Shown: positions 1 through 51,963 of the stretch, piece after piece
How positions within the stretch are numbered: position 1 is the stretch's first letter
Layout of the letters: each line of letters opens with the position of its first letter
Source of the DNA: an uncultured Candidatus Saccharibacteria bacterium
Lineage (GTDB): Bacteria > Patescibacteriota > Minisyncoccia > Phycocordibacterales > Zambryskibacteraceae
Assembly (NCBI GenBank): GCA_964383705.1
Contig: CAYLHJ010000005.1
Coordinates: 1-51,963 of the forward strand
Length of the DNA stretch: 51,963 nucleotides
Direction of reading: 5' to 3'
Notes under the pieces: generated by a model
The model's input: only the letters and a program-made list of their open reading frames with translations
Told to the model about the DNA's origin: nothing
The model's database searches: none
Position numbers and translations under genes: made by a program

Positions 1-2496
1 CGTGTCGATGAAGGTGTTGTACGGAGCGGAGCCGTCGCCGGTGGTTACGGTACCGGCTGTGCCACCGTCCACGCACACAACGAGCGTCGACGAGGCGCCC
101 AGGCCTGAGAAGTCGAAAGGCTCTGCCAGAGAGTCCACGAAGGCGCGAGTGTTCACCGACCCTGCGGTCAGCGAGTCACCTGCTACCAGAGCGTCGTTAA
201 GCTCGATCTGACCGTTGGAGCGGTTGAGGGTGTAGTCTTTGTTCTTACCCTGAGACACCTCTCCGAACACGATCGCAGAAGCGGCTACGCCAGTGCCGTC
301 ATCGCCTCGGTACCCCTCGGTCAGGTACAGGATGGTGTTGCTCTCGATGGACTCGATCTTGGTCCAAGATCCGGTACCGTCGACGTTAGCCTTGATCCAC
401 TGACCCTCTTGAAGCTCTTGGGTAAACTGAGTTCCGCTTCCGGTCACGATCTTAGACCCGCCAGAGACCGTGATGGTCCCGGTCAGTCCAGTAGACGTAC
501 AGAAGCCCATGGCCAAAGCGGCACCGCCGCCCACGACCTGCATCTTCGAGTCGGCGCTGTTGAGCAGCCTGGAGATCAGCTTAACGCGAGTGTCGTTGAC
601 CGCCAGCTCCACGTCAGATAGGTTCAGCTCCGCGAGCACTCGGGCGTACGCTTCTTCGGCCAGAGCCTGTGTAGGGTTCGCGAAGTCGGTAGGAGAGAAG
701 GATACGACCTCCGTCTCCTGGATGTCTCCGTTGGCGGCGACCTCCAGCTGAGGGGAGTTCCAGATCACGATGTTTCCTAGGCCACCACCGCCTACAGGGT
801 AGGCGGAGTCAAGGATCAACTTCGTGTCGGACACCACGGTCCTGACGCGGCGGTAGGACGAGTCTGCGTTACCGACGAACTTGACGTAGTCTCCAGGACT
901 GATCAGGTCGATGAACCCGTCCAGGCCAGCCACCGCTTTGGTGACGACGCGAGAGTTAGGGGTAACAGTGACGTCGCCGTCCGTAGTAGTGACCACGGTA
1001 GCTGCAAGGTTGAAAGGTTGAGACTGGCTGATCACCGACGCGGTAACGCCATCCTTGGTAAGGAGCCTGTCGTTTTTGTAGAGCTTCAGGGTCGCCACCT
1101 CAAGCTCGGTGAAGTTCAGGATAGGCTGAGCGGTCGAGGAGGGATCTACCTGCAACTCCTCGTTGGTGCGGGCGCGAGGAGTCAAGATGACCTTACGGCC
1201 TTCTACGTCGCTGATGGTACGGGCGTCCAGAAGTGTAGACCGGTTGTTTATGGCTTCGGAGATCTCGGTAGCTTGAGCTTTGCCAGGAGTCTCGAAGTCC
1301 CCACTAGCGAACGTGAACGCCTCCTCGTTAGTCCCTACGCGGACGATGATCGTCTCGCTTCCGGACAGCGCGAAGGGCTCTACGTTCTGAGAGACCACGC
1401 TAGCCTTAACCAGGGGGAAGTTCTGAAGCTGGAAGAAGCGCTCTCCGCCGGTGGCGGAGGTAGCTAGAACCTCTAAGCCTATGTTGGCGAAGGTCGGCTC
1501 AAGACCTCGACCGTTGTCGATGTAGACGCGAGTGGGACCGTCCGCTAGGTTCACCGGGGTCACCACGTTGGCGCTCACGATGCTGGAGTTGGTGTTCTCG
1601 TCGATCAGGCCCTTGATGCCGTTCTGGATGGACAGGCTGGTACCGCGAGACAGAGACTGGATGGTGTTGCGGATCCGGTCACGAAGCTGCTGGTCCGTCT
1701 CCTCGTCGCGGCCGTTAACGAACGGTAGCGGGTTGGTGACCGTAGCTCCAGTGAACGGGATGTTCGGGAAGGACACGATCGAGTTCGCGGGAACTCGGAA
1801 GCCGCCTGGGTCCATGGCCGTGACTAAGACGTTCGTGAAGGTGTCCTCGCCGTCCAGGATCTGGATGGTCTGGTTCAGCTCGAACTTGATGGCGTCGCTT
1901 ACGTCGCTCTCAGGGATCTCTACCTCGGTGCCTGCCTCTACGGTACGAACGCCGCCTTGAGCAAGGACCACCGCTTCATCGGTCCCGTGGTCGTTGACCA
2001 CGCCGACGTCTAGCTGGATCTCCCAGTAGGATGTGTGGTCGATCGGAGCTACGGAGTAGGAGATCGGACCCTCAGAGTTAGAGGTGCCTCGGAAGTAGAT
2101 GGCGCCGGACGCAGGGAAGCCTGACGCGTCGTCGACGAAGATGACCGTGGACCCTGCGGTAGGACCTGGTAAGCCTGCGTAGATCTTGGTCGCGATCTTC
2201 GTGAAGCTCGCGTCGGTGATGGTGATGAACCCTGTGTGAGGCTGTGAGGTCAGCCTGGTGAGTCCGTACTCGGAGGCTCTCAGGTCAAGGTCGGAACCCT
2301 CGGTCGTGTCGAGGTTGTAGTTCCGGATGATGTTGAGCATCTGGACGTACTGCTGGAAGTCCTCCTGAGCGGAAGCTTCTAGGAGCGTCAGCGCGACCGA
2401 CCCGTCCGTGAAGTCGTTGATGGGCGTCTCGGCGGCGAGCTTGGCCGCCTGCGCGCCTACGATCTGAGGGAATGACTTGAGGACTAGCTTACCCAT
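1..2496 (-). CDS. Baseplate J-like (gpJ/gp6 family) baseplate wedge protein; N-terminus complete, C-terminus runs off the left edge (>830 aa)
   Basis: Absent from the ORF track because it is edge-truncated. The minus-strand frame (plus triplets 1-3, 4-6...) had no TTA/CTA/TCA in the stretches read. ATG at 2496 with AGGTGA upstream. N-terminus MGKLVLKSFPQIVGAQAAKLAAETPINDFTDGSVALTLLEA...ASEYGLTRLTSQPHTGFITI fits the Baseplate_J pattern. Lies directly downstream of the gp25-like gene. Confidence 0.75.
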   Translation of the reverse strand, partial: MGKLVLKSFPQIVGAQAAKLAAETPINDFTDGSVALTLLEASAQEDFQQYVQMLNIIRNYNLDTTEGSDLDLRASEYGLTRLTSQPHTGFITITDASFTKIATKIYAGLPGPTAGSTVIFVDDASGFPASGAIYFRGTSNSEGPISYSVAPIDHTSYWEIQLDVGVVNDHGTDEAVVLAQGGVRTVEAGTEVEIPESDVSDAIKFELNQTIQILDGEDTFTNVLVTAMDPGGFRVPANSIVSFPNIPFTGATVTNPLPFVNGRDEETDQQLRDRIRNTIQSLSRGTSLSIQNGIKGLIDENTNSSIVSANVVTPVNLADGPTRVYIDNGRGLEPTFANIGLEVLATSATGGERFFQLQNFPLVKASVVSQNVEPFALSGSETIIVRVGTNEEAFTFASGDFETPGKAQATEISEAINNRSTLLDARTISDVEGRKVILTPRARTNEELQVDPSSTAQPILNFTELEVATLKLYKNDRLLTKDGVTASVISQSQPFNLAATVVTTTDGDVTVTPNSRVVTKAVAGLDGFIDLISPGDYVKFVGNADSSYRRVRTVVSDTKLILDSAYPVGGGGLGNIVIWNSPQLEVAANGDIQETEVVSFSPTDFANPTQALAEEAYARVLAELNLSDVELAVNDTRVKLISRLLNSADSKMQVVGGGAALAMGFCTSTGLTGTITVSGGSKIVTGSGTQFTQELQEGQWIKANVDGTGSWTKIESIESNTILYLTEGYRGDDGTGVAASAIVFGEVSQGKNKDYTLNRSNGQIELNDALVAGDSLTAGSVNTRAFVDSLAEPFDFSGLGASSTLVVCVDGGTAGTVTTGDGSAPYNTFIDT

Positions 2497-2504
2497 GTGT
2501 CACC

Positions 2505-2921
2505 TTACGCGGCCACCGCGAACTGCAGCGGAACCTCGATGCCCGTGTTTGCCAGGATGACCCGAAGGTCTACCAGGATCACGTCGCCGAGAACGTTAAC
2601 CTTAGCGTCTACACTATCAAACCTTGGATCTTTTGACAAAGACTTGAGGATCTGAGCCTTTATCTCGATGGCGTTCTTGGTCTTCTCGCCGACCTGAAGC
2701 GACGTGCCCAGCTCGGGATGGTAGACCAAGCCACCTGGCTCGATGCTCAGCTTCAAGTATACCGCCTGCGCCGCGTTCTGCGTACCGGCGATCAGCTTGA
2801 AGTCGTTGAGGTTGTTAAGCTCAAGGTCGCCGTCCTGGTTGATCTTGAGGTCGACCCCCAAGCTCTTCTCCAGCTCGGACATGTTCTTCGTCAGCGAGTT
2901 TACAGGGCCGCGTAAGATCAT
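2505..2921 (-). CDS. Baseplate wedge protein, gp25/GPW-like
   Basis: 138 aa. Size, position between the LysM baseplate protein and baseplate J, and the pattern DLKINQDGDLEL...IAGTQNAAQAVYLKLSIEPGGLVYHPELG are typical of the gp25/W family. Confidence 0.7.
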   Translation of the reverse strand: MILRGPVNSLTKNMSELEKSLGVDLKINQDGDLELNNLNDFKLIAGTQNAAQAVYLKLSIEPGGLVYHPELGTSLQVGEKTKNAIEIKAQILKSLSKDPRFDSVDAKVNVLGDVILVDLRVILANTGIEVPLQFAVAA

Positions 2922-2924
2922 GGT

Positions 2925-4598
2925 CTAAACTCCCGGAACCAGGATGGTGTCGCCGAACTTCTTGACCCCGTCCCCGCCGCTGTCGTCGAGGTAGGGAGGC
3001 TTCAGCTTGTTCAGGATGACCAACTCGGTCCACCGAAGGGCGTCCCCAAGCTCGCGCTGGGCCATCCGCTCCAGCGTGTCGTTGCGGAGTATGCGGGCCT
3101 GGCGAACCGTGGCAGGAGGCGTGATGTCGATCATCGAAGGTCCGAACGCAGTCTTGACCTCTTCGTACGTCTGCTCGATCTCAGTCTGGAACGCGTCGTT
3201 CGTAGACAGAACTTGATTAAGCGAGTCAGCCATGTTCTGCATGTTTCCGAGGAGTAGGAACTCTTCGTCGCTCACGACCTTGAGAGGGCTCGGCGCGTTG
3301 GTCACGGTGCGACCCTTGATCTCGTTGTACAAGGGGTCACTCAGGTTGAACGAGTCCGCAAGGTCTTCCGTCAAGCTCGTCATGCGGTCGCGGGTACTAA
3401 CCATGAACTCGCGAGGCATTGCGACGCGAGAGTCGTTGTTGACCTGGTTGATCACGGAGTTCTGCTGCGTGGTGGTAGCGGCGGCGGCCTTCGAGTCCGT
3501 GGAGTTGTTGAACCCTACGCTCGTAGCCACGTCTTCCGCGCCCTCGCGGATGCCGGCCACAGTGCTGGTGAAGTTCCGGGCCAAGATCGTCGGAAGAGAC
3601 AACGTGTTGGAGATGCCGTTCGACAGGTCCTCAAGCGCGAACTGAACCTGCTGCAGAGGTCCGTTGACCGTGGTGTCGATCGCCTGAGAGGTCTTCTGCA
3701 GGACGCTCGACGTCAGATTGATCGCAGAGCGAACCTGCTTGATGCCGGCAGATAGGTTGGCCGCTACGTTACCGATCTTCTGGAACACGTCCGTCTCGGT
3801 GCTCTCGCTCGGGCGCGTGAACAGCGTGTTGAAGCTTCCGATCGACTTCAGGGAGATGTTGTACTGGTAGGTCAGCGGAGACTTGGAGTTACGCTCCATG
3901 GTGAAGTCGAGAGGCTCGACCAGGAGGGCCTGGTTGTCCTTCTCGTTGATGAAGATCATGAACAGATCCCCGTTGGACTTCACCTTGTCGTACGCATACT
4001 TCAGGAAGAACTGACGGAGCATCAGGAACTCTTGGTAGCCGGTAACAACCTTGACGTTGGACTTCTTGGACAGACCTTCATCGCTGACGCCGCTAGGCTC
4101 GGTAGGAGGAGCCGTAAAGTTCTTGAGGTTGGCTTGAGCACCCTCGAAGCCTCCTCGGTCACCAGGGAACACGCCGGTGGTACCTTTGATGGTGATGTCC
4201 TTGAAGACCGCTCCCTCAGACTCCACGATGATCCCCTTTCGGGTCGCGGAGATGTTGGTGGAGAAGATCTCCTTCTGGGTGATCTGCTGAGGCGGGATGT
4301 CCAGGTAGTATACCGTGGGGTCGCTCTCGCTACTCAGGTTCTTGCCGGTGTTGATCTGGGACGAGCTTACGACCGCGAAGCCGTAGCGAAGCTTGGCAGA
4401 CTTGCCCGTGACGCTCTTGGTGTTGCCGAGCCAGTTCTTGGAGTCGAACTTGTTAGACCCGCCGAACTCGGCGCGGAAGTACTGAGAAACCCTCTGAGTT
4501 TTGGGTATGTTGGTGCTGCCAGCACCCCCGAAAACCTGGTTGAGGCTGTCCTTGAAGTCCTCTACGATTTGTCCTAGGTTTCCTATGCCGACTGCCAC
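2925..4598 (-). CDS. Baseplate/tail protein with C-terminal LysM-like domain
   Basis: 557 aa, GTG start with AAGGA 8 nt upstream. C-terminus RILRNDTLERMAQRELGDALRWTELVILNKL...GDTILVPG resembles a LysM fold. Sits in the baseplate gene order. Confidence 0.65.
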   Translation of the reverse strand: MAVGIGNLGQIVEDFKDSLNQVFGGAGSTNIPKTQRVSQYFRAEFGGSNKFDSKNWLGNTKSVTGKSAKLRYGFAVVSSSQINTGKNLSSESDPTVYYLDIPPQQITQKEIFSTNISATRKGIIVESEGAVFKDITIKGTTGVFPGDRGGFEGAQANLKNFTAPPTEPSGVSDEGLSKKSNVKVVTGYQEFLMLRQFFLKYAYDKVKSNGDLFMIFINEKDNQALLVEPLDFTMERNSKSPLTYQYNISLKSIGSFNTLFTRPSESTETDVFQKIGNVAANLSAGIKQVRSAINLTSSVLQKTSQAIDTTVNGPLQQVQFALEDLSNGISNTLSLPTILARNFTSTVAGIREGAEDVATSVGFNNSTDSKAAAATTTQQNSVINQVNNDSRVAMPREFMVSTRDRMTSLTEDLADSFNLSDPLYNEIKGRTVTNAPSPLKVVSDEEFLLLGNMQNMADSLNQVLSTNDAFQTEIEQTYEEVKTAFGPSMIDITPPATVRQARILRNDTLERMAQRELGDALRWTELVILNKLKPPYLDDSGGDGVKKFGDTILVPGV

Positions 4599-4626
4599 GT
4601 TATTGTCCTTTTATTCTTAGTCTATC

Positions 4627-4637
4627 AATATACCACG
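4627..4637 (-). promoter_or_regulatory. Extended -10 promoter candidate, CGTGGTATATT on the minus strand
   Basis: TGnTAnnnT extended -10 in the 52-nt gap upstream of the LysM baseplate gene, followed by the conserved leader 10-mer AAGAATAAAA and an SD. The same architecture occurs at 10236-10246. Confidence 0.45.
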
Positions 4638-4650
4638 GAAGGTAGGGCCG

Positions 4651-5754
4651 CTACGGTTCGATCTTGACCGTTCCGGACGCGATTATGTTCGGAACAGCTA
4701 CGAACGGAGTACCAGGAACGTCTGGTACTGGAACGACGCCGGCAAGGTGGGTATGTGTTGCGAACAAGCTTGAGAGGGTGGCCAGAGCGTTCTCGATGGC
4801 TGTCAGGCGCGTCTCGACCTTAGAAGCTATCGCCGCTGCTTCCGCTGGCGAGGCAGAGCCTAGGTTCACCGTAGGGGCCGTGGTCGTGAACTCGATCGCG
4901 TTGTCTGAGAGCAACTCGCCGGCCGTGAGTGTGATCTTGTCAGACGCTCCGTCTAACTCCGCCTTCGCCCCTCCAACGGTCTCCAGCGTGATCACGTCTG
5001 CGTCACCGTCGACGATGACCTTAGATCCGCCGGTCATCTCCATGGAGATCTTGTCGTTCTCGCCGTCGAACGTGATGGTAGTCCCGTTCGAGAAGGATAT
5101 GGTCTTGGACACGCGGTCCATCTTGAAGGTCTGATCCTTGTTGTCGCTCAGGGTGACCGCGCCGGTCTTGTCGATCTTGAGTACGGTAGGTCCCGTACCT
5201 TCTCGCTTCAGCTTACCGTCAGGTCCTCGGTTTCCGACCACCGTGATGGTCAGCTCTCCGTCCTTGTTGATCTCCCACTGAACGCCTCGGAACTCACCCT
5301 TCTTGCGGACGCCGTCGGTGCGCTTCGCTCCAACCCTCTTAGGGTGCTGGAAGACGCCTACGATGACCGGTCGATCCTTGCTGCCATCCGTGAAGTCGAT
5401 CAGGACCATGGTCCCGTTCTTGTTCTTGAAGAAGTTGGAGGGGTCAAGCTTGCCAGAGTATGCGAACTCGTTAGGCTCGATCACGGTCTCGTCGAAGTCG
5501 TTACCTCCACCGAGCATGTCCTGCTTGCGGACGTTTCGGTAGACGCTCTGTCCACCCTTAGCGTCTCGAACGCTCACGTCGTACTCGACGAAGGTCTTAG
5601 ATACGTTGGAAGGATCGTCTACGAAGTGAACCTTCTCAACCTGCCCGACCAGCATGCGCATGCCTTGGTCGGAGATGTCCTCACCGTTCACCGGAGCGTC
5701 GGTGGTCTTGAAGTACTGGTTCACGATGGTACCGTCAGGGAGCCGCTTGATCAT
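4651..5754 (-). CDS. Baseplate central spike / hub protein (gpV / gp5-VgrG-like OB-fold + beta-helix + HxH apex)
   Basis: 367 aa. DRPVIVGVFQHP is an OB-fold motif typical of gpV/Vgr. The C-terminal region has repetitive beta-helix-like segments (ITLETVGGAKAELDGASDKITLTAG). THTH (HxH) metal-binding apex motif near the C-terminus. Confidence 0.75.
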   Translation of the reverse strand: MIKRLPDGTIVNQYFKTTDAPVNGEDISDQGMRMLVGQVEKVHFVDDPSNVSKTFVEYDVSVRDAKGGQSVYRNVRKQDMLGGGNDFDETVIEPNEFAYSGKLDPSNFFKNKNGTMVLIDFTDGSKDRPVIVGVFQHPKRVGAKRTDGVRKKGEFRGVQWEINKDGELTITVVGNRGPDGKLKREGTGPTVLKIDKTGAVTLSDNKDQTFKMDRVSKTISFSNGTTITFDGENDKISMEMTGGSKVIVDGDADVITLETVGGAKAELDGASDKITLTAGELLSDNAIEFTTTAPTVNLGSASPAEAAAIASKVETRLTAIENALATLSSLFATHTHLAGVVPVPDVPGTPFVAVPNIIASGTVKIEP

Positions 5755-7481
5755 TACTTGGTCCCTCTAGCTACGAAGCCGGTGACCACCGTGGTCGGAA
5801 CGTTATCCACCTTAGAGTCTCCGATGAACGTAGCCTTGCTGTTGTCTAAGCGCTGACCTCTAGACACGCGCAGCTCCGTGGTGTACTCGCTCACGCCAGT
5901 CTGAGAGATCGTGTACGTGTGGGTGTACCCCTCGATGTGGAAGAGCTGCTTGATGTCCGTAATGTACACGTTAGACCCTACCTCGACGAACTTGTCCAGG
6001 CCGTCGATGATCAAGGTTCCGTTGAAGAGGTTGTGCGTCAGGAAGAACCAATCTTCGAGCAGCGACACGACCCGAGAGCAATAGTTCTTGATTCCGTCGC
6101 TCTGGTTCTGGGTAGAGGCGAGCACGTACGACGTTTGAGTCTGGAGGATCTTCAGGCCGTAGCGCTGAACAGAGGGAGGGTTAGACCCTGCCACGAAGGC
6201 GAAGTCTAGGCTGGCACTGTCGAGGATCTTAGGGGTGACGATCACGTAGTTGATGCGCTCGTGGTCGCTCTTGCCGATGTTCTTCTGACGGATGTCTGTG
6301 CTGACGATCGACAACTGAGGAAGGTCTACGAAGTACGTCTTGTCAGAGCCGGCAGCATCCTTCACGGCCGCGCCGCCGTACCGTTGGTTGGCAGCGAACA
6401 CGTTCGTCTCGTGATTAGCCTTGTTAGAGAAGGGCATCTGCCGTAGCGTGAGCCCAGGTTGAAGACGGCCCTGCGCGTCCACCACCAGCTCCGTAAACAT
6501 CTCGTTGACGGACGAGTTCTGTAGGAACTGCATGACGGACCATACGGTTCCCGACGTAGGAAGAGCTTTGATGAGTGCTACTCCAGGCAACTTTCGAGCG
6601 CTAGCGAAGCGGTTGCGAACATAGCGGTGAAGGCCGACCCTAGACATGTCCAACAGGTCTACGAAAGACTTACCAGCCTTCTTCGACTGCGCGCCTCCTT
6701 TGAACAGCTGAGACACGCTCTTGGGAACATACCAGTTCTCGTTGGCCGTGCTGCGTGTGGTGCCTGCTCCGGCCAGGTAGAACTTCGCTATGCGAGACAC
6801 TACCGCATCCGGGGTATTGTCTGCCAGAGGTCTTACGATCTTGCTGGAGTCCTTTAGGAAGTCAGCTCCCAGCACCGTCTGCATGGCAGACTGGTTGATC
6901 ACCGGGTTGAAGAAGATGCTGCTGTCGAACACCTTGCCGAAGGTTCTACCAGAGATCAAGAACTCAAGGCGAGGGTACGCAGAACCGGGGTCGTCAACCT
7001 CGATCTCGCGGACTGTTTCGATGATGCCGAGCATCTTGAGGCCGCTCTCGGGAGTACAAGACTGGAGGTCCTTTTCGGTAATCTCTTCCGTACGCTTCAT
7101 GTAGATGGTGATCCAGTCACCAGCGTTGATACTTCGAAGGTACGGAACGTCCTTGTCGGTGTTCTTCCCGTTTCGGTACTCCTTGCCGCGCTTGATAACG
7201 ACAGAGAAGTTACCTCCGACCCCTGACTTGTCGTTGGTCACCGCGCAGCGGGTGATGTCCTGCCTGATCGTGAGGGTAGGCTTCAGCTTCAGGTTGCCCG
7301 CTGTATCTGCGTTTGCCTTAGCCGCCATCTGTTTGTCGTTGGTGATGTTCGCGTTCACTAGCTTAACGATGTCTGGGTTCTCGTAGCGGTGGATGACGAT
7401 GGCGCAAGACGACTTCTCAGACCTGATCTGAGGCGTGGTCTGCGGAGTAGTTTTACGTCTCTGGTCGGATATGAATGCCAT
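5754..7481 (-). CDS. Putative baseplate hub / tail-tip associated structural protein
   Basis: 575 aa ORF between tape measure and spike. 1-nt TAATG overlap with the spike gene. Function inferred from position only. Confidence 0.5.
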   Translation of the reverse strand: MAFISDQRRKTTPQTTPQIRSEKSSCAIVIHRYENPDIVKLVNANITNDKQMAAKANADTAGNLKLKPTLTIRQDITRCAVTNDKSGVGGNFSVVIKRGKEYRNGKNTDKDVPYLRSINAGDWITIYMKRTEEITEKDLQSCTPESGLKMLGIIETVREIEVDDPGSAYPRLEFLISGRTFGKVFDSSIFFNPVINQSAMQTVLGADFLKDSSKIVRPLADNTPDAVVSRIAKFYLAGAGTTRSTANENWYVPKSVSQLFKGGAQSKKAGKSFVDLLDMSRVGLHRYVRNRFASARKLPGVALIKALPTSGTVWSVMQFLQNSSVNEMFTELVVDAQGRLQPGLTLRQMPFSNKANHETNVFAANQRYGGAAVKDAAGSDKTYFVDLPQLSIVSTDIRQKNIGKSDHERINYVIVTPKILDSASLDFAFVAGSNPPSVQRYGLKILQTQTSYVLASTQNQSDGIKNYCSRVVSLLEDWFFLTHNLFNGTLIIDGLDKFVEVGSNVYITDIKQLFHIEGYTHTYTISQTGVSEYTTELRVSRGQRLDNSKATFIGDSKVDNVPTTVVTGFVARGTK

Positions 7482-7488
7482 CTACCAC

Positions 7489-9462
7489 CTAGTTCTTGAT
7501 GCTCGTGTAGCCAGACTGACGAGCCATTCCGTCGAAGCGCTTCTGAGCTGCGGTGAGATCGTCAAGGAGTGTTTTCATCTGGGTGACCATCTGACCGGTG
7601 ATCGTGGTGAAAGTCTCAAGCCCTCGCGCCGCTGACTCTGTGCTGCGCGTGAACTGAGCGACGTCCAGCTGGAACTCGGACGATCCAGTAACCCCTGCTT
7701 TAGCTCCCTCAAGCGCCTCTCCTGCTCCTGCAAGAGCTTCTGGCGTCAGGCGACCAGCCATGGCTCTGCGGCGGCCCAGCACGTCCTGGGTAGACCCGCC
7801 CGTCTCCTCGGCCATCAGGAAGGATCCCATGTTCCCGGGGGCTAGCTGGTCTACAAAGTTGCCCATGATGTCAGAGTTCTTGAAGTCTCGTACCGCCTTG
7901 ACCTGAGCTGCGAGGTCGCCCTTCTGGGCTCCTCCTTGGTTCTGGGAGAGGATGCCCATGATGTCGTCGTCCGTGGCGTTAGCCTCCATCTTCGATAGGG
8001 CAAGCATGGTTCCAGTGTCGAACCCGCCGAACTGCGACCCGATGCCGGCGACCCCAAGCATGTTTCCTGCGCCAGACAGACCCTGCATGGACCCAGACTC
8101 CTTACGAAGCTGCTGAGCAAGGGTCATCGACTGCTGGAGGGACATGTCAGTGACCTCTCCGCCTCCGAAGCCTGCCGCTAGGCCTGCGATGCGGTTTGTG
8201 GCGGCGTCAGTGTCAACTCGACCCAGGCCTGTAGTGTTCTGCAGGTACTGCATCGTAGTCTGCAGGAACCGGCCAGACTTGCTAACGTCTAAACCTGCGG
8301 CTACACCGCGCTTGATGATCTCTGCCTGCTTGGTCGTGGACGCAGCACGGCCTTCGCCGCTAGCGCCTGCGAACGTCTCGATAGCCTGAGCACTCGTGCC
8401 AGCTCCGATGCCTAGGAAGCGCTGGTTGCTCATGATCTGGTTGAACGCTCCGGCCGCTCCTCGGTTACCTAGAGACTCACGAGCCTGCATCATGGACTGA
8501 AGGGTATCTTCACCGCTCATTCCGAACTGCCGAGCGCCTACGCGCATCTGGTCCGTCATCACGTCGCCGGAGATGCCTCCACCCGCCATGAGCTGCTGCC
8601 GTAAAGGTGACAGCTGTCGAGCACGGCCTTCCGCGTCTGAAAGAAGCTGAACCTGCTCCTTGCTCAGCTCTCCTACAGCGTTCGACGTACCCATGTAGGC
8701 TGACATGCCTCCACCGATCCCGCCAGCGATACCGCCTAACGCGCCGCCGATGGCGGTGCCTGCGGGTCCGAAAAAGGATCCGATGCCGCCGCCGATCTTA
8801 GCTCCAACCGCTCCGCCAGCGATACCGCCGCCGATGCCGGCCGTCATAGCCATGCCCATGCGGTTACGACCAGCCTGACGAGCTATACCTTCTACTCCAA
8901 GGCCTGCGTCAAAGTCGCGAGACAGTCGGTTGCTGCGCTCCGCCATGGTCTGCTGGATGTTGATGATCGAAGAGACCATCTGCTGAGTTCCGAGACCTGC
9001 AGCGGCCATCTTGATGAGGGTCTTGTTCTTTGCGAGGAAATCAGACGGACCTTCACTGCCACCCCCTCCGCCTTCGTCTCCTCTGGCTCGTGGGACTCCA
9101 GCGCCTCCGCCGGTGCCTCCGGATCCGCCGGCAGACCCTTTGACGGTCATGGCGTTGACGATCATGTTCGTGACCGTCATCTCCTTAACCTGGATCGAAC
9201 CTATCTCAGAGATGTTCAAGTCAGACTTCGCAGCCATCTGCGCGCCCTTGCTGCGGGCTCCGCGAATGCCTTCCAGCTCCTTCCGAAGCTGAACTCCGAA
9301 CTCCTTCGCGATGTCCTTGATGGAGGACTTAAGATCGTTCAAGCTTCCAGCGTCCACATTGAACGCCTTGCCCATCTCTTTCTTGAGGATGTCGAGCTGC
9401 TTGCGCAGCTGCGAGTCGTCGAGTTGCGCGGAGAGTGTTAAGTTTTTTCTTATGTCAGACAC
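7489..9462 (-). CDS. Tail tape measure protein
   Basis: 657 aa. Coiled-coil N-terminus, long Gly/Ala/Met-rich repetitive core (GIGGGIAGGAVGAKIGGGIGSFFGPAGTAIGGALGGIAGGIGGG). Sits downstream of chaperone-position ORFs and upstream of baseplate genes. Confidence 0.85.
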   Translation of the reverse strand: MSDIRKNLTLSAQLDDSQLRKQLDILKKEMGKAFNVDAGSLNDLKSSIKDIAKEFGVQLRKELEGIRGARSKGAQMAAKSDLNISEIGSIQVKEMTVTNMIVNAMTVKGSAGGSGGTGGGAGVPRARGDEGGGGGSEGPSDFLAKNKTLIKMAAAGLGTQQMVSSIINIQQTMAERSNRLSRDFDAGLGVEGIARQAGRNRMGMAMTAGIGGGIAGGAVGAKIGGGIGSFFGPAGTAIGGALGGIAGGIGGGMSAYMGTSNAVGELSKEQVQLLSDAEGRARQLSPLRQQLMAGGGISGDVMTDQMRVGARQFGMSGEDTLQSMMQARESLGNRGAAGAFNQIMSNQRFLGIGAGTSAQAIETFAGASGEGRAASTTKQAEIIKRGVAAGLDVSKSGRFLQTTMQYLQNTTGLGRVDTDAATNRIAGLAAGFGGGEVTDMSLQQSMTLAQQLRKESGSMQGLSGAGNMLGVAGIGSQFGGFDTGTMLALSKMEANATDDDIMGILSQNQGGAQKGDLAAQVKAVRDFKNSDIMGNFVDQLAPGNMGSFLMAEETGGSTQDVLGRRRAMAGRLTPEALAGAGEALEGAKAGVTGSSEFQLDVAQFTRSTESAARGLETFTTITGQMVTQMKTLLDDLTAAQKRFDGMARQSGYTSIKN

Positions 9463-9464
9463 AA

Positions 9465-9863
9465 TTAAACCCCTTGAGACTTGAAGTCGGTATCGATCCG
9501 GTCAGGAAGAGACTCGGCGATGGCCTTCTCCTCCTCCTCAAGCTTCTCTTGAGACTCTACCATCTGCTCGGTAGATTTATAGGAGTCGCCCATCTCCTTC
9601 TTGAGCCATTCTTCGTACTCGTCCCCTTGCGGTCCGATCTCGTCGATGACCGACGGAGTGTCATGGATCTCGTGCATCATCCGGAAGAGTAGCAGCTCGT
9701 CTAGACGCATCGCGAGGAGGCGCTCATCGTTAGGAGTGGTCTGAAACTTGAAGCAGAACCAGTTCACCAGGATCTGCTCAAGAGCCTTGAGGTTACTACC
9801 TTTGGGGTTGAGCTGATCGTAGGCAAGCTGAAGGTACTGCTTACGCAGGCTTGGCTTGCTCAT
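9465..9863 (-). CDS. Hypothetical protein in tail assembly chaperone position (second of pair)
   Basis: 132 aa acidic protein. Own ATG, 23-nt overlap with the upstream ORF. Immediately precedes the tape measure gene. Confidence 0.55.
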   Translation of the reverse strand: MSKPSLRKQYLQLAYDQLNPKGSNLKALEQILVNWFCFKFQTTPNDERLLAMRLDELLLFRMMHEIHDTPSVIDEIGPQGDEYEEWLKKEMGDSYKSTEQMVESQEKLEEEEKAIAESLPDRIDTDFKSQGV

Positions 9864-10203
9864 CTAGCTTCTCGTCGCGGCTCTTCTCGAAGTCGTTACA
9901 GCGCTTCATCAGCTCGAACAGGACGTTCAAGTCTTGAAGCTTTGCTCCGTGGTCAGACTTGGCCCACCATTCAGGCGACTTGACCAGCGTATGACGCAGG
10001 GTCGCTAGCATGTCAGCGACGGCGTCCGTGTCAGCGTCCACCGGCAGACCGCCGGTGATGAGAGCCTTTGTGCGGCCGATCTGGATGTTCACCCCGAGCG
10101 TCGGGCGTGAATAGGTGAAGGAACCCTCGAACGTCTGCTTCGAGCGGTCTCCTTGAACCTGGATGGTAAATGTGTGTTCCTGGGGGGGAAGAACTTCAAA
10201 CAT
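9841..10203 (-). CDS. Hypothetical protein in tail assembly chaperone position (first of pair)
   Basis: 120 aa. Strong SD (AGGAG) after a promoter-like element. Located between the tube and tape measure genes. Confidence 0.6.
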   Translation of the reverse strand: MFEVLPPQEHTFTIQVQGDRSKQTFEGSFTYSRPTLGVNIQIGRTKALITGGLPVDADTDAVADMLATLRHTLVKSPEWWAKSDHGAKLQDLNVLFELMKRCNDFEKSRDEKLDEQAKPA

Positions 10204-10235
10204 GGAGGATCTCCTATTATTTTATTCTTCCCTTG

Positions 10236-10246
10236 ATTCTACCACA
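10236..10246 (-). promoter_or_regulatory. Extended -10 promoter candidate, TGTGGTAGAAT on the minus strand
   Basis: TGGTAGAAT lies just downstream of the tube terminator, followed by AAGAATAAAA (identical 10-mer to the 4606-4615 leader) and an AGGAG SD. Confidence 0.5.
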
Positions 10247-10253
10247 GGAGCTT

Positions 10254-10291
10254 AAAACGCGAAAGGGCCACCCAGAGAACCTGAGTGACCC
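10254..10291 (-). terminator. Rho-independent terminator after the tail tube gene
   Basis: Minus strand reads GGGTCACTCA-ggttctc-TGGGTGGCCC: a 10-bp stem with 2 G:U pairs (so it folds only on the minus strand), followed by TTTCGCGTTTT. Confidence 0.7.
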
Positions 10292-10366
10292 TTCCACTGA
10301 GGAGTATCCCTAGGCCCGAGCGGCGAACGCCACGCGGTGACCGCCCAGGGGTCTGCTTGAAGATCG

Positions 10367-10780
10367 TTACGGGCCGGCCTCGTCAGACTGCTTGATGCCG
10401 ACGAAGGACAGCGTGAGCTGCGCGAGGCTTCGCGCGTCCACGTTGAAGTCTTCCTGAGTACACTTGACTCGTTCGATCAAGAACAAGGTCTTGCCTGTAA
10501 TACGGTCGATCAGCTCGGCCGTCAGCTCAGGCTGTGTCAGGATGTTTTGAAGCTTGGGACGAAGGCCTAGAGAGATCGCAGACTGGTCGCTCACGCGGAA
10601 GAGCGTGGCGGTGAAGTTGACCGTGTAACCGGTCTCTGCGTACTCTGCAGGGGTTAGCTGGTCGAGGACGTCGACCGGCTGGTGGGCGTGGGCGACGGTG
10701 TAGTTGATCGCGTTGGCGAAGGCGACCTTAGTCGCATTCACCCGGAATACTACTCGTGCGCCAGTTGAGGTAAGACTCAT
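10367..10780 (-). CDS. Tail tube protein
   Basis: 137 aa ORF downstream of the sheath gene with a terminator after it. Size and position are typical of contractile-tail tube proteins. Confidence 0.7.
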   Translation of the reverse strand: MSLTSTGARVVFRVNATKVAFANAINYTVAHAHQPVDVLDQLTPAEYAETGYTVNFTATLFRVSDQSAISLGLRPKLQNILTQPELTAELIDRITGKTLFLIERVKCTQEDFNVDARSLAQLTLSFVGIKQSDEAGP

Positions 10781-10850
10781 CTCGGTTCTCCTTTACAACC
10801 CTCAGACGATACAGGGGAGGGGTTTACGTTCTATTTCCCTGTAAAGTAAC

Positions 10851-11129
10851 TTAGCTGCTGGACATCAAGCTCGCGGCCTTAAGCGCGGCAATGAGCGCGT
10901 CGACCTTCGCCTCGATCGCGTCCAAGCGAGCTTCGGTGCCGGCTAGGGGAGCTGCGTTAGAGCCAGTTCCGTCTACGCCTACCAAGTTAGTGGTCGTGCC
11001 GATCGCTGCGACTACCGCCGCTTGGCGTCCGGCCGAGTCGGCCACTTCTTTAGCGACCGAGTTCGGCGCTTCCATGGTGGAAGCTAGAGCGATCTCAAGT
11101 GCTGCCTTTGCACGTTCTGACAATGCCAT
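10851..11129 (-). CDS. Small Ala-rich hypothetical protein between sheath and tube
   Basis: 92 aa. Good SD (AAGGAG 6 nt upstream). C-terminal amphipathic helix LDAIEAKVDALIAALKAA. The overlapping plus-strand ORF 10891-11193 is judged spurious. Confidence 0.6.
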   Translation of the reverse strand: MALSERAKAALEIALASTMEAPNSVAKEVADSAGRQAAVVAAIGTTTNLVGVDGTGSNAAPLAGTEARLDAIEAKVDALIAALKAASLMSSS

Positions 11130-11180
11130 CTTTCGTCTCCTTCAGTTTCGTACCCTATGGTACTACGGTTTCTTTCGTCC

Positions 11181-12992
11181 TTACGCCGACTGACGGATGT
11201 TGTCGAGCGTGATCTTGTTCAACACGAAGTCAATACCTTGTACCGGCGTGATGGTGATCTCAACGGTAGCAGTGCTGCCCACGATGGTGACCAGAAGATC
11301 CTTCCATCCCAGACCACCGTTGGTGTCATCTCCGACGATGATCTCGTTCTGCAAGAACGTAGCCATGACCGAGATCACGGTGTTCTTGATAGCCTCAGCG
11401 CTGCCGGTACGAGCCTTCTCGCCGACAAAGATACCTTCGAGGTTAGCTCGCAAGTTGAAGGCTACGGTGTCCGCAGCTGCCAGGACAGACGGACGGTTGT
11501 AGACGAAGTTGGCATCCTTGCTGTAGGTCGCGTTGTGTACGACCACGCGGATGCCTCCGCTGTCCACCGTCTCCAGAGGGGTCAGACCGTCGGCGATTGC
11601 CAGATCGATCTGAGTCTTCTGGTTGTAATCTTGGTGGCGGATGCCGTTCGCGTTGATCAGCTTGAACGTCGCAGGAGTGCCGACCGGGGTGCCGGCTTGG
11701 ATGCCGCCCACGATGCATGCCGCTGCCCACGGGTCTTTGAAGGTCAGGTTGCCCGTCGCGTCCAAGATCTCTACGTCCTGGAACAGCATCGAAGCGCGCT
11801 GATGATTCAACGTCAACGACGCTGCGCGGGTGTTGGCGAACGAGTCCTTCTTCGACACGTAACAGTTACGCTCGCTGCGGTTCTTGGTGTTGGACGCTAG
11901 GATGCAGTGCGCGAGAGCCTGAGTGTTCACGGCATCTACGGTAAAGGTAGAGGCTGGATCAGTCTCACCGATAGGTACCAATGCCGAAGCATCTCGGGAG
12001 ACCAGAGGAATAACCGTGTTGATTCGCGATGCAAGTAAAGCATCGAAGCCGTTCTGGAACAAGGTGTTCGTCGAGGAGCCACGCGTGCCTCCCGTCAAAA
12101 ACTTCTTGGATGCCAGAGAAGCGATGGTTCCTTCTACGCCGGTTGCGCGCACCGCAGACACCAGGGAGGACTCGCCGTTGATGATGTCCAGGATCTCCTT
12201 CTGCTGACCGCGCAGGGTCACAGGAGCGGTCATGATGTCAGCAGGAGTGGTGATCGGGTCTAGGTCTGCGGCCGATTTAGAGGTGGCCAGCTTGTAGACG
12301 GTCGTACAGGTGTACGCCGCATGGGCATCGATGAGATCGCACAGCTGCTTGATAGTCTTGCCCGCAAGTGCGATGCTCAGGTTGTCCGGAGCGGCGCCCG
12401 TTACGGTAGTGCTCAACGTGGTAGCCGAGATGGCCAAGGTCGCGGCCGAACCTGCACCTACGTACTGAATAGTCAGCAGCGCATCGTACGGGTTCTCGCT
12501 CAAGGTCTCGATCACGTCGCCCTTCTGCAGGATGATGATGCGCGCGTTAGCGCTCACTACGCCCGGGTCGACGTCTACGCTGATCAGATTCTCGTCGTCA
12601 CCGAAGTTCCGAGAGGTCAAGGTCATCAAAGTGACGGGCGCGGCATTCGCTAGGGTCGTAGAAGATGCAGTAGAGTTGTTCGTCTTCCAAACCCGAATCA
12701 AGCTCGCGCCGTTGGGGACGCGAGCGTCTCGACCGGGAGCGATCAAGACGCGAGCAGCATCCACGATTGGACCAGACTTGTACTTAGCGACCAGGGCCGC
12801 GATGTCTTCGCTGGTGAAGGTCTGCACGCCTTCTCCCGCAGCCGCGCCAGGAGCGCCGCCGAGCGCTTCACCGATCAGGGCTACGATGCCAGAGGCGGCC
12901 AGAGGGAAGCCGCCGGCAAGGTTTACGGTCGTCTGGGAGTACGCGCCAGGCTTAAGGATGTTTGCGCCTGCGAACGTCTGATTGATTGCCAT
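11181..12992 (-). CDS. Tail sheath protein
   Basis: 603 aa. N-terminus MAINQTFAGANILKPGAYSQTTVNLAGGFPLAASGIVALIGEA is typical of phage sheath proteins. Followed by the tube gene. Confidence 0.9.
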   Translation of the reverse strand: MAINQTFAGANILKPGAYSQTTVNLAGGFPLAASGIVALIGEALGGAPGAAAGEGVQTFTSEDIAALVAKYKSGPIVDAARVLIAPGRDARVPNGASLIRVWKTNNSTASSTTLANAAPVTLMTLTSRNFGDDENLISVDVDPGVVSANARIIILQKGDVIETLSENPYDALLTIQYVGAGSAATLAISATTLSTTVTGAAPDNLSIALAGKTIKQLCDLIDAHAAYTCTTVYKLATSKSAADLDPITTPADIMTAPVTLRGQQKEILDIINGESSLVSAVRATGVEGTIASLASKKFLTGGTRGSSTNTLFQNGFDALLASRINTVIPLVSRDASALVPIGETDPASTFTVDAVNTQALAHCILASNTKNRSERNCYVSKKDSFANTRAASLTLNHQRASMLFQDVEILDATGNLTFKDPWAAACIVGGIQAGTPVGTPATFKLINANGIRHQDYNQKTQIDLAIADGLTPLETVDSGGIRVVVHNATYSKDANFVYNRPSVLAAADTVAFNLRANLEGIFVGEKARTGSAEAIKNTVISVMATFLQNEIIVGDDTNGGLGWKDLLVTIVGSTATVEITITPVQGIDFVLNKITLDNIRQSA

Positions 12993-13006
12993 CTAAAGCT
13001 CCTCTA

Positions 13007-13246
13007 CTAGTAAGATCTGAAGATCTCTTCGAAACGTTGATCGGTAGCTTCTGTCACGCCGCGCTGTTCAGCGTAGCTCCTCATCGGAGCCTTGTGGTGC
13101 GACTGGACTCTTCCTGTCGCCACCAGCTTGCTGAAATAGACATCAAAACTCATGACGCGAGGCTCCTGTGCCACTAACTCAGGTAACTCTCTATCCTCAG
13201 ATTGTAGATCATTTCTCTTGCTTTTTTCTCTCATCGCTAGGCCCAT
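13007..13246 (-). CDS. Small hypothetical protein; the true start may be the internal ATG at 13153
   Basis: 79-aa ORF. The first 31 codons have AT-rich third positions and overlap a promoter-like TGGTATCAT. The internal start MSFDVYF... has GGAG 9 nt upstream. Confidence 0.45.
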   Translation of the reverse strand: MGLAMREKSKRNDLQSEDRELPELVAQEPRVMSFDVYFSKLVATGRVQSHHKAPMRSYAEQRGVTEATDQRFEEIFRSY

Positions 13247-13255
13247 GATACCACG
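13245..13255 (-). promoter_or_regulatory. Extended -10 promoter candidate, CGTGGTATCAT on the minus strand
   Basis: TGnTAnnnT motif of the same family as 4627 and 10236, upstream of the sheath operon. Confidence 0.35.
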
Positions 13256-13267
13256 GTTGGCTTTCCG

Positions 13268-14203
13268 TTAACTCTCGTCGGGGTTGTACGGGGCGGCGGC
13301 CGTGCTGTTAGGCGACGGCGTGTTGGTCTTGAGGGTGAGATCGAAGCAATCGAACACCTGTACGGTAGCCTGGTTCCAGGTGAAGTTGCTGATGCACGTC
13401 ACCTGCATGATCCGACTGTAGACGTTCTCGCCTTCAAAAGAGTCGTCCCGGTCCATCATCTGTCCGGTACCCCGGTCCAGCGTGATCCCTCGGTTGATCA
13501 GAGACTCCTGCCGAGACTTCAAGATCCACTGGAGTATGTAGTAGAGGAACTTAGTCAAGTGTACGTCGTTCGAAGCGTGAACCCCCAGAGCGATCCTCTC
13601 ACGGAGGCGGACGAGCTTGAAGTCGTGACGGGTGAAGTCGATCGAGCTTACGATCTTGCCCGGAGCCGTGAGGTTGGGGGTGTTCCCGTCGCGAGGTAAC
13701 GTCACGTACTTGTTGCCGGACAGGTTACTCATGGGCGCGCTGATGGGGAAGCTTACGTCGTCGGCGTCCACAAAGAGCATGCCGGCGCACACGGTACTGA
13801 GGTCCGTCGAGGAGTCGAAGGACAGCTTACCAGACACCAGGTCGTACGCGGTCGGGGTAGCGACCGCGACGTACACCGTCGGCTCCTTAGGGGTCTCCTG
13901 CTCCGGGAACTCGTTCCCTAGGTTCTGAAGACCCTCCTCCTCGTCGGAGCTGAGGAGCTGGATGCTGAAGCACGGCACGTGGGTAGGTACCTGACTCCAT
14001 GCGTGAACGATCTTGATCTGCTTAGTCTGACCGGTGATGTACTGCTTGATCTGGTCGATCTTAGCCTGGCCGTATTGGTTCAGGAACTGAGCTTCTAGGA
14101 AGCGAGAGAAGATGTCGTCGATCTTCGTAGGATTGGCGCGCAGGTCTCCCAGTCCATCGCGGATCACAGTCTCAAGAACAAATTCGGTAAGCGGCGCACC
14201 CAT
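13268..14203 (-). CDS. Putative tail completion / neck structural protein
   Basis: 311 aa ORF immediately upstream of the sheath region, coupled (1-nt overlap) to the upstream gene. Function inferred from position only. Confidence 0.45.
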   Translation of the reverse strand: MGAPLTEFVLETVIRDGLGDLRANPTKIDDIFSRFLEAQFLNQYGQAKIDQIKQYITGQTKQIKIVHAWSQVPTHVPCFSIQLLSSDEEEGLQNLGNEFPEQETPKEPTVYVAVATPTAYDLVSGKLSFDSSTDLSTVCAGMLFVDADDVSFPISAPMSNLSGNKYVTLPRDGNTPNLTAPGKIVSSIDFTRHDFKLVRLRERIALGVHASNDVHLTKFLYYILQWILKSRQESLINRGITLDRGTGQMMDRDDSFEGENVYSRIMQVTCISNFTWNQATVQVFDCFDLTLKTNTPSPNSTAAAPYNPDES

Positions 14204-14886
14204 TAGAGGAACCTCTCCAGTATCTTAACAAAATTCTGCTCGATGTGCGTACCCAGGTCGTCCAGCACCTTCGCACCCTGAAACGGACTCTTAGGCCACT
14301 GGCTGTTCTCCGTTACGCGTCGGATGGTTAAGTAGGAAGCCTTGCCTCCGCCCGTAGGCTCGACGTTCTTGATGATGTCCTTCACGCGACTGGCCATGAC
14401 CTGCTTCTTCTTGGTGCCACCCTTCTTCCAGTCGGAGGTGGTGATGTGTTTCATCATCTGGTCAGCGTTCGCGAACGCCTTCACATTCACCTTGGGTCCG
14501 CCCTTCTTGCCGAGGGAGATGTTTCCCATCGCGTCAGCATCCTTGGCGATCGGCACGTCAACGTAGTTCTTACCTTCTCCCTTGTTAGCCTCCGCCCGGT
14601 TACCCTGCATGATGGAGCGGGAGACCTCTCCCGGCTCAATGCCGTCCTCCATCCAGTTGGCTAGCTTGCCGTCGATGGAAATGACGTAGAATTCGTCGCT
14701 GACCTTATGGAAGCGAAACCCCTGGTTCCACTTCGCCAGGCCGCCTTTCAGCTTCTGAGCTGCGATCTCAAGAGCCTGCTGCTGCGCGTCCTCCATGGTA
14801 GCGCTCACCGCCGCCTTGAAGCGACTCTTAAGGCCGTCCACCACGTCTCCGAACTGGACGTCGCTGAACTGAAGCTTGAGGCGCAC
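14203..14886 (-). CDS. Putative head-tail joining protein
   Basis: 227 aa ORF in the neck module. Weak resemblance to HK97 gp10-like proteins by eye only. Confidence 0.4.
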   Translation of the reverse strand: MRLKLQFSDVQFGDVVDGLKSRFKAAVSATMEDAQQQALEIAAQKLKGGLAKWNQGFRFHKVSDEFYVISIDGKLANWMEDGIEPGEVSRSIMQGNRAEANKGEGKNYVDVPIAKDADAMGNISLGKKGGPKVNVKAFANADQMMKHITTSDWKKGGTKKKQVMASRVKDIIKNVEPTGGGKASYLTIRRVTENSQWPKSPFQGAKVLDDLGTHIEQNFVKILERFL

Positions 14887-14893
14887 GGGTCAC

Positions 14894-15667
14894 CTACTCG
14901 TTAGGATCGTAGAACTTGTTGTCAGGCAGGAGAGCTTGTTGGATGTCTCTGCGCTCGATCAGGTAGTCTCGCTTGAGGATCCAAGAATCGGGAAGCTTCA
15001 CGTACGTACGATCGCCTACGGTCTTCTTAGGGATCGTCGGGTCAAGCTGATCAGAGCGGCGGTTGAACTGGCTCCAGCGGTTGCGATGCAGCGCCTTGAC
15101 CGCCCGGAACACTGGGTGATGCTTGTAGTAGATCGTGTAGATCTGACGGTCGTCAGGCTTGCGAGTACCGATCCACTTGACGTCCCCGTTGACGTCGATC
15201 TCGAAGTCGACACCTTCGTAATACTCGGTGCGCACGTTGTTCTCTACCGTGAACAGCCCAAGAACTTTGCACGCGGCGTACTTGAGACGATCGGTAGTGG
15301 CAGGCGCCTCCTGGCGCTGAACCAGCTCGAAGAAGTCCTCGGTGAAGTCTAAGATCTGAACCTTCGCGAAGATGTGAAGGGTGACCTCCGACAGGAAGGT
15401 CATCGCCGACTCGTCCATGCTAAACACGCCGGTGACCTTGAACTGCTCTATGAGATCCTGCTGTTGGATCATCCCCACAGACTCGAAGCAACCAAAGTCC
15501 ACCATGTTGTTGTTACACACGGTGCAGTTGACGTCGTGGTCGAACGACTCCAAGCTCTTCATGTTAGGGCACACGGTAGAGCGCCAGACCTTGATCCGGA
15601 CCCCGAGGTCCTTCACTTCCTGGTTCAGACGTTCTGCATCAATGCCGTCGGTTAAACGCTTAGCCAT
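14894..15667 (-). CDS. Hypothetical virion protein with N-terminal Cys cluster
   Basis: 257 aa. CPNMKSLESFDHDVNCTVCNN...FGC suggests a zinc-binding module. Located in the neck module. Confidence 0.5.
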   Translation of the reverse strand: MAKRLTDGIDAERLNQEVKDLGVRIKVWRSTVCPNMKSLESFDHDVNCTVCNNNMVDFGCFESVGMIQQQDLIEQFKVTGVFSMDESAMTFLSEVTLHIFAKVQILDFTEDFFELVQRQEAPATTDRLKYAACKVLGLFTVENNVRTEYYEGVDFEIDVNGDVKWIGTRKPDDRQIYTIYYKHHPVFRAVKALHRNRWSQFNRRSDQLDPTIPKKTVGDRTYVKLPDSWILKRDYLIERRDIQQALLPDNKFYDPNE

Positions 15668-15690
15668 GCGTACCTCGCAGGGTACGGACC

Positions 15691-16167
15691 TTACTTGAGG
15701 TCAGACGCTTTAGGTTGTTTGCGATCCATCTGAGGACCCCAACACTTCTTGGCGCGATCCTTAGCCTTCTGCACGCGGTCGACCTCTTGCGTGTTGTTGC
15801 TCTTACGCGCTTCGTCCTCACGACGGTCAAGCTCGGCGAGAACATGCTCGCGCTGATCCGCAGGAACTGCGGCCAGCTGCTCGTCGGTCGGAGCCTTCGA
15901 CACGGCCACAGACTTCTTCACGGGCTCGCTTCCGAGCTTGGCCAGCTCTTCTGCGGAGACGGCTTGATTCTTGGTCGCGCCCTGATAGGTCTTCTCGTAG
16001 TCCATGGGAGACTGGCGCATGTTCGACATCTGGTTGCCGGTTGGTCCTTGCTCAAGAGTAGAGCCTAAGGTGTACGGCTTGAACAGACCTTCTGCGAGCT
16101 TCGGCTTGGGAGCTTCTACTACGGGGGCCGGAGCTGCGTTCTGCGGTTGGTTAGATTGCTGACTCAT
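15691..16167 (-). CDS. Hypothetical low-complexity charged protein
   Basis: 158 aa. Pro/Gln/Lys-rich. 17-nt overlap with the upstream gene. Part of a 4-gene lysine-rich block. Confidence 0.55.
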   Translation of the reverse strand: MSQQSNQPQNAAPAPVVEAPKPKLAEGLFKPYTLGSTLEQGPTGNQMSNMRQSPMDYEKTYQGATKNQAVSAEELAKLGSEPVKKSVAVSKAPTDEQLAAVPADQREHVLAELDRREDEARKSNNTQEVDRVQKAKDRAKKCWGPQMDRKQPKASDLK

Positions 16168-16534
16168 GTGACTTTCTCCTCTTGAACTTAGTTACGAACT
16201 CTCGCTTCTGATCTTCCAGCGCGATCTCTCGCACCATGTCTTCTACCGACTTCGCGATCTTCTTACGACCAGCGATGGAACCATCCTTCAAGTATCGCTT
16301 GTGCCCAGACGCTTCCTGGACGTAACGACCTCCGTGGGCTCCGATCGAGACGCTCGCAGGTGCGGGCTTCTTAGACTCTGCATGAGTCTTCTCCTTTGGT
16401 TTCTTACGCTTAGGAGTCGTAACACCTTCGATGTTAACACGTCCTTCAACTTGTTTGCGACGCTTCTGCGACCGCTCACGAAGCTTCTGACGGACCTTCT
16501 CCCGGATCTTATCCTTCAGGTTGCTACTTGGCAC
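16151..16534 (-). CDS. Hypothetical highly basic (Lys/Arg-rich) protein
   Basis: 127 aa. GTG start with a strong SD (AAGGAGG 6 nt upstream). KRRKQ/KRKKPKEK runs. Confidence 0.6.
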   Translation of the reverse strand: MPSSNLKDKIREKVRQKLRERSQKRRKQVEGRVNIEGVTTPKRKKPKEKTHAESKKPAPASVSIGAHGGRYVQEASGHKRYLKDGSIAGRKKIAKSVEDMVREIALEDQKREFVTKFKRRKSHESAI

Positions 16535-17381
16535 CGGAGCCTCCTTTTAACTTACGATGAGATTCTTTAACCATCTCAATAAGTTCCTGACGAACCTTAC
16601 GAGCTTTGTCGCCTTGTGAGAACACGCCGCTCATGGTAGCAGAAGGAAGGCCCTTCTTCGGCATTTTCGCGCCTTTATCATCGACCTCGTTCACGTTGTG
16701 AGCGGCCTGCATGTGCTTGAACTTGGCGTTCTCCTTAACCCACTCCTGCGCCTTCTGGTGGATCTTCTCGCGGTCTTGAGGGTGAACCTTGGACTCGATC
16801 TTAGACATCATCCCATGAAATTGTTGACGAGCTTCGTGTGAGATAGACATCGGATCCTGCTCTTCGCCGCCCGCCTCATGATGTACAGATCCCGTCTTCA
16901 CGCGAACCCACACAGACGGGTTCGCAGAGATTTTCTTGTAAGTGTCTCCATCTGATCCGTTGCGCACAGTCCCAACAGGCTCGCCGCGCGGTTGTCCCGC
17001 GCTACCTCCGGCACCAGATCCTGACGGTTTAGCATAGGCAGCGTTAGCCGCCCTGGAGGTGACTCCGACCTTGTTAGACGGTCCTCCAATGTTCACAGCC
17101 TTCTCGATAGGAGCAGAGGCTTGGCTTAAAGACAGCGTGTTCACTACGCCTAAGCTTCCGCAAGTACCATTTTTCATGAGCATGCGAAGCTTGTTCGTCG
17201 GAAAGGCGATCTTTCCGTTCTTCTCGTCCTCTAAGATCGTGAAACCCTTGTCCTGAAAGCCGACCACCTTGTACAAGTTGTTGTACATCTGCAGGCGTTC
17301 GCCGTACCGAAAAGTAGGACGGTATCCGTCCAACGCTTTCTCAAGGATCTGGTTCTTTACGAGGATGCTAACCTTGCTCAT
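16524..17381 (-). CDS. Hypothetical protein (lysine-rich C-terminus, Gly/Ser linker)
   Basis: 285 aa ORF, overlap-coupled to both neighbours. Confidence 0.6.
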   Translation of the reverse strand: MSKVSILVKNQILEKALDGYRPTFRYGERLQMYNNLYKVVGFQDKGFTILEDEKNGKIAFPTNKLRMLMKNGTCGSLGVVNTLSLSQASAPIEKAVNIGGPSNKVGVTSRAANAAYAKPSGSGAGGSAGQPRGEPVGTVRNGSDGDTYKKISANPSVWVRVKTGSVHHEAGGEEQDPMSISHEARQQFHGMMSKIESKVHPQDREKIHQKAQEWVKENAKFKHMQAAHNVNEVDDKGAKMPKKGLPSATMSGVFSQGDKARKVRQELIEMVKESHRKLKGGSGAK

Positions 17382-18360
17382 CTTCGCCTCTAGAGAGTGC
17401 GTCCACGAACTGACAGAAAGAGTCTTGGTGCTGCTCCCAGTTCTCGGACAGCTCGCGAGCAGCTGCTTGGTCGTTAGGAAGGTGCATGTACTCTGCCTGC
17501 TTCTTGCGCCAGGACGTAAGAGCCTTCCTGACGGACTCCTTGTCTGGAAGGGCTCCGGTCCGGAAGCCTTGTACGAAAGCTTGCACGGACTTCTTGATCT
17601 CTAGCTCGAAGTCGCCGTACTTGATCCTGATGCTCTTGCCGCGCACCTGGTCGAGGACTTGACGCTGAAGCTCGTCGATGCGGTTGTGAGCGGCCATGGC
17701 GATCTCGTCAGCTTGTGGAGCAGCGGGAGCTGAAGGAGGAGCAACCTCCTGCGGCTCTGGAACAAGGCTCTTCAGCTGAAGGTTCTTCGCGATGATCGCT
17801 ACAGTCTGAGAATCAAACTTCTCGATGATCTGCCCGTCACGATCCTGAAAATGCCCGTGGTACAAGCCTGCTTCGCGCTCGCTCATCGTTAACATACCCG
17901 TCGGAAACGGGATCTTGGCTGATGCGCCAGGTCCTGACTTCAGAACTCCCAGGTTATTCTGGATGTAGTCTATGAGAGTCTTGCTGGCTAGCTGCTCCGC
18001 CATCTGCTGGTCTTTAGAGTCTACCGCTACGAGCGTGTTCTTGAAATCGATAGACTTCTTCATCCTGGAACGAGCAAAGGAGTGCAACTTCCTACGATTA
18101 TGAGAGATAACCTTGTCAGCAAGTTTCTTGTCTGCGGTAGAGCGCGTAGACACGTCAGCCTTGCTCGTGTACTCCTTAAGCTCTTTCGCTTGCTCGTCCG
18201 CTTCTCGCTTATCATCTTTATGAGAGGGGCTTCGCAATACATGTACGAGCTTCTTGTGTTCTCGAACAAGCTCGTCCTTAGGCATGGTAATCGTTTCAGA
18301 CCTCTTCTTCGACGCCCCTTTGGCAAGCGTATCTTGAGCAAACCGCTTAGGATCTTTCAT
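17368..18360 (-). CDS. Hypothetical protein (lysine-rich N-terminus with ELVREHKKLVHVL...ELKEY motif)
   Basis: 330 aa ORF, coupled to the downstream gene. Confidence 0.6.
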   Translation of the reverse strand: MKDPKRFAQDTLAKGASKKRSETITMPKDELVREHKKLVHVLRSPSHKDDKREADEQAKELKEYTSKADVSTRSTADKKLADKVISHNRRKLHSFARSRMKKSIDFKNTLVAVDSKDQQMAEQLASKTLIDYIQNNLGVLKSGPGASAKIPFPTGMLTMSEREAGLYHGHFQDRDGQIIEKFDSQTVAIIAKNLQLKSLVPEPQEVAPPSAPAAPQADEIAMAAHNRIDELQRQVLDQVRGKSIRIKYGDFELEIKKSVQAFVQGFRTGALPDKESVRKALTSWRKKQAEYMHLPNDQAAARELSENWEQHQDSFCQFVDALSRGEDEQG

Positions 18361-18368
18361 ACACTTCC

Positions 18369-19160
18369 TTAGCCTACCACCGACGCGAAGCCGCTGTAAA
18401 ACTTACGAACAACGTCCATGTAGTCCTTCAAAGATTTACGGTACCCGTCGATGCGGGCTCCGTAGACGCTGTAGATCCCGGAGGCAGCAAGCCCTTGGCT
18501 GACGCTAGCCCCATCGATAGACACGTTGTTGCTCGTCTGACCTGGACCGTAAAGGATGTCTCCCAGGATCTCGAAGATCTTGATGGCTGCCTGAAGTCCG
18601 ATCATCTCGTTGATGATGATCGGGATCTGATCCTCGCAGAACCCCGCCTTGTACGTGATGCTGAACAAGTGAGGCCAGTAGTCGCGAGTTCCGTAGATCA
18701 GAGGGACGTACGAGCCGCCTTGCGTCACGATCAAGCCGCTGAAGCTTCCTTCGACGGGAGACAGCTGAACCTGCGACGCTTCCTTCTCCAGGACGTACCA
18801 CTGCTCAGGGTACTTCACCAGGTCCGTGCGATTAGGAAACTGAGCCTTGATCTCTGTGACCTCGATGGCTGGACGCTTCTTGAGCTGGATGAAGTTGAAA
18901 TTAACGTAGTCGACGGCGCGATAGTCGTACTGCTCGCCTTGGATCACCACGGGAGTGATCACGATGTCCAGAGCGTGCTCTAGGTACGACACGGACGCGT
19001 TGATCTGGTGCTGGATAACCTCGTCAGGAAGCTTGTTCCCCTGCTTGTCCGTGAGGTCAATACCGAACAGGTAGCGCTGCTTGAGCTGCGCGACCGTGAG
19101 CATGGGCTCTGTGCGACTGAACGGCTGACTTGAGGAAGCACTAAACGGAACAGTCATCAA
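18369..19160 (-). CDS. Putative head-tail connector/adaptor protein (gp6-like N-terminal motif)
   Basis: 263 aa. LTVAQLKQRYLFGIDLTD...EVIQHQINASVSYLEHAL resembles the Phage_connect_1 N-terminal pattern, judged by eye. Confidence 0.45.
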   Translation of the reverse strand: MMTVPFSASSSQPFSRTEPMLTVAQLKQRYLFGIDLTDKQGNKLPDEVIQHQINASVSYLEHALDIVITPVVIQGEQYDYRAVDYVNFNFIQLKKRPAIEVTEIKAQFPNRTDLVKYPEQWYVLEKEASQVQLSPVEGSFSGLIVTQGGSYVPLIYGTRDYWPHLFSITYKAGFCEDQIPIIINEMIGLQAAIKIFEILGDILYGPGQTSNNVSIDGASVSQGLAASGIYSVYGARIDGYRKSLKDYMDVVRKFYSGFASVVG

Positions 19161-19166
19161 AACCTC

Positions 19167-19430
19167 TTAGGTGTGAAACCATGGATCTTCGGAGTGTCTG
19201 ATCCAGAGCATCTTACCAGTTCTTCGAGCAAGATCTTGACCAGACGCTACAGGGTTCTTCTCGAACTGAGAGTCTAGCAGGTACTCTTGAACCTGCGCTT
19301 GGATCTCTACGGACGAGATGTTGACCCGGTTGCGGACGTGGTTCAACAGGTGAACATCCTTAGGATGCTCTCGGAGACGGTTCATGTCCCTCTCCCACTC
19401 GGTGAAGTTTTCGTACGGGATCAAAGACAT
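19167..19430 (-). CDS. Hypothetical protein (start revised)
   Basis: The track ORF 19167-19583 overlaps the endolysin gene by 143 nt. The internal ATG at 19430 has GAAGGTGG upstream and lies 10 nt after the endolysin stop. Revised product is 87 aa. Confidence 0.6.
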   Translation of the reverse strand: MSLIPYENFTEWERDMNRLREHPKDVHLLNHVRNRVNISSVEIQAQVQEYLLDSQFEKNPVASGQDLARRTGKMLWIRHSEDPWFHT

Positions 19431-19440
19431 CTTACCACCT

Positions 19441-19920
19441 TCAGGGATTAAATTCGCGTCCGCTAGGGCCGGGTTCTTTGTCGTCGAGATGTATCCATTC
19501 CGCACCGTCCCCGTTTCGCTCCATCCTGAGCTTCCACTCTTCGAGCTTCCCTTCTTTGCGGACCTTCGCTTTGAATTCATCACACGTCATCCCCTTCACG
19601 ACGAAGTCTACCGCTCTTCCTACAAGATGGTAAGAACTCATCGGAACCTTAAGCTCGGGAAGACCTTTAGCCTTCCGCTGCTCGTTTATCCGCTTATACA
19701 GCGCAAGGTGATAGCTCATGGTTCGAAGGGCGATCGTTACTATGATAGGAAGCCCTACCCACTCGCGCACCTTGTCGAGCCACTGGAACGTTCGGATCAG
19801 GCTTGCCTTAACCTCTTCTGTTAGCTCCTCGTCGGAGACCGCACGGTTCTCCTCTCGGAGCCAGAGAGCGTCCTTCCAGGTGAAGTACCGGCATCCGGGG
19901 ATCTTCTCTGATAGGTTCAT
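19441..19920 (-). CDS. Peptidase M15 family cell-wall hydrolase (endolysin)
   Basis: 159 aa. Zn-ligand motifs SSYHLVGRAVDF (HxxGxAxD) and AEWIHLD are typical of M15 (VanY/L-Ala-D-Glu peptidase-like) endolysins. Confidence 0.8.
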   Translation of the reverse strand: MNLSEKIPGCRYFTWKDALWLREENRAVSDEELTEEVKASLIRTFQWLDKVREWVGLPIIVTIALRTMSYHLALYKRINEQRKAKGLPELKVPMSSYHLVGRAVDFVVKGMTCDEFKAKVRKEGKLEEWKLRMERNGDGAEWIHLDDKEPGPSGREFNP

Positions 19921-20304
19921 CTAGCACCCAGCTTGACTGGTAGGAACCATCTGGAGGCCGCCCTGAAGGACGGCGATGGAGATAGAGCCGCTCTCGTCAA
20001 CGGTCACGATAAGGTTCTGGCTGATGATGTCTGCCGTCTCGGTGTCGGTCAGCTCGATCTGTATAATCGAGCGATCGTCCGCGAATGGGAACGAAGCGGT
20101 CTTAGATAGGGTGGTACCGTCCGTCTTCAGAAGGTCGACGGTGATGTCGGCGGCGGCGTCTGGGATGTATCGGATCTTCCGGTCAACCTGGACCAGTTGC
20201 AGGATCAGCTTCGCGTCGGAGCCGCGAACTACGCGAGCGTTACCGGTTACCTGCCAGTTATTCAGAGTAGCATCTTCGTTGAGGGCGACTAAAGTCAGCA
20301 GCAT
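19921..20304 (-). CDS. Hypothetical beta-rich protein
   Basis: 127 aa ORF tightly packed between the membrane protein and the endolysin. No TM segment. Confidence 0.55.
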   Translation of the reverse strand: MLLTLVALNEDATLNNWQVTGNARVVRGSDAKLILQLVQVDRKIRYIPDAAADITVDLLKTDGTTLSKTASFPFADDRSIIQIELTDTETADIISQNLIVTVDESGSISIAVLQGGLQMVPTSQAGC

Positions 20305-20305
20305 C

Positions 20306-20698
20306 TTAAACTCCTTTTAGCCACTTAACGAACTCAAGGATACCTGTGGCTGCAGTTCCTATACCGCCTGCCCATAAGATCGCTCGCGTCAGCAGCTTTA
20401 TCGCCCGCTGAGGCTCTTCAACCTTAGCGAAGCGCTTCTCATTATCTTCCACGTGAGCTTCATGAATCTTTCGAAGGGTATTTACGCCGGCTATGTGCTG
20501 ATCGAGAAGTTCGTTCTGACGCTCGTCCTGCTGATGTATGTGCGCCAACTCGTACTCTGTCTTCTGAATGTGAAGGTCTACCTTCTTGTCCAGGTCTGAG
20601 AACGATCGTGATGTCTCTGCACGATGCTCGCGCTGCTCGTCGACCATTCGGGTAAGGATACTTAAGATCTCATCATCTCTAGTTGCCATGAAGCTCAC
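20306..20698 (-). CDS. Tail-anchored coiled-coil membrane protein; holin or lysis-associated candidate
   Basis: 130 aa. GTG start (alternative ATG at codon 4). Long charged helical N-terminus, single C-terminal TM (AILWAGGIGTAATGILEFV). Two genes upstream of the endolysin. Confidence 0.4.
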   Translation of the reverse strand: MSFMATRDDEILSILTRMVDEQREHRAETSRSFSDLDKKVDLHIQKTEYELAHIHQQDERQNELLDQHIAGVNTLRKIHEAHVEDNEKRFAKVEEPQRAIKLLTRAILWAGGIGTAATGILEFVKWLKGV

Positions 20699-20736
20699 AT
20701 CTGGAGGGTTCCGGACCTAAGATCGTCCGTTACCCA

Positions 20737-20746
20737 AGTATAGCAC
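20737..20746 (-). promoter_or_regulatory. Extended -10 promoter candidate, GTGCTATACT on the minus strand
   Basis: TGCTATACT in the 93-nt gap upstream of the lysis block. An identical 10-mer occurs at 28317-28326. Confidence 0.5.
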
Positions 20747-20791
20747 TACGACTTACCCTTTGCATCAAGTTAGACTACTTGAGATTTTTAC

Positions 20792-21157
20792 TCAAGGACT
20801 ACCTAGCGAAGGTTGTACTGGAAACGAGGGGTTGTGCGGATCCTGAGTCTGCTCGGGCAGGTCCCGGAGGGCCTGCCAGTATGCTTGCCACTCGTGATAC
20901 TCCTCGTCGGTTAAGGTCGGAGTCACATTAAGGCTCTGCTGGTCTTGGTGTCTGCAGCGAACCCACTCTGTGGCTCGGATGAGTCGGTCTCGCTTCTTCC
21001 TAAGCGCGGCCCACGCTTGCTCGTCTGTCATTGAGGCCGTCGCGTAGCTGGTAAGCTGCTCCTGCCACACCTCTTCGGGAGTCCCGTCCGGTAAAGATAG
21101 GCTTCCGATCACGTTACCCTCAAAATCTACGATGTCTCGTATCATGCTGTAGTCCAT
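20792..21157 (-). CDS. Tail fibre assembly chaperone
   Basis: 121 aa. LRKKRDRLIRATEWV...EYHEWQAYWQALRDLPEQTQDPHNPSFPVQP matches the Caudo_TAP signature. An alternative ATGA-coupled start lies at 21145. Confidence 0.8.
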   Translation of the reverse strand: MDYSMIRDIVDFEGNVIGSLSLPDGTPEEVWQEQLTSYATASMTDEQAWAALRKKRDRLIRATEWVRCRHQDQQSLNVTPTLTDEEYHEWQAYWQALRDLPEQTQDPHNPSFPVQPSLGSP

Positions 21158-22398
21158 TGCCTGGTTGTGGCCGAGTATGACGCGTAGTGCCCAGTACTTC
21201 CGGCCGCTCCAGCGGCGCCCGCTGTACCCGTTCCGGCTGGCGCTCCTCCTGTCCCGGCAGATCCTCCGGCTACGCTAACGACGCCGAGGGTGACGTCCAA
21301 ACCGATGATGTAAAGGCTTCCACCCCCACCCCCACCACCTCCACCCCCGCCTCCAGAGTTGCCCGACACCCCTACCCCGCCGTTTCCTCCGTTACCACCG
21401 TTTGCAGTGAACCCTACAGAGCTGCTATTCAGGATGGTGCGTGCGAACACGTGTACGACCCCTCCGCCAGACCCACCTGAGCCTCCTGCTGCTGCGGTAG
21501 CAAGCAAAGAGTTCGACCCTCCCGAGCCTCCGGCTCCGCCGTTTCCGCCCTGCTTGAAGAGGCCTTGAGCGTACAGGTGGTTCTCGCGGAGGACGTGCTC
21601 AGGACGGTAGGTTACCGCGCCTCCCGCCGTAGAGGTACCTCCTGCGGTTCCTCCGCCGTTCTGGCCGCCGGCTCCCCCAGCCCCGCCGTTGTTACCGTAT
21701 CCTACTATTGTTGGAACTGCAGGAGCGTTCGCGTTCTGAGCTGCTCCAGCTCCACCTGCCGCACCCTCTCCAACTTCTATCCCCGCCGTAGCAGCTGGAG
21801 CAGAGCCTGGTGTGTTGCCGCTGGCGTTGTTGCCGCTGGCGCCGTCGTTCGAGATCCGAGAAGTTCCAGCAAGGCTCAAAGTCTGCCTGACATGAATCTT
21901 GAAGCCTGCAGTGTTTAGACGTGCAGTTCCTGATAGGGTCAGGTTGTTGTAGTACATCGTGCGGGTAAGGGTGGTGGTTCCAGACGAGAGAGACACATCT
22001 CCGTCGGTACCAGCTCCGAACATGGTCGAGTCTGTGGACGAGCTGTACAGGAGCGTGTATCGCCACGTACCGTTAGACGTAGACGCGTTCTCCAAGAACA
22101 GGAGCACGGAGTACTTGGCTTCAAGGACGAGGAGGATTGAGGAGTCGTTGAGCCGCACGGTCACATCGACCGAAGATTCGTTGATCAGATGGTAGAACTG
22201 ACCTGCGAGACGCGTGGTCGCGTTCCCTAGGTTTATACTAAAGCCTGCGGTGGAGCCCGTCAGCACGAAGACCGACGAACTGGCCACGTCCAGTGTTGAC
22301 GTCGAAGCAGAGGTGGCTACCGAAGTAGCCCCATAACGGAGGTTCGATACGTTCGCGTTGCGCGAGACGACTATGTCACCATAGACTCTACTTGACAT
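21142..22398 (-). CDS. Gly-rich tail fibre protein
   Basis: 418 aa. The C-terminal half is dominated by GGxGG repeats, including a run of 12 Gly. Immediately followed by the fibre assembly chaperone. N-terminal domain is paralogous to 22403-23053. Confidence 0.75.
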   Translation of the reverse strand: MSSRVYGDIVVSRNANVSNLRYGATSVATSASTSTLDVASSSVFVLTGSTAGFSINLGNATTRLAGQFYHLINESSVDVTVRLNDSSILLVLEAKYSVLLFLENASTSNGTWRYTLLYSSSTDSTMFGAGTDGDVSLSSGTTTLTRTMYYNNLTLSGTARLNTAGFKIHVRQTLSLAGTSRISNDGASGNNASGNTPGSAPAATAGIEVGEGAAGGAGAAQNANAPAVPTIVGYGNNGGAGGAGGQNGGGTAGGTSTAGGAVTYRPEHVLRENHLYAQGLFKQGGNGGAGGSGGSNSLLATAAAGGSGGSGGGVVHVFARTILNSSSVGFTANGGNGGNGGVGVSGNSGGGGGGGGGGGGSLYIIGLDVTLGVVSVAGGSAGTGGAPAGTGTAGAAGAAGSTGHYASYSATTRQWTTA

Positions 22399-22402
22399 AT
22401 GG

Positions 22403-23053
22403 TTACTGGATTATGACTCGGCCTCCGAACTCCGCACCATCAGTGATGCGAAGCTCTATGTCTCCGCTTGAGTTAATGCGAAGCCTATCCACGGTAACAT
22501 GCTCGTGGATGCTTCCTCCCACGTCTTCTTGAACTACGACGATAGGATTAGTTCCTTTACCATGGTTGGCGGCAAGCAGGCCCGAAGCCTCCGTGCCGCT
22601 CAAAATTCGGTAACCACCTGACGGCGCCGACCAGGTTCCCGACAAGAAAGTAACAGTAGACCGAGAAGGATCTCCCAGCTCTACGATTTGCCATGATCCT
22701 GCTGCTGTTCCATTATCCACCAATAGGAACGAGTAGAACCTAGACTCAGACGTGGCAACAGGTACCGCGATGGTCTTAAGCGTGCCTGGAGAGACGGCAC
22801 CATCTCTGACGACCAAGCTGTTCGCAGATCCAGAATGACGCACCAAGATCTCCCACCCCAGCGGAAGTGTTGTGGCGTCAGGAAGATCAACGTTGCGGTT
22901 AGCACCGTTTGGATCGAGATTTAGATACTTGTAGTCGTGACGAACTACTACGCGGGCTCCTGATAACGTCTCCGACGACATACCCTCGTCGGAGCGTCGA
23001 TCTACTACCGCTGTTCGTCTAACTCGTAAGTCGCCTTTTATGTCGTGTGCCAT
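22403..23053 (-). CDS. Tail fibre-associated protein (paralogous N-terminal module)
   Basis: 216 aa. N-terminal pattern (GDLRV.R...DLPDATTLPLGWEILV...DNGTAAGSWQ) parallels the 418-aa fibre (GDIVVSR...NLGNATTRLAGQFYHLI...ENASTSNGTWR). Confidence 0.6.
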   Translation of the reverse strand: MAHDIKGDLRVRRTAVVDRRSDEGMSSETLSGARVVVRHDYKYLNLDPNGANRNVDLPDATTLPLGWEILVRHSGSANSLVVRDGAVSPGTLKTIAVPVATSESRFYSFLLVDNGTAAGSWQIVELGDPSRSTVTFLSGTWSAPSGGYRILSGTEASGLLAANHGKGTNPIVVVQEDVGGSIHEHVTVDRLRINSSGDIELRITDGAEFGGRVIIQ

Positions 23054-23062
23054 GCTTGCTCC

Positions 23063-23416
23063 TTATACGTCCACTACTATCTGTCCGGCGAACCTCGCGT
23101 CGGAACTCTGTTGACTGACCTTGATCGTGACGGTGTTTGAGTTCACGATCAGAACTGAGTGAAGGTCCACCTTCTGCGCGGGAGCGCTAGAGTCGTACAC
23201 GCTGATCTCGGGACGAAGCGTGTTCAGGTTATGAACCACAGTGAGAGAATACGTATCTCCACTGTCGCTAGAGATCCAATCTCCTACCAGGAAAGACTGA
23301 GCAAAGTTCTGAGAGTTGGCCGCAGCTGCCTCCAGCAGATCAAGGATCTCGTCTGCCATCTCCAAGCTCTGCATAGTCTGTCTTAGCCGCTGGCGGCTCT
23401 GAGAAGTTACCGACAT
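23063..23416 (-). CDS. Hypothetical fibre-module protein (start revised)
   Basis: The ATG at 23416 lies 1 nt after the upstream stop (TAGcATG). Revised product is 117 aa. Its C-terminal domain resembles the C-terminus of the 216-aa protein. Confidence 0.55.
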   Translation of the reverse strand: MSVTSQSRQRLRQTMQSLEMADEILDLLEAAAANSQNFAQSFLVGDWISSDSGDTYSLTVVHNLNTLRPEISVYDSSAPAQKVDLHSVLIVNSNTVTIKVSQQSSDARFAGQIVVDV

Positions 23417-23417
23417 G

Positions 23418-23960
23418 CTACTCGTCCTTCTTCGTGAGGGTGAGCCACTCGATGTTTCGTCGAGCGTCAAGGTAGCTGTTATATATGCCTAGGCCGTTGA
23501 AAAACACCTTCTGTCGGTACTGCTTGTGGAACCTACGGATCCTGGACGATACGGCAAGGACACGTTTTCCGTCGAGGCAGTCGCCTAGACCTAGCGTAAC
23601 TTCTGAAACGTCTGCGGTAAACGATCCGTCAGCTTGCTGAACTCCTGACACGGACGCGAGCAGCGTCTCGGTCCACACGTTGCTCTCGCTGACTACGAAG
23701 ATGTCGAACACGCAGTCTGCTCCATGGATCAGCTGGTGCCGGTTCTTCCAAAGGAACGCCTTCAGGTGGATGCCGTTACAATCTGCGGAGTCCCACTTGG
23801 CGGCCACAACGGTCTCGTAGACCGGAGGCTTACGATCCTGACGATATACGACCTGGTTGTATGCGGCGCTCGGGGCGATCACAAGGTTATTCGTGGTAGC
23901 CAGCTTCAAAGGCTGAACCCACGGACCGCTCACTGTTGATCTGATTCGCCGAGCTGACAC
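23418..23960 (-). CDS. Hypothetical fibre-module protein
   Basis: 180 aa ORF, tightly packed. Confidence 0.55.
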   Translation of the reverse strand: MSARRIRSTVSGPWVQPLKLATTNNLVIAPSAAYNQVVYRQDRKPPVYETVVAAKWDSADCNGIHLKAFLWKNRHQLIHGADCVFDIFVVSESNVWTETLLASVSGVQQADGSFTADVSEVTLGLGDCLDGKRVLAVSSRIRRFHKQYRQKVFFNGLGIYNSYLDARRNIEWLTLTKKDE

Positions 23961-23963
23961 CTT

Positions 23964-24344
23964 TTACTCTCCCAGGGTGATGCCTATGTATGACGTGCGG
24001 TTCTGACCATCTGCGGTGATGGTCACCTTCACGACGTAGTGGGTTAGGTCTTGGATCGCCAGCGCAGACACGGGTGTCGTGTGAAACAGACCGTTCACGT
24101 CTGCCGCAATGCTAGACTCCGTGATGCCTATCGTTGCGCCGGTCTTGTCGTAGACCGTATAGCTTGCCGGACCGATGCTCGACGTGTAGACCTGCCCGTT
24201 TTTAGCAACCCACAAGCTTCCGCTCAGCTGGTTCGATGCGTTGATAGAGAACACCCCTCGAACGTCGTAGATCGGGTCTGCGACGATAGGCGTGTCGGGT
24301 GTGGCCGTACCTTGCAGTACGTTGTTCTCTACTAGGAAGTCCAT
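23964..24344 (-). CDS. Hypothetical beta-sandwich protein
   Basis: 126 aa ORF, 1-nt overlap with the upstream gene. Confidence 0.55.
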   Translation of the reverse strand: MDFLVENNVLQGTATPDTPIVADPIYDVRGVFSINASNQLSGSLWVAKNGQVYTSSIGPASYTVYDKTGATIGITESSIAADVNGLFHTTPVSALAIQDLTHYVVKVTITADGQNRTSYIGITLGE

Positions 24345-26143
24345 TACGACTCTCTCACGCTAGGACGCACGTCGACACCAGGTGGGACGCTGAACGTATA
24401 GCGAAGCAGGGTACCGACCGTGTTTGGTACGGTACCGAGCGGAAGCCAGCTCACTCCGCCGTTCGTAGAGTACTCGAAGAACCCGGGGTTCGCCGACGTG
24501 TTATGGTTAGCAACCAACGTGTTGGTAAGGTCGTACGCTCGGAAGTAGATCGTAGGAACCACGCTGGAATACGTGCTCTTCAGACGGAAAGTAACCCTTG
24601 ACGGGTTGCCCGTAGACGAATCATCATGTGAGTACTCCCAGTTGTCCGACACCTCGTTGTTTGAGGTGTAAACCAAGAAGCCTTCGTAGAACTGTAAAGG
24701 GATGGTCGATCCGTCGCGCTCAAACCGTGGCATGAGCTTGAACTGGATCTGCTGACCAGGAACGATCGCCGACATGTCCCCGTCGAGAGGCACGGCCGTC
24801 CAGCCACCAGACAGGGATCCGAAGCCTGACGTACGGTAGTATATTCGTGCGAACGAGCGGACGGGAGACGTGAAGCGGAGCGTGTGGTACGAGGCGTTCG
24901 GGGTGTCGACCACCTTCGACACGACGTAGGACGCGTCGTAAACGTCCGCCGACCGCATGTCGAACGCCTGAACGCCGATCTGACCTACGGTACTGCACGT
25001 GGTGAACAGCCACCCGTTGCGGGTCATCGTGCCGGCAAGAGCTACCGAGCCTAGCTCCTGGAACGCTACGGGGATGCCCGTGCGGAACTGCGTGTTGCCG
25101 GAGTTGCCCAGTACCAGGTCGTACGAGTTGTTCACGAACGGCTTGATGAAGAACCGCGAGGTGGCCTGCAAGACGGCTCGGTCCAGAGTGTCAGAGTAGT
25201 GCGCGGTCAGCGGAGTGATGCCGGTGTTCGTGTTGGGAACGTCGAGCACGTTCACCTGCTGAAGGGTCGGCCAAGTTACGGCTCCAGACGTCAGGTCTGA
25301 CACCCTGCCAGAGTGAAGGTTGGTGCTGGTCGGCACGAACAGCGACACGAACCCTGCGTTAGGTCCCGTAATAGGAGTATGAATCGTGAAGTTGTTCAAA
25401 AGTAGGATCGTGCCAGTAATACCAGGCAACGCTCCTGTTTGACTCACGTAAGCGTCTGCTGTGATGCCGCCGGCTAGCACCGTGGTGATGGTGAGAGACC
25501 AGTCGAACACGTAAACCTGAAACGTCGCGGTCGTGCGGTTTCCTACGTAGACTCTGGTTCCAACAAGGTCGATGTCCATGCCCTGCATGGTGGTCAGGTT
25601 GTTGGTGCCACCCGTCTCCTGAAGGAAGTAGACAGCTTTCTGTCCACCAGCGGAAGCGACCGGTAGCGTAGCGAAACCTACCGGTACGAAGTCTGCCAGA
25701 GCGACGTTGTTGAGCATGAACAATCCGCCGTTCTGAGGCTGAGATCCTACGGTTCCCACGAAGATCTTCCACCCCGTGGTTCCGGTGTCCATAGCCTTCA
25801 CCGAGCGTACGGTATGCGTGGTCGCGGGCGAGTTAGGAACCGTGTACGCCAGCTTGCCCACGTAGGTCCAGGCGCCTGTGTTCATGTCGAAGTTGTAGAG
25901 AGCGATCGTACCTAACCCGGCGGCCGGAGCGTTAACTATGAACGCTCTACCGTTGGCCGTAACCTCGATGTGCAAAGGTGTGAGCGCTGCGTTCGTAGTC
26001 ACGTCCGCGAAGGACACCAGCGGCGTGCCTACAGCAAGCTTGCTTGAGAGAGTCTTCTGCGACGCTCGTCCGACTAAGGTCGTCCGCGTCTGATCGTAAG
26101 AAGTTCCTACCGAAGTCTGAAGACCTAGCGCAACGGCTTTCAC
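24344..26143 (-). CDS. Large beta-rich putative receptor-binding / tail fibre protein
   Basis: 599 aa. Thr/Gly/Val-rich composition repeated through the N-terminal two-thirds, which reads as propeller-like beta strands, and a C-terminal jelly-roll-like region. Located in the fibre block. Confidence 0.55.
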   Translation of the reverse strand: MKAVALGLQTSVGTSYDQTRTTLVGRASQKTLSSKLAVGTPLVSFADVTTNAALTPLHIEVTANGRAFIVNAPAAGLGTIALYNFDMNTGAWTYVGKLAYTVPNSPATTHTVRSVKAMDTGTTGWKIFVGTVGSQPQNGGLFMLNNVALADFVPVGFATLPVASAGGQKAVYFLQETGGTNNLTTMQGMDIDLVGTRVYVGNRTTATFQVYVFDWSLTITTVLAGGITADAYVSQTGALPGITGTILLLNNFTIHTPITGPNAGFVSLFVPTSTNLHSGRVSDLTSGAVTWPTLQQVNVLDVPNTNTGITPLTAHYSDTLDRAVLQATSRFFIKPFVNNSYDLVLGNSGNTQFRTGIPVAFQELGSVALAGTMTRNGWLFTTCSTVGQIGVQAFDMRSADVYDASYVVSKVVDTPNASYHTLRFTSPVRSFARIYYRTSGFGSLSGGWTAVPLDGDMSAIVPGQQIQFKLMPRFERDGSTIPLQFYEGFLVYTSNNEVSDNWEYSHDDSSTGNPSRVTFRLKSTYSSVVPTIYFRAYDLTNTLVANHNTSANPGFFEYSTNGGVSWLPLGTVPNTVGTLLRYTFSVPPGVDVRPSVRES

Positions 26144-26144
26144 G

Positions 26145-26396
26145 TTACAGTACCTCTTTTATGATGCTCGGATGAACTGTAGACAGCTCATCAAACAGGG
26201 TCTTAGTTCGCTCGATGTTCTCGGAGTCGAAGTACTTCTCTTCCTGCAAGAAGCGAACGTAGATGTGCCCGTTCTCCACCTTCTCTACGGTTAGGTACCT
26301 ACCCTCTGTGAAAGAAGGTAGGTATCCTGGAACCGCAAGGATCAGGTCACCTGGGTCAACTTCAACTTCTGCTCCAGTCGAGATCCTGACCAACAT
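26145..26396 (-). CDS. Small hypothetical protein
   Basis: 83 aa. The N-terminal motif EVEVDPGDLIL parallels its neighbour's QIDIQPGDWVDL. Confidence 0.5.
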   Translation of the reverse strand: MLVRISTGAEVEVDPGDLILAVPGYLPSFTEGRYLTVEKVENGHIYVRFLQEEKYFDSENIERTKTLFDELSTVHPSIIKEVL

Positions 26397-26399
26397 CGC

Positions 26400-26636
26400 T
26401 TACTCCTCGAACGGAACTTTACGGAAGTTGTCCAAGATGATGCTTGGACTTACCGTAGCTTGCTCGTGTTCGACGCCGTTCCACAAGTTACACCAGATGT
26501 TATCTTCGACGTCGATGTCGATCACCTGGAAGCTGAAACCCCACTGAGGGTCAGCGGTAACGAAGCTAGAGTCCAAGTCCACCCAGTCGCCCGGTTGAAT
26601 GTCAATCTGCTTGCTACCTGAGACGTTGAAAATCAT
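26400..26636 (-). CDS. Small hypothetical protein (start revised)
   Basis: The internal ATG at 26636 has AAGGA 8 nt upstream and lies 12 nt after the upstream stop. Revised product is 78 aa. Confidence 0.5.
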   Translation of the reverse strand: MIFNVSGSKQIDIQPGDWVDLDSSFVTADPQWGFSFQVIDIDVEDNIWCNLWNGVEHEQATVSPSIILDNFRKVPFEE

Positions 26637-26647
26637 TAGACGGTTCC

Positions 26648-27559
26648 TTAAACTAGGGACCACTGCGTTCCGGAGATTACGTACTTAGTCCCTGACAGTA
26701 CGTAGCTCACGCTCTTTCTCGCAGTAAATCCAGGACCTGTACCGATCGTCAGACTTGTATAGTCTATCTGCGTGATCCGTTCGTTGCAAGTACCAAGATC
26801 CACCCGAGTGATAGCCTCTATTCTATCGTGAGCTTCTAAAATTTGGTTCTTTCTATTGTTGACGAACGGGAACTCAGTCCCGCCCGGTGTTCCGTCAATA
26901 GTACCAGAAATCCGAACAGGTTCATCAACTTGGACTGGGCCTATTACCGAAACAGAACCTTCTACTGTGACAGGCTCTTCTATCTGCACAGGTCCAGTGA
27001 TCGATACGCTGCCCTCGACGGTGACCGGCTCCGCGAGGGTCACAGGACCGGAGATGGATACCGACCCCTCCACGGTCACAGGCTCATCGATCTGGACGGA
27101 GCCTTGAACCTCTACCGGAACGGGGGGTTGGTCCAAGGCGAGCACCACCGACGTGGACTCTGCTGCGGCCTTCTGGCCTAGAGACTCAGGGAGTCCTTCG
27201 TCCTTGACGTGCAGGTTGCCGTCTGAGACCTCGGCCTTGTTAGCGCCATCGCTGATACCGACCCGAAGGTCTAACTCGTCGTCGACGCGGTGGGCGTGCT
27301 TGATACCGGTCTTAGTTCCGTCTTCAGTGCCTACCGCTATGGCGTTGTCCGGAGGATCTTTGGTAAACGCGTCTAGGTTGACGGTTACTTCTAGAGACTC
27401 AACGTCTAGGACGGCGGACGTAGGTAGGGGATACGACTCGTCGTACGGTACACCTTCGTCGTCGACCAGCAGGACTCGCCTGGCGGCGGCCTTGTCCTCG
27501 TGCTCACGCTGCTCGATGGTGTTTCGAGACTTGATCTGGTTCTTCGGTATGTTGTCCAC
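26648..27559 (-). CDS. Structural protein with 18-aa tandem repeats (fibre/whisker-like)
   Basis: 303 aa. Three full copies of EPVTVEGSVSI[ST]GPV[TQ][LI][AE] plus partial flanking copies. Confidence 0.6.
   Translation of the reverse strand: MDNIPKNQIKSRNTIEQREHEDKAAARRVLLVDDEGVPYDESYPLPTSAVLDVESLEVTVNLDAFTKDPPDNAIAVGTEDGTKTGIKHAHRVDDELDLRVGISDGANKAEVSDGNLHVKDEGLPESLGQKAAAESTSVVLALDQPPVPVEVQGSVQIDEPVTVEGSVSISGPVTLAEPVTVEGSVSITGPVQIEEPVTVEGSVSVIGPVQVDEPVRISGTIDGTPGGTEFPFVNNRKNQILEAHDRIEAITRVDLGTCNERITQIDYTSLTIGTGPGFTARKSVSYVLSGTKYVISGTQWSLV
26909..27121 (-). repeat. 54-nt (18-aa) in-frame tandem repeat array inside the 303-aa gene
   Basis: Protein repeats span residues about 147-219. Copies are nearly identical at the protein level but diverged at synonymous sites in the DNA. 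Confidence 0.7.
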
Positions 27560-27582
27560 GACAGTACCTTCGTAGACTTAGG

Positions 27583-27975
27583 TTAGTTCTTCAGTACGAC
27601 GACCTGGACGGTAGCGGCGCTGGTCTTAACGACGATCGACTGAGCGTCATCGTCAGACTTCCCAGGGAACATCAACAAGCCCGTGTTCGGCGGGATGGCC
27701 ATGCCGTTAGTGATGTCTGGCGTGCCTGCCGGACAGTCGTTGTCCTTGCCTACGAAGACGAACGCAGTAGCTGCTGCGGTGTTACACACCCAGAGAGGCT
27801 GGTTGTCTTGGATCGCGGTCTTGGTGGTCGACGTGGCGATAATCCGCTCGATGGAGGCGATCACGCCGTTACCGCTTCGCTGGGCGGCCGAATCGTCGTG
27901 ATGCTGCTCGTTCTGGATGGAACCAGGACTACGAGCGGTAGTTCTTAAACCTTGGGTTGGACGTGGGCTCGACAT
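27583..27975 (-). CDS. Hypothetical protein (possible capsid accessory)
   Basis: 130 aa ORF two genes downstream of the MCP. Confidence 0.5.
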   Translation of the reverse strand: MSSPRPTQGLRTTARSPGSIQNEQHHDDSAAQRSGNGVIASIERIIATSTTKTAIQDNQPLWVCNTAAATAFVFVGKDNDCPAGTPDITNGMAIPPNTGLLMFPGKSDDDAQSIVVKTSAATVQVVVLKN

Positions 27976-27986
27976 AAGTTACCTTT

Positions 27987-28292
27987 CTATTCTTCGACGT
28001 TGAACCGGTTATCAGCGCGCTTCGACTCCTGAAGGTTCAGGTGCTCGACCTTGCGCTTGAGCTTCTCGATCTCGTTCCGGAAGAAGAACGTCAGGTCCCG
28101 GTACTTCTTCTCGTTCGAGCGCATGAAGTCCAGCTCCAGATCCTTACCGACTCCGAGCTTATCCTCGAACACAAATACGACGACGGGCTTGTCGTGCTTG
28201 CCGAGCGTCAGCTCGGACCGCAGGTACCTGAGACCATTCATCTCTAGGTAGGGCGCTAGTCCGAGGGTATCCGTCTTGAATTCAGTGATCAT
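27987..28292 (-). CDS. Hypothetical protein (start revised)
   Basis: The track start at 28328 lies inside the promoter/terminator. The ATG at 28292 (MITEFKTD...) gives 101 aa. Confidence 0.55.
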   Translation of the reverse strand: MITEFKTDTLGLAPYLEMNGLRYLRSELTLGKHDKPVVVFVFEDKLGVGKDLELDFMRSNEKKYRDLTFFFRNEIEKLKRKVEHLNLQESKRADNRFNVEE

Positions 28293-28316
28293 TTCCAGCG
28301 GGATCCTTCGCACCTC

Positions 28317-28326
28317 AGTATAGCAC
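28317..28326 (-). promoter_or_regulatory. Extended -10 promoter candidate, GTGCTATACT on the minus strand
   Basis: Lies immediately after the U-tract of the MCP terminator. Identical 10-mer to 20737-20746. Confidence 0.5.
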
Positions 28327-28360
28327 AAAAAGAAAAACCCCAGGAGCAGCGCTCCCAGGG
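28327..28360 (-). terminator. Strong rho-independent terminator after the major capsid gene
   Basis: Minus strand reads CCCTGGGAGC-gct-GCTCCTGGGG: a 10-bp stem with 2 G:U pairs, so it is strand-specific. Followed by TTTTTCTTTTT. Confidence 0.85.
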
Positions 28361-28390
28361 TTCAGTCTTAATCATGATCTATGCAAGAAC

Positions 28391-29869
28391 TTAAGCTGCG
28401 CGACCCGTGTTCATGTACAGGTAGTTCTTACGCGGAGCGTAGAGAATCGGAGTCCCGTACAGGAGTTGCATCCAGCGGTAAGCCGTCGCAACGATCGCCA
28501 GGTCCATCTTCATCAGAGGGGCCAGCTGCTTGAAGCGGAGCACTTCGCTGTCCATGGACAGGAGGTAGCTCTGAGCCAAGCCGGGGAGGCGATGGTTCAA
28601 GTCCGTCAGAGTCACGCCAGCGCCGACCGAGGCCGGAGCTACGAGGCCGATGAACTCGTGGTTCAACACGGTGCCCACAGGAGCGCGGTACACGGCGTAC
28701 GCGATAGCACCGGCGGTCGCGGCGATAACCACGCTCACCGAGTCAGTCGCAGCCACAGGAGCCGAGCTGGTGACGGCAGCGCCCAGAGCACCTTCGCCGG
28801 CCGCGTTGATAGCGGAGGCGCGGTAGCTGTAGGAACCAGCGTCAGCGGCTGCGAACTTGGAGTTCGCGATCGGACCGGCGTTGCGAGTAGCAGCGCTGAT
28901 CACAGGAGCCGCAGGAGCGTCAGCCAGAGGGGCTGGCGCGCCGCGTTTAGGGCGGAGGAACACGTTCGACTGGAGAGCGAACTCGCCGGCCGAAGCTACG
29001 AACGACTGCAGCACGAAGCCGGCCCGTCCGTTAGCGACACCCATCGGGTTAACGCGCTCTTTGGGGTAGAACTGACGAGCCAAGTCGCTGTGAGACTTGG
29101 TGTCGCCCATCCACAGAGAGGCCATGCCGAAGTTCTCGCTTACGACGCGAGCGCCGTCTTCGAGGGCGTCTTCGTCGAGCACGAGGCCGCGCATGTCCTT
29201 GATGACGTCTTCTTCAACGCCGTAGCCGGTGAAGGCCGAGGCTTTAGCCGAAGCGTCGCTGTTACCCTTGCGGATCTGCTTGTCCAAGCCATCCCAAGCC
29301 AGGTCGGACTCGGGGAGCAGGGCGGCGTCGGCGCCGTCGAACAAGCCGGCGTTCGAGTACATGCCGTGGCCGTCGAACAAGTTACGTTCGACGATCTCAA
29401 GGATGCGCATCGTGCCGTTACGGATCTCGCGAGCGATAGCATCGCCGTGCGCGTTGCGTACCAACGTGTAAACGTGGGTCAGCTCGCGGGTCACGCCGAT
29501 GAAGCGAACGCGTTGGATCTGACGACTGTAATGAGAGTCTTCAGATCGGGGAAGAGCACCTTCAGCGATGAACCCTTTACCTTGATCGCCGTAGGCGTCG
29601 ACACGATTGTACTCTTCAATCGTGTTGTAGGCTTGGTCCTTCGGCATCTGGGGCCAAAGTTTGATTTGCTTCATCTCGTACGTCACCGATTTCAGCGACG
29701 CATCGAGGCTCTCTACCTGGAGAACTCCACCGCCCGACAGGGAGGTAGGAGCGCCGGAATAACCGGCTCCGGCGGAGAGCGCCTTGTTCAGTTCATCGAC
29801 CTCGCGTGCAGAAACGGATCCCGTTCCTTCACCGAAGTTGACGAAGTTATAAGCACCTAGTTGAGACAT
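28391..29869 (-). CDS. Major capsid protein
   Basis: 492 aa. Follows the protease and scaffold genes and is followed by the strongest terminator in the window. N-terminal SLSGGGVLQVESLD...EEYN pattern is seen in capsid proteins. The antisense 464-aa ORF is judged a GC artefact. Confidence 0.8.
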   Translation of the reverse strand: MSQLGAYNFVNFGEGTGSVSAREVDELNKALSAGAGYSGAPTSLSGGGVLQVESLDASLKSVTYEMKQIKLWPQMPKDQAYNTIEEYNRVDAYGDQGKGFIAEGALPRSEDSHYSRQIQRVRFIGVTRELTHVYTLVRNAHGDAIAREIRNGTMRILEIVERNLFDGHGMYSNAGLFDGADAALLPESDLAWDGLDKQIRKGNSDASAKASAFTGYGVEEDVIKDMRGLVLDEDALEDGARVVSENFGMASLWMGDTKSHSDLARQFYPKERVNPMGVANGRAGFVLQSFVASAGEFALQSNVFLRPKRGAPAPLADAPAAPVISAATRNAGPIANSKFAAADAGSYSYRASAINAAGEGALGAAVTSSAPVAATDSVSVVIAATAGAIAYAVYRAPVGTVLNHEFIGLVAPASVGAGVTLTDLNHRLPGLAQSYLLSMDSEVLRFKQLAPLMKMDLAIVATAYRWMQLLYGTPILYAPRKNYLYMNTGRAA

Positions 29870-29885
29870 TTCGTCATCTCCTTAG

Positions 29886-30752
29886 TTAGTTGACTTTCAG
29901 TTCACGAAACACGATCCCACGCACCGTCGGATCCGAGATGTTTTTAGTCGCCTCGAACTCCGCGATGTGATGAGAAGTCACGCCTTTTCCTGCAGCTTGA
30001 AGTTCAAGCATCTTGTCCAGGACCTGGGACTTGGTCAGCTCCCCGGACGCCGAAGCGCCGGACTTCTCAAGGGTCTCCAGGTTGGAGATAGAACGCCTGT
30101 CGTAAGCGGGCTGGGAAGCCATCTTCTCGATCTTTTCACTCAAGCCTTTGATGAGCGTGTCTTTCTCATCTAATGCTTTTCTGAGGTCAGCAGTGCCTTC
30201 CGACACGGCCTTCCGCAAAACTTCTTCGATCCCGGCTAGCGGGTTCACCTGAACCTGCGCGACGACTTCGCGGGCGGGAGCAGCGGCTTGCGACTTCGCA
30301 ACTTCCGCCTCCTTCTCGCACTCTTCGCGCCACGTCTTCACCAGCTCAAGCTCCTCGTCGTCGAGGACGTCCTTCAGCTCTTCGAGGGACTTCTTCATCT
30401 TGTTCTTCTTCGACTTGTCAGAGTCCTTCTCGTCTTCCTCGTCATCGTCGTCAGAATCGGCGGCAGCTTTCTTCGCCTCGTCTTCCTTGCGCTTGCTGTC
30501 TTCAGCATCCTTAGCCTTCTTAGCTTCTTCGGCCTTCTGCTCCTCGCTCAGCGGAGAGCCAGAACGAATCTTGTCCTCGCCGCCGTTAGCGGCGGACGAC
30601 GCAGGCATAGCCTTGTTGGTCTGCTCGACCGCAGGAGCAGTAGGGTCTGCGATCTGCTGGGTCGCGCCGCCGTTCGCAGCTTGCTGCTCGGAGGCTAGGA
30701 TCTGGTTCACGGTTTCCTCAACCGACTTCTTGAGATCTTTCTGGTCTGCCAC
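29886..30752 (-). CDS. Capsid scaffolding protein
   Basis: 288 aa. Highly acidic/Lys-rich helical low-complexity protein (EEQKAEEAKKAKDAEDSKRKEDEAKKAAADSDDDDEEDE) between the protease and the MCP. Confidence 0.75.
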   Translation of the reverse strand: MADQKDLKKSVEETVNQILASEQQAANGGATQQIADPTAPAVEQTNKAMPASSAANGGEDKIRSGSPLSEEQKAEEAKKAKDAEDSKRKEDEAKKAAADSDDDDEEDEKDSDKSKKNKMKKSLEELKDVLDDEELELVKTWREECEKEAEVAKSQAAAPAREVVAQVQVNPLAGIEEVLRKAVSEGTADLRKALDEKDTLIKGLSEKIEKMASQPAYDRRSISNLETLEKSGASASGELTKSQVLDKMLELQAAGKGVTSHHIAEFEATKNISDPTVRGIVFRELKVN

Positions 30753-30767
30753 TGTGCGTCTCCTTAG

Positions 30768-31595
30768 TTACTCTTCGACCTTGTCGGCCAAACTTTCGAT
30801 GACCATCTCCGCGATCTCCATCGGATCGTGCGAAGGGTACATTTCTTGCAAGCTCTTCATCAAGGATCTTACCACACCCTTTTTGTCTTTTTTTCGCTTG
30901 CCCTGATGGGTGACCGCTTTCGGCGAGCAGTCGAGGGACTCGCGGGTCATGGCCTCTCCGGACGAGCGAGCTTCGGGGGGTTTAGTCGCGCCGGCTCCAG
31001 CGGACAACGCCTTAGCTACGAAATCGATCAGGACCTGGAGGTCGGCCTTCTTCACCTCTACAGTATCGCTGACAGGCTCGACCGCCTCGGGGGCGGCGAG
31101 CGACTTGCACAGGTCTGCGTAGGTGTAGGGGTTAACAGGGTCTAAGGTAAGGGCTACCTTGTCGATCCGAGCCTTCTTAATGGCCTTGTTGTTCACGAAG
31201 TCACGCTGAAGGATCTTGCCTTCTATGCTCATCTGAACCCGAGGAGCCGTTCCCTTCTTCACGGATTTCATGATGTTGTACATAGCTTTAGCGCGGTCTT
31301 GATGCTTGAACAGGTACCCTTTGACCATCAAGCACTTCTTGCCGTCCTGATCGATGAAGTCTGCCCCTTCAACCTGGCCGAGCACGTTCTCCGGCCCCTT
31401 CTGATGGTCGAAGTTGAACAAGCCTCGGCCTGCCTTGAGCAGGCTGATGTCGAGCCCGTCCTGGTCGACGGTCTCTCCTTGCAGGTCCTCGTCGGGAGTG
31501 GAGGCGATCCCTTGGATCTGCCATTCATCCTCGCCGTCTTTCTCAGACTTGACGAGTTCGAGGGGTACGTAAAACTTGAAGTCCTTCTCAGACAT
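30768..31595 (-). CDS. Prohead maturation protease (HK97/S78-like)
   Basis: 275 aa. N-terminal WQIQGIASTPDEDLQGETV...GLFNFDHQ and QMSIEGK fit the His/Ser pattern of HK97-family prohead proteases. Confidence 0.8.
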   Translation of the reverse strand: MSEKDFKFYVPLELVKSEKDGEDEWQIQGIASTPDEDLQGETVDQDGLDISLLKAGRGLFNFDHQKGPENVLGQVEGADFIDQDGKKCLMVKGYLFKHQDRAKAMYNIMKSVKKGTAPRVQMSIEGKILQRDFVNNKAIKKARIDKVALTLDPVNPYTYADLCKSLAAPEAVEPVSDTVEVKKADLQVLIDFVAKALSAGAGATKPPEARSSGEAMTRESLDCSPKAVTHQGKRKKDKKGVVRSLMKSLQEMYPSHDPMEIAEMVIESLADKVEE

Positions 31596-31626
31596 ACCGG
31601 AGATTGTAACCCCGGTTCCTAAGTTT

Positions 31627-31884
31627 TTACTCTTCCGGCTGTTCGAGGAGGTCTACGTGCTTTCGAACCTTAGCGATGGCTTTGCGCTCGATGGACGTGA
31701 TCGCAGAGATGGACAGCTTCATAAGGCGTGCGATCTCCGACAGGGTATGCGCGCGATCGTTGTAACGGAGGTACGTCCAGAAGCAGTTCCCGTACTCAGG
31801 CGCGTTGACCCACCAAGCGTCCCCCTTTACCAGGGGGAGCTGGCTGCGTCCGCACTTGCAGTCGTCTCGGTGAACGTACCTCAT
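31627..31884 (-). CDS. Stand-alone sigma70 region-4-like HTH DNA-binding protein (putative late-gene regulator)
   Basis: 85 aa. HTLSEIARLMKLSISAITSIERKAIAKVRK matches the sigma70 r4.2 HTH consensus. First gene of the minus-strand arm. No SD, but a promoter is positioned for a leaderless transcript. Confidence 0.55.
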   Translation of the reverse strand: MRYVHRDDCKCGRSQLPLVKGDAWWVNAPEYGNCFWTYLRYNDRAHTLSEIARLMKLSISAITSIERKAIAKVRKHVDLLEQPEE

Positions 31885-31891
31885 AGCAAGA

Positions 31892-31901
31892 AAAGTACCA
31901 G
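31892..31901 (-). promoter_or_regulatory. Extended -10 promoter CTGGTACTTT placed 7 nt upstream of the ATG (leaderless mRNA candidate)
   Basis: An identical 10-mer occurs 6 nt upstream of the protease ATG at 39128-39137. Neither gene has a properly spaced SD. Confidence 0.5.
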
Positions 31902-31930
31902 AACCTCACAGAAAACGCAACGGTACGCCC

Positions 31931-31960
31931 CTTGCAGGGGCCTCTTGCTTTTTGGGAAGT
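31931..31960 (+). other. Stem-loop GCCCCT-tgc-AGGGGC followed by a T-rich tract in the divergent intergenic region
   Basis: Perfect 6-bp GC stem followed by CTCTTGCTTTTT on the plus strand. Function is unclear (attenuator, antisense terminator or RNA element). Confidence 0.35.
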
Positions 31961-32161
31961 TTTCGTATAACCTCAGGGTACCGATACAGGTACTGAGCCC
32001 CAACAGGCGACTTTGTAACTGAGGACCCCTCCTCGGCCGAGGTGTATTTGGCGTTCCGCCCCTCTCGTTTCAGGCTGACTTCCGTAGCTAAACTTCCGTG
32101 TAGACGCTACGCACATGAGAGGTTAGTAACGCCCCGCGAAAAGTACACGGGTAGATTTTCC

Positions 32162-32191
32162 TTGACCGTGCAGCGTCCAGCGTGTGATGCT
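32162..32191 (+). promoter_or_regulatory. Sigma70-type promoter candidate TTGACC-N15-TGTGATGCT
   Basis: -35 TTGACC and an extended -10-like TGTGATGCT. The predicted TSS falls about at the ATG at 32199 (leaderless). A near-identical -10 block (TGTGATGAT) occurs at 36908-36916. Confidence 0.45.
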
Positions 32192-32408
32192 ACCACCTAT
32201 GGCAGACGTCGTAAACTTCAAGAAAGAGATAGCGCGGCTGGAAGATCAGAAATGGGAGATCCTTAGTCGGCGCGGGCCGAGGGCCGCCGCAGAGCTGTGG
32301 CGCCCCATCGACGACAAGCTGAAGCGTCTCTACGCGTGGTGGGCTCGCGACGCCTACGCGAACGGCCGCGAGAAGGAGCTGCCGTTCCATCTTCGGAGAC
32401 TTCAGTGA
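32184..32408 (+). CDS. Small hypothetical protein (start GTG 32184 or ATG 32199)
   Basis: 74 aa (69 aa from MADVVNFKK). The stop overlaps the GTG start of the aminotransferase (GTGA). Confidence 0.55.
   Translation: MMLPPMADVVNFKKEIARLEDQKWEILSRRGPRAAAELWRPIDDKLKRLYAWWARDAYANGREKELPFHLRRLQ
32186..32197 (-). promoter_or_regulatory. Extended -10 candidate GGTGGTAGCATC on the minus strand, facing the 300-nt intergenic region
   Basis: TGGTAGCAT belongs to the same TGGTAnnAT family as the late-arm motifs. It overlaps the plus-strand -10. Confidence 0.3.
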
Positions 32409-33295
32409 AGACCTGGTCCGACGGAGCCATCATCGACGGCAAGGCTCCGCTCGACTCGCTGTCGTACCCGCTGCACTACGGAGGACCTGCCGTGTGGGAG
32501 GGCATACGCGCCTACGTGCAGGAGGACGGCACCTGCAAGGTGTTCAAGCTGCGAGAGCACGTGCAGCGCCTGCGAGAGTCTGCGAAGATCTTGGGAGTGA
32601 ACCTTCCTTACACGAGCGAAGCTATCGAAGACGCGTGCGAGCAGCTCGTCCGAGAGAACGGAAACGTCGACCTGTACCTGCGCCCTATCGCGTACATGCC
32701 TGGCGACGCAGAGGGGGTTCGGGTCGAGAAGACCAAGGACCTCAAGCTCGACATCTACTGCTTCCCCGTGCCTAAGCTTCATCGTGCCTCGGACGCCGGC
32801 ATCAAGACCGTCATCTCTAACGTGGTTCGTGGGTACCCTCAGAACAACATGCAGGCGAAGACTCCGGCCAACTACGCGGCGCTCACCATGGTCCAGGACC
32901 TGCTCGACCAGACTGGAGCGCATGACGCCTTCCTACTGGACAACAACGGACACGTCATCGAAGCAACGGTGGCGAACTTCTTCGTGGTGAAGGGTGACGT
33001 CGTCATGACGCCTCCCAACGCGGGAAGCATCCTGCCAGGCATCACCCGACGTACGATCGCGGAGATCCTGCAGGACCGAGCGACCATGCTGGTCAAGCAC
33101 CGCAAGGTTCCCATGGTGGTAGAGAAGAACATCACGAAGGCCGACCTGTATACGGCGGACTGCGTTTTCCTCTGCGGTACCTACGCAGAGGTGGTGAAGG
33201 TAGCAACCGTAGACGGTCGGACCCTTGACGGGGACGACTTCTACTTCAGAACCGTACGAGACGAGTACGAGAAGCTAGTGAGAGGTCGAAGTTGA
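32405..33295 (+). CDS. Class IV (fold-type IV) PLP aminotransferase, branched-chain amino acid aminotransferase (IlvE)-like
   Basis: Start revised to the GTG at 32405 (GGAGA 6 nt upstream, GTGA coupling). Motifs align by eye with E. coli IlvE: LHYGGPAVWEGIRAY, FKLREHVQRLRESAKI, LYLRPI, AKTPANY (PLP lysine), ILPGITR. Confidence 0.8.
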   Translation: MKTWSDGAIIDGKAPLDSLSYPLHYGGPAVWEGIRAYVQEDGTCKVFKLREHVQRLRESAKILGVNLPYTSEAIEDACEQLVRENGNVDLYLRPIAYMPGDAEGVRVEKTKDLKLDIYCFPVPKLHRASDAGIKTVISNVVRGYPQNNMQAKTPANYAALTMVQDLLDQTGAHDAFLLDNNGHVIEATVANFFVVKGDVVMTPPNAGSILPGITRRTIAEILQDRATMLVKHRKVPMVVEKNITKADLYTADCVFLCGTYAEVVKVATVDGRTLDGDDFYFRTVRDEYEKLVRGRS

Positions 33296-33534
33296 ACACT
33301 CCAGTACCGATTTACGAGGTTGAGTATCAGAAGGGTAACGTGGCCATGGTTGAGAGTAACCTCCTCCTGCACGACACGCTCGACATGCAGATGGTTGAGT
33401 TCTGGGAGGAGCGCCTCACCGCCCTAGACCAGGCGTTCGTGGTGGCCTTCCGACGCACGGAGTCGAAGGTGCTGTACTCGATCTTCACCGACACCAAGAA
33501 GAAGGGCAGCGTGTTCCGAGGCGGAACCGTATGA
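33292..33534 (+). CDS. Hypothetical protein
   Basis: 80 aa. TTG start in a TTGA overlap, with GAGAGG upstream. Confidence 0.5.
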   Translation: MNTPVPIYEVEYQKGNVAMVESNLLLHDTLDMQMVEFWEERLTALDQAFVVAFRRTESKVLYSIFTDTKKKGSVFRGGTV

Positions 33535-33752
33535 ACGAGCAGGCGGACGCCCTACTAGGACTGATCCTCGTGGCAGCATTCGCTCTCGTGTTCGTGTTCA
33601 TCGGGAACGCGATCCGGTCTACCTCGACCCGCCGTCGAAACTGCAGTCCGCACCGATGGAGCACGCACCCTGAGACCAACAAGCTAGAGTGTACCCTCTG
33701 CGGCTTCGTAGCGGGATCGCACGAGACAGACCACGGAGACTACGGACAATGA
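33531..33752 (+). CDS. Small membrane protein with Cys/His motif
   Basis: 73 aa. ATGA coupling. One TM (LLGLILVAAFALVFVFIG), then C..H...CTLCG...H. Confidence 0.55.
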   Translation: MNEQADALLGLILVAAFALVFVFIGNAIRSTSTRRRNCSPHRWSTHPETNKLECTLCGFVAGSHETDHGDYGQ

Positions 33753-34063
33753 CCTTCAAAGAGATCAGCCCTGAGCGCCGCAAGCGACTTGAAGTCCTCT
33801 GGAACGACGCCAAGAAGGAGCTGCGCATGCTACTCCTCAAGAGCATGATGATGTTCCTAGGAAGCATCGTGCCCATCACCCTGGTCTCGTACTGGGCCGG
33901 GCTGCTGAACACCATGTTCCCGTCGGCGATGTGGTGGGCTACGGCTATCGTGATCCACGCGGCCTACCTAGGGCCGCAGAGCAGAAAGGTGACCCAGAAG
34001 TATGCCCCGCAGGTCAAAGAGATCCTCGAAGAAGAGAAGCGCGATAGTAGTCAAGAAGGTTGA
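33749..34063 (+). CDS. Membrane protein (start revised)
   Basis: ATGA overlap at 33749. 104 aa. Two predicted TM segments. Confidence 0.55.
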   Translation: MTFKEISPERRKRLEVLWNDAKKELRMLLLKSMMMFLGSIVPITLVSYWAGLLNTMFPSAMWWATAIVIHAAYLGPQSRKVTQKYAPQVKEILEEEKRDSSQEG

Positions 34064-34505
34064 CTGGTACGGGTTCGACCATGACGCCGTAGCTAAGCGG
34101 TTCGAGGGCGGACTGAAGTTCGTCAACTATATGAACGTAGGCAACGATCGCGTGGTCGCCGTGTACCGCGCGGCCAAGCCGAACCGCGCTAAGAAGCACA
34201 AGCGCTTCATGCTGCTGTCGGTGACGGCCGAGACCCTCGGGATGCGTACGGCCCTCGTGTCTGGCATGGAACTTGCTGAGATCAAGAAGCATGCCACAGT
34301 AGGCGGTATCCTGTGTCTTTCTTGTAACACCGCGCTGTACAGCTTGAACCGCCACCACTACCACACCTGCGAGTGCCACAACTCTGCCATGGTCGACGGA
34401 GGCGTCGACTACCTGCGCTTCGGAGCCATGGACATGAAGAACGTTAAAGAAGTCCGCATCAACCTTTTGAACGATAAAGTTGACACCGTCCGTCGGAGAA
34501 GCTAG
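34002..34505 (+). CDS. Hypothetical Zn-binding protein (CxxC...HHYHTCECH)
   Basis: 167 aa. 62-nt overlap with the upstream gene; the start is uncertain. Confidence 0.5.
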   Translation: MPRRSKRSSKKRSAIVVKKVDWYGFDHDAVAKRFEGGLKFVNYMNVGNDRVVAVYRAAKPNRAKKHKRFMLLSVTAETLGMRTALVSGMELAEIKKHATVGGILCLSCNTALYSLNRHHYHTCECHNSAMVDGGVDYLRFGAMDMKNVKEVRINLLNDKVDTVRRRS

Positions 34506-34508
34506 GAT
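34480..34508 (+). promoter_or_regulatory. Promoter candidate TTGACA-N17-TAGGAT
   Basis: Perfect -35 and 17-nt spacer. However, TAGGAT also contains the upstream stop codon and could instead serve as the AGGA SD for the ATG at 34515. Confidence 0.3.
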
Positions 34509-34514
34509 CAGGTC

Positions 34515-34838
34515 ATGAGAAACCTGCGCGACAAGATCAGAGCTTTGGTGGGTGACGCGTACGACCTTCGCATGGAGAGCGTGGTCACCCGGATCGAGAA
34601 CTTGGTGAAGGACGAGCTGGCCCTCCGCGACGAGGAGCGACAGATCAACTTCCAGGACCTAAACCTTATCCAGTCGGACGCCGTAGGCGAGTTCACCCGG
34701 ATCCGCATGGACCAGGACTCCCTCGGCCGCATCGCGGGGGACGACGCCTTGGTGCGTACCCTGTGCGTGGTAAATGCCACGGTCAGCTTCCTGCGCTCGA
34801 AGGGCCACACCACGGCCATCCTTCGCTACAAGAAATAG
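34515..34838 (+). CDS. Hypothetical protein
   Basis: 107 aa ORF with GC3 bias. Confidence 0.6.
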   Translation: MRNLRDKIRALVGDAYDLRMESVVTRIENLVKDELALRDEERQINFQDLNLIQSDAVGEFTRIRMDQDSLGRIAGDDALVRTLCVVNATVSFLRSKGHTTAILRYKK

Positions 34839-34853
34839 CTGGACAGCGACCGG

Positions 34854-35141
34854 ATGATGATTCATAGTCTGACTATGGACGTCAACTTTACGAAACTGCT
34901 GATCCGTAAGAGCCAAGATGCCGCCAGCGACTCGAAGCACGAGTCGATGCGACAGATCTTCACCGCCCAAGCGGACCGGCTTCAGAGAGAACTAGACGCC
35001 TACGAGAAGGAGAACCCATGTACAAGTGCAAAGCCTGTGGAAAGCAGTCGAGCCCCGGAGAAGGTCAGTCGAAGCGCGTCACGGAGGTCCGGCGCCGCTC
35101 GTACGAGAACGTCATCACGCGGGGCAAGAAGTCGTTCGTGA
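34854..35141 (+). CDS. Hypothetical protein whose frame reads 41 codons into the next gene
   Basis: 95 aa. Coding-like until about 35017. The Arg/Ser-rich tail has non-coding-like third positions. Confidence 0.4.
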   Translation: MMIHSLTMDVNFTKLLIRKSQDAASDSKHESMRQIFTAQADRLQRELDAYEKENPCTSAKPVESSRAPEKVSRSASRRSGAARTRTSSRGARSRS

Positions 35142-35218
35142 TCAAGAGCGAAGGGTTCGAGATCGTCCGCGAGGTGCCGGTCTGCTCGTCGTGCTCGAAG
35201 GGTGGAGTCGATGCCTAA
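35018..35218 (+). CDS. Zinc-ribbon protein
   Basis: 66 aa. Strong SD (GAAGGAGAAccc). CKAC...CSSC pairs. Confidence 0.65.
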   Translation: MYKCKACGKQSSPGEGQSKRVTEVRRRSYENVITRGKKSFVIKSEGFEIVREVPVCSSCSKGGVDA

Positions 35219-35435
35219 GACCTACCTGGTCACAGGCTGGTCGTCTCGCTACGTAGACCCTGGCTTCGAGTTTCAGTGTAAGACGCTGAAAGAAGCCAAG
35301 GCTAAGGCCGAAGAGGTCCTCGAAGGTCACGGGCAGACTACCGTTCGCATCTACGAGGCTCGCGAGATCTTGAAGGCTCATCGCTCTAACAGGGACACCG
35401 TCCCGCCGAAGCTGGAAGCTTCAAAAAGATCTTGA
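35211..35435 (+). CDS. Hypothetical protein (start revised to MPKTY)
   Basis: The ATG at 35211 overlaps the upstream stop. 74 aa. Confidence 0.55.
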   Translation: MPKTYLVTGWSSRYVDPGFEFQCKTLKEAKAKAEEVLEGHGQTTVRIYEAREILKAHRSNRDTVPPKLEASKRS

Positions 35436-35460
35436 CGCGAAGGCTCAACTTAGGGATCAT
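35432..35460 (+). promoter_or_regulatory. Promoter candidate TTGACG-N17-GATCAT, 6 nt before the integrase ATG (leaderless candidate)
   Basis: The -35 embeds the upstream TGA stop. There is no SD before the ATG at 35467. Confidence 0.35.
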
Positions 35461-35466
35461 AAGACC

Positions 35467-36366
35467 ATGAACGTCGTGCCGTACCCACAGCTTGACCGAG
35501 TCGACCAGTTCCTCCGGAGCTTCACCTCCGCGAACACCCGCGAGGCCTACGAGCGGGACCTGCGAGACTACGCGACGTTCTCCGCAGGAGCTGACCCGCT
35601 GACTTTCTCTACCCTCGCCCGGTACCGAGACGCGCTCATCGCGAGCGTGTCGCCTGCTACGGTGGTGCGCAAGTTCTCGGCGGTCAAGAGCTTCCTGGCC
35701 TTCCTGGCGTCGGAGGGGGCGATCCCGACGAACCCTGCGGCGAACCTGAAGGTTCCTCGCGCGGAGGCGAGAGAGCACACGCAAGCCTTCGAAGATCATG
35801 AGGTTGGGCAGGTTCTCTCTCAGCCGGACGTGACCACCTTCCGAGGGAGCACGAACAGGCTCGCCCTGGTCTTACTGTTCAACCTGGGACTTCGCCGCGC
35901 TGAGCTGGTGAACCTCCGCCTAGGGTCGGTGAAGGAGTACAGAGGCTCTCGGTACCTTCAAGTCTTAGGAAAGGGCGACAAGGTTCGCCTCGTTCGCCTT
36001 ACGTCTTCCGTGCTGGTCGAGCTTGAGGCGTACCTTCAGCGGTACGCCCGGTTCTCCGGAAGAGAGCTTCAGGACGGCGACTACCTTCTTCAGAGCGCCG
36101 CGAGCGCTCCTAACGAGCGTCCGGTGAGCCCTAGCACCGTGTACCGGATGGTGCGCGCCTGCGCCGTGCGTGCCGGAGTTGACCGAAGGGTCAGCCCGCA
36201 CTCTTGCCGCGCCACCGTGATCTCGCACCTCTTGGAGAAGGACGTTTCGCCTCGCGCGGTGGCCGACCTGGTCGGACACGCGAGCATCAACACGACGGTC
36301 GGGATCTACGACCGGAAGAGAGACGCCCTGCGGAGCACCACCGCAGAACAGGTTAACTACGGTTAG
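35467..36366 (+). CDS. Tyrosine recombinase / integrase, XerC/XerD-like
   Basis: 299 aa. SAM-like N-domain. Catalytic-region motifs LGLRRAEL (Arg), HSCRATVISHLL (HxxR), LVGHASINTTVGIYD (His...Tyr). Confidence 0.9.
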   Translation: MNVVPYPQLDRVDQFLRSFTSANTREAYERDLRDYATFSAGADPLTFSTLARYRDALIASVSPATVVRKFSAVKSFLAFLASEGAIPTNPAANLKVPRAEAREHTQAFEDHEVGQVLSQPDVTTFRGSTNRLALVLLFNLGLRRAELVNLRLGSVKEYRGSRYLQVLGKGDKVRLVRLTSSVLVELEAYLQRYARFSGRELQDGDYLLQSAASAPNERPVSPSTVYRMVRACAVRAGVDRRVSPHSCRATVISHLLEKDVSPRAVADLVGHASINTTVGIYDRKRDALRSTTAEQVNYG

Positions 36367-36375
36367 GAGAAAGAG

Positions 36376-36891
36376 ATGTTCATGATACCAGCTGCCCACC
36401 TCATCATGCAGAACGAGTCCATGCTGTACGCGCCTGAGGACCTGATCCTCGCGCTCGACAGGTGGATCCTTCCGAAGTACCCCAACTTGACCACGCAGAA
36501 CCCGGCCATCACCAAGGTCGAGTGCATGGGCATCCTCCACGCCTTCCACACGGCTGGCAAGATGCACATGCGGTTCAAGGCGGCGGAGATCACCAAGGCC
36601 GTGGACGCCTTCCTCGAAGACAGACTGTGGGTAGAGCGTAAGACCCTTGACGCACTTCAGCTCCTGCCGAACCAGCGCCCTGAGTTCTGGATGACGCAGC
36701 CGAGCCTCTTCAAGGTCCTCAGGATCATCCCGCGCGTGATGTGGGAGGCGAGCGTGACCATCTGGAACCTGCTCAGCATGTCAGGCGTCTACACGTTCTA
36801 CCGCTTCACGCGTGAGCGAGAGTTCTCGGTGCCGAAGTCCCCCACGGAGCGCAAGGCGGCGACGGTTACCCTGATCAAGAAAGACAGTTGA
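36376..36891 (+). CDS. Hypothetical protein
   Basis: 171 aa ORF, SD GGAGAAAGAG upstream. Confidence 0.6.
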   Translation: MFMIPAAHLIMQNESMLYAPEDLILALDRWILPKYPNLTTQNPAITKVECMGILHAFHTAGKMHMRFKAAEITKAVDAFLEDRLWVERKTLDALQLLPNQRPEFWMTQPSLFKVLRIIPRVMWEASVTIWNLLSMSGVYTFYRFTREREFSVPKSPTERKAATVTLIKKDS

Positions 36892-36916
36892 CCATGAAGC
36901 TTCACTATGTGATGAT
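36888..36916 (+). promoter_or_regulatory. Promoter candidate TTGACC-N14-TGTGATGAT
   Basis: The -35 embeds the upstream stop. Same -10 block as at 32183-32191. Followed by a leader with a GGAGAGGG SD for the Rrf2 gene. Confidence 0.4.
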
Positions 36917-36937
36917 CCAAACGACAGGAGAGGGACT

Positions 36938-37315
36938 ATGAAGATCACAACCCGAGGTCGCTACGCCCTGCAAGGGCTGGTAGACCTCATCGCGAACTCT
37001 AACGGCAAGGCGGTGAAGCTCGCAGACATCGCCGCCAGGCAGGACCTGCCGCTGTTCTACCTTGAGCAGCTGTTTCGACAGCTGCGCTTAGGCGGAGTGG
37101 TCAAGAGCGTTCGAGGCCCGGGCGGCGGGTACGTGCTGAGCCGAGACGCCTCAGAGATCACCCTCCACGAGATCTTGAAGTCCGTAGAGGAGACGGAGTC
37201 TGCGAAGCTTCCGCCTAACGCGACCCGAGAGGCGATCTCCGCGCACAAGGTTTTAACCCGCATGGACGAGGCCGTCGGCCGCGTCCTCGCACAACCCCTG
37301 TCAAGTCTGCTGTGA
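36938..37315 (+). CDS. Rrf2-family winged-helix transcriptional regulator (no Cys ligands)
   Basis: 125 aa. MKITTRGRYALQGLVDL...LADIAARQDLPLFYLEQLFRQLRLGGVVKSVRGPGGGYVL is a canonical Rrf2 N-domain. The protein contains no cysteine. Confidence 0.85.
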   Translation: MKITTRGRYALQGLVDLIANSNGKAVKLADIAARQDLPLFYLEQLFRQLRLGGVVKSVRGPGGGYVLSRDASEITLHEILKSVEETESAKLPPNATREAISAHKVLTRMDEAVGRVLAQPLSSLL

Positions 37316-37539
37316 CGTCCGCACTCCGGTACGTCGTAGTCGTGACGAACCAGGACGGCTTCAAGGCGACGTCTAGGTTCATGAGTCCCGTGTCGGCGTA
37401 CGACTGGGTGAGCCGAGCGAAGAAAGACGCACTGGAGTTCGAGGCTCGTAAGGTCACGGACGCAGGCGTAGAGGTGAGCATCAGCGCTTCCGACCTCAAG
37501 AAGGAAGCAGACAAGATCGCGAAGAGGAAGCTACGATGA
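37312..37539 (+). CDS. Hypothetical protein
   Basis: 75 aa, GTGA coupling. Confidence 0.55.
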   Translation: MTSALRYVVVVTNQDGFKATSRFMSPVSAYDWVSRAKKDALEFEARKVTDAGVEVSISASDLKKEADKIAKRKLR

Positions 37540-37706
37540 AGTTAGCGCTGTTGATAGGACTGGTGATCGGCTTCTTGGTCGGGTTCAACGCGACCCTAGC
37601 GTCCTACCACGTAGGACATCATGAAGGTTACGGGACTGCGATGGCCGACGTGTTCTTCAACCTGACCACGCCCGAGAAGTACCTAAACGCTCAGAACCGG
37701 AAGTAG
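37536..37706 (+). CDS. Small membrane protein (below the track cutoff)
   Basis: 56 aa, MKLALLIGLVIGFLVGFNATLASYHVGHHEGYGTAMADVFFNLTTPEKYLNAQNRK. ATGA coupling. Fills an otherwise empty gap. Confidence 0.5.
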   Translation: MKLALLIGLVIGFLVGFNATLASYHVGHHEGYGTAMADVFFNLTTPEKYLNAQNRK

Positions 37707-37707
37707 C

Positions 37708-37983
37708 ATGATACCTAATCTGAACTTCACGATCGAGGTCATGATCGAGACTTACCAACAGGAGAGCGGCGGAAAGCGTCCGGCCGGCCTCTTGCTAGGA
37801 CCTTCAGAGTACCGTGAGCTGTGCAACCAAGCGAAGCGATCTCCTGATTATCTTAAAGAAGCTTCGGTAGGCAACGAGGCTATGGTGACGGAGTACAAAG
37901 GGTTCCCCGTCTACGTGAAAGAACTCCCCGGCATAGAGTTGATGATCAACTATCAGGAGGCGTTCTCGAATGCGTACCGTTAA
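37708..37983 (+). CDS. Hypothetical protein
   Basis: 91 aa ORF. Confidence 0.55.
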   Translation: MIPNLNFTIEVMIETYQQESGGKRPAGLLLGPSEYRELCNQAKRSPDYLKEASVGNEAMVTEYKGFPVYVKELPGIELMINYQEAFSNAYR

Positions 37984-38452
37984 GTATCCTGACCCGATCC
38001 TTACGACTCCGTGTCCAGAGTTCAAGTTCGGCACGATGAGCGACGCGGACCTGTTCCACATCCTAGATGAGATGGCCGCGCACATGAAAGCGGAGAAGGG
38101 TATTGGTCTTGCGGCCAACCAGGTTGGTCACTCCATACGAGTCTTCGTGATGCTCGACGCCAAGCAGAAGATTTGGGAGTTCATAAATCCTACCATCATC
38201 GAGCGCAGCGGAGGGGTCCAGCTGAACGAGGGCTGTCTGAGCGCGCCTGGTGTGGTGGTGCAGGTTCCTAGGTTTCAGACCGTAACCGTAAAGGCTTATG
38301 ATCGCACCGGAGCAGAGTTTACGGTTGTCTGTGAAGACCTAGAAGCAGTGTGTGTCCAGCACGAGCTGGACCATCTTGACGGGGTATTCTTCCTGGAGAA
38401 GACCTCACGCAACCAGCGCCGAGCAGCCCTTAAAAGTTTAGGGCTCAAGTAG
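37970..38452 (+). CDS. def: Peptide deformylase
   Basis: 160 aa. All three PDF motifs are present: GIGLAANQVG, EGCLSAPG, QHELDHLDG. Confidence 0.92.
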   Translation: MRTVKYPDPILTTPCPEFKFGTMSDADLFHILDEMAAHMKAEKGIGLAANQVGHSIRVFVMLDAKQKIWEFINPTIIERSGGVQLNEGCLSAPGVVVQVPRFQTVTVKAYDRTGAEFTVVCEDLEAVCVQHELDHLDGVFFLEKTSRNQRRAALKSLGLK

Positions 38453-39121
38453 TTTCAGAACACGTATCAGGTTCTCTACAGGAAGGTAGCTTAAGAGCAC
38501 CTTGTCACCCTGGACCACGCGCTCGTTCACTACGCCTACTAGCTTTCCGTTTCCGTCCACCACAGGACTTCCGGAGCTGCCATGATCGCCTTTAAGCGTA
38601 GTGTCCATAGTAGTCATATAAAGCTCGCATGTTCTGACAGGCTGACCTCTCTCGGTGGAGATACCTTGTCGAAAGCCGGCGGGGCAGCTTCTATCGAACT
38701 GGAAGAAGTCTATCCAAAAGGATACGAGCTGGGTCGTCTGACCAGAGACGACCTGAATGTTTTTATGTCCAGATGGGTACCCCGCCGTGTATACGTCCGC
38801 TCCGACAACTACGGAGGCTCCCACCTCTAACCCTCCGAACGAGGGAGACGTAAGGATGCACAGGTCTTCCGTGGGGACAGCCTTCAGGACCTGAGCCTTA
38901 ACGGTGGTTCCGGACGCCTCGTTAGCGGCGTCAGTCTCTGAGAAGCTCCTGCACACGTGCCAGTTGGTCACGAGGTACGACTTGCCGTTCCAGCGCACGG
39001 AGAAGGCGGTGCCTGTACTGACCTTGTAGGTGTTATCTCGGAGGAGCTTCTGAACTACGGGCTCCTTAGACGCGTAGGCTGCCGAGACTGCAAGCATGAC
39101 GAGCAGTGCCCAGGTTCTCAT
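38438..39121 (-). CDS. Secreted trypsin-like (S1/S1C) serine protease
   Basis: 227 aa. Signal peptide MRTWALLVMLAVSAAYA. Triad contexts VTNWHV (His), EDLCIL (Asp), GDHGSSGSPVV (Ser). Opposite strand to its neighbours, with a 15-nt convergent overlap with def. Confidence 0.8.
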   Translation of the reverse strand: MRTWALLVMLAVSAAYASKEPVVQKLLRDNTYKVSTGTAFSVRWNGKSYLVTNWHVCRSFSETDAANEASGTTVKAQVLKAVPTEDLCILTSPSFGGLEVGASVVVGADVYTAGYPSGHKNIQVVSGQTTQLVSFWIDFFQFDRSCPAGFRQGISTERGQPVRTCELYMTTMDTTLKGDHGSSGSPVVDGNGKLVGVVNERVVQGDKVLLSYLPVENLIRVLKLLEP

Positions 39122-39127
39122 CTCCTT

Positions 39128-39137
39128 AAAGTACCAG
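39128..39137 (-). promoter_or_regulatory. Extended -10 promoter CTGGTACTTT, 6 nt upstream of the protease ATG (leaderless candidate)
   Basis: Identical 10-mer to 31892-31901. The apparent AAGGAG abuts the ATG with 0-nt spacing, so it is unlikely to act as an SD. Confidence 0.45.
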
Positions 39138-39158
39138 ATTGCGATGCGCAGATCAAGC

Positions 39159-39187
39159 TTGACGGCAACGCTCAGGTGCTGTACCTT
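39159..39187 (+). promoter_or_regulatory. Sigma70-type promoter TTGACG-N17-TACCTT
   Basis: Located in the divergent gap. Followed by an 18-nt leader with an AAGGAG SD for the lipoprotein gene. The -35 overlaps the 10-bp palindrome TCAAGCTTGA (39153-39162). Confidence 0.5.
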
Positions 39188-39205
39188 CTGGTTAAGGAGC
39201 CTTAT

Positions 39206-39448
39206 ATGAGGTTGTTATTCCTTCTCCCCCTTCTACTTTTGAGCGCGTGCGGCGGCCGGTACGACGTGAGCGGAGACGTTACCGTACACCACGAGCTTGA
39301 GATCTCAGACCTTAAGCGCTACTTCCTGGCCCAGTGTCAGCGCGATAACCCGGACGACTCCTTGACGGAGCAGTCTCTGTGCGCAGAAGCCAAGGTTGCT
39401 GACGTGCTGGAGTACCTGTTCGGTGGAGCGACCCCTCCCACCCTATGA
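39206..39448 (+). CDS. Lipoprotein (start revised)
   Basis: 80 aa. MRLLFLLPLLLLSAC has a lipobox (LLSAC). AAGGAG SD. The longer track ORF from 38957 runs antisense through the protease gene and is rejected. Confidence 0.7.
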   Translation: MRLLFLLPLLLLSACGGRYDVSGDVTVHHELEISDLKRYFLAQCQRDNPDDSLTEQSLCAEAKVADVLEYLFGGATPPTL

Positions 39449-39702
39449 GCACTGACAAGGAGAAGATCCGTCAGATGATGATGACCCACCTTCGGGAGAA
39501 GGGTTATCCCAACTTGACCTCGAAGCAGATCCTTGCCGAGCTTAAGCCTATGTGGGTCAAGCTCGGAGAAGCAGGACTCCTTCAGAAGAGTTGGAAGTAC
39601 ACGGACTTCGTGGGAGAAGCAGAGGCGGCGGAGCATCTGATCAACCTGAAAGCAGCCATGCAAGAAGAGCTGATGCAGCACTTCGCGAGGTTCCGAAAGT
39701 GA
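39445..39702 (+). CDS. Hypothetical protein
   Basis: 85 aa, ATGA coupling. Confidence 0.55.
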   Translation: MSTDKEKIRQMMMTHLREKGYPNLTSKQILAELKPMWVKLGEAGLLQKSWKYTDFVGEAEAAEHLINLKAAMQEELMQHFARFRK

Positions 39703-39899
39703 CCTACGACGAAGCTAAGAATCAGCAAGTAGAAGCTTTCGAGCAAGGACGCTACTACATCGTCCGCGAGTCTGACACAGGCGAGTTTCACTTGCTTCCT
39801 ACCACCTCTAGGGATCTTGCGCTAGCGTCCATCCAGACGCCCAAATCTCAGGTCATCCGCATGCCGGCGCGCCTTCGCGCGATCCGAGGTGACGGATGA
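39699..39899 (+). CDS. Hypothetical protein (start revised to the GTG at 39699)
   Basis: GTGA coupling. 66 aa. Confidence 0.5.
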   Translation: MTYDEAKNQQVEAFEQGRYYIVRESDTGEFHLLPTTSRDLALASIQTPKSQVIRMPARLRAIRGDG

Positions 39900-40096
39900 T
39901 CCAGCGCAGCGCCTTGCGACGAGCGGTGTGGGCGTCCTTCTCGCGGGTGATCGGGGTCATCCTGGCCACCGGCGCAGGAAGCATCATCCGAGACATGTTC
40001 GGAGACAGTCTTAAGCATCTAGGCACTGCCGCACTTCTGGTGCTAGCGTCCTGGATTTTGATGATGTTCGGCGAGTACGAACGCGAGAAAGATTAG
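39896..40096 (+). CDS. Small membrane protein (2 TM)
   Basis: 66 aa, ATGA coupling. Confidence 0.55.
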   Translation: MIQRSALRRAVWASFSRVIGVILATGAGSIIRDMFGDSLKHLGTAALLVLASWILMMFGEYEREKD

Positions 40097-40097
40097 C

Positions 40098-40126
40098 TTG
40101 ACGTCGCCTGTCAAGTGCCATAGCCT
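40098..40126 (+). promoter_or_regulatory. Sigma70-type promoter TTGACG-N17-TAGCCT
   Basis: Intergenic. Leader with an AGGAG SD before the AAA ATPase gene. The -35 lies inside the inverted repeat CTTGAC-N7-GTCAAG. Confidence 0.5.
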
Positions 40127-40147
40127 ACTACCTTAGGAGTTCACAAG

Positions 40148-41071
40148 ATGACTGAGTACGCTACATACCTGAAGATCGCCCATCAGTATCAGCCGATCCC
40201 GGAAGCTAAGACGGCCGCGCACCTACCGCCAGGCATCTACACGGTGAAGTATGATCCGCGAGACGAGTCCATCGCGTTCGCCGAGTCGAAGACCACGCAC
40301 GACGAGCTTGTAGACCTCCCCGGCACGGCGTACGATGATGTGCTCGCAGACCTGGAGTACTTCTTCACCGACGAGTGCCTCACCCGGTTCAACGAGGTTG
40401 GCCTCCTGCGGAAGATGAACATCCTTCTGTACGGAGTCCCCGGCGGCGGTAAGACGTGCATCGTGAACCGCGTAGCCATGAAGATGATGGCCGAGAAGGG
40501 GGTCGTGCTGTTCAACCCTCCTCCTTCCGCGCTCAAAGAGATCTTCCGAGTCCTGGACAAGCTTCAGCCGCAGACTCCGGTCCTGGTCATCTTCGAGGAG
40601 CTGGACCAGATGATCAAGACTCACGGGGAAGGCCCATTCCTTCACGTCCTTGATGGCGAGATCCAGAAGGCTAACGCCATGTTTATAGCCACCACGAACT
40701 TCATCAACGAGATCCCTAAGCGGATCCGGCGTCCTGGACGCTTCGCGGTTCGCCGAGAAGTTGGCTTGCCTGGCTTCGAAGCTCGTAACCACTACTGTCA
40801 GCTGAAGCTGAAGAACGACCACGAGCTGGCCACCAAGATCGCGACCCTCACGAACAACTTCAACATCGATCAGCTCAAGGACGTCATCCGCGAGCACTAC
40901 TGCATGAAGAAGCCGCTCGAAGGAGTCCTGGCCAACCTTCGCAGGGAGTTCGAGATCCCCGAGTCTGGAGAGGTCTCCCACGGCGACGCTCCTGAGGAGG
41001 AGTACTGTGAGGACTTCGAAGATTTCGAGGACGGTTCCAAGCTTGACAACAAGGTGAAGATCCGGAAGTAA
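40148..41071 (+). CDS. Classic-clade AAA ATPase
   Basis: 307 aa. Walker A GVPGGGKT, Walker B VLVIFEELD, second region of homology RRPGRFAVRREVGLP. Confidence 0.85.
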   Translation: MTEYATYLKIAHQYQPIPEAKTAAHLPPGIYTVKYDPRDESIAFAESKTTHDELVDLPGTAYDDVLADLEYFFTDECLTRFNEVGLLRKMNILLYGVPGGGKTCIVNRVAMKMMAEKGVVLFNPPPSALKEIFRVLDKLQPQTPVLVIFEELDQMIKTHGEGPFLHVLDGEIQKANAMFIATTNFINEIPKRIRRPGRFAVRREVGLPGFEARNHYCQLKLKNDHELATKIATLTNNFNIDQLKDVIREHYCMKKPLEGVLANLRREFEIPESGEVSHGDAPEEEYCEDFEDFEDGSKLDNKVKIRK

Positions 41072-41073
41072 CC

Positions 41074-41358
41074 ATGCGCAAGGTAGGACTATTTATAGTC
41101 ACGCTGCTCCACGACATCACCCAGGCAGGGTACTCCGTCAAGTTCAACAAGGACTTCAACGGTATGATGCGCGTGGACTTCTTCAAGGAGCAGGTGGCCG
41201 AGTTCTACGAGCACCTTCACTGCGGCTTCCCAGGAGCCTCTCGCGATGAGCTTGAGAAGCACGTGATCCAGTCCCTGATCTGGTTCAAGACTACCTACTC
41301 TATCGAAGACAGAACGAGGCACGACGATGACCCGACAGACGTACCCCCTGCGGCTTGA
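41074..41358 (+). CDS. Hypothetical protein
   Basis: 94 aa ORF. Confidence 0.55.
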   Translation: MRKVGLFIVTLLHDITQAGYSVKFNKDFNGMMRVDFFKEQVAEFYEHLHCGFPGASRDELEKHVIQSLIWFKTTYSIEDRTRHDDDPTDVPPAA

Positions 41359-41896
41359 GGGAGTGATCCTGATCTACACCGACGGAGGAAACCCGTCTGT
41401 TCGCAGGTTCACCAGCATGGCCAACCTGGAAGGTTGGGTTGGTCGGTTCTTCATCCAGAACCACCGGTCCGACGACCACTGGATCGACGGCATCGTCGAA
41501 GGCGCTTTGACCGTCGTCGACGAATCTTTGAGGATCTACGATGAAGCTCCTGATAATGGCTCAGAACCCCAAGAAGAAGATCAACGTGCTCAACCCCATG
41601 AAGGGGACGCGCAGCTGGACCCTGCTGGAGCAGTGGCTTACGGAAGCGGGGATCCCGCTCAGCGACGTGAAGATCCAGAACACGTTCCAAGCGGTAGGGT
41701 CTCGGAAATTGTCGACGAAGGGCAAGCTGAAGCAGGGCGGCTGGATCAAAGAGCTGATAGGAGCGCCCGTGATCGTATGCTTGGGCGCGCTGGCTCGCTC
41801 AGCGCTTGTGGAGACGAGGACGATGTACTACCCACAGATTGCGACGTGGGATCACTTCTTCATTCCGCACCCCAGCGGTCTGAACCGAGTTCTTAA
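41327..41896 (+). CDS. Hypothetical protein; only codons 1-71 (to about 41540) look coding, but the frame stays open across the next gene
   Basis: GC3 bias is strong to 41540 and then collapses exactly where the Mug-like ORF begins. No stop codon until 41896. Confidence 0.35.
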   Translation: MTRQTYPLRLEGVILIYTDGGNPSVRRFTSMANLEGWVGRFFIQNHRSDDHWIDGIVEGALTVVDESLRIYDEAPDNGSEPQEEDQRAQPHEGDAQLDPAGAVAYGSGDPAQRREDPEHVPSGRVSEIVDEGQAEAGRLDQRADRSARDRMLGRAGSLSACGDEDDVLPTDCDVGSLLHSAPQRSEPSS

Positions 41897-41984
41897 CAAC
41901 CCTGAAGAGCACCTGAAAGCCGTCGAGACGCTGCGAAAGGCACACGGTCGGTTGAAGCAGCTGAGGAGCTATGAACGCGTTTAG
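41541..41984 (+). CDS. UDG-superfamily DNA glycosylase-like protein (Mug/TDG-like motifs)
   Basis: 147 aa. LLIMAQNPK aligns with the Mug motif A GINPG. FFIPHPSGLNRV aligns with the Mug motif B LPNPSGLSRV. Confidence 0.6.
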   Translation: MKLLIMAQNPKKKINVLNPMKGTRSWTLLEQWLTEAGIPLSDVKIQNTFQAVGSRKLSTKGKLKQGGWIKELIGAPVIVCLGALARSALVETRTMYYPQIATWDHFFIPHPSGLNRVLNNPEEHLKAVETLRKAHGRLKQLRSYERV

Positions 41985-42264
41985 GAAGTTTTTAGAAGAC
42001 AACAAAGGCGAGCGCATGAAGATCACCAAGCTGCGCGCTCTCCCTGGGAGGGTTCGCGACAGCGGCATCCTGGAGGGAGAGTCTTACTACGGGCGAGCTG
42101 GTCTCATGAGGGGTGAGGATGACGACGGAACTCCTCGCTCAGGACTGGTCTTGGACGGCGGGTGGACCATGAGGACCTCCTGGGTTCGCGGCGTCAAGAA
42201 AGAAGGCCCCAACTCGTGGCTCGTAAAGACGAATAACTCGGTGTATCGAGTGCAGGTGGCCTGA
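41971..42264 (+). CDS. Hypothetical protein
   Basis: 97 aa ORF. Confidence 0.55.
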   Translation: MNAFRKFLEDNKGERMKITKLRALPGRVRDSGILEGESYYGRAGLMRGEDDDGTPRSGLVLDGGWTMRTSWVRGVKKEGPNSWLVKTNNSVYRVQVA

Positions 42265-42908
42265 TGAGCAAGACCTTCATCACCTCAGACCTTCACTTCT
42301 GGCACGAGAACGTGATCAAGTACTGCAGCCGTCCATTCGCGAACGCTGCCGAGATGAACGAGGCTCTGATCAAAGCTTGGAACAGTGCGGTAGCTCCGGA
42401 AGACGTCGTACTGATCCTAGGCGACTTCGCGATGGCCGCTCGCGCCGTCGAGCAGATCGTACCCCGGCTAAATGGTCGCAAGCGCCTTATCCTAGGTAAC
42501 CATGACTTCCCGCATCCCGCCCACTCTAAGGGGCGGAAGCCTGAGCTTCGAGAGAAGTGGACCAGCCTGTACCTGAGCTACGGCTTCGAGTCCGTGGAGC
42601 TTGAGGGAGAGCTGAAGGTCCCCGGAGTCGCTAACTTCCGGATGTTTCACCTGCCGTACACCGACGCTACTGACACGCACCAGGACGGAATGCCTCGACA
42701 CTTCCGAGAGCGCTTGAAGGATGACGGGATCCCTCTCCTGTGCGGGCACGTTCATGAGAAGTGGCTGTTCCGGCGCACGCCCGCTGGAACTCCTCAGCTG
42801 AACGTAGGAGTTGACGCTCCCGGCGCCCCGTGGTCGGGTCAGTACCGCCCTGCAACCCTCGAAGAGGTCGTAAGCGTGTACCTAAAGAACGTGGGAGAAG
42901 CGCTATGA
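42264..42908 (+). CDS. Calcineurin-like metallophosphoesterase
   Basis: 214 aa. Motifs SDLHFWH, LGDFA, GNHD, GHVHE. Confidence 0.85.
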   Translation: MSKTFITSDLHFWHENVIKYCSRPFANAAEMNEALIKAWNSAVAPEDVVLILGDFAMAARAVEQIVPRLNGRKRLILGNHDFPHPAHSKGRKPELREKWTSLYLSYGFESVELEGELKVPGVANFRMFHLPYTDATDTHQDGMPRHFRERLKDDGIPLLCGHVHEKWLFRRTPAGTPQLNVGVDAPGAPWSGQYRPATLEEVVSVYLKNVGEAL

Positions 42909-43246
42909 AGATCGTCGTAACCGGCGGCCGAGACTACGAAGATGAGGCGATGATCTACGACGTCCTGGACGGTCTTAGCCCCACTACACTCTTCGTAGGC
43001 GACTGCCCCACCGGCGCCGACAGGGTCGCCCGCGAGTGGGCGGAGACTACTGGCGTAGAGCTTCGCGTGTTCGAGGCTGACTGGACCAAACACGGGAAGG
43101 CTGCTGGTCCCGTGAGGAACGGCCAGATGCTCAACGCGGCCGGACCTGACTGCTTCGTGGTTGCGTTCAAGGGTGGACGCGGTACGAGCGACTGCGCTCG
43201 TCAGGCGGTTGGAAAGAACATGATCGTACTGAGGGTAGAAGCATGA
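42905..43246 (+). CDS. DUF2493 / YspA-like SLOG-family protein (start revised)
   Basis: ATGA coupling at 42905. 113 aa. VVTGGRDYED...GADRVAREWA...FEADWTKHGKAAGPVRNGQML...FKGGRGT is the DUF2493 pattern. Confidence 0.75.
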   Translation: MKIVVTGGRDYEDEAMIYDVLDGLSPTTLFVGDCPTGADRVAREWAETTGVELRVFEADWTKHGKAAGPVRNGQMLNAAGPDCFVVAFKGGRGTSDCARQAVGKNMIVLRVEA

Positions 43247-43467
43247 ACAGCCGAGTTAACAGCGTGAAACGTCTAGCGTTGCTCAGCACCATGCAGGGTG
43301 CCGGACGGTACCTTGAGTGCTTAGAGTTCTGGACTCGGACCTGGAAGGCGGACCTTCCGAAAGAGTTTGTTGACGAGGTTGAGAAAGACTTCGTTGAGTA
43401 CGCGCAGAAGATGACGGAAGCGCAGCTTCCCTTCAAGAAGATCGAGGCCATCGGTGAACTTCCGTAA
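43243..43467 (+). CDS. Hypothetical protein
   Basis: 74 aa, ATGA coupling. Confidence 0.55.
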   Translation: MNSRVNSVKRLALLSTMQGAGRYLECLEFWTRTWKADLPKEFVDEVEKDFVEYAQKMTEAQLPFKKIEAIGELP

Positions 43468-43999
43468 GAGTTTAGTCGTATCGCTGTTGATCCATACCGC
43501 GTGGACGTTGATGGTCGTAGGAGTCATCGCGTTAGGCGGTAAGGGAGAAGGCCAGAGAGGTCCTACAGGATCGCCGCAGCCTGAGCAAACTCCTGGACAG
43601 GGGCAGCTGCCTGAGGTGTTAGAGGTAGACATCATACCTCCTCCGAAGAAGCAGGACACGAACCCGGACGCTCCTGACCTGGACGAGGACGGCATCCTTC
43701 AGAAGGCTCCGCACGCGTCGGACGACTGCGATAGCTACTTCGGAGGCATCGGCATCACCCAGAGCTGGGTCTCGGACCCGAACGGCGAGGGCACGATCAC
43801 GGTGGTAGACGAGGTTCACGACGGGTACCCGGCCTCCCGAGCAGGCCTCATGAGAGGCGATCAGATACTGAACCGCGACGAGATACGCGGGAAGATCGGC
43901 ACTACCGTAGTCGTAGAGATCCGGCGACACGGGATGCAGATCAGCTTCATCATCGTTAGAGACAAGATCTGTACGTCACCAATAAAGGAGAGTCCATGA
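43454..43999 (+). CDS. Membrane-anchored PDZ-domain protein
   Basis: 181 aa. GTG start. N-terminal TM, Pro-rich linker, then GIGIT...VVDEVHDGYPASRAGLMRGDQILN...VVVEIRRHG (PDZ). Confidence 0.65.
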   Translation: MNFRKSLVVSLLIHTAWTLMVVGVIALGGKGEGQRGPTGSPQPEQTPGQGQLPEVLEVDIIPPPKKQDTNPDAPDLDEDGILQKAPHASDDCDSYFGGIGITQSWVSDPNGEGTITVVDEVHDGYPASRAGLMRGDQILNRDEIRGKIGTTVVVEIRRHGMQISFIIVRDKICTSPIKESP

Positions 44000-44574
44000 G
44001 CAAAGCAACATATATCGCCGTAGACACAGAAACCGGAGGGTTGGGAGGAGACGTGTCACTTCTGACCGCCTACCTAGCCATCCTGGACGAGAAGCTTGAG
44101 ATCATCGACGAGCTAGACCTCGCGGTCAAGCCGGACAACCACGTCTACCACGTGACCGCCGAAGCGCTGAAGATCAACAAGATCGACCTGGTAAAGCACG
44201 AGGAGAGAGCTATCTCTCCGGGGAAGGCGGGAGAGCTGTTCCGCGAGCTGATCAAGAAGCACTCGGACGGCGGGAAGAACAAGCTGATCCCGCTAGGTCA
44301 TAACGTAGCGTTCGACATGAACAAGCTGTACGACAACATCCTGAGCAAGAAGGAGGCTGAGAACTTCATCAGCTACAGAACGCTTGACACAGGCTCGACC
44401 GGTCGCTTCTTGATCGTGGCTGGATTGATCCCGGAAACCGTTACCGGAAGCCTAGGGTCATACGTGAAGCATTTAGGTGTCAAGGAGCGAGAAGCTCACA
44501 CCGCGCGAGGAGACGTTGAGATGACCATCGACGTCATGAAAGCGATGATCGGCCTTGTCGAACGACAGATCTGA
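43996..44574 (+). CDS. DEDDh 3'-5' exonuclease (DnaQ/RNase T-like)
   Basis: 192 aa. ExoI AVDTETGG, ExoII GHNVAFDMNKL, ExoIII HTARGDVEMT. Confidence 0.85.
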   Translation: MSKATYIAVDTETGGLGGDVSLLTAYLAILDEKLEIIDELDLAVKPDNHVYHVTAEALKINKIDLVKHEERAISPGKAGELFRELIKKHSDGGKNKLIPLGHNVAFDMNKLYDNILSKKEAENFISYRTLDTGSTGRFLIVAGLIPETVTGSLGSYVKHLGVKEREAHTARGDVEMTIDVMKAMIGLVERQI

Positions 44575-44983
44575 CACGCCCCATCACCGCTTGATCACCA
44601 AGCTTCGAAAGGTCGCGCACGAGCATGGCCTTCGCCTGCGCCGGACTAACATAAAGTCGGCGTCAGGGTTCTACGACCCGGCGACACACACGATCATGCT
44701 CAATCCCAATCACCCGGCTAGGGTGGTGATCTCGACGTTCTTTCACGAGCTGTCCCACTACCTAGATCATCGCGATGGACTGTTCAAGCGTTTCTACTCT
44801 CTAGCCACGCCGAAGTACGTGCTAAGGCGCATAGCGCTGCGGGCAGAGCGTCACGCGGACGAGCGTGGGCGCAAGGAGTGTCAGAAGATGTTTCCTAGGG
44901 TCAAGTACGTGGTCGTTTATCGGAGCAGCGTAGACGTTCACTACCTGAAGCTCTACTACAAGGATTGGCGAAAGAAGCGTTGA
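44555..44983 (+). CDS. SprT-like HExxH metallopeptidase-fold protein
   Basis: 142 aa. TTG start. SGFYDPATHTIMLNP...TFFHELSHYLDH. Confidence 0.55.
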   Translation: MSNDRSDTPHHRLITKLRKVAHEHGLRLRRTNIKSASGFYDPATHTIMLNPNHPARVVISTFFHELSHYLDHRDGLFKRFYSLATPKYVLRRIALRAERHADERGRKECQKMFPRVKYVVVYRSSVDVHYLKLYYKDWRKKR

Positions 44984-45008
44984 CACTGCCGGCCTAGCCT
45001 TATAGATT
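44980..45008 (+). promoter_or_regulatory. Sigma70-type promoter TTGACA-N17-TAGATT
   Basis: The consensus -35 embeds the upstream stop. Only 9 nt lie between the -10 and the ATG at 45018 (very short leader, or leaderless). Confidence 0.45.
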
Positions 45009-45017
45009 CAAGCTCGG

Positions 45018-45200
45018 ATGTGCTTGCTCTGCGTAGAGATCCAGAAAGGTAAGCTGACCGCCTCCGAGATCGCACGGAACTACCGTGAGATGTCGGACCA
45101 GGATCACGAGATGGACGTTCTCGTCGAGCTGGTTAAGGTGGGTCGCGCCGATGAGGTAGCGGACGCTCTGAGCAAGCTCTACGACGAGGAGAACCGATGA
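45018..45200 (+). CDS. Hypothetical protein
   Basis: 60 aa ORF. Confidence 0.5.
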   Translation: MCLLCVEIQKGKLTASEIARNYREMSDQDHEMDVLVELVKVGRADEVADALSKLYDEENR

Positions 45201-45424
45201 CCCGTCAGAACGCGAACCGCCGAATCTTAGAACTGCTGGAGTCTCTGGTAGAGACTCATCCCGACCAACGTTTCATGCAGCTTCTTTTCAACGCCGACGT
45301 TCTGAAGACTGATGAGTCGACGTCCTCGGACAACGGAAAACCTTCGGTAGTAAATGAGTATCACATCGAGTCCGTAGGACTCCTTGAGAGGGTACGTAAC
45401 AGTAAGATCTGGGAGGTCACATGA
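45197..45424 (+). CDS. Hypothetical protein
   Basis: 75 aa, ATGA coupling. Confidence 0.55.
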   Translation: MTRQNANRRILELLESLVETHPDQRFMQLLFNADVLKTDESTSSDNGKPSVVNEYHIESVGLLERVRNSKIWEVT

Positions 45425-45648
45425 GCGCAGAGTTCGTAAGCAGCACGAGTCCGTACGGTAAAGAAACTGAGACCCAAGTCGGGAACAACCTGTTCCAGGA
45501 CGTGGTAGCGAAGCCTTACAAGGCCGCCTACGACATGGTTCGAGCGTTGGGACCTCGCCAGCTGACCCCAGAACAACGCAAGCGCAAGGCTAAGAACCGC
45601 GCTAAGCGCAAAGGTCAGCGCGTAGCTCGGCGACGGAGTCGAGGATGA
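45421..45648 (+). CDS. Hypothetical protein with strongly basic C-terminus
   Basis: 75 aa. KRKAKNRAKRKGQRVARRRSRG tail. Confidence 0.55.
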   Translation: MSAEFVSSTSPYGKETETQVGNNLFQDVVAKPYKAAYDMVRALGPRQLTPEQRKRKAKNRAKRKGQRVARRRSRG

Positions 45649-45920
45649 GGTTTAAAACCAAGCCTATCGAGATCGAAGCGTTTGAGTACACGGGAGACGT
45701 CTCTGCGGCTCTAGCTTGGTCTGCCGAAGTGAGTCCAGGAATCTCAGCAGGAACCTATCTTTACGGTGTCGGTCGAGACGAAGACCCACAGCTGAAGATC
45801 CACACTCTTGAAGGAGACATGCACGTCTCCAGAGGAGACTGGGTGATCAAGGGACTTAAGGGTGAGTTTTATCCTTGCAAGCCAGACGTATTCGCTCAGA
45901 AGTATGAGAGGGTCGTATGA
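45645..45920 (+). CDS. Conserved phage hypothetical protein (GDWVIKG...EFYPCKPDVF motif)
   Basis: 91 aa, ATGA coupling. Confidence 0.6.
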   Translation: MRFKTKPIEIEAFEYTGDVSAALAWSAEVSPGISAGTYLYGVGRDEDPQLKIHTLEGDMHVSRGDWVIKGLKGEFYPCKPDVFAQKYERVV

Positions 45921-46447
45921 AGGTATACGTAGCAGGGCCGGACGTGTTCCGGCCTGACGCGCAAGCGAACGCTGACAAGGTGAAGCAGCTTCTCGCCAGC
46001 CACGGGATAGAAGCGCTGATCCCGATCGACAACGACGTAGACGTGGTAGGTAAGTCTTACTACCAGATCGCCACCGAGATCTATCAGAAGAACGTCAAGA
46101 TGATCGACGAGGCAGACGCCGTCATCGCGAACATAGAACCGTTCCGAGGCGTTCACATGGACCCGGGAACCGCCTTCGAGATCGGGTACGCCGTGGCCAG
46201 AGGGAAGCCCGTCTACACGTTCACGCCTTACGCAGGAACGCCGATCATAGGTCGGACGGAGTGGCGTCAGGAAGGCGACGTACACCGGGACGAGAAGGGG
46301 TGCTTCATCGAGAACTTCGGTGAGACCGAGAACTTGATGATCATCATCCCGTCTGAGGCTACCGTGAAGAGCGTCGAGCAGGCGGTAGCTTGTCTGGTGC
46401 GAGACAACACCGAGAGCCCGAACGATAGCTTCGAAGAGCACGCCTGA
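45917..46447 (+). CDS. Nucleoside 2-deoxyribosyltransferase-like protein
   Basis: 176 aa. MKVYVAGPDVF and DPGTAFEIGYAVARGKPVY match the Nuc_deoxyrib_tr family pattern. Confidence 0.75.
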   Translation: MKVYVAGPDVFRPDAQANADKVKQLLASHGIEALIPIDNDVDVVGKSYYQIATEIYQKNVKMIDEADAVIANIEPFRGVHMDPGTAFEIGYAVARGKPVYTFTPYAGTPIIGRTEWRQEGDVHRDEKGCFIENFGETENLMIIIPSEATVKSVEQAVACLVRDNTESPNDSFEEHA

Positions 46448-46677
46448 TGAACATCCTGAAGGCTAAACGAGTCGAAGAGCTGCGATGCGGACAGAGGATG
46501 CACTCCTGGCGTCGGATCTCTGAGATCATCTGCGACGAGTTTCCGGACGAGCCTCAGGAGTTGCACGGGAACCAACTTCACGGGATGGACCTTTGCAGAG
46601 ACGCTATGTGCTTCCTGGGCGGTTACGAGGACCTGAGCAATGTTCCTGACGCGGAACGAGACAGGTGGGACACTTGA
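46447..46677 (+). CDS. Hypothetical protein
   Basis: 76 aa ORF. Confidence 0.5.
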   Translation: MNILKAKRVEELRCGQRMHSWRRISEIICDEFPDEPQELHGNQLHGMDLCRDAMCFLGGYEDLSNVPDAERDRWDT

Positions 46678-46871
46678 TCCCTTTCAACAAGATCGAGTAC
46701 CCTACGTGCCCGAACTGTAACGTGCTGCAGAACAGCATGCAGATCTTCTCGCTAGACGACTTCACGACGCCCTACTTCAAGCTGAAGAACTGCCTGAGCT
46801 GTAAGAAGCCTTTCTTGCTGAAGGTCCGTGTCGAACTTTTAACCGAAGCTGTTCCGGTGGAGGACTACTGA
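46665..46871 (+). CDS. Zinc-ribbon protein
   Basis: 68 aa. CPNC...CLSC. Alternative TTGA-coupled start at 46674. Confidence 0.55.
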   Translation: MGHLIPFNKIEYPTCPNCNVLQNSMQIFSLDDFTTPYFKLKNCLSCKKPFLLKVRVELLTEAVPVEDY

Positions 46872-47059
46872 TGTCTGCAGAAGAGAAGTTGAAGAAGAAC
46901 ATCAAGGCGTTCTTGGAGGCCCTCACGGACTCTACCAAGACGCCTCACGTCTCAGACGACGTACGTTTTGAGGCTCACCAGATCCTTCAAGACGCGGACG
47001 CCTTGAACAAGGAGCAGATCGCGATACGGGTAGCAGCCCTTACCAAAGGGATCCCGTAA
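46871..47059 (+). CDS. Hypothetical protein
   Basis: 62 aa ORF. Confidence 0.5.
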   Translation: MSAEEKLKKNIKAFLEALTDSTKTPHVSDDVRFEAHQILQDADALNKEQIAIRVAALTKGIP

Positions 47060-47071
47060 CTTAGCTCGATG

Positions 47072-47101
47072 TTGCGCTTCGTACCGCAAGTGCGGTATGC
47101 T
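47072..47101 (+). promoter_or_regulatory. Weak promoter candidate TTGCGC-N18-TATGCT, with a structured leader
   Basis: Located in the 103-nt gap before the Prs-like gene. Hairpins TACCGC-aagt-GCGGTA and GCCGCC-tgatt-GGCGGT. Strong SD GAGGAGGA. Confidence 0.3.
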
Positions 47102-47162
47102 GGTGTGGAAGCCGCCTGATTGGCGGTAGCTGAGTCGGAAGGATAGTTCCGAGGAGGACGAC

Positions 47163-47939
47163 ATGATCACGCTGAACGGCCAACCGTTGCCGGTTACCTT
47201 ATTCCCAGACCGCACGTCTCAGGTGTGGAAGCTTCCCGAAGAGATCTTGACCAGGACGAACTACGCACACGTCGTGTGGAAGTTCGAGAGCGAGGGTGAG
47301 TTCCTTCACGTCGCTCAGCTCAAGGACCTGCTTGACGCGCACGGGATCGCCGCCACCCTGCGCCTTACGTACCTACCGTACGGACGACAAGACAAAGCTC
47401 TAAGCAACAACGCCACGTTCGCCCTGACCACCTTCGCGCGACTGCTCAACTCGCTGCGGTTCTACGAGGTAGTGATCCACGACCCACACAGCAGCATGGC
47501 GCTGCACCTGATCAACAACTCCCGCCCTCAGTACCCCAAGGCTCAGATCAAGCAGGCCCTCGCGGACTGCGAGATCGACATGGTCTGCTACCCCGACGCG
47601 GGCGCCCTAGAGAAGTACTCTAACACCTACGAACTCGACCGACCGGTGATCCACGGTGAGAAAGTTCGAGACCAGTCTACCGGAAACATCCTGAGCTACC
47701 AGCTCGTAGGAGACCCCAAGGATCGCAACGTCCTGATCGTCGACGACATCTGCGACGGCGGGATGACGTTCAAGCTTCTGGCCAGAGACCTGCTGGCCAA
47801 AGGTGCGAGGAGCGTGGTGCTCTTCGTCACTCACGGTATCTTTTCCCGAGGAACGAGAACCCTCTTCGAGACGGGTATCAAACGCGTGTTCACGGCCGAC
47901 GGAGAAGTCGGCCCGCGCACCTGGTCACAACAACTCTGA
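47163..47939 (+). CDS. Ribose-phosphate pyrophosphokinase (Prs)-family enzyme; candidate ADP-ribose pyrophosphokinase (NARP1 Adps-like)
   Basis: 258 aa, shorter than a typical Prs. LTYLPYGRQDK, HDPHS, and PRTase loop VLIVDDICDGGMTF. Directly upstream of the NAMPT-like gene. Confidence 0.8.
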   Translation: MITLNGQPLPVTLFPDRTSQVWKLPEEILTRTNYAHVVWKFESEGEFLHVAQLKDLLDAHGIAATLRLTYLPYGRQDKALSNNATFALTTFARLLNSLRFYEVVIHDPHSSMALHLINNSRPQYPKAQIKQALADCEIDMVCYPDAGALEKYSNTYELDRPVIHGEKVRDQSTGNILSYQLVGDPKDRNVLIVDDICDGGMTFKLLARDLLAKGARSVVLFVTHGIFSRGTRTLFETGIKRVFTADGEVGPRTWSQQL

Positions 47940-47954
47940 TCTTAGGAGATTAAG

Positions 47955-49430
47955 ATGAGAAACCTAAACCCGATGTTACTAGCCGACTTCTACAAGCTGT
48001 CCCACAGGGCCATGTACCCACACGGCACCGAGACGGTCTACTCAACCTGGACTCCCCGAGCGAGCCGTATCAAGAACGTGCTCGAAGCGGTCCACTTTGG
48101 ACCCCAGGCCATGCTCAAGAAGATCACCGACTTCTTCGCCCGCGAGTTCTTCGCCAAGCCGAAAGAGGAGATCGTCTCCGACTACGCTCGCGTCGTGAAG
48201 CATACGCTGGGCGATCCCAACCCCTACACCAAGCACATCGAGGAGCTTCACGACCTAGGGTACCTACCTCTCTCGGTCCGGTCTCTTCCCGAGGGGTCGG
48301 TGGTACCTATCCGCACGCCGGTCATGACGATCCAGAACACGCATCCTCGCTTCTTCTGGCTCACCAACTACGTAGAGACTATTGCGAGCTGTGAGATGTG
48401 GCAGGCTTCTACCTCGGCCACGATCGCTAGGGAGTACCGTCGTCTGCTCGACGAAGCTGCGATGGAGACCGTGGGCAGTACGGACTTCGTGCAGTTCCAG
48501 GGACACGACTTTTCGATGCGCGGCATGAGTTCGTTAGACTCTGCGGTGTCGAGCGGCATGGGACACCTGCTGTCCTTCGCAGGCACCGACACGGTCCCCG
48601 CGATCCAAGCTGCCGAGCAGCTGTACGGTGCGGACGTTACCAAGGAGCTGGTGGGCACCTCGATCCCGGCCACCGAGCACTCTATCCAGTGCGCGTACGG
48701 CGACGACATGGACTACTACCGAAACATGATCAGCCGAGTTCACCCCTCCGGCTTCGTGTCTATCGTGTCTGACGGCTACGACTTCTGGGACGTCATCGGT
48801 CGCGTCATCCCTGCCCTGAAGCAGGACATCCTGGCACGCTCTGGCGGACCTTTGGGAGACCGAGTAGTAGTTCGACCTGACTCCGGAGATCCGGTCAAGA
48901 TCGTCTGCGGTGATCCTGACGCTCCAGTCGGAAGCTTGGAGCACAAGGGCGCTATCGAAGCTCTGTGGGACATCTTCGGCGGAACGCTATCTCCGAAGGG
49001 GTACCGCCTGCTGGACTCTCACATCGGCCTGATCTACGGAGACGCTATCACCCTGCACCGCGCCAAGGAGATCGTAGGCCGCCTCAAGGAGAAAGGCTTC
49101 GCCTCTATCAACGTGGTGTTCGGCATCGGCTCGTACACGTACCAGTACAACACTCGCGACACGCTTGGCTACGCGCTGAAGTCGACCTTGTGCGTGATCG
49201 ACGGTCAAGAGGTTCAGATCTTCAAGGATCCCAAGACGGACGACGGGACGAAGAAGTCTCAGAAGGGCCGAGTGGTGGTTCTTAAGGACGGGAACTCGTT
49301 CAAGCACCTAGACGGCTTCAGCCTGTCTGACGACGTCAAGGGAGACCAGCTCGTAGAGATCTTCCGCGACGGGAAGCTCCTGGTCGACGAGAAGTTCTCT
49401 GAGATCCGCGCGAGGCTTCGCTCCGCGTGA
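47955..49430 (+). CDS. nadV: Nicotinamide phosphoribosyltransferase family enzyme (NadV/NAMPT-like; candidate NARP1 Namat)
   Basis: 491 aa. Aligns by eye along its full length with bacterial NadV: LLADFYKLSHR, FFWLTNYVET, HDFSMRGMSS, GTSIPATEHS, RPDSGDP, IYGDAIT, NTRDTLGYALK, KKSQKGRV. Confidence 0.9.
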   Translation: MRNLNPMLLADFYKLSHRAMYPHGTETVYSTWTPRASRIKNVLEAVHFGPQAMLKKITDFFAREFFAKPKEEIVSDYARVVKHTLGDPNPYTKHIEELHDLGYLPLSVRSLPEGSVVPIRTPVMTIQNTHPRFFWLTNYVETIASCEMWQASTSATIAREYRRLLDEAAMETVGSTDFVQFQGHDFSMRGMSSLDSAVSSGMGHLLSFAGTDTVPAIQAAEQLYGADVTKELVGTSIPATEHSIQCAYGDDMDYYRNMISRVHPSGFVSIVSDGYDFWDVIGRVIPALKQDILARSGGPLGDRVVVRPDSGDPVKIVCGDPDAPVGSLEHKGAIEALWDIFGGTLSPKGYRLLDSHIGLIYGDAITLHRAKEIVGRLKEKGFASINVVFGIGSYTYQYNTRDTLGYALKSTLCVIDGQEVQIFKDPKTDDGTKKSQKGRVVVLKDGNSFKHLDGFSLSDDVKGDQLVEIFRDGKLLVDEKFSEIRARLRSA

Positions 49431-49852
49431 GGTATCGTACAGGAAACTTGTTCGACGCTCCGAAGGGCTCCTACCTGCTCCACGCGTGTAACTGCGTGGG
49501 GCGGTGGGGCTCTGGAGTTGCTGCTGAGTTCGCCCGACGCTTCCCCAAGGCGTACGGAGAGTACAAGGCTAGATGCAAGTACGGGGTCAAGCCGGGAGAC
49601 ATCTTCATCAGCTCGGAGGAGAACGGGTACCGGATAATCGGCCTGTTCACGTCGAAGGACTACGGAGATCGCGTAGACTCTCCGAGCAAGATCATCGAGG
49701 CGACTAAGGTCGCCATCCGGAAGCTTCCTTACGATCGTCCGATCCACATGCCCAAGATCAACTCAGGACTCTTTCGCGTCCCGTGGGAGAACACGGCCGC
49801 GCTCTTCCTCGAAGAGACCCGAGACATCACCGTATGGGAAGTTTCTCCTTGA
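49427..49852 (+). CDS. Macro domain protein, Poa1-like (ADP-ribose 1''-phosphate phosphatase type)
   Basis: 141 aa. GTGA coupling to nadV. HACNCVGRWGSGVA, GLFTS and MPKINSGLFRVPWENTA parallel yeast Poa1 HSCNCNGSWGGGIA, LFTS and MPQINSGIFGVPWKETE. Confidence 0.8.
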   Translation: MRYRTGNLFDAPKGSYLLHACNCVGRWGSGVAAEFARRFPKAYGEYKARCKYGVKPGDIFISSEENGYRIIGLFTSKDYGDRVDSPSKIIEATKVAIRKLPYDRPIHMPKINSGLFRVPWENTAALFLEETRDITVWEVSP

Positions 49853-49877
49853 CCGCACCGGTTTAGCCGGGTAGCTT
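49849..49877 (+). promoter_or_regulatory. Sigma70-type promoter TTGACC-N17-TAGCTT driving the tmRNA
   Basis: The -35 embeds the macro-gene stop. The -10 ends 6 nt before G49884, the predicted mature tmRNA 5' end. Confidence 0.6.
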
Positions 49878-49883
49878 CTACAT

Positions 49884-50285
49884 GGGGCCGACGGGTTTCG
49901 ACGGTCTTACGTGAAAGAGAAGAGCAAGCCCCGGTTGGTCGAAGGCCGGGTAAAAATCGACCACACAACCTGCCAACTCCAAAGTTGTCAGCTTGGATGC
50001 TTTCCGCGCTCGCAAGGGCGTGTTGAGCCTCCAACTCGCGGCCTAAGAACCACGACGGGGCTACCTGAGCGCCTTGTAAACAAAGCCAGGTAAACCGGGT
50101 GTTCAGCCGGGTAAAAAGAGGAAAATGGGGTTGCCGGACCTCAAGAAGAAAACCGGTTGGTGGAGGAAGCAAAGGCGCAAGCCGGAGCGTCCCTAAGGTC
50201 TGAGCCGGACTTGAAACGGCCTAAGCTTGTAGACCCTCTCTGGAACCAAGATCGGACGGGAGTTCAACTCTCCCCGGCTCCACCA
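49884..50285 (+). ncRNA. ssrA: Transfer-messenger RNA (tmRNA, one-piece)
   Basis: 5' GGGGCCGACGGGTTTCGACGG and 3' GGACGGGAGTTCAACTCTCCCCGGCTCCACCA match canonical tmRNA ends. Acceptor stem GGGGCCG/CGGCTCC has G3:U. T-arm GGGAG-TTCAACT-CTCCC. Encoded CCA. Tag ORF runs from GCC at 49972 (nt 89 of the RNA) to TAA at 50044-50046: ANSKVVSLDAFRARKGVLSLQLAA. Confidence 0.92.
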
Positions 50286-50305
50286 CATTGAATGTACCCA
50301 AAGTT

Positions 50306-50325
50306 GGTTCATATGAACCCGTTTT
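50306..50325 (+). terminator. Candidate terminator after the tmRNA
   Basis: GGTTC-atat-GAACC followed by CGTTTTGG. The stem is short. Confidence 0.35.
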
Positions 50326-50365
50326 GGTACTTGACCGTGACCGTCAAGCCTGGGAGGATCAGATC

Positions 50366-50695
50366 ATGAAGTGGTTCAAAGAACTCATCGCACGGATCTT
50401 CCTGGGTAAGAAAGTCACCAAAAGCTTCAACGTTAAAGATGCGGTCGCTACCGTTCACATGGACGACGGTCAAACTCATGCGATCTCTCGTAGAGGAACC
50501 CTTGATTCGTTCCGAAGCGAAGTTTACGGAGATGATGGTCGGGAACTTCTCGAACACTACATGTCGCACTCGAAGCGTCACATCTTGAAGGCCGACGACG
50601 GCACTCTTCTGCCCACCTGTCGCATCGCCAAGATCGAGATCTCCGAGACGGAGAGGCTGGAAGAGCATACATACCGAGACGGAGGCATCCTCTGA
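50366..50695 (+). CDS. Hypothetical protein (start revised)
   Basis: ATG at 50366 with a GGGAGGA SD. 109 aa. The track TTG start at 50288 abuts the tmRNA 3' end and is rejected. Confidence 0.6.
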   Translation: MKWFKELIARIFLGKKVTKSFNVKDAVATVHMDDGQTHAISRRGTLDSFRSEVYGDDGRELLEHYMSHSKRHILKADDGTLLPTCRIAKIEISETERLEEHTYRDGGIL

Positions 50696-50979
50696 TGGCG
50701 TTCATCAGTCGCTTCCAAGAAGAACCTACGAAGTCTGTCTTCAACGGAGTGCGACGCATCCGTCTTGAGATGGACGACGGCACAGAGGTCGTGCTTCGCG
50801 CGACCGACGTTCAGGTGGTTCCTCATCTTGACCACAGGGAGAACGTCTACAACGTCCGGATCAACGGCGAGGTGAGCCTCCTTGAGTTGGTCGAGGACAA
50901 GCTTCGTGAGGAGCCTTCCAAGCCGGAAGACGTAAACGGCAGCTTGAAGCGTCAGGTCGAGGAGTTTGAACTTCGATGA
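50695..50979 (+). CDS. Hypothetical protein
   Basis: 94 aa, TGATG junction. Confidence 0.55.
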   Translation: MAFISRFQEEPTKSVFNGVRRIRLEMDDGTEVVLRATDVQVVPHLDHRENVYNVRINGEVSLLELVEDKLREEPSKPEDVNGSLKRQVEEFELR

Positions 50980-51143
50980 GCCTCTTCGTAGACCGAAAGA
51001 TCGCCGCAGCTAGGAAGGCCGTATGCGCTACGTGCCCGAGCTTCGACGCGAAGCTGAAGCGCTGCAAGACGTGCAAGTGCTTCTTACCGCTTAAAACTCA
51101 GATGAAGGTTTCTACGTGTCCAGAAGGGAAGTGGAAGAGATGA
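50976..51143 (+). CDS. Small Cys-rich protein (below the track cutoff)
   Basis: 55 aa, MSLFVDRKIAAARKAVCATCPSFDAKLKRCKTCKCFLPLKTQMKVSTCPEGKWKR. ATGA coupling at both ends. Confidence 0.55.
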   Translation: MSLFVDRKIAAARKAVCATCPSFDAKLKRCKTCKCFLPLKTQMKVSTCPEGKWKR

Positions 51144-51469
51144 ACTTTGCTGTGCTGAACGACGTGAACTATCCCGGTGTGACGTTCCTTACCCGCATGG
51201 ACGGAGAGCGGCCGTACCTTCAAGTTGAAGCTCAAGTTGCTTGCTCCGCGACCGGTGACGTGAAGACGCAGAGAGGACGCAAGTGGTTCCTGTCTCCACA
51301 CATGACCCGTTCCGAGGTGGTCCAGACCGCCTTCAAGGCTGTCATGGCCTGGGAGGAGCACGAGGTTCGAGAGAAGTTCCAGTACCGAGGTAAGGCGGTC
51401 TTCGGGCCGCACTTCGACGTCGACGCGCTGTACGCGTTGGCCGTGTCCGGTAAGGAGGACGTCCGATGA
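51140..51469 (+). CDS. Hypothetical protein (start revised to MNFAVL)
   Basis: ATGA coupling. 109 aa. Confidence 0.55.
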   Translation: MNFAVLNDVNYPGVTFLTRMDGERPYLQVEAQVACSATGDVKTQRGRKWFLSPHMTRSEVVQTAFKAVMAWEEHEVREKFQYRGKAVFGPHFDVDALYALAVSGKEDVR

Positions 51470-51948
51470 AGGCTCGACTACTTAGCGTGGAGTCTGAGAG
51501 GATCCTCAACTACGAGGGTGCGGGTTCCATCATAAAAGGCGAAGTTCGCTTGCTCGGAGGCTGGGAAGAAGCTCAAGAGCTGATCCGACACGGAGAAGGG
51601 TTGGTTCTTGTGCCTATGAACAAGCAGCCTCAGGTGTTCGACGTCAAGAAGGGTGACGAGGTGAAGTACCAGTTCATCCGAGGTAGTGGAGGTCGAGAGC
51701 CTGAGATCTCCATCTGGATGAAGGTGAAGAGCGTCGACGGCGACATGATCACCTCTAGTCAGAACGGGCAGTACGGACCGTACGAGTTTCGCGTCTTGAA
51801 GTGCCAGATCGTAGAGCATCGCCCGAAGGGTAGTAAGGCTTCCTCGAAGAAGCCGGTCGTAGAGAACCCTAAGAAGGTTGAGGACCCTCGTCCTGACGAC
51901 GAGATAAGCAGCCTTCGTAAACAGATCCAGGAGTTCAACCTCACATGA
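51466..51948 (+). CDS. Hypothetical protein
   Basis: 160 aa, ATGA coupling. Confidence 0.6.
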   Translation: MKARLLSVESERILNYEGAGSIIKGEVRLLGGWEEAQELIRHGEGLVLVPMNKQPQVFDVKKGDEVKYQFIRGSGGREPEISIWMKVKSVDGDMITSSQNGQYGPYEFRVLKCQIVEHRPKGSKASSKKPVVENPKKVEDPRPDDEISSLRKQIQEFNLT

Positions 51949-51963
51949 AGAAGTTCTTTCAAG
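51945..51963 (+). CDS. Start of a further coupled ORF, truncated by the right edge
   Basis: ATGAAGAAGTTC in an ATGA overlap with the preceding stop. Only 6 codons are visible. Confidence 0.25.

Follow-up and report, generated by a model that had tools for sequence, protein, structure and literature searches.

Three adjacent genes of an uncultured phage, with a genome of about 118 kb and an SPO1-like capsid, probably constitute a NARP1-AP-type counter-defence operon, whose predicted activities would rebuild NAD+ from ADP-ribose (ADPR). The window, that is, the whole stretch of DNA analysed, covers 52 kb of this large genome (~118.6 kb, 57% GC), and the likeness of the capsid to that of SPO1 is distant. 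Comparison of sequences and structures establishes the family membership of all three proteins, the retention of all validated essential residues, the Namat clamp signature and a recurrent linkage of the genes. The three residues whose mutation killed the Vibrio phage Gary system are all kept (K192 as K167 in the Adps-like protein, H243 as H242 in the Namat-like protein and H24 as H19 in the macro-domain protein).

In the proposed pathway, a host defence destroys NAD+ and the Adps-like kinase would use ATP to pyrophosphorylate free ADPR at C1'', yielding ADPR-PP. The Namat-like transferase would then replace the pyrophosphate by nicotinamide, giving NAD+ directly and without an NMN adenylyltransferase (NMNAT). 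The translationally coupled Poa1-type macro protein would take the 1''-phosphate off ADPR-1''-phosphate (ADPR-1''-P) and so supply the ADPR pool. ADPR-1''-P, the product of RES-domain NAD+ phosphorylases such as aRES, is not a substrate of Adps, and the macro protein would extend the pathway to these defences. Such a conversion of ADPR-1''-P into free ADPR had been among the possibilities raised by the initial annotation and is the best reading of the macro protein, the reaction having been shown experimentally for phage Gary and H19 being kept. We infer the substrates, the activities, the defences countered and the host, and assume that the phage is exposed to RES-type NADases.

Operon organisation and leader

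Reading of the open reading frames in the window gave three co-directional, tightly packed plus-strand genes in the order Prs-like, NAMPT-like and macro (Table 1). The first two are separated by a gap of 15 nt (tcttAGGAGattaag) that contains the Shine-Dalgarno sequence AGGAG, and the second and third overlap as GTGA, with the namat stop TGA at 49428-49430 and the macro start GTG at 49427-49429. The coordinates agree in every respect with the layout initially described.

Table 1 Features of the operon and its leader
Feature	Position	Strand	Description
Weak sigma-70-like promoter candidate	47072..47101	+	TTGCGC 47072-47077, 18-nt spacer, TATGCT 47096-47101
5'-leader hairpin CGGAA-GGATAG-TTCCG	47135..47150	+	directly 5' of the Adps Shine-Dalgarno GAGGAGG, 47151-47157
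adps-like gene	47163..47939	+	258 aa, ATG start; predicted ADP-ribose pyrophosphokinase (forming ADPR-PP)
namat-like gene	47955..49430	+	491 aa, ATG start; predicted nicotinamide ADP-ribose transferase (ADPR-PP + nicotinamide to NAD+)
Poa1-type macro-domain gene	49427..49852	+	141 aa, GTG start; predicted ADPR-1''-phosphate phosphatase (Adpp-like)

The candidate hexamer pair upstream of the operon may act as a promoter. It aligns (alignment A5) with stronger hexamers, TTGA.. and TATACT or TAGGCT, found 5' of the Adps gene in the relatives L008 and L010. A consensus promoter scan did not call the 47072..47101 pair because only 7 of its 12 positions match. The start coordinate given by the initial annotation, 47072, coincides with the first base of the promoter-like TTGCGC. 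The 110-nt leader has a folding energy of -43.9 kcal/mol (z = -2.9), and its hairpin is also found in L008, L010 and L019; among the four sequences compared, two stem pairs are switched on both sides (CG to GC and GC to CG).

The macro-domain protein and the neighbourhoods of its gene

The macro protein matches the Pfam Macro family (PF01661) at 3.5e-12, and its best match in a phmmer search of the PDB is yeast Poa1p (6LFQ, 6.6e-18). Poa1p, whose ADPR-1''-P phosphatase activity is biochemically defined, is also the top Foldseek match of its AlphaFold model (pLDDT 96.6; TM 0.88, E = 2e-14), so the parallel with yeast Poa1 initially drawn from motifs is borne out by both sequence and fold. H19 corresponds to Poa1p H23 and to the essential H24 of Gary Adpp, and F116 to Poa1p F152; both residues are invariant over 35 homologues. 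Poa1p Ser30, the residue mutated in PDB entry 6LFT, is replaced by Arg26, and Gary Adpp also has an Arg at this site. Against a family profile of the window macro, the two recovered fragments of yeast Poa1p (residues 9-113 and 143-173) score 91.5 and 35.3 bits. The two proteins share the motifs H-x-C-N-C, G-x-W-G-x-G, L-F-T-S and I-N-S-G-[IL]-F-x-V-P-W, whereas an insert of ~30 residues in Poa1p (roughly 114-142) is missing from the window macro. They also differ in setting, Poa1p serving in the clearance of a tRNA-splicing by-product while the window macro sits in an NAD reconstitution operon.

The order Adps-Namat-macro, with the 4-nt overlap of namat and macro, is also found in diverged relatives whose macro proteins are 69% and 65% identical to that of the window. 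Across IMG/VR, Adps and Namat lie within 8 kb of a Poa1-type macro gene at 10 of 25 loci (8 of ~22 distinct loci), in several arrangements; by way of comparison, about 4.3% of all phage genomes contain NARP1. At over half of the viral loci that carry a Poa1-type macro, there is no NARP1 gene within 8 kb. The syntenic relative L013 carries the macro gene and lacks Adps and Namat, in L014 the macro gene lies inside a NARP2-like operon, and in L016 a member of the macro subfamily adjoins RlaP and Metallophos genes, an RNA-repair-like context. Linkage to the pair in related phages, a point raised by the initial annotation, is recurrent, and the overlap is kept in the diverged relatives, but the association of the macro gene with NARP1 is not an obligate one.

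These neighbourhoods bear on the strongest competing explanation, which we regard as improbable: that the NARP1 core is genuine and the main job of the macro protein lies outside RES defence. It could clear ADPR-1''-P or ADPR-1''-2''-cyclic phosphate from NAD-dependent RNA repair (KptA/Tpt1), as Poa1p does in yeast, or else hydrolyse another soluble derivative of ADPR, for example O-acetyl-ADPR or a Thoeris signal, with NARP1 recycling the ADPR. The occurrence of the subfamily in L013 and beside the RNA-repair-like genes of L016 favours such a role, as do its presence in the L014 operon, which needs no ADPR, the 927 phage records of many kinds in which homologues of the window macro are present, and the physiological role of Poa1p in yeast. 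Against it, no KptA, 2H or RNA ligase domain turned up in the 20 neighbouring plus-strand ORFs scanned, the translational coupling of macro to namat is conserved in relatives, and about 40% of viral Poa1-type macro loci have NARP1 nearby. Moreover, the chemistry would not differ from that of the NARP1-AP reading that we prefer, ADPR-1''-P being converted to ADPR in both.

The Adps- and Namat-like pair

The 258-aa protein aligns with the Adps of Vibrio phage Gary at 125 bits (36% identity) and with that of SPbetaL1 at 111 bits (34%), but with E. coli Prs at only 40 bits (24%). It scores under the cut-off of every NCBIfam Prs model (for example 85 vs 113 and 62 vs 296), and it matches PHROG 619 at 6.6e-63 as well as Pfam Pribosyltran. 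The catalytic lysine (K162 in SPbetaL1, K192 in Gary and K197 in B. subtilis Prs) is K167, invariant in alignment A1. The description of a short Prs-family enzyme with the PRPP loop VDDICDGGMT was accurate, the loop occupying residues 193-202. When weighed between Prs and Adps, the protein groups with the validated Adps, and on its pairwise scores and the model cut-offs it is assigned to the Adps group rather than to cellular Prs.

For the 491-aa protein, the SPbetaL1 Namat structures (PDB 9W5X/9W5W) are matched at 1e-185 (621 bits, 57% identity), compared with about 1e-64 for human NAMPT. Matches to PHROG 448 (9e-191), Pfam NAPRTase (5.5e-42) and NAMPT_N support its earlier description as a full-length NadV/NAMPT homologue. 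The published signature that discriminates Namat, GSX-Phi-X-Phi-X-Phi-TRD, reads GSYTYQYNTRD at residues 392-402, with Y394 and Y398 at the aromatic positions, and the stacking Arg40 of the SPbetaL1 clamp loop is R38. The catalytic R306 and D308 of SPbetaL1 are R307 and D309, and the catalytic H243 of Gary is H242. NAD-contact residues are kept at 20 of 20 positions, 19 being identical and the remaining one a change from F392 to Y394. The NARP2-type Nampt of L014 provides an internal negative control, reading GMGGGLLQKLNRD at the clamp site, where the aromatics are absent. Assessed as Nampt or Namat, the protein sides with Namat, and it is a predicted Namat with an intact adenine-clamp signature.

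Plain NAD salvage would cast the pair as a short PRPP synthetase and an NMN-making nicotinamide phosphoribosyltransferase, NAD+ then being completed by an NMNAT of the host or one encoded elsewhere in the phage genome. The names given by Pfam, PHROG and NCBIfam (ribose-phosphate pyrophosphokinase, nicotinate/nicotinamide phosphoribosyltransferase) fit this explanation, SPbetaL1 Namat is still able to make NMN from PRPP in vitro, and the search for an NMNAT covered 52 kb of the ~118-kb genome. We nevertheless consider salvage very unlikely: the 258-aa protein is much nearer to Adps of validated function than to Prs, and in the published assay SPbetaL1 Adps pyrophosphorylated ADPR, while its ribose-5-phosphate arm yielded no product (the body text names this substrate 'PRPP', the figure legend ribose-5-phosphate). 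In addition, the Namat adenine clamp is intact in both the aromatics at motif positions 3 and 7 and the loop Arg, whereas a true NARP2 Nampt lacks the clamp. No NMNAT was found in the 52-kb window by tblastn with a phage NMNAT-Nudix and an Mx1 NMNAT-annotated protein, the best match being noise (E = 1.2), in agreement with what had been noted initially. The claim that the pair represents NARP1 (Adps/Namat) and not plain salvage is supported by the Adps scores, the Namat signature and the contact residues.

NARP2, the Nampt and NMNAT-Nudix system of Vibrio phage KVP40, shares a NAMPT-family enzyme with the window and has a role against NAD depletion, as is proposed for the window operon, and a relative of the window macro sits inside the NARP2-like operon of L014. 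It differs in using PRPP and requiring an NMNAT. Membership of NARP2 was rejected within the 52 kb of the ~118-kb genome that was covered, the window having no NMNAT and its NAMPT-family protein carrying the Namat clamp.

Macro subfamilies and relation to known systems

TARG1/OARD1 and DarG belong to the same macro-domain clade and share the fold of the window macro (Foldseek E = 1e-10 to 1e-11). That the latter is a TARG1/DarG-like ADP-ribosyl glycohydrolase of DNA or protein, an anti-DarT or anti-ART factor functionally separate from NARP1, is scarcely credible despite second-tier PDB matches (5M31, 4e-8; 4J5R, 8e-8; Foldseek 5M3E, 4e-11) and an NCBIfam DarG match over residues 2-66: the latter scores 42.9 bits, far under the cut-off of 250, the site of the catalytic lysine (TARG1 K84, DarG K80) is Ser76, invariant in 35 homologues, the adjoining Lys77 is variable among them, and TARG1 Asp125 aligns with the invariant Phe116, as in Poa1p. 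The TARG1 numbering is that of the human sequence and is consistent with K84 and D125 as given in the literature. The DarT-type counter-defence suggested as an option in the initial annotation is disfavoured by the same residues.

Gary Adpp finds its best PDB sequence matches in TARG1, and the window macro in Poa1p. The two proteins are just 23% identical (30 bits), and the window macro scores 46 bits on a profile of Table S1 of the NARP1-AP paper (12 distinct proteins, taken from its first quarter together with Gary) vs 192 bits on its own family profile. Orthology to the validated Adpp family of Gary and Table S1 was rejected on these values. A motif scan of the whole of Table S1 returned 0 occurrences of the family motifs INSG, NSGL, LFTS, WGSG and WGAG. 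By these comparisons the window macro is placed in a Poa1-proper subfamily, distinct from the published NARP1-linked macros but alike in fold and in predicted chemistry; its functional assignment therefore rests on yeast Poa1p. A scan for one motif detected this subfamily, which is marked by INSGLFxVPW, in just 1 of 185,579 prokaryotic species genomes.

The combination of Adps, Namat and the macro phosphatase Adpp has been published as NARP1-AP, which counters RES-domain NADases (Osterman et al., January 2026, bioRxiv 10.64898/2026.01.28.702374). In that work, the three-gene system of Vibrio phage Gary defeats aRES, the conversion of ADPR-1P to ADPR is shown with purified Adpp, and a macro gene is present in 15% of 859 NARP1 operons, the working criterion for NARP1-AP being a PF01661, PF14519 or PF20016 protein encoded no more than two genes away from NARP1 (bioRxiv 10.64898/2026.01.28.702374). 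The window has a PF01661 protein (3.5e-12) whose gene overlaps the namat stop. The initial view that a three-gene version was undescribed does not hold; the design was published in 2026, and the window operon therefore adds a further example to a system already described. Under the names that standard pipelines would give its products (ribose-phosphate pyrophosphokinase, nicotinate phosphoribosyltransferase and macro-domain protein), a counter-defence system would be overlooked.

The modestly new element is a Poa1-proper macro that is missing from the published list of NARP1-linked macros and yet lies within 8 kb of NARP1 in 8 of ~22 distinct viral contigs. The place of the accessory phosphatase could then be taken by a macro subfamily that is non-orthologous and truly related to yeast Poa1p. 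Tentatively, NARP1 may have recruited a macro phosphatase at least twice, once as the published Adpp subfamily of Vibrio, Pseudomonas, Acinetobacter and Pseudoalteromonas phages (bioRxiv 10.64898/2026.01.28.702374) and once as the Poa1-proper subfamily. If so, either defences that produce ADPR-1''-P exert a broad selective pressure well past enterobacterial aRES, or the subfamily handles an additional derivative of ADPR, so that the pathway would accept a range of substrates unlike that of published NARP1-AP.

As in Gary, the three functions of the window lie in one co-directional operon, with Adps and Namat 36% and 41% identical to their Gary counterparts. The Gary order is Adps-macro-Namat, in contrast to Adps-Namat-macro in the window, although window-like orders also occur in Table S1. 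The uncultured source, with 57% GC and an SPO1-like capsid, lies outside the Vibrio, Pseudomonas and Acinetobacter phages. With it, the range of NARP1-AP would reach beyond cultured phages of Gammaproteobacteria into an uncultured lineage of higher GC. NARP1 of the Bacillus phage SPbetaL1 shares the adjacent pair, the clamp helix motif (identical save for F to Y), the clamp Arg and the NAD contacts, but has no macro gene beside the pair. NARP1 with RyDEP, from Mycobacterium phage DyoEdafos, similarly embeds in the operon an accessory enzyme by which an NAD derivative that is not itself a substrate becomes linear ADPR, usable by Adps and Namat (bioRxiv 10.64898/2026.05.28.727677). RyDEP, a glycosidase with a RyR domain, acts on 2'/3' cADPR (bioRxiv 10.64898/2026.05.28.727677), whereas the accessory enzyme of the window is a predicted macro phosphatase; the 20 neighbouring plus-strand ORFs scanned gave no RyR-domain protein. 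The comparison supports a modular view, in which a conserved core of two enzymes would be combined with interchangeable 'adaptor' enzymes (Adpp, RyDEP and the Poa1-type macro) that funnel different NADase products into ADPR.

Organisation and genomic setting of the operon

The best-supported reading of the operon is that it is a further example of the published NARP1-AP kind. Here, Adps would pyrophosphorylate ADP-ribose (ADPR) to ADPR-PP, which Namat would join to nicotinamide to yield NAD+, and the macro enzyme would convert ADPR-1''-phosphate (ADPR-1''-P) from RES-type NAD+ phosphorylases to ADPR. The first two steps are supported by close homology to proteins characterised both biochemically and structurally, and the third by homology to yeast Poa1p and analogy with Adpp of Vibrio phage Gary. 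RES-domain aRES proteins split NAD+ by phosphorolysis, releasing nicotinamide together with ADPR-1''-phosphate, which is not usable by Adps; aRES is overcome by the Gary operon Adps-Adpp-Namat (NARP1-AP), and purified Adpp converts ADPR-1P to ADPR (bioRxiv 10.64898/2026.01.28.702374). In that study, a macro-domain gene lies within two genes in 15% of 859 NARP1 operons, and the closest characterised homologue of the NARP1-linked macro is Poa1p. The initial annotation had proposed that the macro domain yields free ADPR for the Prs-like/NAMPT-like pair, which anticipates the Gary result; its suggestion that a three-gene version was undescribed is obsolete, because NARP1-AP was already reported in this January 2026 preprint. 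Other related work comprises the first description of NARP1, a 2026 NAR paper reporting SPbetaL1 Namat crystal structures and a preprint from May 2026 that deals with RyR-domain proteins encoded in NARP1 operons (bioRxiv 10.64898/2026.05.28.727677). We also looked for a RyDEP-like accessory, and a scan of the 20 neighbouring plus-strand ORFs revealed no RyR domain. NARP3 (PnuC + NadR) was ruled out, as no such genes are involved.

PHROG and Pfam matches leave no doubt that the three ORFs are real genes. The first two are separated by a 15-nt gap containing AGGAG, and the second and third are joined through a GTGA start/stop overlap, so that the three co-directional ORFs and their spacing are as initially annotated. 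The absence of an NMN adenylyltransferase (NMNAT) also holds, with no homologue detectable across the window; the window spans under half of the source genome, since a contig of 118,609 bp (L007) carries the locus at 99% identity. A weak promoter-like pair starts at 47072, the originally assigned start of the operon. Between 45.5 and 50.8 kb, a sigma-70 consensus scan called no promoter and terminator-like matches were not above shuffled expectation. A 5-bp hairpin (CGGAA/TTCCG) directly 5' of the Adps Shine-Dalgarno is conserved in three relatives (L008, L010 and L019). Across the four sequences compared, two of its stem pairs differ in both partners, and the hairpin may act on translation or stability.

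Coordinates of the operon and of associated features
Feature	Sequence	Position	Strand	Details
Adps-like (Prs-like) gene	window	47163-47939	+	258 aa; PHROG 619 'ribose-phosphate pyrophosphokinase' 6.6e-63
Namat-like (NAMPT-like) gene	window	47955-49430	+	491 aa; PHROG 448 'nicotinamide phosphoribosyl transferase' 9e-191; Pfam NAPRTase + NAMPT_N
Macro-domain gene	window	49427-49852	+	141 aa; GTG start; Pfam Macro 3.5e-12
Adps leader hairpin	window	47135-47157	+	region includes Adps Shine-Dalgarno
Complete tmRNA gene	window	49884-50285	+	Rfam RF00023, 106 bits (gathering score 47)
Predicted tmRNA tag frame	window	49972-50046		
Nucleoside 2-deoxyribosyltransferase family	window	45917-46447	+	PF05014, 1.2e-35
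Deoxyribosyltransferase-family counterpart	L008	2677-3177		
Deoxyribosyltransferase-family counterpart	L010	4821-5303		
Deoxyribosyltransferase-family counterpart	L013	2533-3024		
RF-1 domain protein	L007	8938-9267		108-109 aa, ArfB-like size; just past the window's 3' end
RF-1 domain protein	L008	7349-7675		108-109 aa, ArfB-like size
Peptide deformylase	window	37970-38452		PF01327, 2e-41
Tyrosine integrase	window	35467-36366	+	PF00589, 1.2e-22
Rrf2-family regulator	window	36938-37315	+	6e-27
Large structural ORF	window	24347-26143	-	no phage-database match
Syntenic segment	L013	2533-4698		deoxyribosyltransferase and macro kept
NARP2-like operon	L014	3871-7268		
Myxococcus phage Mx1 macro	L001	5992-6489		

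The operon lies within a plus-strand block of small early/metabolic genes, downstream of a minus-strand structural module. The block encodes an exonuclease, an M78-like peptidase, a nucleoside 2-deoxyribosyltransferase, peptide deformylase, an Rrf2 regulator, a tyrosine integrase, a class IV aminotransferase, an AAA ATPase and a calcineurin-like phosphoesterase. The GC content of the phage DNA is about 57%, and the capsid protein is only about 36% identical to SPO1-like Bacillus phages; an integrase is unexpected in a myovirus-like genome of ~118 kb with such a capsid. By megablast, the operon is without a close cultured relative in INPHARED, as only short Gordonia phage matches within namat were returned. 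The tmRNA gene starts 31 nt downstream of the macro gene, with its terminal CCA encoded and an unusually long predicted tag, ANSKVVSLDAFRARKGVLSLQLAA. It is present in L007 and absent at that position in L008, L010 and L013. ARAGORN called neither a tRNA nor a tmRNA across the window, a negative we do not trust because Rfam detects the full tmRNA. An RF-1 domain protein is encoded ~2.5 kb downstream of the operon in L007 and L008; taken together with the tmRNA and peptide deformylase, this suggests that the phage carries a translation-rescue and maintenance gene set. The deoxyribosyltransferase gene lies at most about 1 kb from the NARP1-AP or macro genes in four diverged relatives, switching from the upstream to the downstream side. 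Since it was not detected near NARP1 in more distant IMG/VR loci, this proximity may reflect lineage synteny rather than functional coupling.

Linkage of the macro gene to NARP1 and to a NARP2-like operon

The Adps-Namat-macro order and the 4-nt overlap are repeated on independent metagenomic contigs encoding macros 69% and 65% identical to that of the window. Adps and Namat occur within 8 kb of a window-type macro in 10 of the 25 IMG/VR loci (8 of about 22 after de-duplication), with the genes directly adjacent, 0.7-2 kb apart or 6 kb apart; the Gary-like order Adps-macro-Namat was seen once among the NARP1-linked loci. Because NARP1 is present in only about 4.3% of phage genomes, this amounts to a strong enrichment, albeit among phylogenetically related loci. 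The association is facultative. In the syntenic relative L013, the deoxyribosyltransferase and a macro of 52% identity are retained, and ORFs of 119 and 68 aa take the place of Adps and Namat, so that the NARP1 core behaves as a gain/loss cassette beside a resident macro gene.

Further window-type macro loci have RNA-repair-like or unrelated neighbours. The former favour a macro that chiefly clears RNA-repair by-products or acts on another ADPR derivative, an explanation that we consider rather unlikely for the window protein when set beside the supply of ADPR to Adps. A single locus, L014, combines a macro (147 aa, 54% identical to that of the window) with NMNAT+Nudix (376 aa), a 144-aa ORF and a PRPP-type Nampt (460 aa) in a NARP2-like operon. 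As NARP2 cancels aRES without a phosphatase (bioRxiv 10.64898/2026.01.28.702374), a supply of ADPR to Adps does not account for this association; ADPR-1''-P might, for instance, be converted to ADPR, which the Nudix domain would then cleave to AMP and ribose-5-phosphate.

Among one genome each of 185,579 bacterial and archaeal species, the window-type motif INSGLF[RNK]VP was found on one contig only, in a scan with a single exact peptide pattern that has limited sensitivity and is no sensitive census. This contig (L044) is a 5.9-kb MAG fragment on which no NARP genes were found. Set against 91 metagenomic/viral protein clusters and 25 IMG/VR loci, this makes the family look essentially phage-borne within prokaryote-associated sequence. 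Among cultured phages, just one protein exceeds 35% identity to the window macro, that of Myxococcus phage Mx1 (47%); its gene is not adjacent to Adps/Namat and lies ~4.4 kb downstream of one that carries the annotation nicotinamide-nucleotide adenylyltransferase.

Adps- and Namat-like proteins

Against Gary Adps, the 258-aa protein scores 125 bits (36% identity), and against Adps of the Bacillus phage SPbetaL1 it scores 111 bits (34%); E. coli Prs gives only 40 bits (24%), and no Prs in the PDB exceeds 56 bits. Its catalytic Lys is K167, equivalent to the Lys mutated in both published systems. The VDDICDGGMT loop noted in the initial annotation is present (residues 193-202); it is not atypical as had been thought, being typical of Adps (VDDISDGG in Gary). 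The 491-aa protein matches SPbetaL1 Namat (PDB 9W5X/9W5W) at 1e-185 and human NAMPT at about 1e-64, with identities of 57% to SPbetaL1 Namat, 41% to Gary Namat and 33% to NARP2-type Nampt. Two features distinguish Namat (2026 NAR paper): a clamp-loop Arg and a clamp-helix motif, GSX-Phi-X-Phi-X-Phi-TRD, in which the residues at positions 3 and 7 are aromatics that stack on adenine. The motif is present here as GSYTYQYNTRD (residues 392-402), with R38 as the clamp Arg, and is kept in every Adps-adjacent Namat homologue among 16 related loci; the Nampt of the NARP2-like locus has GMGGGLLQKLNRD at this site instead. All 20 NAD+-contact residues are conserved (19 identical, with F392 replaced by Y394). 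Plain PRPP/NMN salvage by the pair is very improbable, given the intact clamp and a 258-aa protein that is nearer Adps than Prs and falls under the cut-off of every NCBIfam Prs model.

The macro-domain protein and published Adpp

From sequence and predicted structure, the macro protein is a Poa1-type enzyme. Poa1p is its top PDB sequence match (6.6e-18), and an AlphaFold model built with 35 homologues as input (pLDDT 96.6) has Poa1p as its nearest structure (TM 0.88, E = 2e-14). Invariant in the 35-member alignment are H19, N22, G25, W27, G30, S76, I111, N112, F116, V118, P119 and W120. H19 is the counterpart of Poa1p H23 and Gary Adpp H24, whose replacement by Ala, identified from the primer table, abolishes anti-aRES activity (bioRxiv 10.64898/2026.01.28.702374). 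DarG (4e-8) and TARG1 (8e-8) are the next PDB matches and would favour a DarG-like hydrolase, a reading that retains hardly any probability given the invariant residues at the catalytic positions. TARG1 residues are numbered as in the human protein, consistent with the published positions K84 and D125. A DNA de-ADP-ribosylase role is unlikely because invariant Ser76 and Phe116 occupy the positions of the catalytic Lys and Asp of TARG1/DarG, and the adjoining Lys77 varies; a DarG/TARG1-type function was rejected on these residues, and with it the DarT-type counter-defence first entertained.

The Poa1-type macro of the window shares only 23% identity with Gary Adpp, which has TARG1, not Poa1p, as its top PDB sequence match. 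Profile cross-scoring separates the two types cleanly, the Table S1-type profile resting on 12 distinct proteins drawn from the first quarter of that table and from Gary. Window-type proteins score 164-216 bits with the window-type profile and 21-56 bits with the Table S1-type profile, as against 13-52 and 170-220 bits for the Table S1 proteins. Poa1p fragments 9-113 and 143-173 score 91.5 and 35.3 bits with the former profile, and 30.1 and 8.0 bits with the latter. The hallmark motifs of the window family have no occurrence throughout Table S1 (bioRxiv 10.64898/2026.01.28.702374). On the basis of the low identity, the profile split and the motif absence, the third gene is a non-orthologous but homologous replacement for the published Adpp, and probably isofunctional with it. 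Modestly new relative to NARP1-AP is an accessory macro of a second, Poa1-proper subfamily, unrepresented in the published set and recurrently linked to NARP1 in uncultured phages.

Follow-up and report, generated by a model that had tools for sequence, protein, structure and literature searches.

Genes for tmRNA are an established part of bacteriophage genomes. About 2.3% of 18,146 phage genomes carry one (PMC9004378), lists of tmRNA-bearing phages exist (PMC4131195), and such genes have also been found in huge phages (PMC7162821), so that an earlier note on the DNA studied here, which called them rare in phages, overstated the case. Full-length ssrA genes in large myovirus genomes are known from the Bxz1-type cluster C1 mycobacteriophages, Bacillus phage G, and huge phages (PMC13014143). 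Two-piece tmRNAs, as in Melnitz and the pelagiphages, are phage borne and follow an early-type promoter (PMC9004378). Mycobacteriophage DS6A carries a TLD-only tmRNA derivative, and a molecule similar to this RNA acts as an inhibitor of tmRNA, perhaps through titration of SmpB (PMC4131195).

We analyzed a stretch of 51,963 nucleotides (the window, meaning the whole stretch at its full length) whose carrier is a novel tailed phage (a myovirus); phage tmRNAs as such were already known. Like the known one-piece tmRNA genes of phages, the gene described here is a full-length ssrA within an accessory region of a large myovirus genome, with no adjacent integrase. It differs from them in having been missed by ARAGORN and in that the 52-kb window contains neither tRNA genes nor, among the 30 of its proteins scanned against Pfam, any match to the SmpB family. 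The gene is phage borne and follows a putative early-type promoter, as the two-piece tmRNAs follow theirs, but unlike them it has the standard order and no riboswitch. It shares the type of its tRNA-like domain with the DS6A-type derivatives but keeps PK1, a tag frame, and downstream helices.

A complete one-piece tmRNA gene

The Rfam tmRNA model RF00023 matched positions 49884 to 50285 of the forward strand (402 nt) over model positions 1 to 374 of 374, at 106 bits (E = 1.7e-40; gathering score, 47); this was the sole Rfam match in the window. The Rfam alignment ran in the standard, non-permuted order rather than in that of a two-piece (permuted) gene. An acceptor stem, a T-arm, a D-loop without a D-stem, P2, PK1, and a frame from GCC to a stop codon, the elements of a one-piece tmRNA, were all found, as were the G3:U pair, the T-arm, and the encoded CCA listed in the earlier note. 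The claim of that note that the locus is a complete one-piece tmRNA of 402 nt was thereby confirmed, and 49884-50285 is a genuine full-length tmRNA with all core elements.

For a structure test, we used an alignment (A4) of three homologs: the window, a near-identical phage from an independent assembly (L235; Logan SRR12404947), and an unrelated phage (L160; IMG/VR UViG_3300037423_000848). The elements of the window gene are as follows.

49884..50285 (+), complete one-piece tmRNA (ssrA); Rfam RF00023 and structure test
49884..49890 (+), acceptor stem 5' strand GGGGCCG (nt 1-7, including G3); pairs with 50275-50281
50275..50285 (+), acceptor stem 3' strand CGGCUCC, discriminator A, and encoded CCA; sequence, Rfam, and A4
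50258..50274 (+), T-arm GGGAG-UUCAACU-CUCCC (nt 375-391); covariation in L235
49902..49929 (+), P2 helix 5' strand (nt 19-46); pairs with 50225-50254
50225..50254 (+), P2 helix 3' strand (nt 342-371); pairing in A4
49930..49962 (+), PK1 (nt 47-79), with S1 CCCGG/CCGGG and S2 GGUCGA/UCGACC; folding and A4
50063..50110 (+), region after the tag frame in the place of PK2, with hairpins nt 180-184/204-208 and 212-215/224-227; A4
50127..50157 (+), H-type pseudoknot, named PK3 (nt 244-274), with S1 GGGG/CCUC and S2 GCCGG/CCGGU; covariation
50174..50191 (+), hairpin nt 291-308, GGCGC-AAGCCGGA-GCGUC; covariation
50196..50220 (+), predicted PK4-like pseudoknot (nt 313-337); prediction, window and L235 only

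The A4 structure comprised 93 pairs, which were paired in 95% of cells across the window, L235, and L160. Because 18 of these pairs were changed on both sides, compared with 1 to 6 in slid controls, and because none of 500 shuffles reached any of five structure measures, the structure is not due to chance. The window and L235 copies differ by 1-nt indels, which excluded a protein gene on either strand.

Compensatory changes in two further phage copies

The 7-bp acceptor stem GGGGCCG/CGGCUCC, with its G3:U396 pair, was invariant across the three homologs, and three pairs of the 5-bp T-stem were changed on both sides in L235. In the same copy, a change of D-loop G12 to A co-occurred with a change of T-loop C382 to U, and the two bases may possibly form a D-loop/T-loop tertiary pair. 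Of the 22 pairs of P2 (helices 2 to 4 of A4), 6 showed a change on both sides (3 in P2a, 2 in P2b, and 1 in P2c). The L235 copy, which scored 90 bits on RF00023, had six P2 substitutions, all confined to the 3' strand (50225-50254); two gave G:U wobbles, two gave new pairs, and two fell outside the modelled pairs. In PK1, whose stems (S1, 47-51/63-67; S2, 54-59/74-79) end 9 nt ahead of the resume codon, S1 was invariant and the S2 pair G55:C78 was replaced by A:U in L160, a single compensatory change.

Downstream of the tag frame, PK3 had three both-side pair changes of S1 in L235 (CCCUG/CAGGG) and two of S2 in L160 (GUCAG/CUGAC), and the hairpin at nt 291-308 had one in L160, where it carries a UUCG loop. 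Covariation thus supported an H5 hairpin within the tag frame (see below), the H-type pseudoknot PK3 (244-274), and the hairpin at 291-308. The predicted PK4-like element, which is deleted from L160, was the same in the window and L235 and offers no variation. In the place of PK2, the hairpin at 180-184/204-208 was invariant between the window and L235 and missing in L160; instead of the hairpin at 212-215/224-227, L235 has AGAGG/CCUCU. No PK2 pseudoknot was assigned at 50063-50110, since the candidate crossing stems would need zero-length loops. The L160 gene (336 nt) lacks the bases corresponding to window nt 196-226 and 312-338 and hence has fewer downstream elements, but its 5' and 3' ends are nearly the same as those of the window gene and its PK1 is nearly identical. 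The check by covariance model proposed in the earlier note gave the full-length Rfam match, and covariation was found in PK1 and one downstream pseudoknot.

The window and L235 phages are 96 to 99.8% identical, and the densest cluster of differences between them is the tmRNA. Differences inside the modelled helices were nearly all pair preserving, the remaining clustered ones lay in unmodelled bases (nt 209-243), and nt 13-208, which include PK1 and the entire tag frame, were identical. The core helices of the tmRNA are maintained by compensatory changes in two further phage copies, L235 and L160. Since helix changes between near-identical phages were almost all compensatory, the comparison of the window, L235, and L160 amounts to a clean natural experiment in which strong selection acts on an accessory phage RNA.

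An accessory cassette

The tmRNA gene is bounded by the following features.

49427..49852 (+), Macro-domain protein, upstream neighbor (Pfam PF01661, 3.5e-12); context only
49849..49854 (+), -35-like hexamer TTGACC, overlapping the TGA stop of the Macro gene; sequence
49872..49877 (+), -10-like hexamer TAGCTT after a 17-nt spacer; sequence
50294..50330 (+), imperfect palindrome, terminator-like hairpin 9 nt past the CCA; folding

The earlier note had assigned the gene its own promoter. Both hexamers are indeed present, with 6 nt between TAGCTT and the 5' G of the tmRNA (G49884), and both are conserved in L235, where 5 of the 17 spacer bases differ. Moreover, the motif is recurrent: the window has 14 copies of TTGACC-N16-18-NANNNT, where 3.1 +/- 1.6 would be expected. 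The relative L236, in which no tmRNA was found in the 20.4 kb examined, carries TTGACC-N17-CATAAT at the same spot, and L160 has a like layout, with TAGGGT lying 8 nt upstream of its 5' G. The promoter was, however, not picked up by a strict generic sigma-70 scan, since TAGCTT agrees with TATAAT at only 3 of 6 positions. A tmRNA promoter that forms part of a recurrent TTGACC motif is plausible. At the other end, a terminator-like element was called at 50306-50319, within the palindrome, whose hairpin had a folding energy of -13.3 kcal/mol; in L235, which has two substitutions there, the value was still -12.8. The promoter-like site, the gene, and the terminator-like hairpin make up a self-contained accessory cassette inserted downstream of Macro and ahead of the gene that follows.

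The Macro gene, whose homologs carry the source name ADP-ribose 1''-phosphate phosphatase, is the last of a PRS-like/NAMPT/Macro block. The closest syntenic relatives with the same NAD-salvage genes have no tmRNA after Macro, which marks the tmRNA as a dispensable accessory cassette. Again, no tmRNA was detected by ARAGORN or nhmmer within about 6 kb in 80 IMG/VR viral loci with PRS-NAMPT, nor by Rfam in the closest 11 of them. The proximity to NAD+ genes to which the earlier note had drawn attention is therefore real as an adjacency but positional only. The gene directly after the tmRNA had one homolog among 5.8 billion proteins, the L235 copy, and the gene at 51466-51948 had no homolog in IMG/VR. 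For L235, precomputed Pfam assignments of the genes called in 20 kb of the 118.6-kb contig (SRR12404947_8082) included no SmpB, so that neither this region nor the window contains a trans-translation module with its own SmpB of the huge-phage type.

The tag frame and its hairpin

The frame that follows the resume codon contains a second structured element.

49972..50046 (+), tag frame from the GCC resume codon to TAA, encoding ANSKVVSLDAFRARKGVLSLQLAA; sequence read
49993..50034 (+), extended H5-like hairpin in the tag frame (nt 110-151); folding and covariation

The tag has 24 residues, a positive net charge, and the end LAA, as the earlier note had read from the sequence; the net charge is +3, and LAA is followed by the stop. 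The description of this tag as atypically long and basic holds against proteobacterial tags only; tags of 22 to 28 residues with net positive charge were present at other loci fetched for comparison. The top of the hairpin, CGCGCUC-GCAA-GGGCGUG with a GNRA loop, encodes RARKGV, the basic core of the tag, which may explain the composition of the tag. The hairpin folds in the window and in L160 (z = -2.2 and -3.4, respectively), its middle stem showed one both-side pair change in A4, and the 21-nt block encoding FRARKGV was identical in L160 at the nucleotide level. On this structural model, the basic middle of the tag is probably best explained by an H5 hairpin, GC rich and with a GNRA cap, that is translated in frame, and not by design of the peptide for a new target.

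The L160 tag, ANDKIVSMDSFRARKGVAALQMVA, agrees with that of the window in frame, length (24 codons), and stop, and its similarity to the window tag was far above that of shuffles, even though 9 of 24 residues differ; the replacements include V/I, L/M, and A/S. L160 is nevertheless an unrelated phage, in which the tmRNA lies beside methylase, terminase, and portal genes.

Proposed role in ribosome rescue

We consider it probable that the locus is a genuine phage tmRNA cassette for host-assisted ribosome rescue, with the middle of the tag arising from translation of the hairpin. During infection, the TTGACC-type phage promoter would drive transcription of the RNA, the host AlaRS would load it with alanine, and host SmpB and EF-Tu would deliver it to ribosomes stalled on broken mRNAs. 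These ribosomes would be released while (A)ANSKVVSLDAFRARKGVLSLQLAA is added, and the LAA end of the tag should route the products to host proteases. The likely benefit to the phage would be extra ribosome rescue at times when RNA is cleaved by defence systems or by nucleases of the host or the phage. Such a benefit fits the presence of a peptide deformylase in the window (37970-38452), which the earlier note had also pointed out, and of a stand-alone GGQ/RF-1 domain gene just past the window end, as seen in L235 and L236. Together with NAD+ salvage, the deformylase and the GGQ protein would fit a tool kit that sustains translation under RNA- and NAD-targeting defences.

The frame-setting bases and detection by ARAGORN

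Immediately upstream of the resume codon, which is GCC at nt 89 (position 49972) as previously described, lies the following feature.

49963..49971 (+), frame-setting spacer ACACAACCU (nt 80-88); sequence read

The spacer has A at -5, A at -4, and C at -3, and its -1 triplet is CCU. Of the consensus set (U at -5, A at -4, and a purine at -3), only the A at -4 is present. In natural tmRNAs the -3 position is nearly always a purine, and an E. coli U85A mutant, which has A at -5, shifts the reading frame; when the -1 triplet was varied in E. coli, CCU gave no survival at high stringency, whereas AAU gave 90 (PMC2481249). Tagging by the phage RNA could therefore be inefficient or shifted unless the host SmpB tolerates the CCU context. 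In contrast, the upstream bases of L160 are the canonical UAAAU, and its tmRNA was detected by ARAGORN.

These bases bear on the alternative that the RNA is kept for a noncanonical role, for example releasing ribosomes while tagging inefficiently or in a shifted frame, or binding or titrating host SmpB mainly through the tRNA-like domain. Besides the E. coli results for CCU and for A at -5, such a role has a precedent in the TLD-only RNA of DS6A (PMC4131195), and we found 80-nt TLD-only-like elements in five viral contigs (L243 and L245-L248). However, the essential A at -4 is present in the window, function was still measurable in E. coli for every one of the 64 triplet mutants (PMC2481249), and the 75-nt frame is intact, with the same length as in L160 and the canonical LAA end. 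Moreover, an SmpB sponge would not need PK1 and H5, yet both are conserved. We therefore regard a noncanonical role as unlikely and favor canonical tagging and rescue, for which the consensus upstream bases are a strong tendency of the tmRNA family and no absolute rule. The natural CCU triplet provides a test case for the universality of the E. coli frame-setting rules.

The ARAGORN check proposed in the earlier note called no tmRNA in the window, even when the threshold was lowered as far as -ps60. A swap of CCT to AAT in silico restored the call with an identical tag, which indicated that the miss was caused by the nonconsensus CCU directly before the resume codon; a defective gene was ruled out as the reason, since this 2-base change in the -1 triplet sufficed. 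The window gene and the L235 allele are thus invisible to ARAGORN owing to three bases. Because such genes escape detection, surveys of phage tmRNAs based on ARAGORN (PMC9004378, PMC7162821) undercount them, and a covariance model is advisable beside ARAGORN in such surveys.

Is the tag itself under selection?

The two-piece viral loci L141 and L166 encode a long basic tag whose C-terminal half is similar to that of the window tag. The window, L235, and L160, perhaps with L141 and L166, could make up a phage-specific tmRNA class whose long basic tag is an adaptation, as are its altered frame-setting bases, a proposal that we hold to be unlikely. If it were true, trans-translation would, besides recycling ribosomes, mark the products of cut host mRNAs with a signal unlike the acidic tag of the host, which could change their fate or evade the sensing or use of the native tag by the host.

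Another alternative, which we consider very unlikely, is that the tag is a phage-specific peptide signal selected to alter the fate of tagged proteins, for example by avoiding host adaptors or by feeding a phage protease or PDZ protein. The tag is conserved in the unrelated phage L160 with conservative replacements, and its charge (+3) is opposite to that of the Sumerlaeota tags described below (-3). The similarity to the two-piece viral tag AFPAR..VALQMAA is suggestive at a P value of 0.004, which becomes about 0.05 after correction for 13 comparisons. Further window genes are those for a trypsin-like protease and for a protein that is weakly PDZ-like; a dedicated link of the tag to these two genes was rejected, since L236 has both and no tmRNA after Macro or in the 20.4 kb examined. 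Against a peptide signal, the best-conserved block is conserved as nucleotides in a GNRA hairpin, so that RNA structure suffices to explain it, and more than a third of the residues (the 9 of 24 given above) differ between the window and L160. The retargeting of tagged products and the escape from SspB put forward in the earlier note are speculation, and translation of the hairpin remains our preferred account of the tag.

Origin of the gene and a lead to the host

The last 34 nt of the gene are identical to those of the tmRNAs of three Candidatus Sumerlaeota genomes (L081, L083, and L090), and the first 21 nt are shared in full with L081 and show a 1-nt difference from L083 and L090. L081 was the only genome among 185,579 species with both ends identical; some Firmicutes likewise have this 3' end. 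The bodies of the Sumerlaeota tmRNAs diverge from that of the window gene, and their tags are short (15 to 17 residues) and acidic (e.g., VTNVVDIHDEVALAA, charge -3) and have no significant similarity to the phage tag. The identical ends of the tRNA-like domain provide a testable host lead, and Sumerlaeota should be taken as a lead only. A literature search returned no papers on Sumerlaeota phages or viruses and nothing on the sample accessions.

The data support the conclusion that the tmRNA lies inside a phage genome and is neither a host fragment nor an assembly chimera, two conditions that the earlier note had named as grounds for rejecting it: the same phage genes flank it in L235, and neither the PK1 signature nor the tag block matched a tmRNA in 185,579 species represented by one genome each (the 30 and 4 matches obtained, respectively, were all chance matches). 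That the gene is a host ssrA captured by chance, a chimera of the assembly, or the site at which a temperate phage integrates into a host tmRNA gene is highly improbable, for although both ends of its tRNA-like domain match a Sumerlaeota tmRNA, many viral contigs end in tmRNA 3' fragments, and a tyrosine recombinase is encoded at 35467-36366, the gene is full length rather than a 3' fragment, has phage genes on both sides in two independent assemblies, has a body and tag that match no known tmRNA in the genomes scanned, lies 13.5 kb from the recombinase with no second copy of its 3' end in the window, and has a tag unlike the short, acidic tags of putative host type.

Searches for further copies of the phage cassette brought the family to three members, two of them from closely related phages; the third, L160, shares with the window the 24-codon frame, the 21-nt FRARKGV block, and the promoter-like layout. 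The tmRNA sequence had no match in 50,697 GenBank phage records, and a degenerate 5'-end pattern yielded no new family members in IMG/VR. In a single metagenome scan, the 5' 21-mer gave chance matches in GC-rich coding sequence and one unrelated bacterial tmRNA. The matches to the FRARKGV pattern in IMG/VR besides L160 were not tmRNAs, and the four examined all lay in coding sequence; three of these four were the N termini (MFRARKGV) of terminase-like proteins.

A structurally complete tmRNA gene in the phage

Only one Rfam model, tmRNA (RF00023), was matched anywhere in the window. The match, at 49884-50285 on the plus strand, covered the whole model with 106 bits (gathering score, 47; E value, 1.7e-40), and the acceptor stem with G3:U, T-arm, CCA, GCC at nt 89, and 24-residue tag described in the earlier note were all found on reading the sequence.

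Acceptor stem: 5' strand GGGGCCG with CGGCUCC, G3 opposite U396, then discriminator A and encoded CCA
T-arm: GGGAG-UUCAACU-CUCCC
Pseudoknot PK1: CCCGG..GGUCGA..CCGGG..UCGACC, then a 9-nt spacer
Tag frame: resume codon GCC at nt 89 (window 49972) to TAA at 50044-50046; 24 codons, ANSKVVSLDAFRARKGVLSLQLAA, net charge +3

Homologs were sought through both the RNA and the neighboring genes.

37970-38452: peptide deformylase
45917-46447: nucleoside 2-deoxyribosyltransferase, upstream of the next three genes
47163-49852: PRPP-synthetase (PRS)-like, NAMPT, and Macro-domain (ADP-ribose 1''-phosphate phosphatase-like) genes, the 5' neighbors of the tmRNA

A protein search with the Macro protein recovered L235, a 118.6-kb Logan contig (SRR12404947) from a near-identical phage, which has a tmRNA at the matching place and is 96-99.8% identical to the window around it. 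The same search gave syntenic relatives L236 and L237 (Macro 69% identical) and L238-L240 (65%); the deformylase-to-Macro gene order was kept in L236-L240 (complete in L236), with no tmRNA after Macro. Searches with the NAD-salvage neighbors returned 80 viral loci, none with a tmRNA nearby. Phages in IMG/VR commonly carry the PRS-NAMPT pair itself (80 loci, 44-75% identity), sometimes next to tRNA arrays (L005 and L012). Of the 77 IMG/VR loci that matched a degenerate 3'-end pattern, many were fragments of att type located at the ends of contigs, and one, L160 (UViG_3300037423_000848), was a true relative. The L160 tmRNA (336 nt) has genes for a methylase, the large terminase, and the portal as neighbors, and the phage that carries it is otherwise unrelated to the window. 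The L160 tag, ANDKIVSMDSFRARKGVAALQMVA, matches that of the window in length (24 codons) and in stop position. The remaining pattern scans for tmRNA relatives gave chance matches only. Within the reachable data, the tmRNA family thus numbers three genes, and the window tmRNA is an accessory cassette.

The tag nucleotide block TTCCGCGCTCGCAAGGGCGT also occurred, exactly or nearly so, in three other loci (L185:3290-3309, L196:3117-3136, and L181:5868-5888), where it opens coding genes reading MFRARKGV. These genes look like terminases by eye and were judged chance matches, showing that the peptide pattern alone is an unsafe search query. Separately, elements of about 80 nt with a tmRNA-type acceptor stem, D-loop, P2a, and T-arm were seen on five IMG/VR contigs (L243:3423-3502; L246:4657-4736, minus strand; L247:44-123; L248:859-938; and L245:5130-5183, cut off). 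A small hairpin replaces the entire mRNA and pseudoknot body, the ends are ACGA rather than ACCA, and ARAGORN does not call them; they resemble the RNA of mycobacteriophage DS6A that consists of the tRNA-like domain only (PMC4131195).

Structure and compensatory variation

The full structure was drawn and counted on a three-sequence alignment of the window, L235, and L160 genes (93 pairs). Its elements are the acceptor stem and T-arm, the P2a-c helices, PK1, an H-type pseudoknot at nt 244-274, a predicted PK4-like element, and a set of hairpins: one H5-like, two small, and one at nt 291-308. No pseudoknot was obtained for PK2, and the PK4-like element was invariant or absent in the homologs. 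Standard pairs were formed in 95% of cells, and 18 of the 93 pairs had changed on both sides, compared to 1 to 6 when partners were slid by 1 to 3 columns; none of 500 shuffles attained the observed values.

Between the window and L235, the tmRNA carries 17-18 differences per 100 nt, compared to 0-8 in most 100-nt bins of the neighborhood and 13-14 in two bins at 51017-51216. The differences are confined to nt 209-265, nt 351-391, and one D-loop position, with nt 13-208 identical. From window to L235, the T-stem changed G:C to C:G, G:C to U:A, and A:U to G:C, and a stem of the nt 244-274 pseudoknot changed from GGGG/CCUC to CCCUG/CAGGG. The 3' strand of P2 has six changes on one side of the helix only: two yield G:U wobbles, two yield new pairs, and two fall outside modeled pairs. 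D-loop G12 to A co-occurs with T-loop C382 to U, which would fit a G19:C56-type tertiary pair. A protein gene at this locus is excluded by 1-nt indels between the two alleles. The window gene is a real, structurally complete phage-carried tmRNA under selection.

Divergence between window 45917-51963 and L235:6491-12545 was patchy: per 100 nt, the number of differences ran between 0 and 18, and a second hot patch, besides the tmRNA, lies at 51017-51516. To the left, a stretch of 6.1 kb (39495-45629) has 99.8% identity. This pattern suggests mosaic recombination.

Frame-setting bases and the ARAGORN miss

The earlier note looked to ARAGORN for confirmation, but ARAGORN called no tRNA and no tmRNA in the window, even with the score threshold lowered as far as -ps60, and the L235 allele was likewise undetected. 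The cause was sought by in silico segment swaps. Changing CCT to AAT in the three bases before the resume codon was alone sufficient for ARAGORN to detect the gene, and the tag that it gave was identical to the predicted one. A changed resume codon alone did not bring the call back, nor did the tag or the 5' part of L160; attaching the 3' part of L160 gave a call, but with a wrong tag. The miss therefore reflects non-consensus upstream sequence and not absent structure. Since surveys of phage tmRNAs rely on ARAGORN (PMC9004378, PMC7162821), genes of this kind are undercounted.

In Escherichia coli, the resume codon requires an A at position -4, a base that hardly varies; a purine occupies -3 in almost all natural tmRNAs; U85A, at -5, causes reduced activity and a shifted frame; and, of the -1 triplets, survival at high stringency was nil with CCU and 90 with AAU (PMC2481249). 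In the window and L235 genes, A is retained at -4, but -5 is also A and the triplet is CCU. Efficient in-frame tagging is doubtful mainly for this reason; these bases may simply reflect a different SmpB. The canonical UAAAU precedes the resume codon in L160 and the Sumerlaeota tmRNAs (L081, L083, and L090).

The tag

The window and L160 share, without a single difference, the 21 nt that encode FRARKGV, although the flanking codons differ. By fold prediction, this block makes up the upper part (CGCGCUC-GCAA-GGGCGUG, GNRA loop) of an extended hairpin that stands on a UGGA/UCCA stem kept in both RNAs. Because the block forms a hairpin, the basic RARKG core would be what the GC-rich stem and loop spell in frame, and RNA structure as modeled would be enough to explain the composition and conservation of the tag. 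Outside the block, 9 of the 24 residues differ, mostly conservatively, with frame, length, and hydrophobic end kept. The description of this long basic tag as atypical held against proteobacterial tags only, since positively charged tags of 22-28 residues were found in other fetched loci. A two-piece viral tmRNA (L141/L166) has a tag whose resemblance to this one (P = 0.004, one of 13 comparisons) is suggestive only.

Transcription signals

The proposed promoter, TTGACC-N17-TAGCTT, ends 6 nt before the tmRNA 5' G. A strict sigma-70 scan does not call it, but it is nonetheless supported because both hexamers are unchanged in L235 (5 of 17 spacer bases differ), L160 has TTGTCG-N17-TAGGGT 8 nt before its 5' G, the tmRNA-less L236 has TTGACC-N17-CATAAT directly after the Macro stop codon, and the motif is enriched. 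TTGACC-N16-18-NANNNT occurs 14 times in the window (596-50855; for example, 36888-36916, 39514-39543, 49849-49877, and 50331-50359), compared to 3.1 +/- 1.6 expected, several copies lying directly upstream of plus-strand genes; for TTGACC on its own the count is 45, with 24 expected. In place of TATAAT, the downstream hexamer is GATGAT, GATGCT, GAGCTT, TAGCTT, or GAGGAT; this suggests promoters, of phage or host type, that combine a strong -35 with a -10 unlike that of E. coli. A terminator-like palindrome follows the CCA (50294-50330) and folds in L235 too.

Origin and role

Among 185,579 species (one genome each), the exact 5' 21-mer occurred in one genome, a Candidatus Sumerlaeota MAG, and the exact 3' 32-mer in ten, three of them Sumerlaeota and the others Firmicutes; only the Sumerlaeota MAG had both. 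The tmRNA bodies of these genomes differ from that of the phage and their tags are short and acidic, so the gene is no copy of a known host ssrA, the comparison that the earlier note had set as a refutation test. The shared ends may be taken as a lead to a host or donor, no more. An attachment site is an unlikely reading of the locus, given a full-length gene, a sole recombinase at a distance of 13.5 kb, and no second 3'-end copy in the window. Most likely, the tmRNA would supplement ribosome rescue using host SmpB and AlaRS.

The view that tmRNA genes are rare in phages was overstated, as they are well documented (402 of 18,146 phage genomes [PMC9004378]; listed in PMC4131195; also in huge phages [PMC7162821]). 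The window gene adds one more. The features to record are its invisibility to ARAGORN, the non-consensus frame-setting triplet, a hairpin-encoded long tag common to an unrelated phage, and patchy compensatory variation.

Phage context

The window encodes a tail sheath, baseplate proteins, and a major head protein and is thus from a tailed phage; the head protein is no more than 30-36% identical to those of SPO1-like myoviruses, and no close relative was found among 50,697 GenBank phage records. Other genes are as follows.

35467-36366: tyrosine recombinase (Phage_integrase plus SAM-like N-terminal domain)
36938-37315: Rrf2-family regulator
38438-39121, minus strand: trypsin-like serine protease
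43454-43999, plus strand: PDZ-like protein (weak, below the Pfam cutoff)
44555-44983: IrrE/M78-like metallopeptidase (DUF6782)
50366-50695 and 51466-51948: orphan genes directly 3' of the tmRNA

The recombinase, regulator, and metallopeptidase together suggest a possibly temperate phage or one with a regulated switch. The protease and separate PDZ-like protein resemble a split HtrA-type pair. Both are present in L236, yet no tmRNA lies after Macro or within the 20.4 kb examined there; the two genes therefore have no evidential tie to the tag. The orphan at 51466-51948 had no homolog in IMG/VR, and that at 50366-50695 had one among 5.8 billion proteins, the L235 copy. A stand-alone GGQ/RF-1 domain protein (PF00472) of about 109 amino acids is encoded at L235:12938-13267 and L236:11349-11675; its gene would fall about 400 nt past the right end of the window, about 2 kb downstream of the tmRNA site. 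It weakly matches the NCBIfam models of RF1, RF2, PrfH, and ArfB and may be an ArfB-like peptidyl-tRNA hydrolase.
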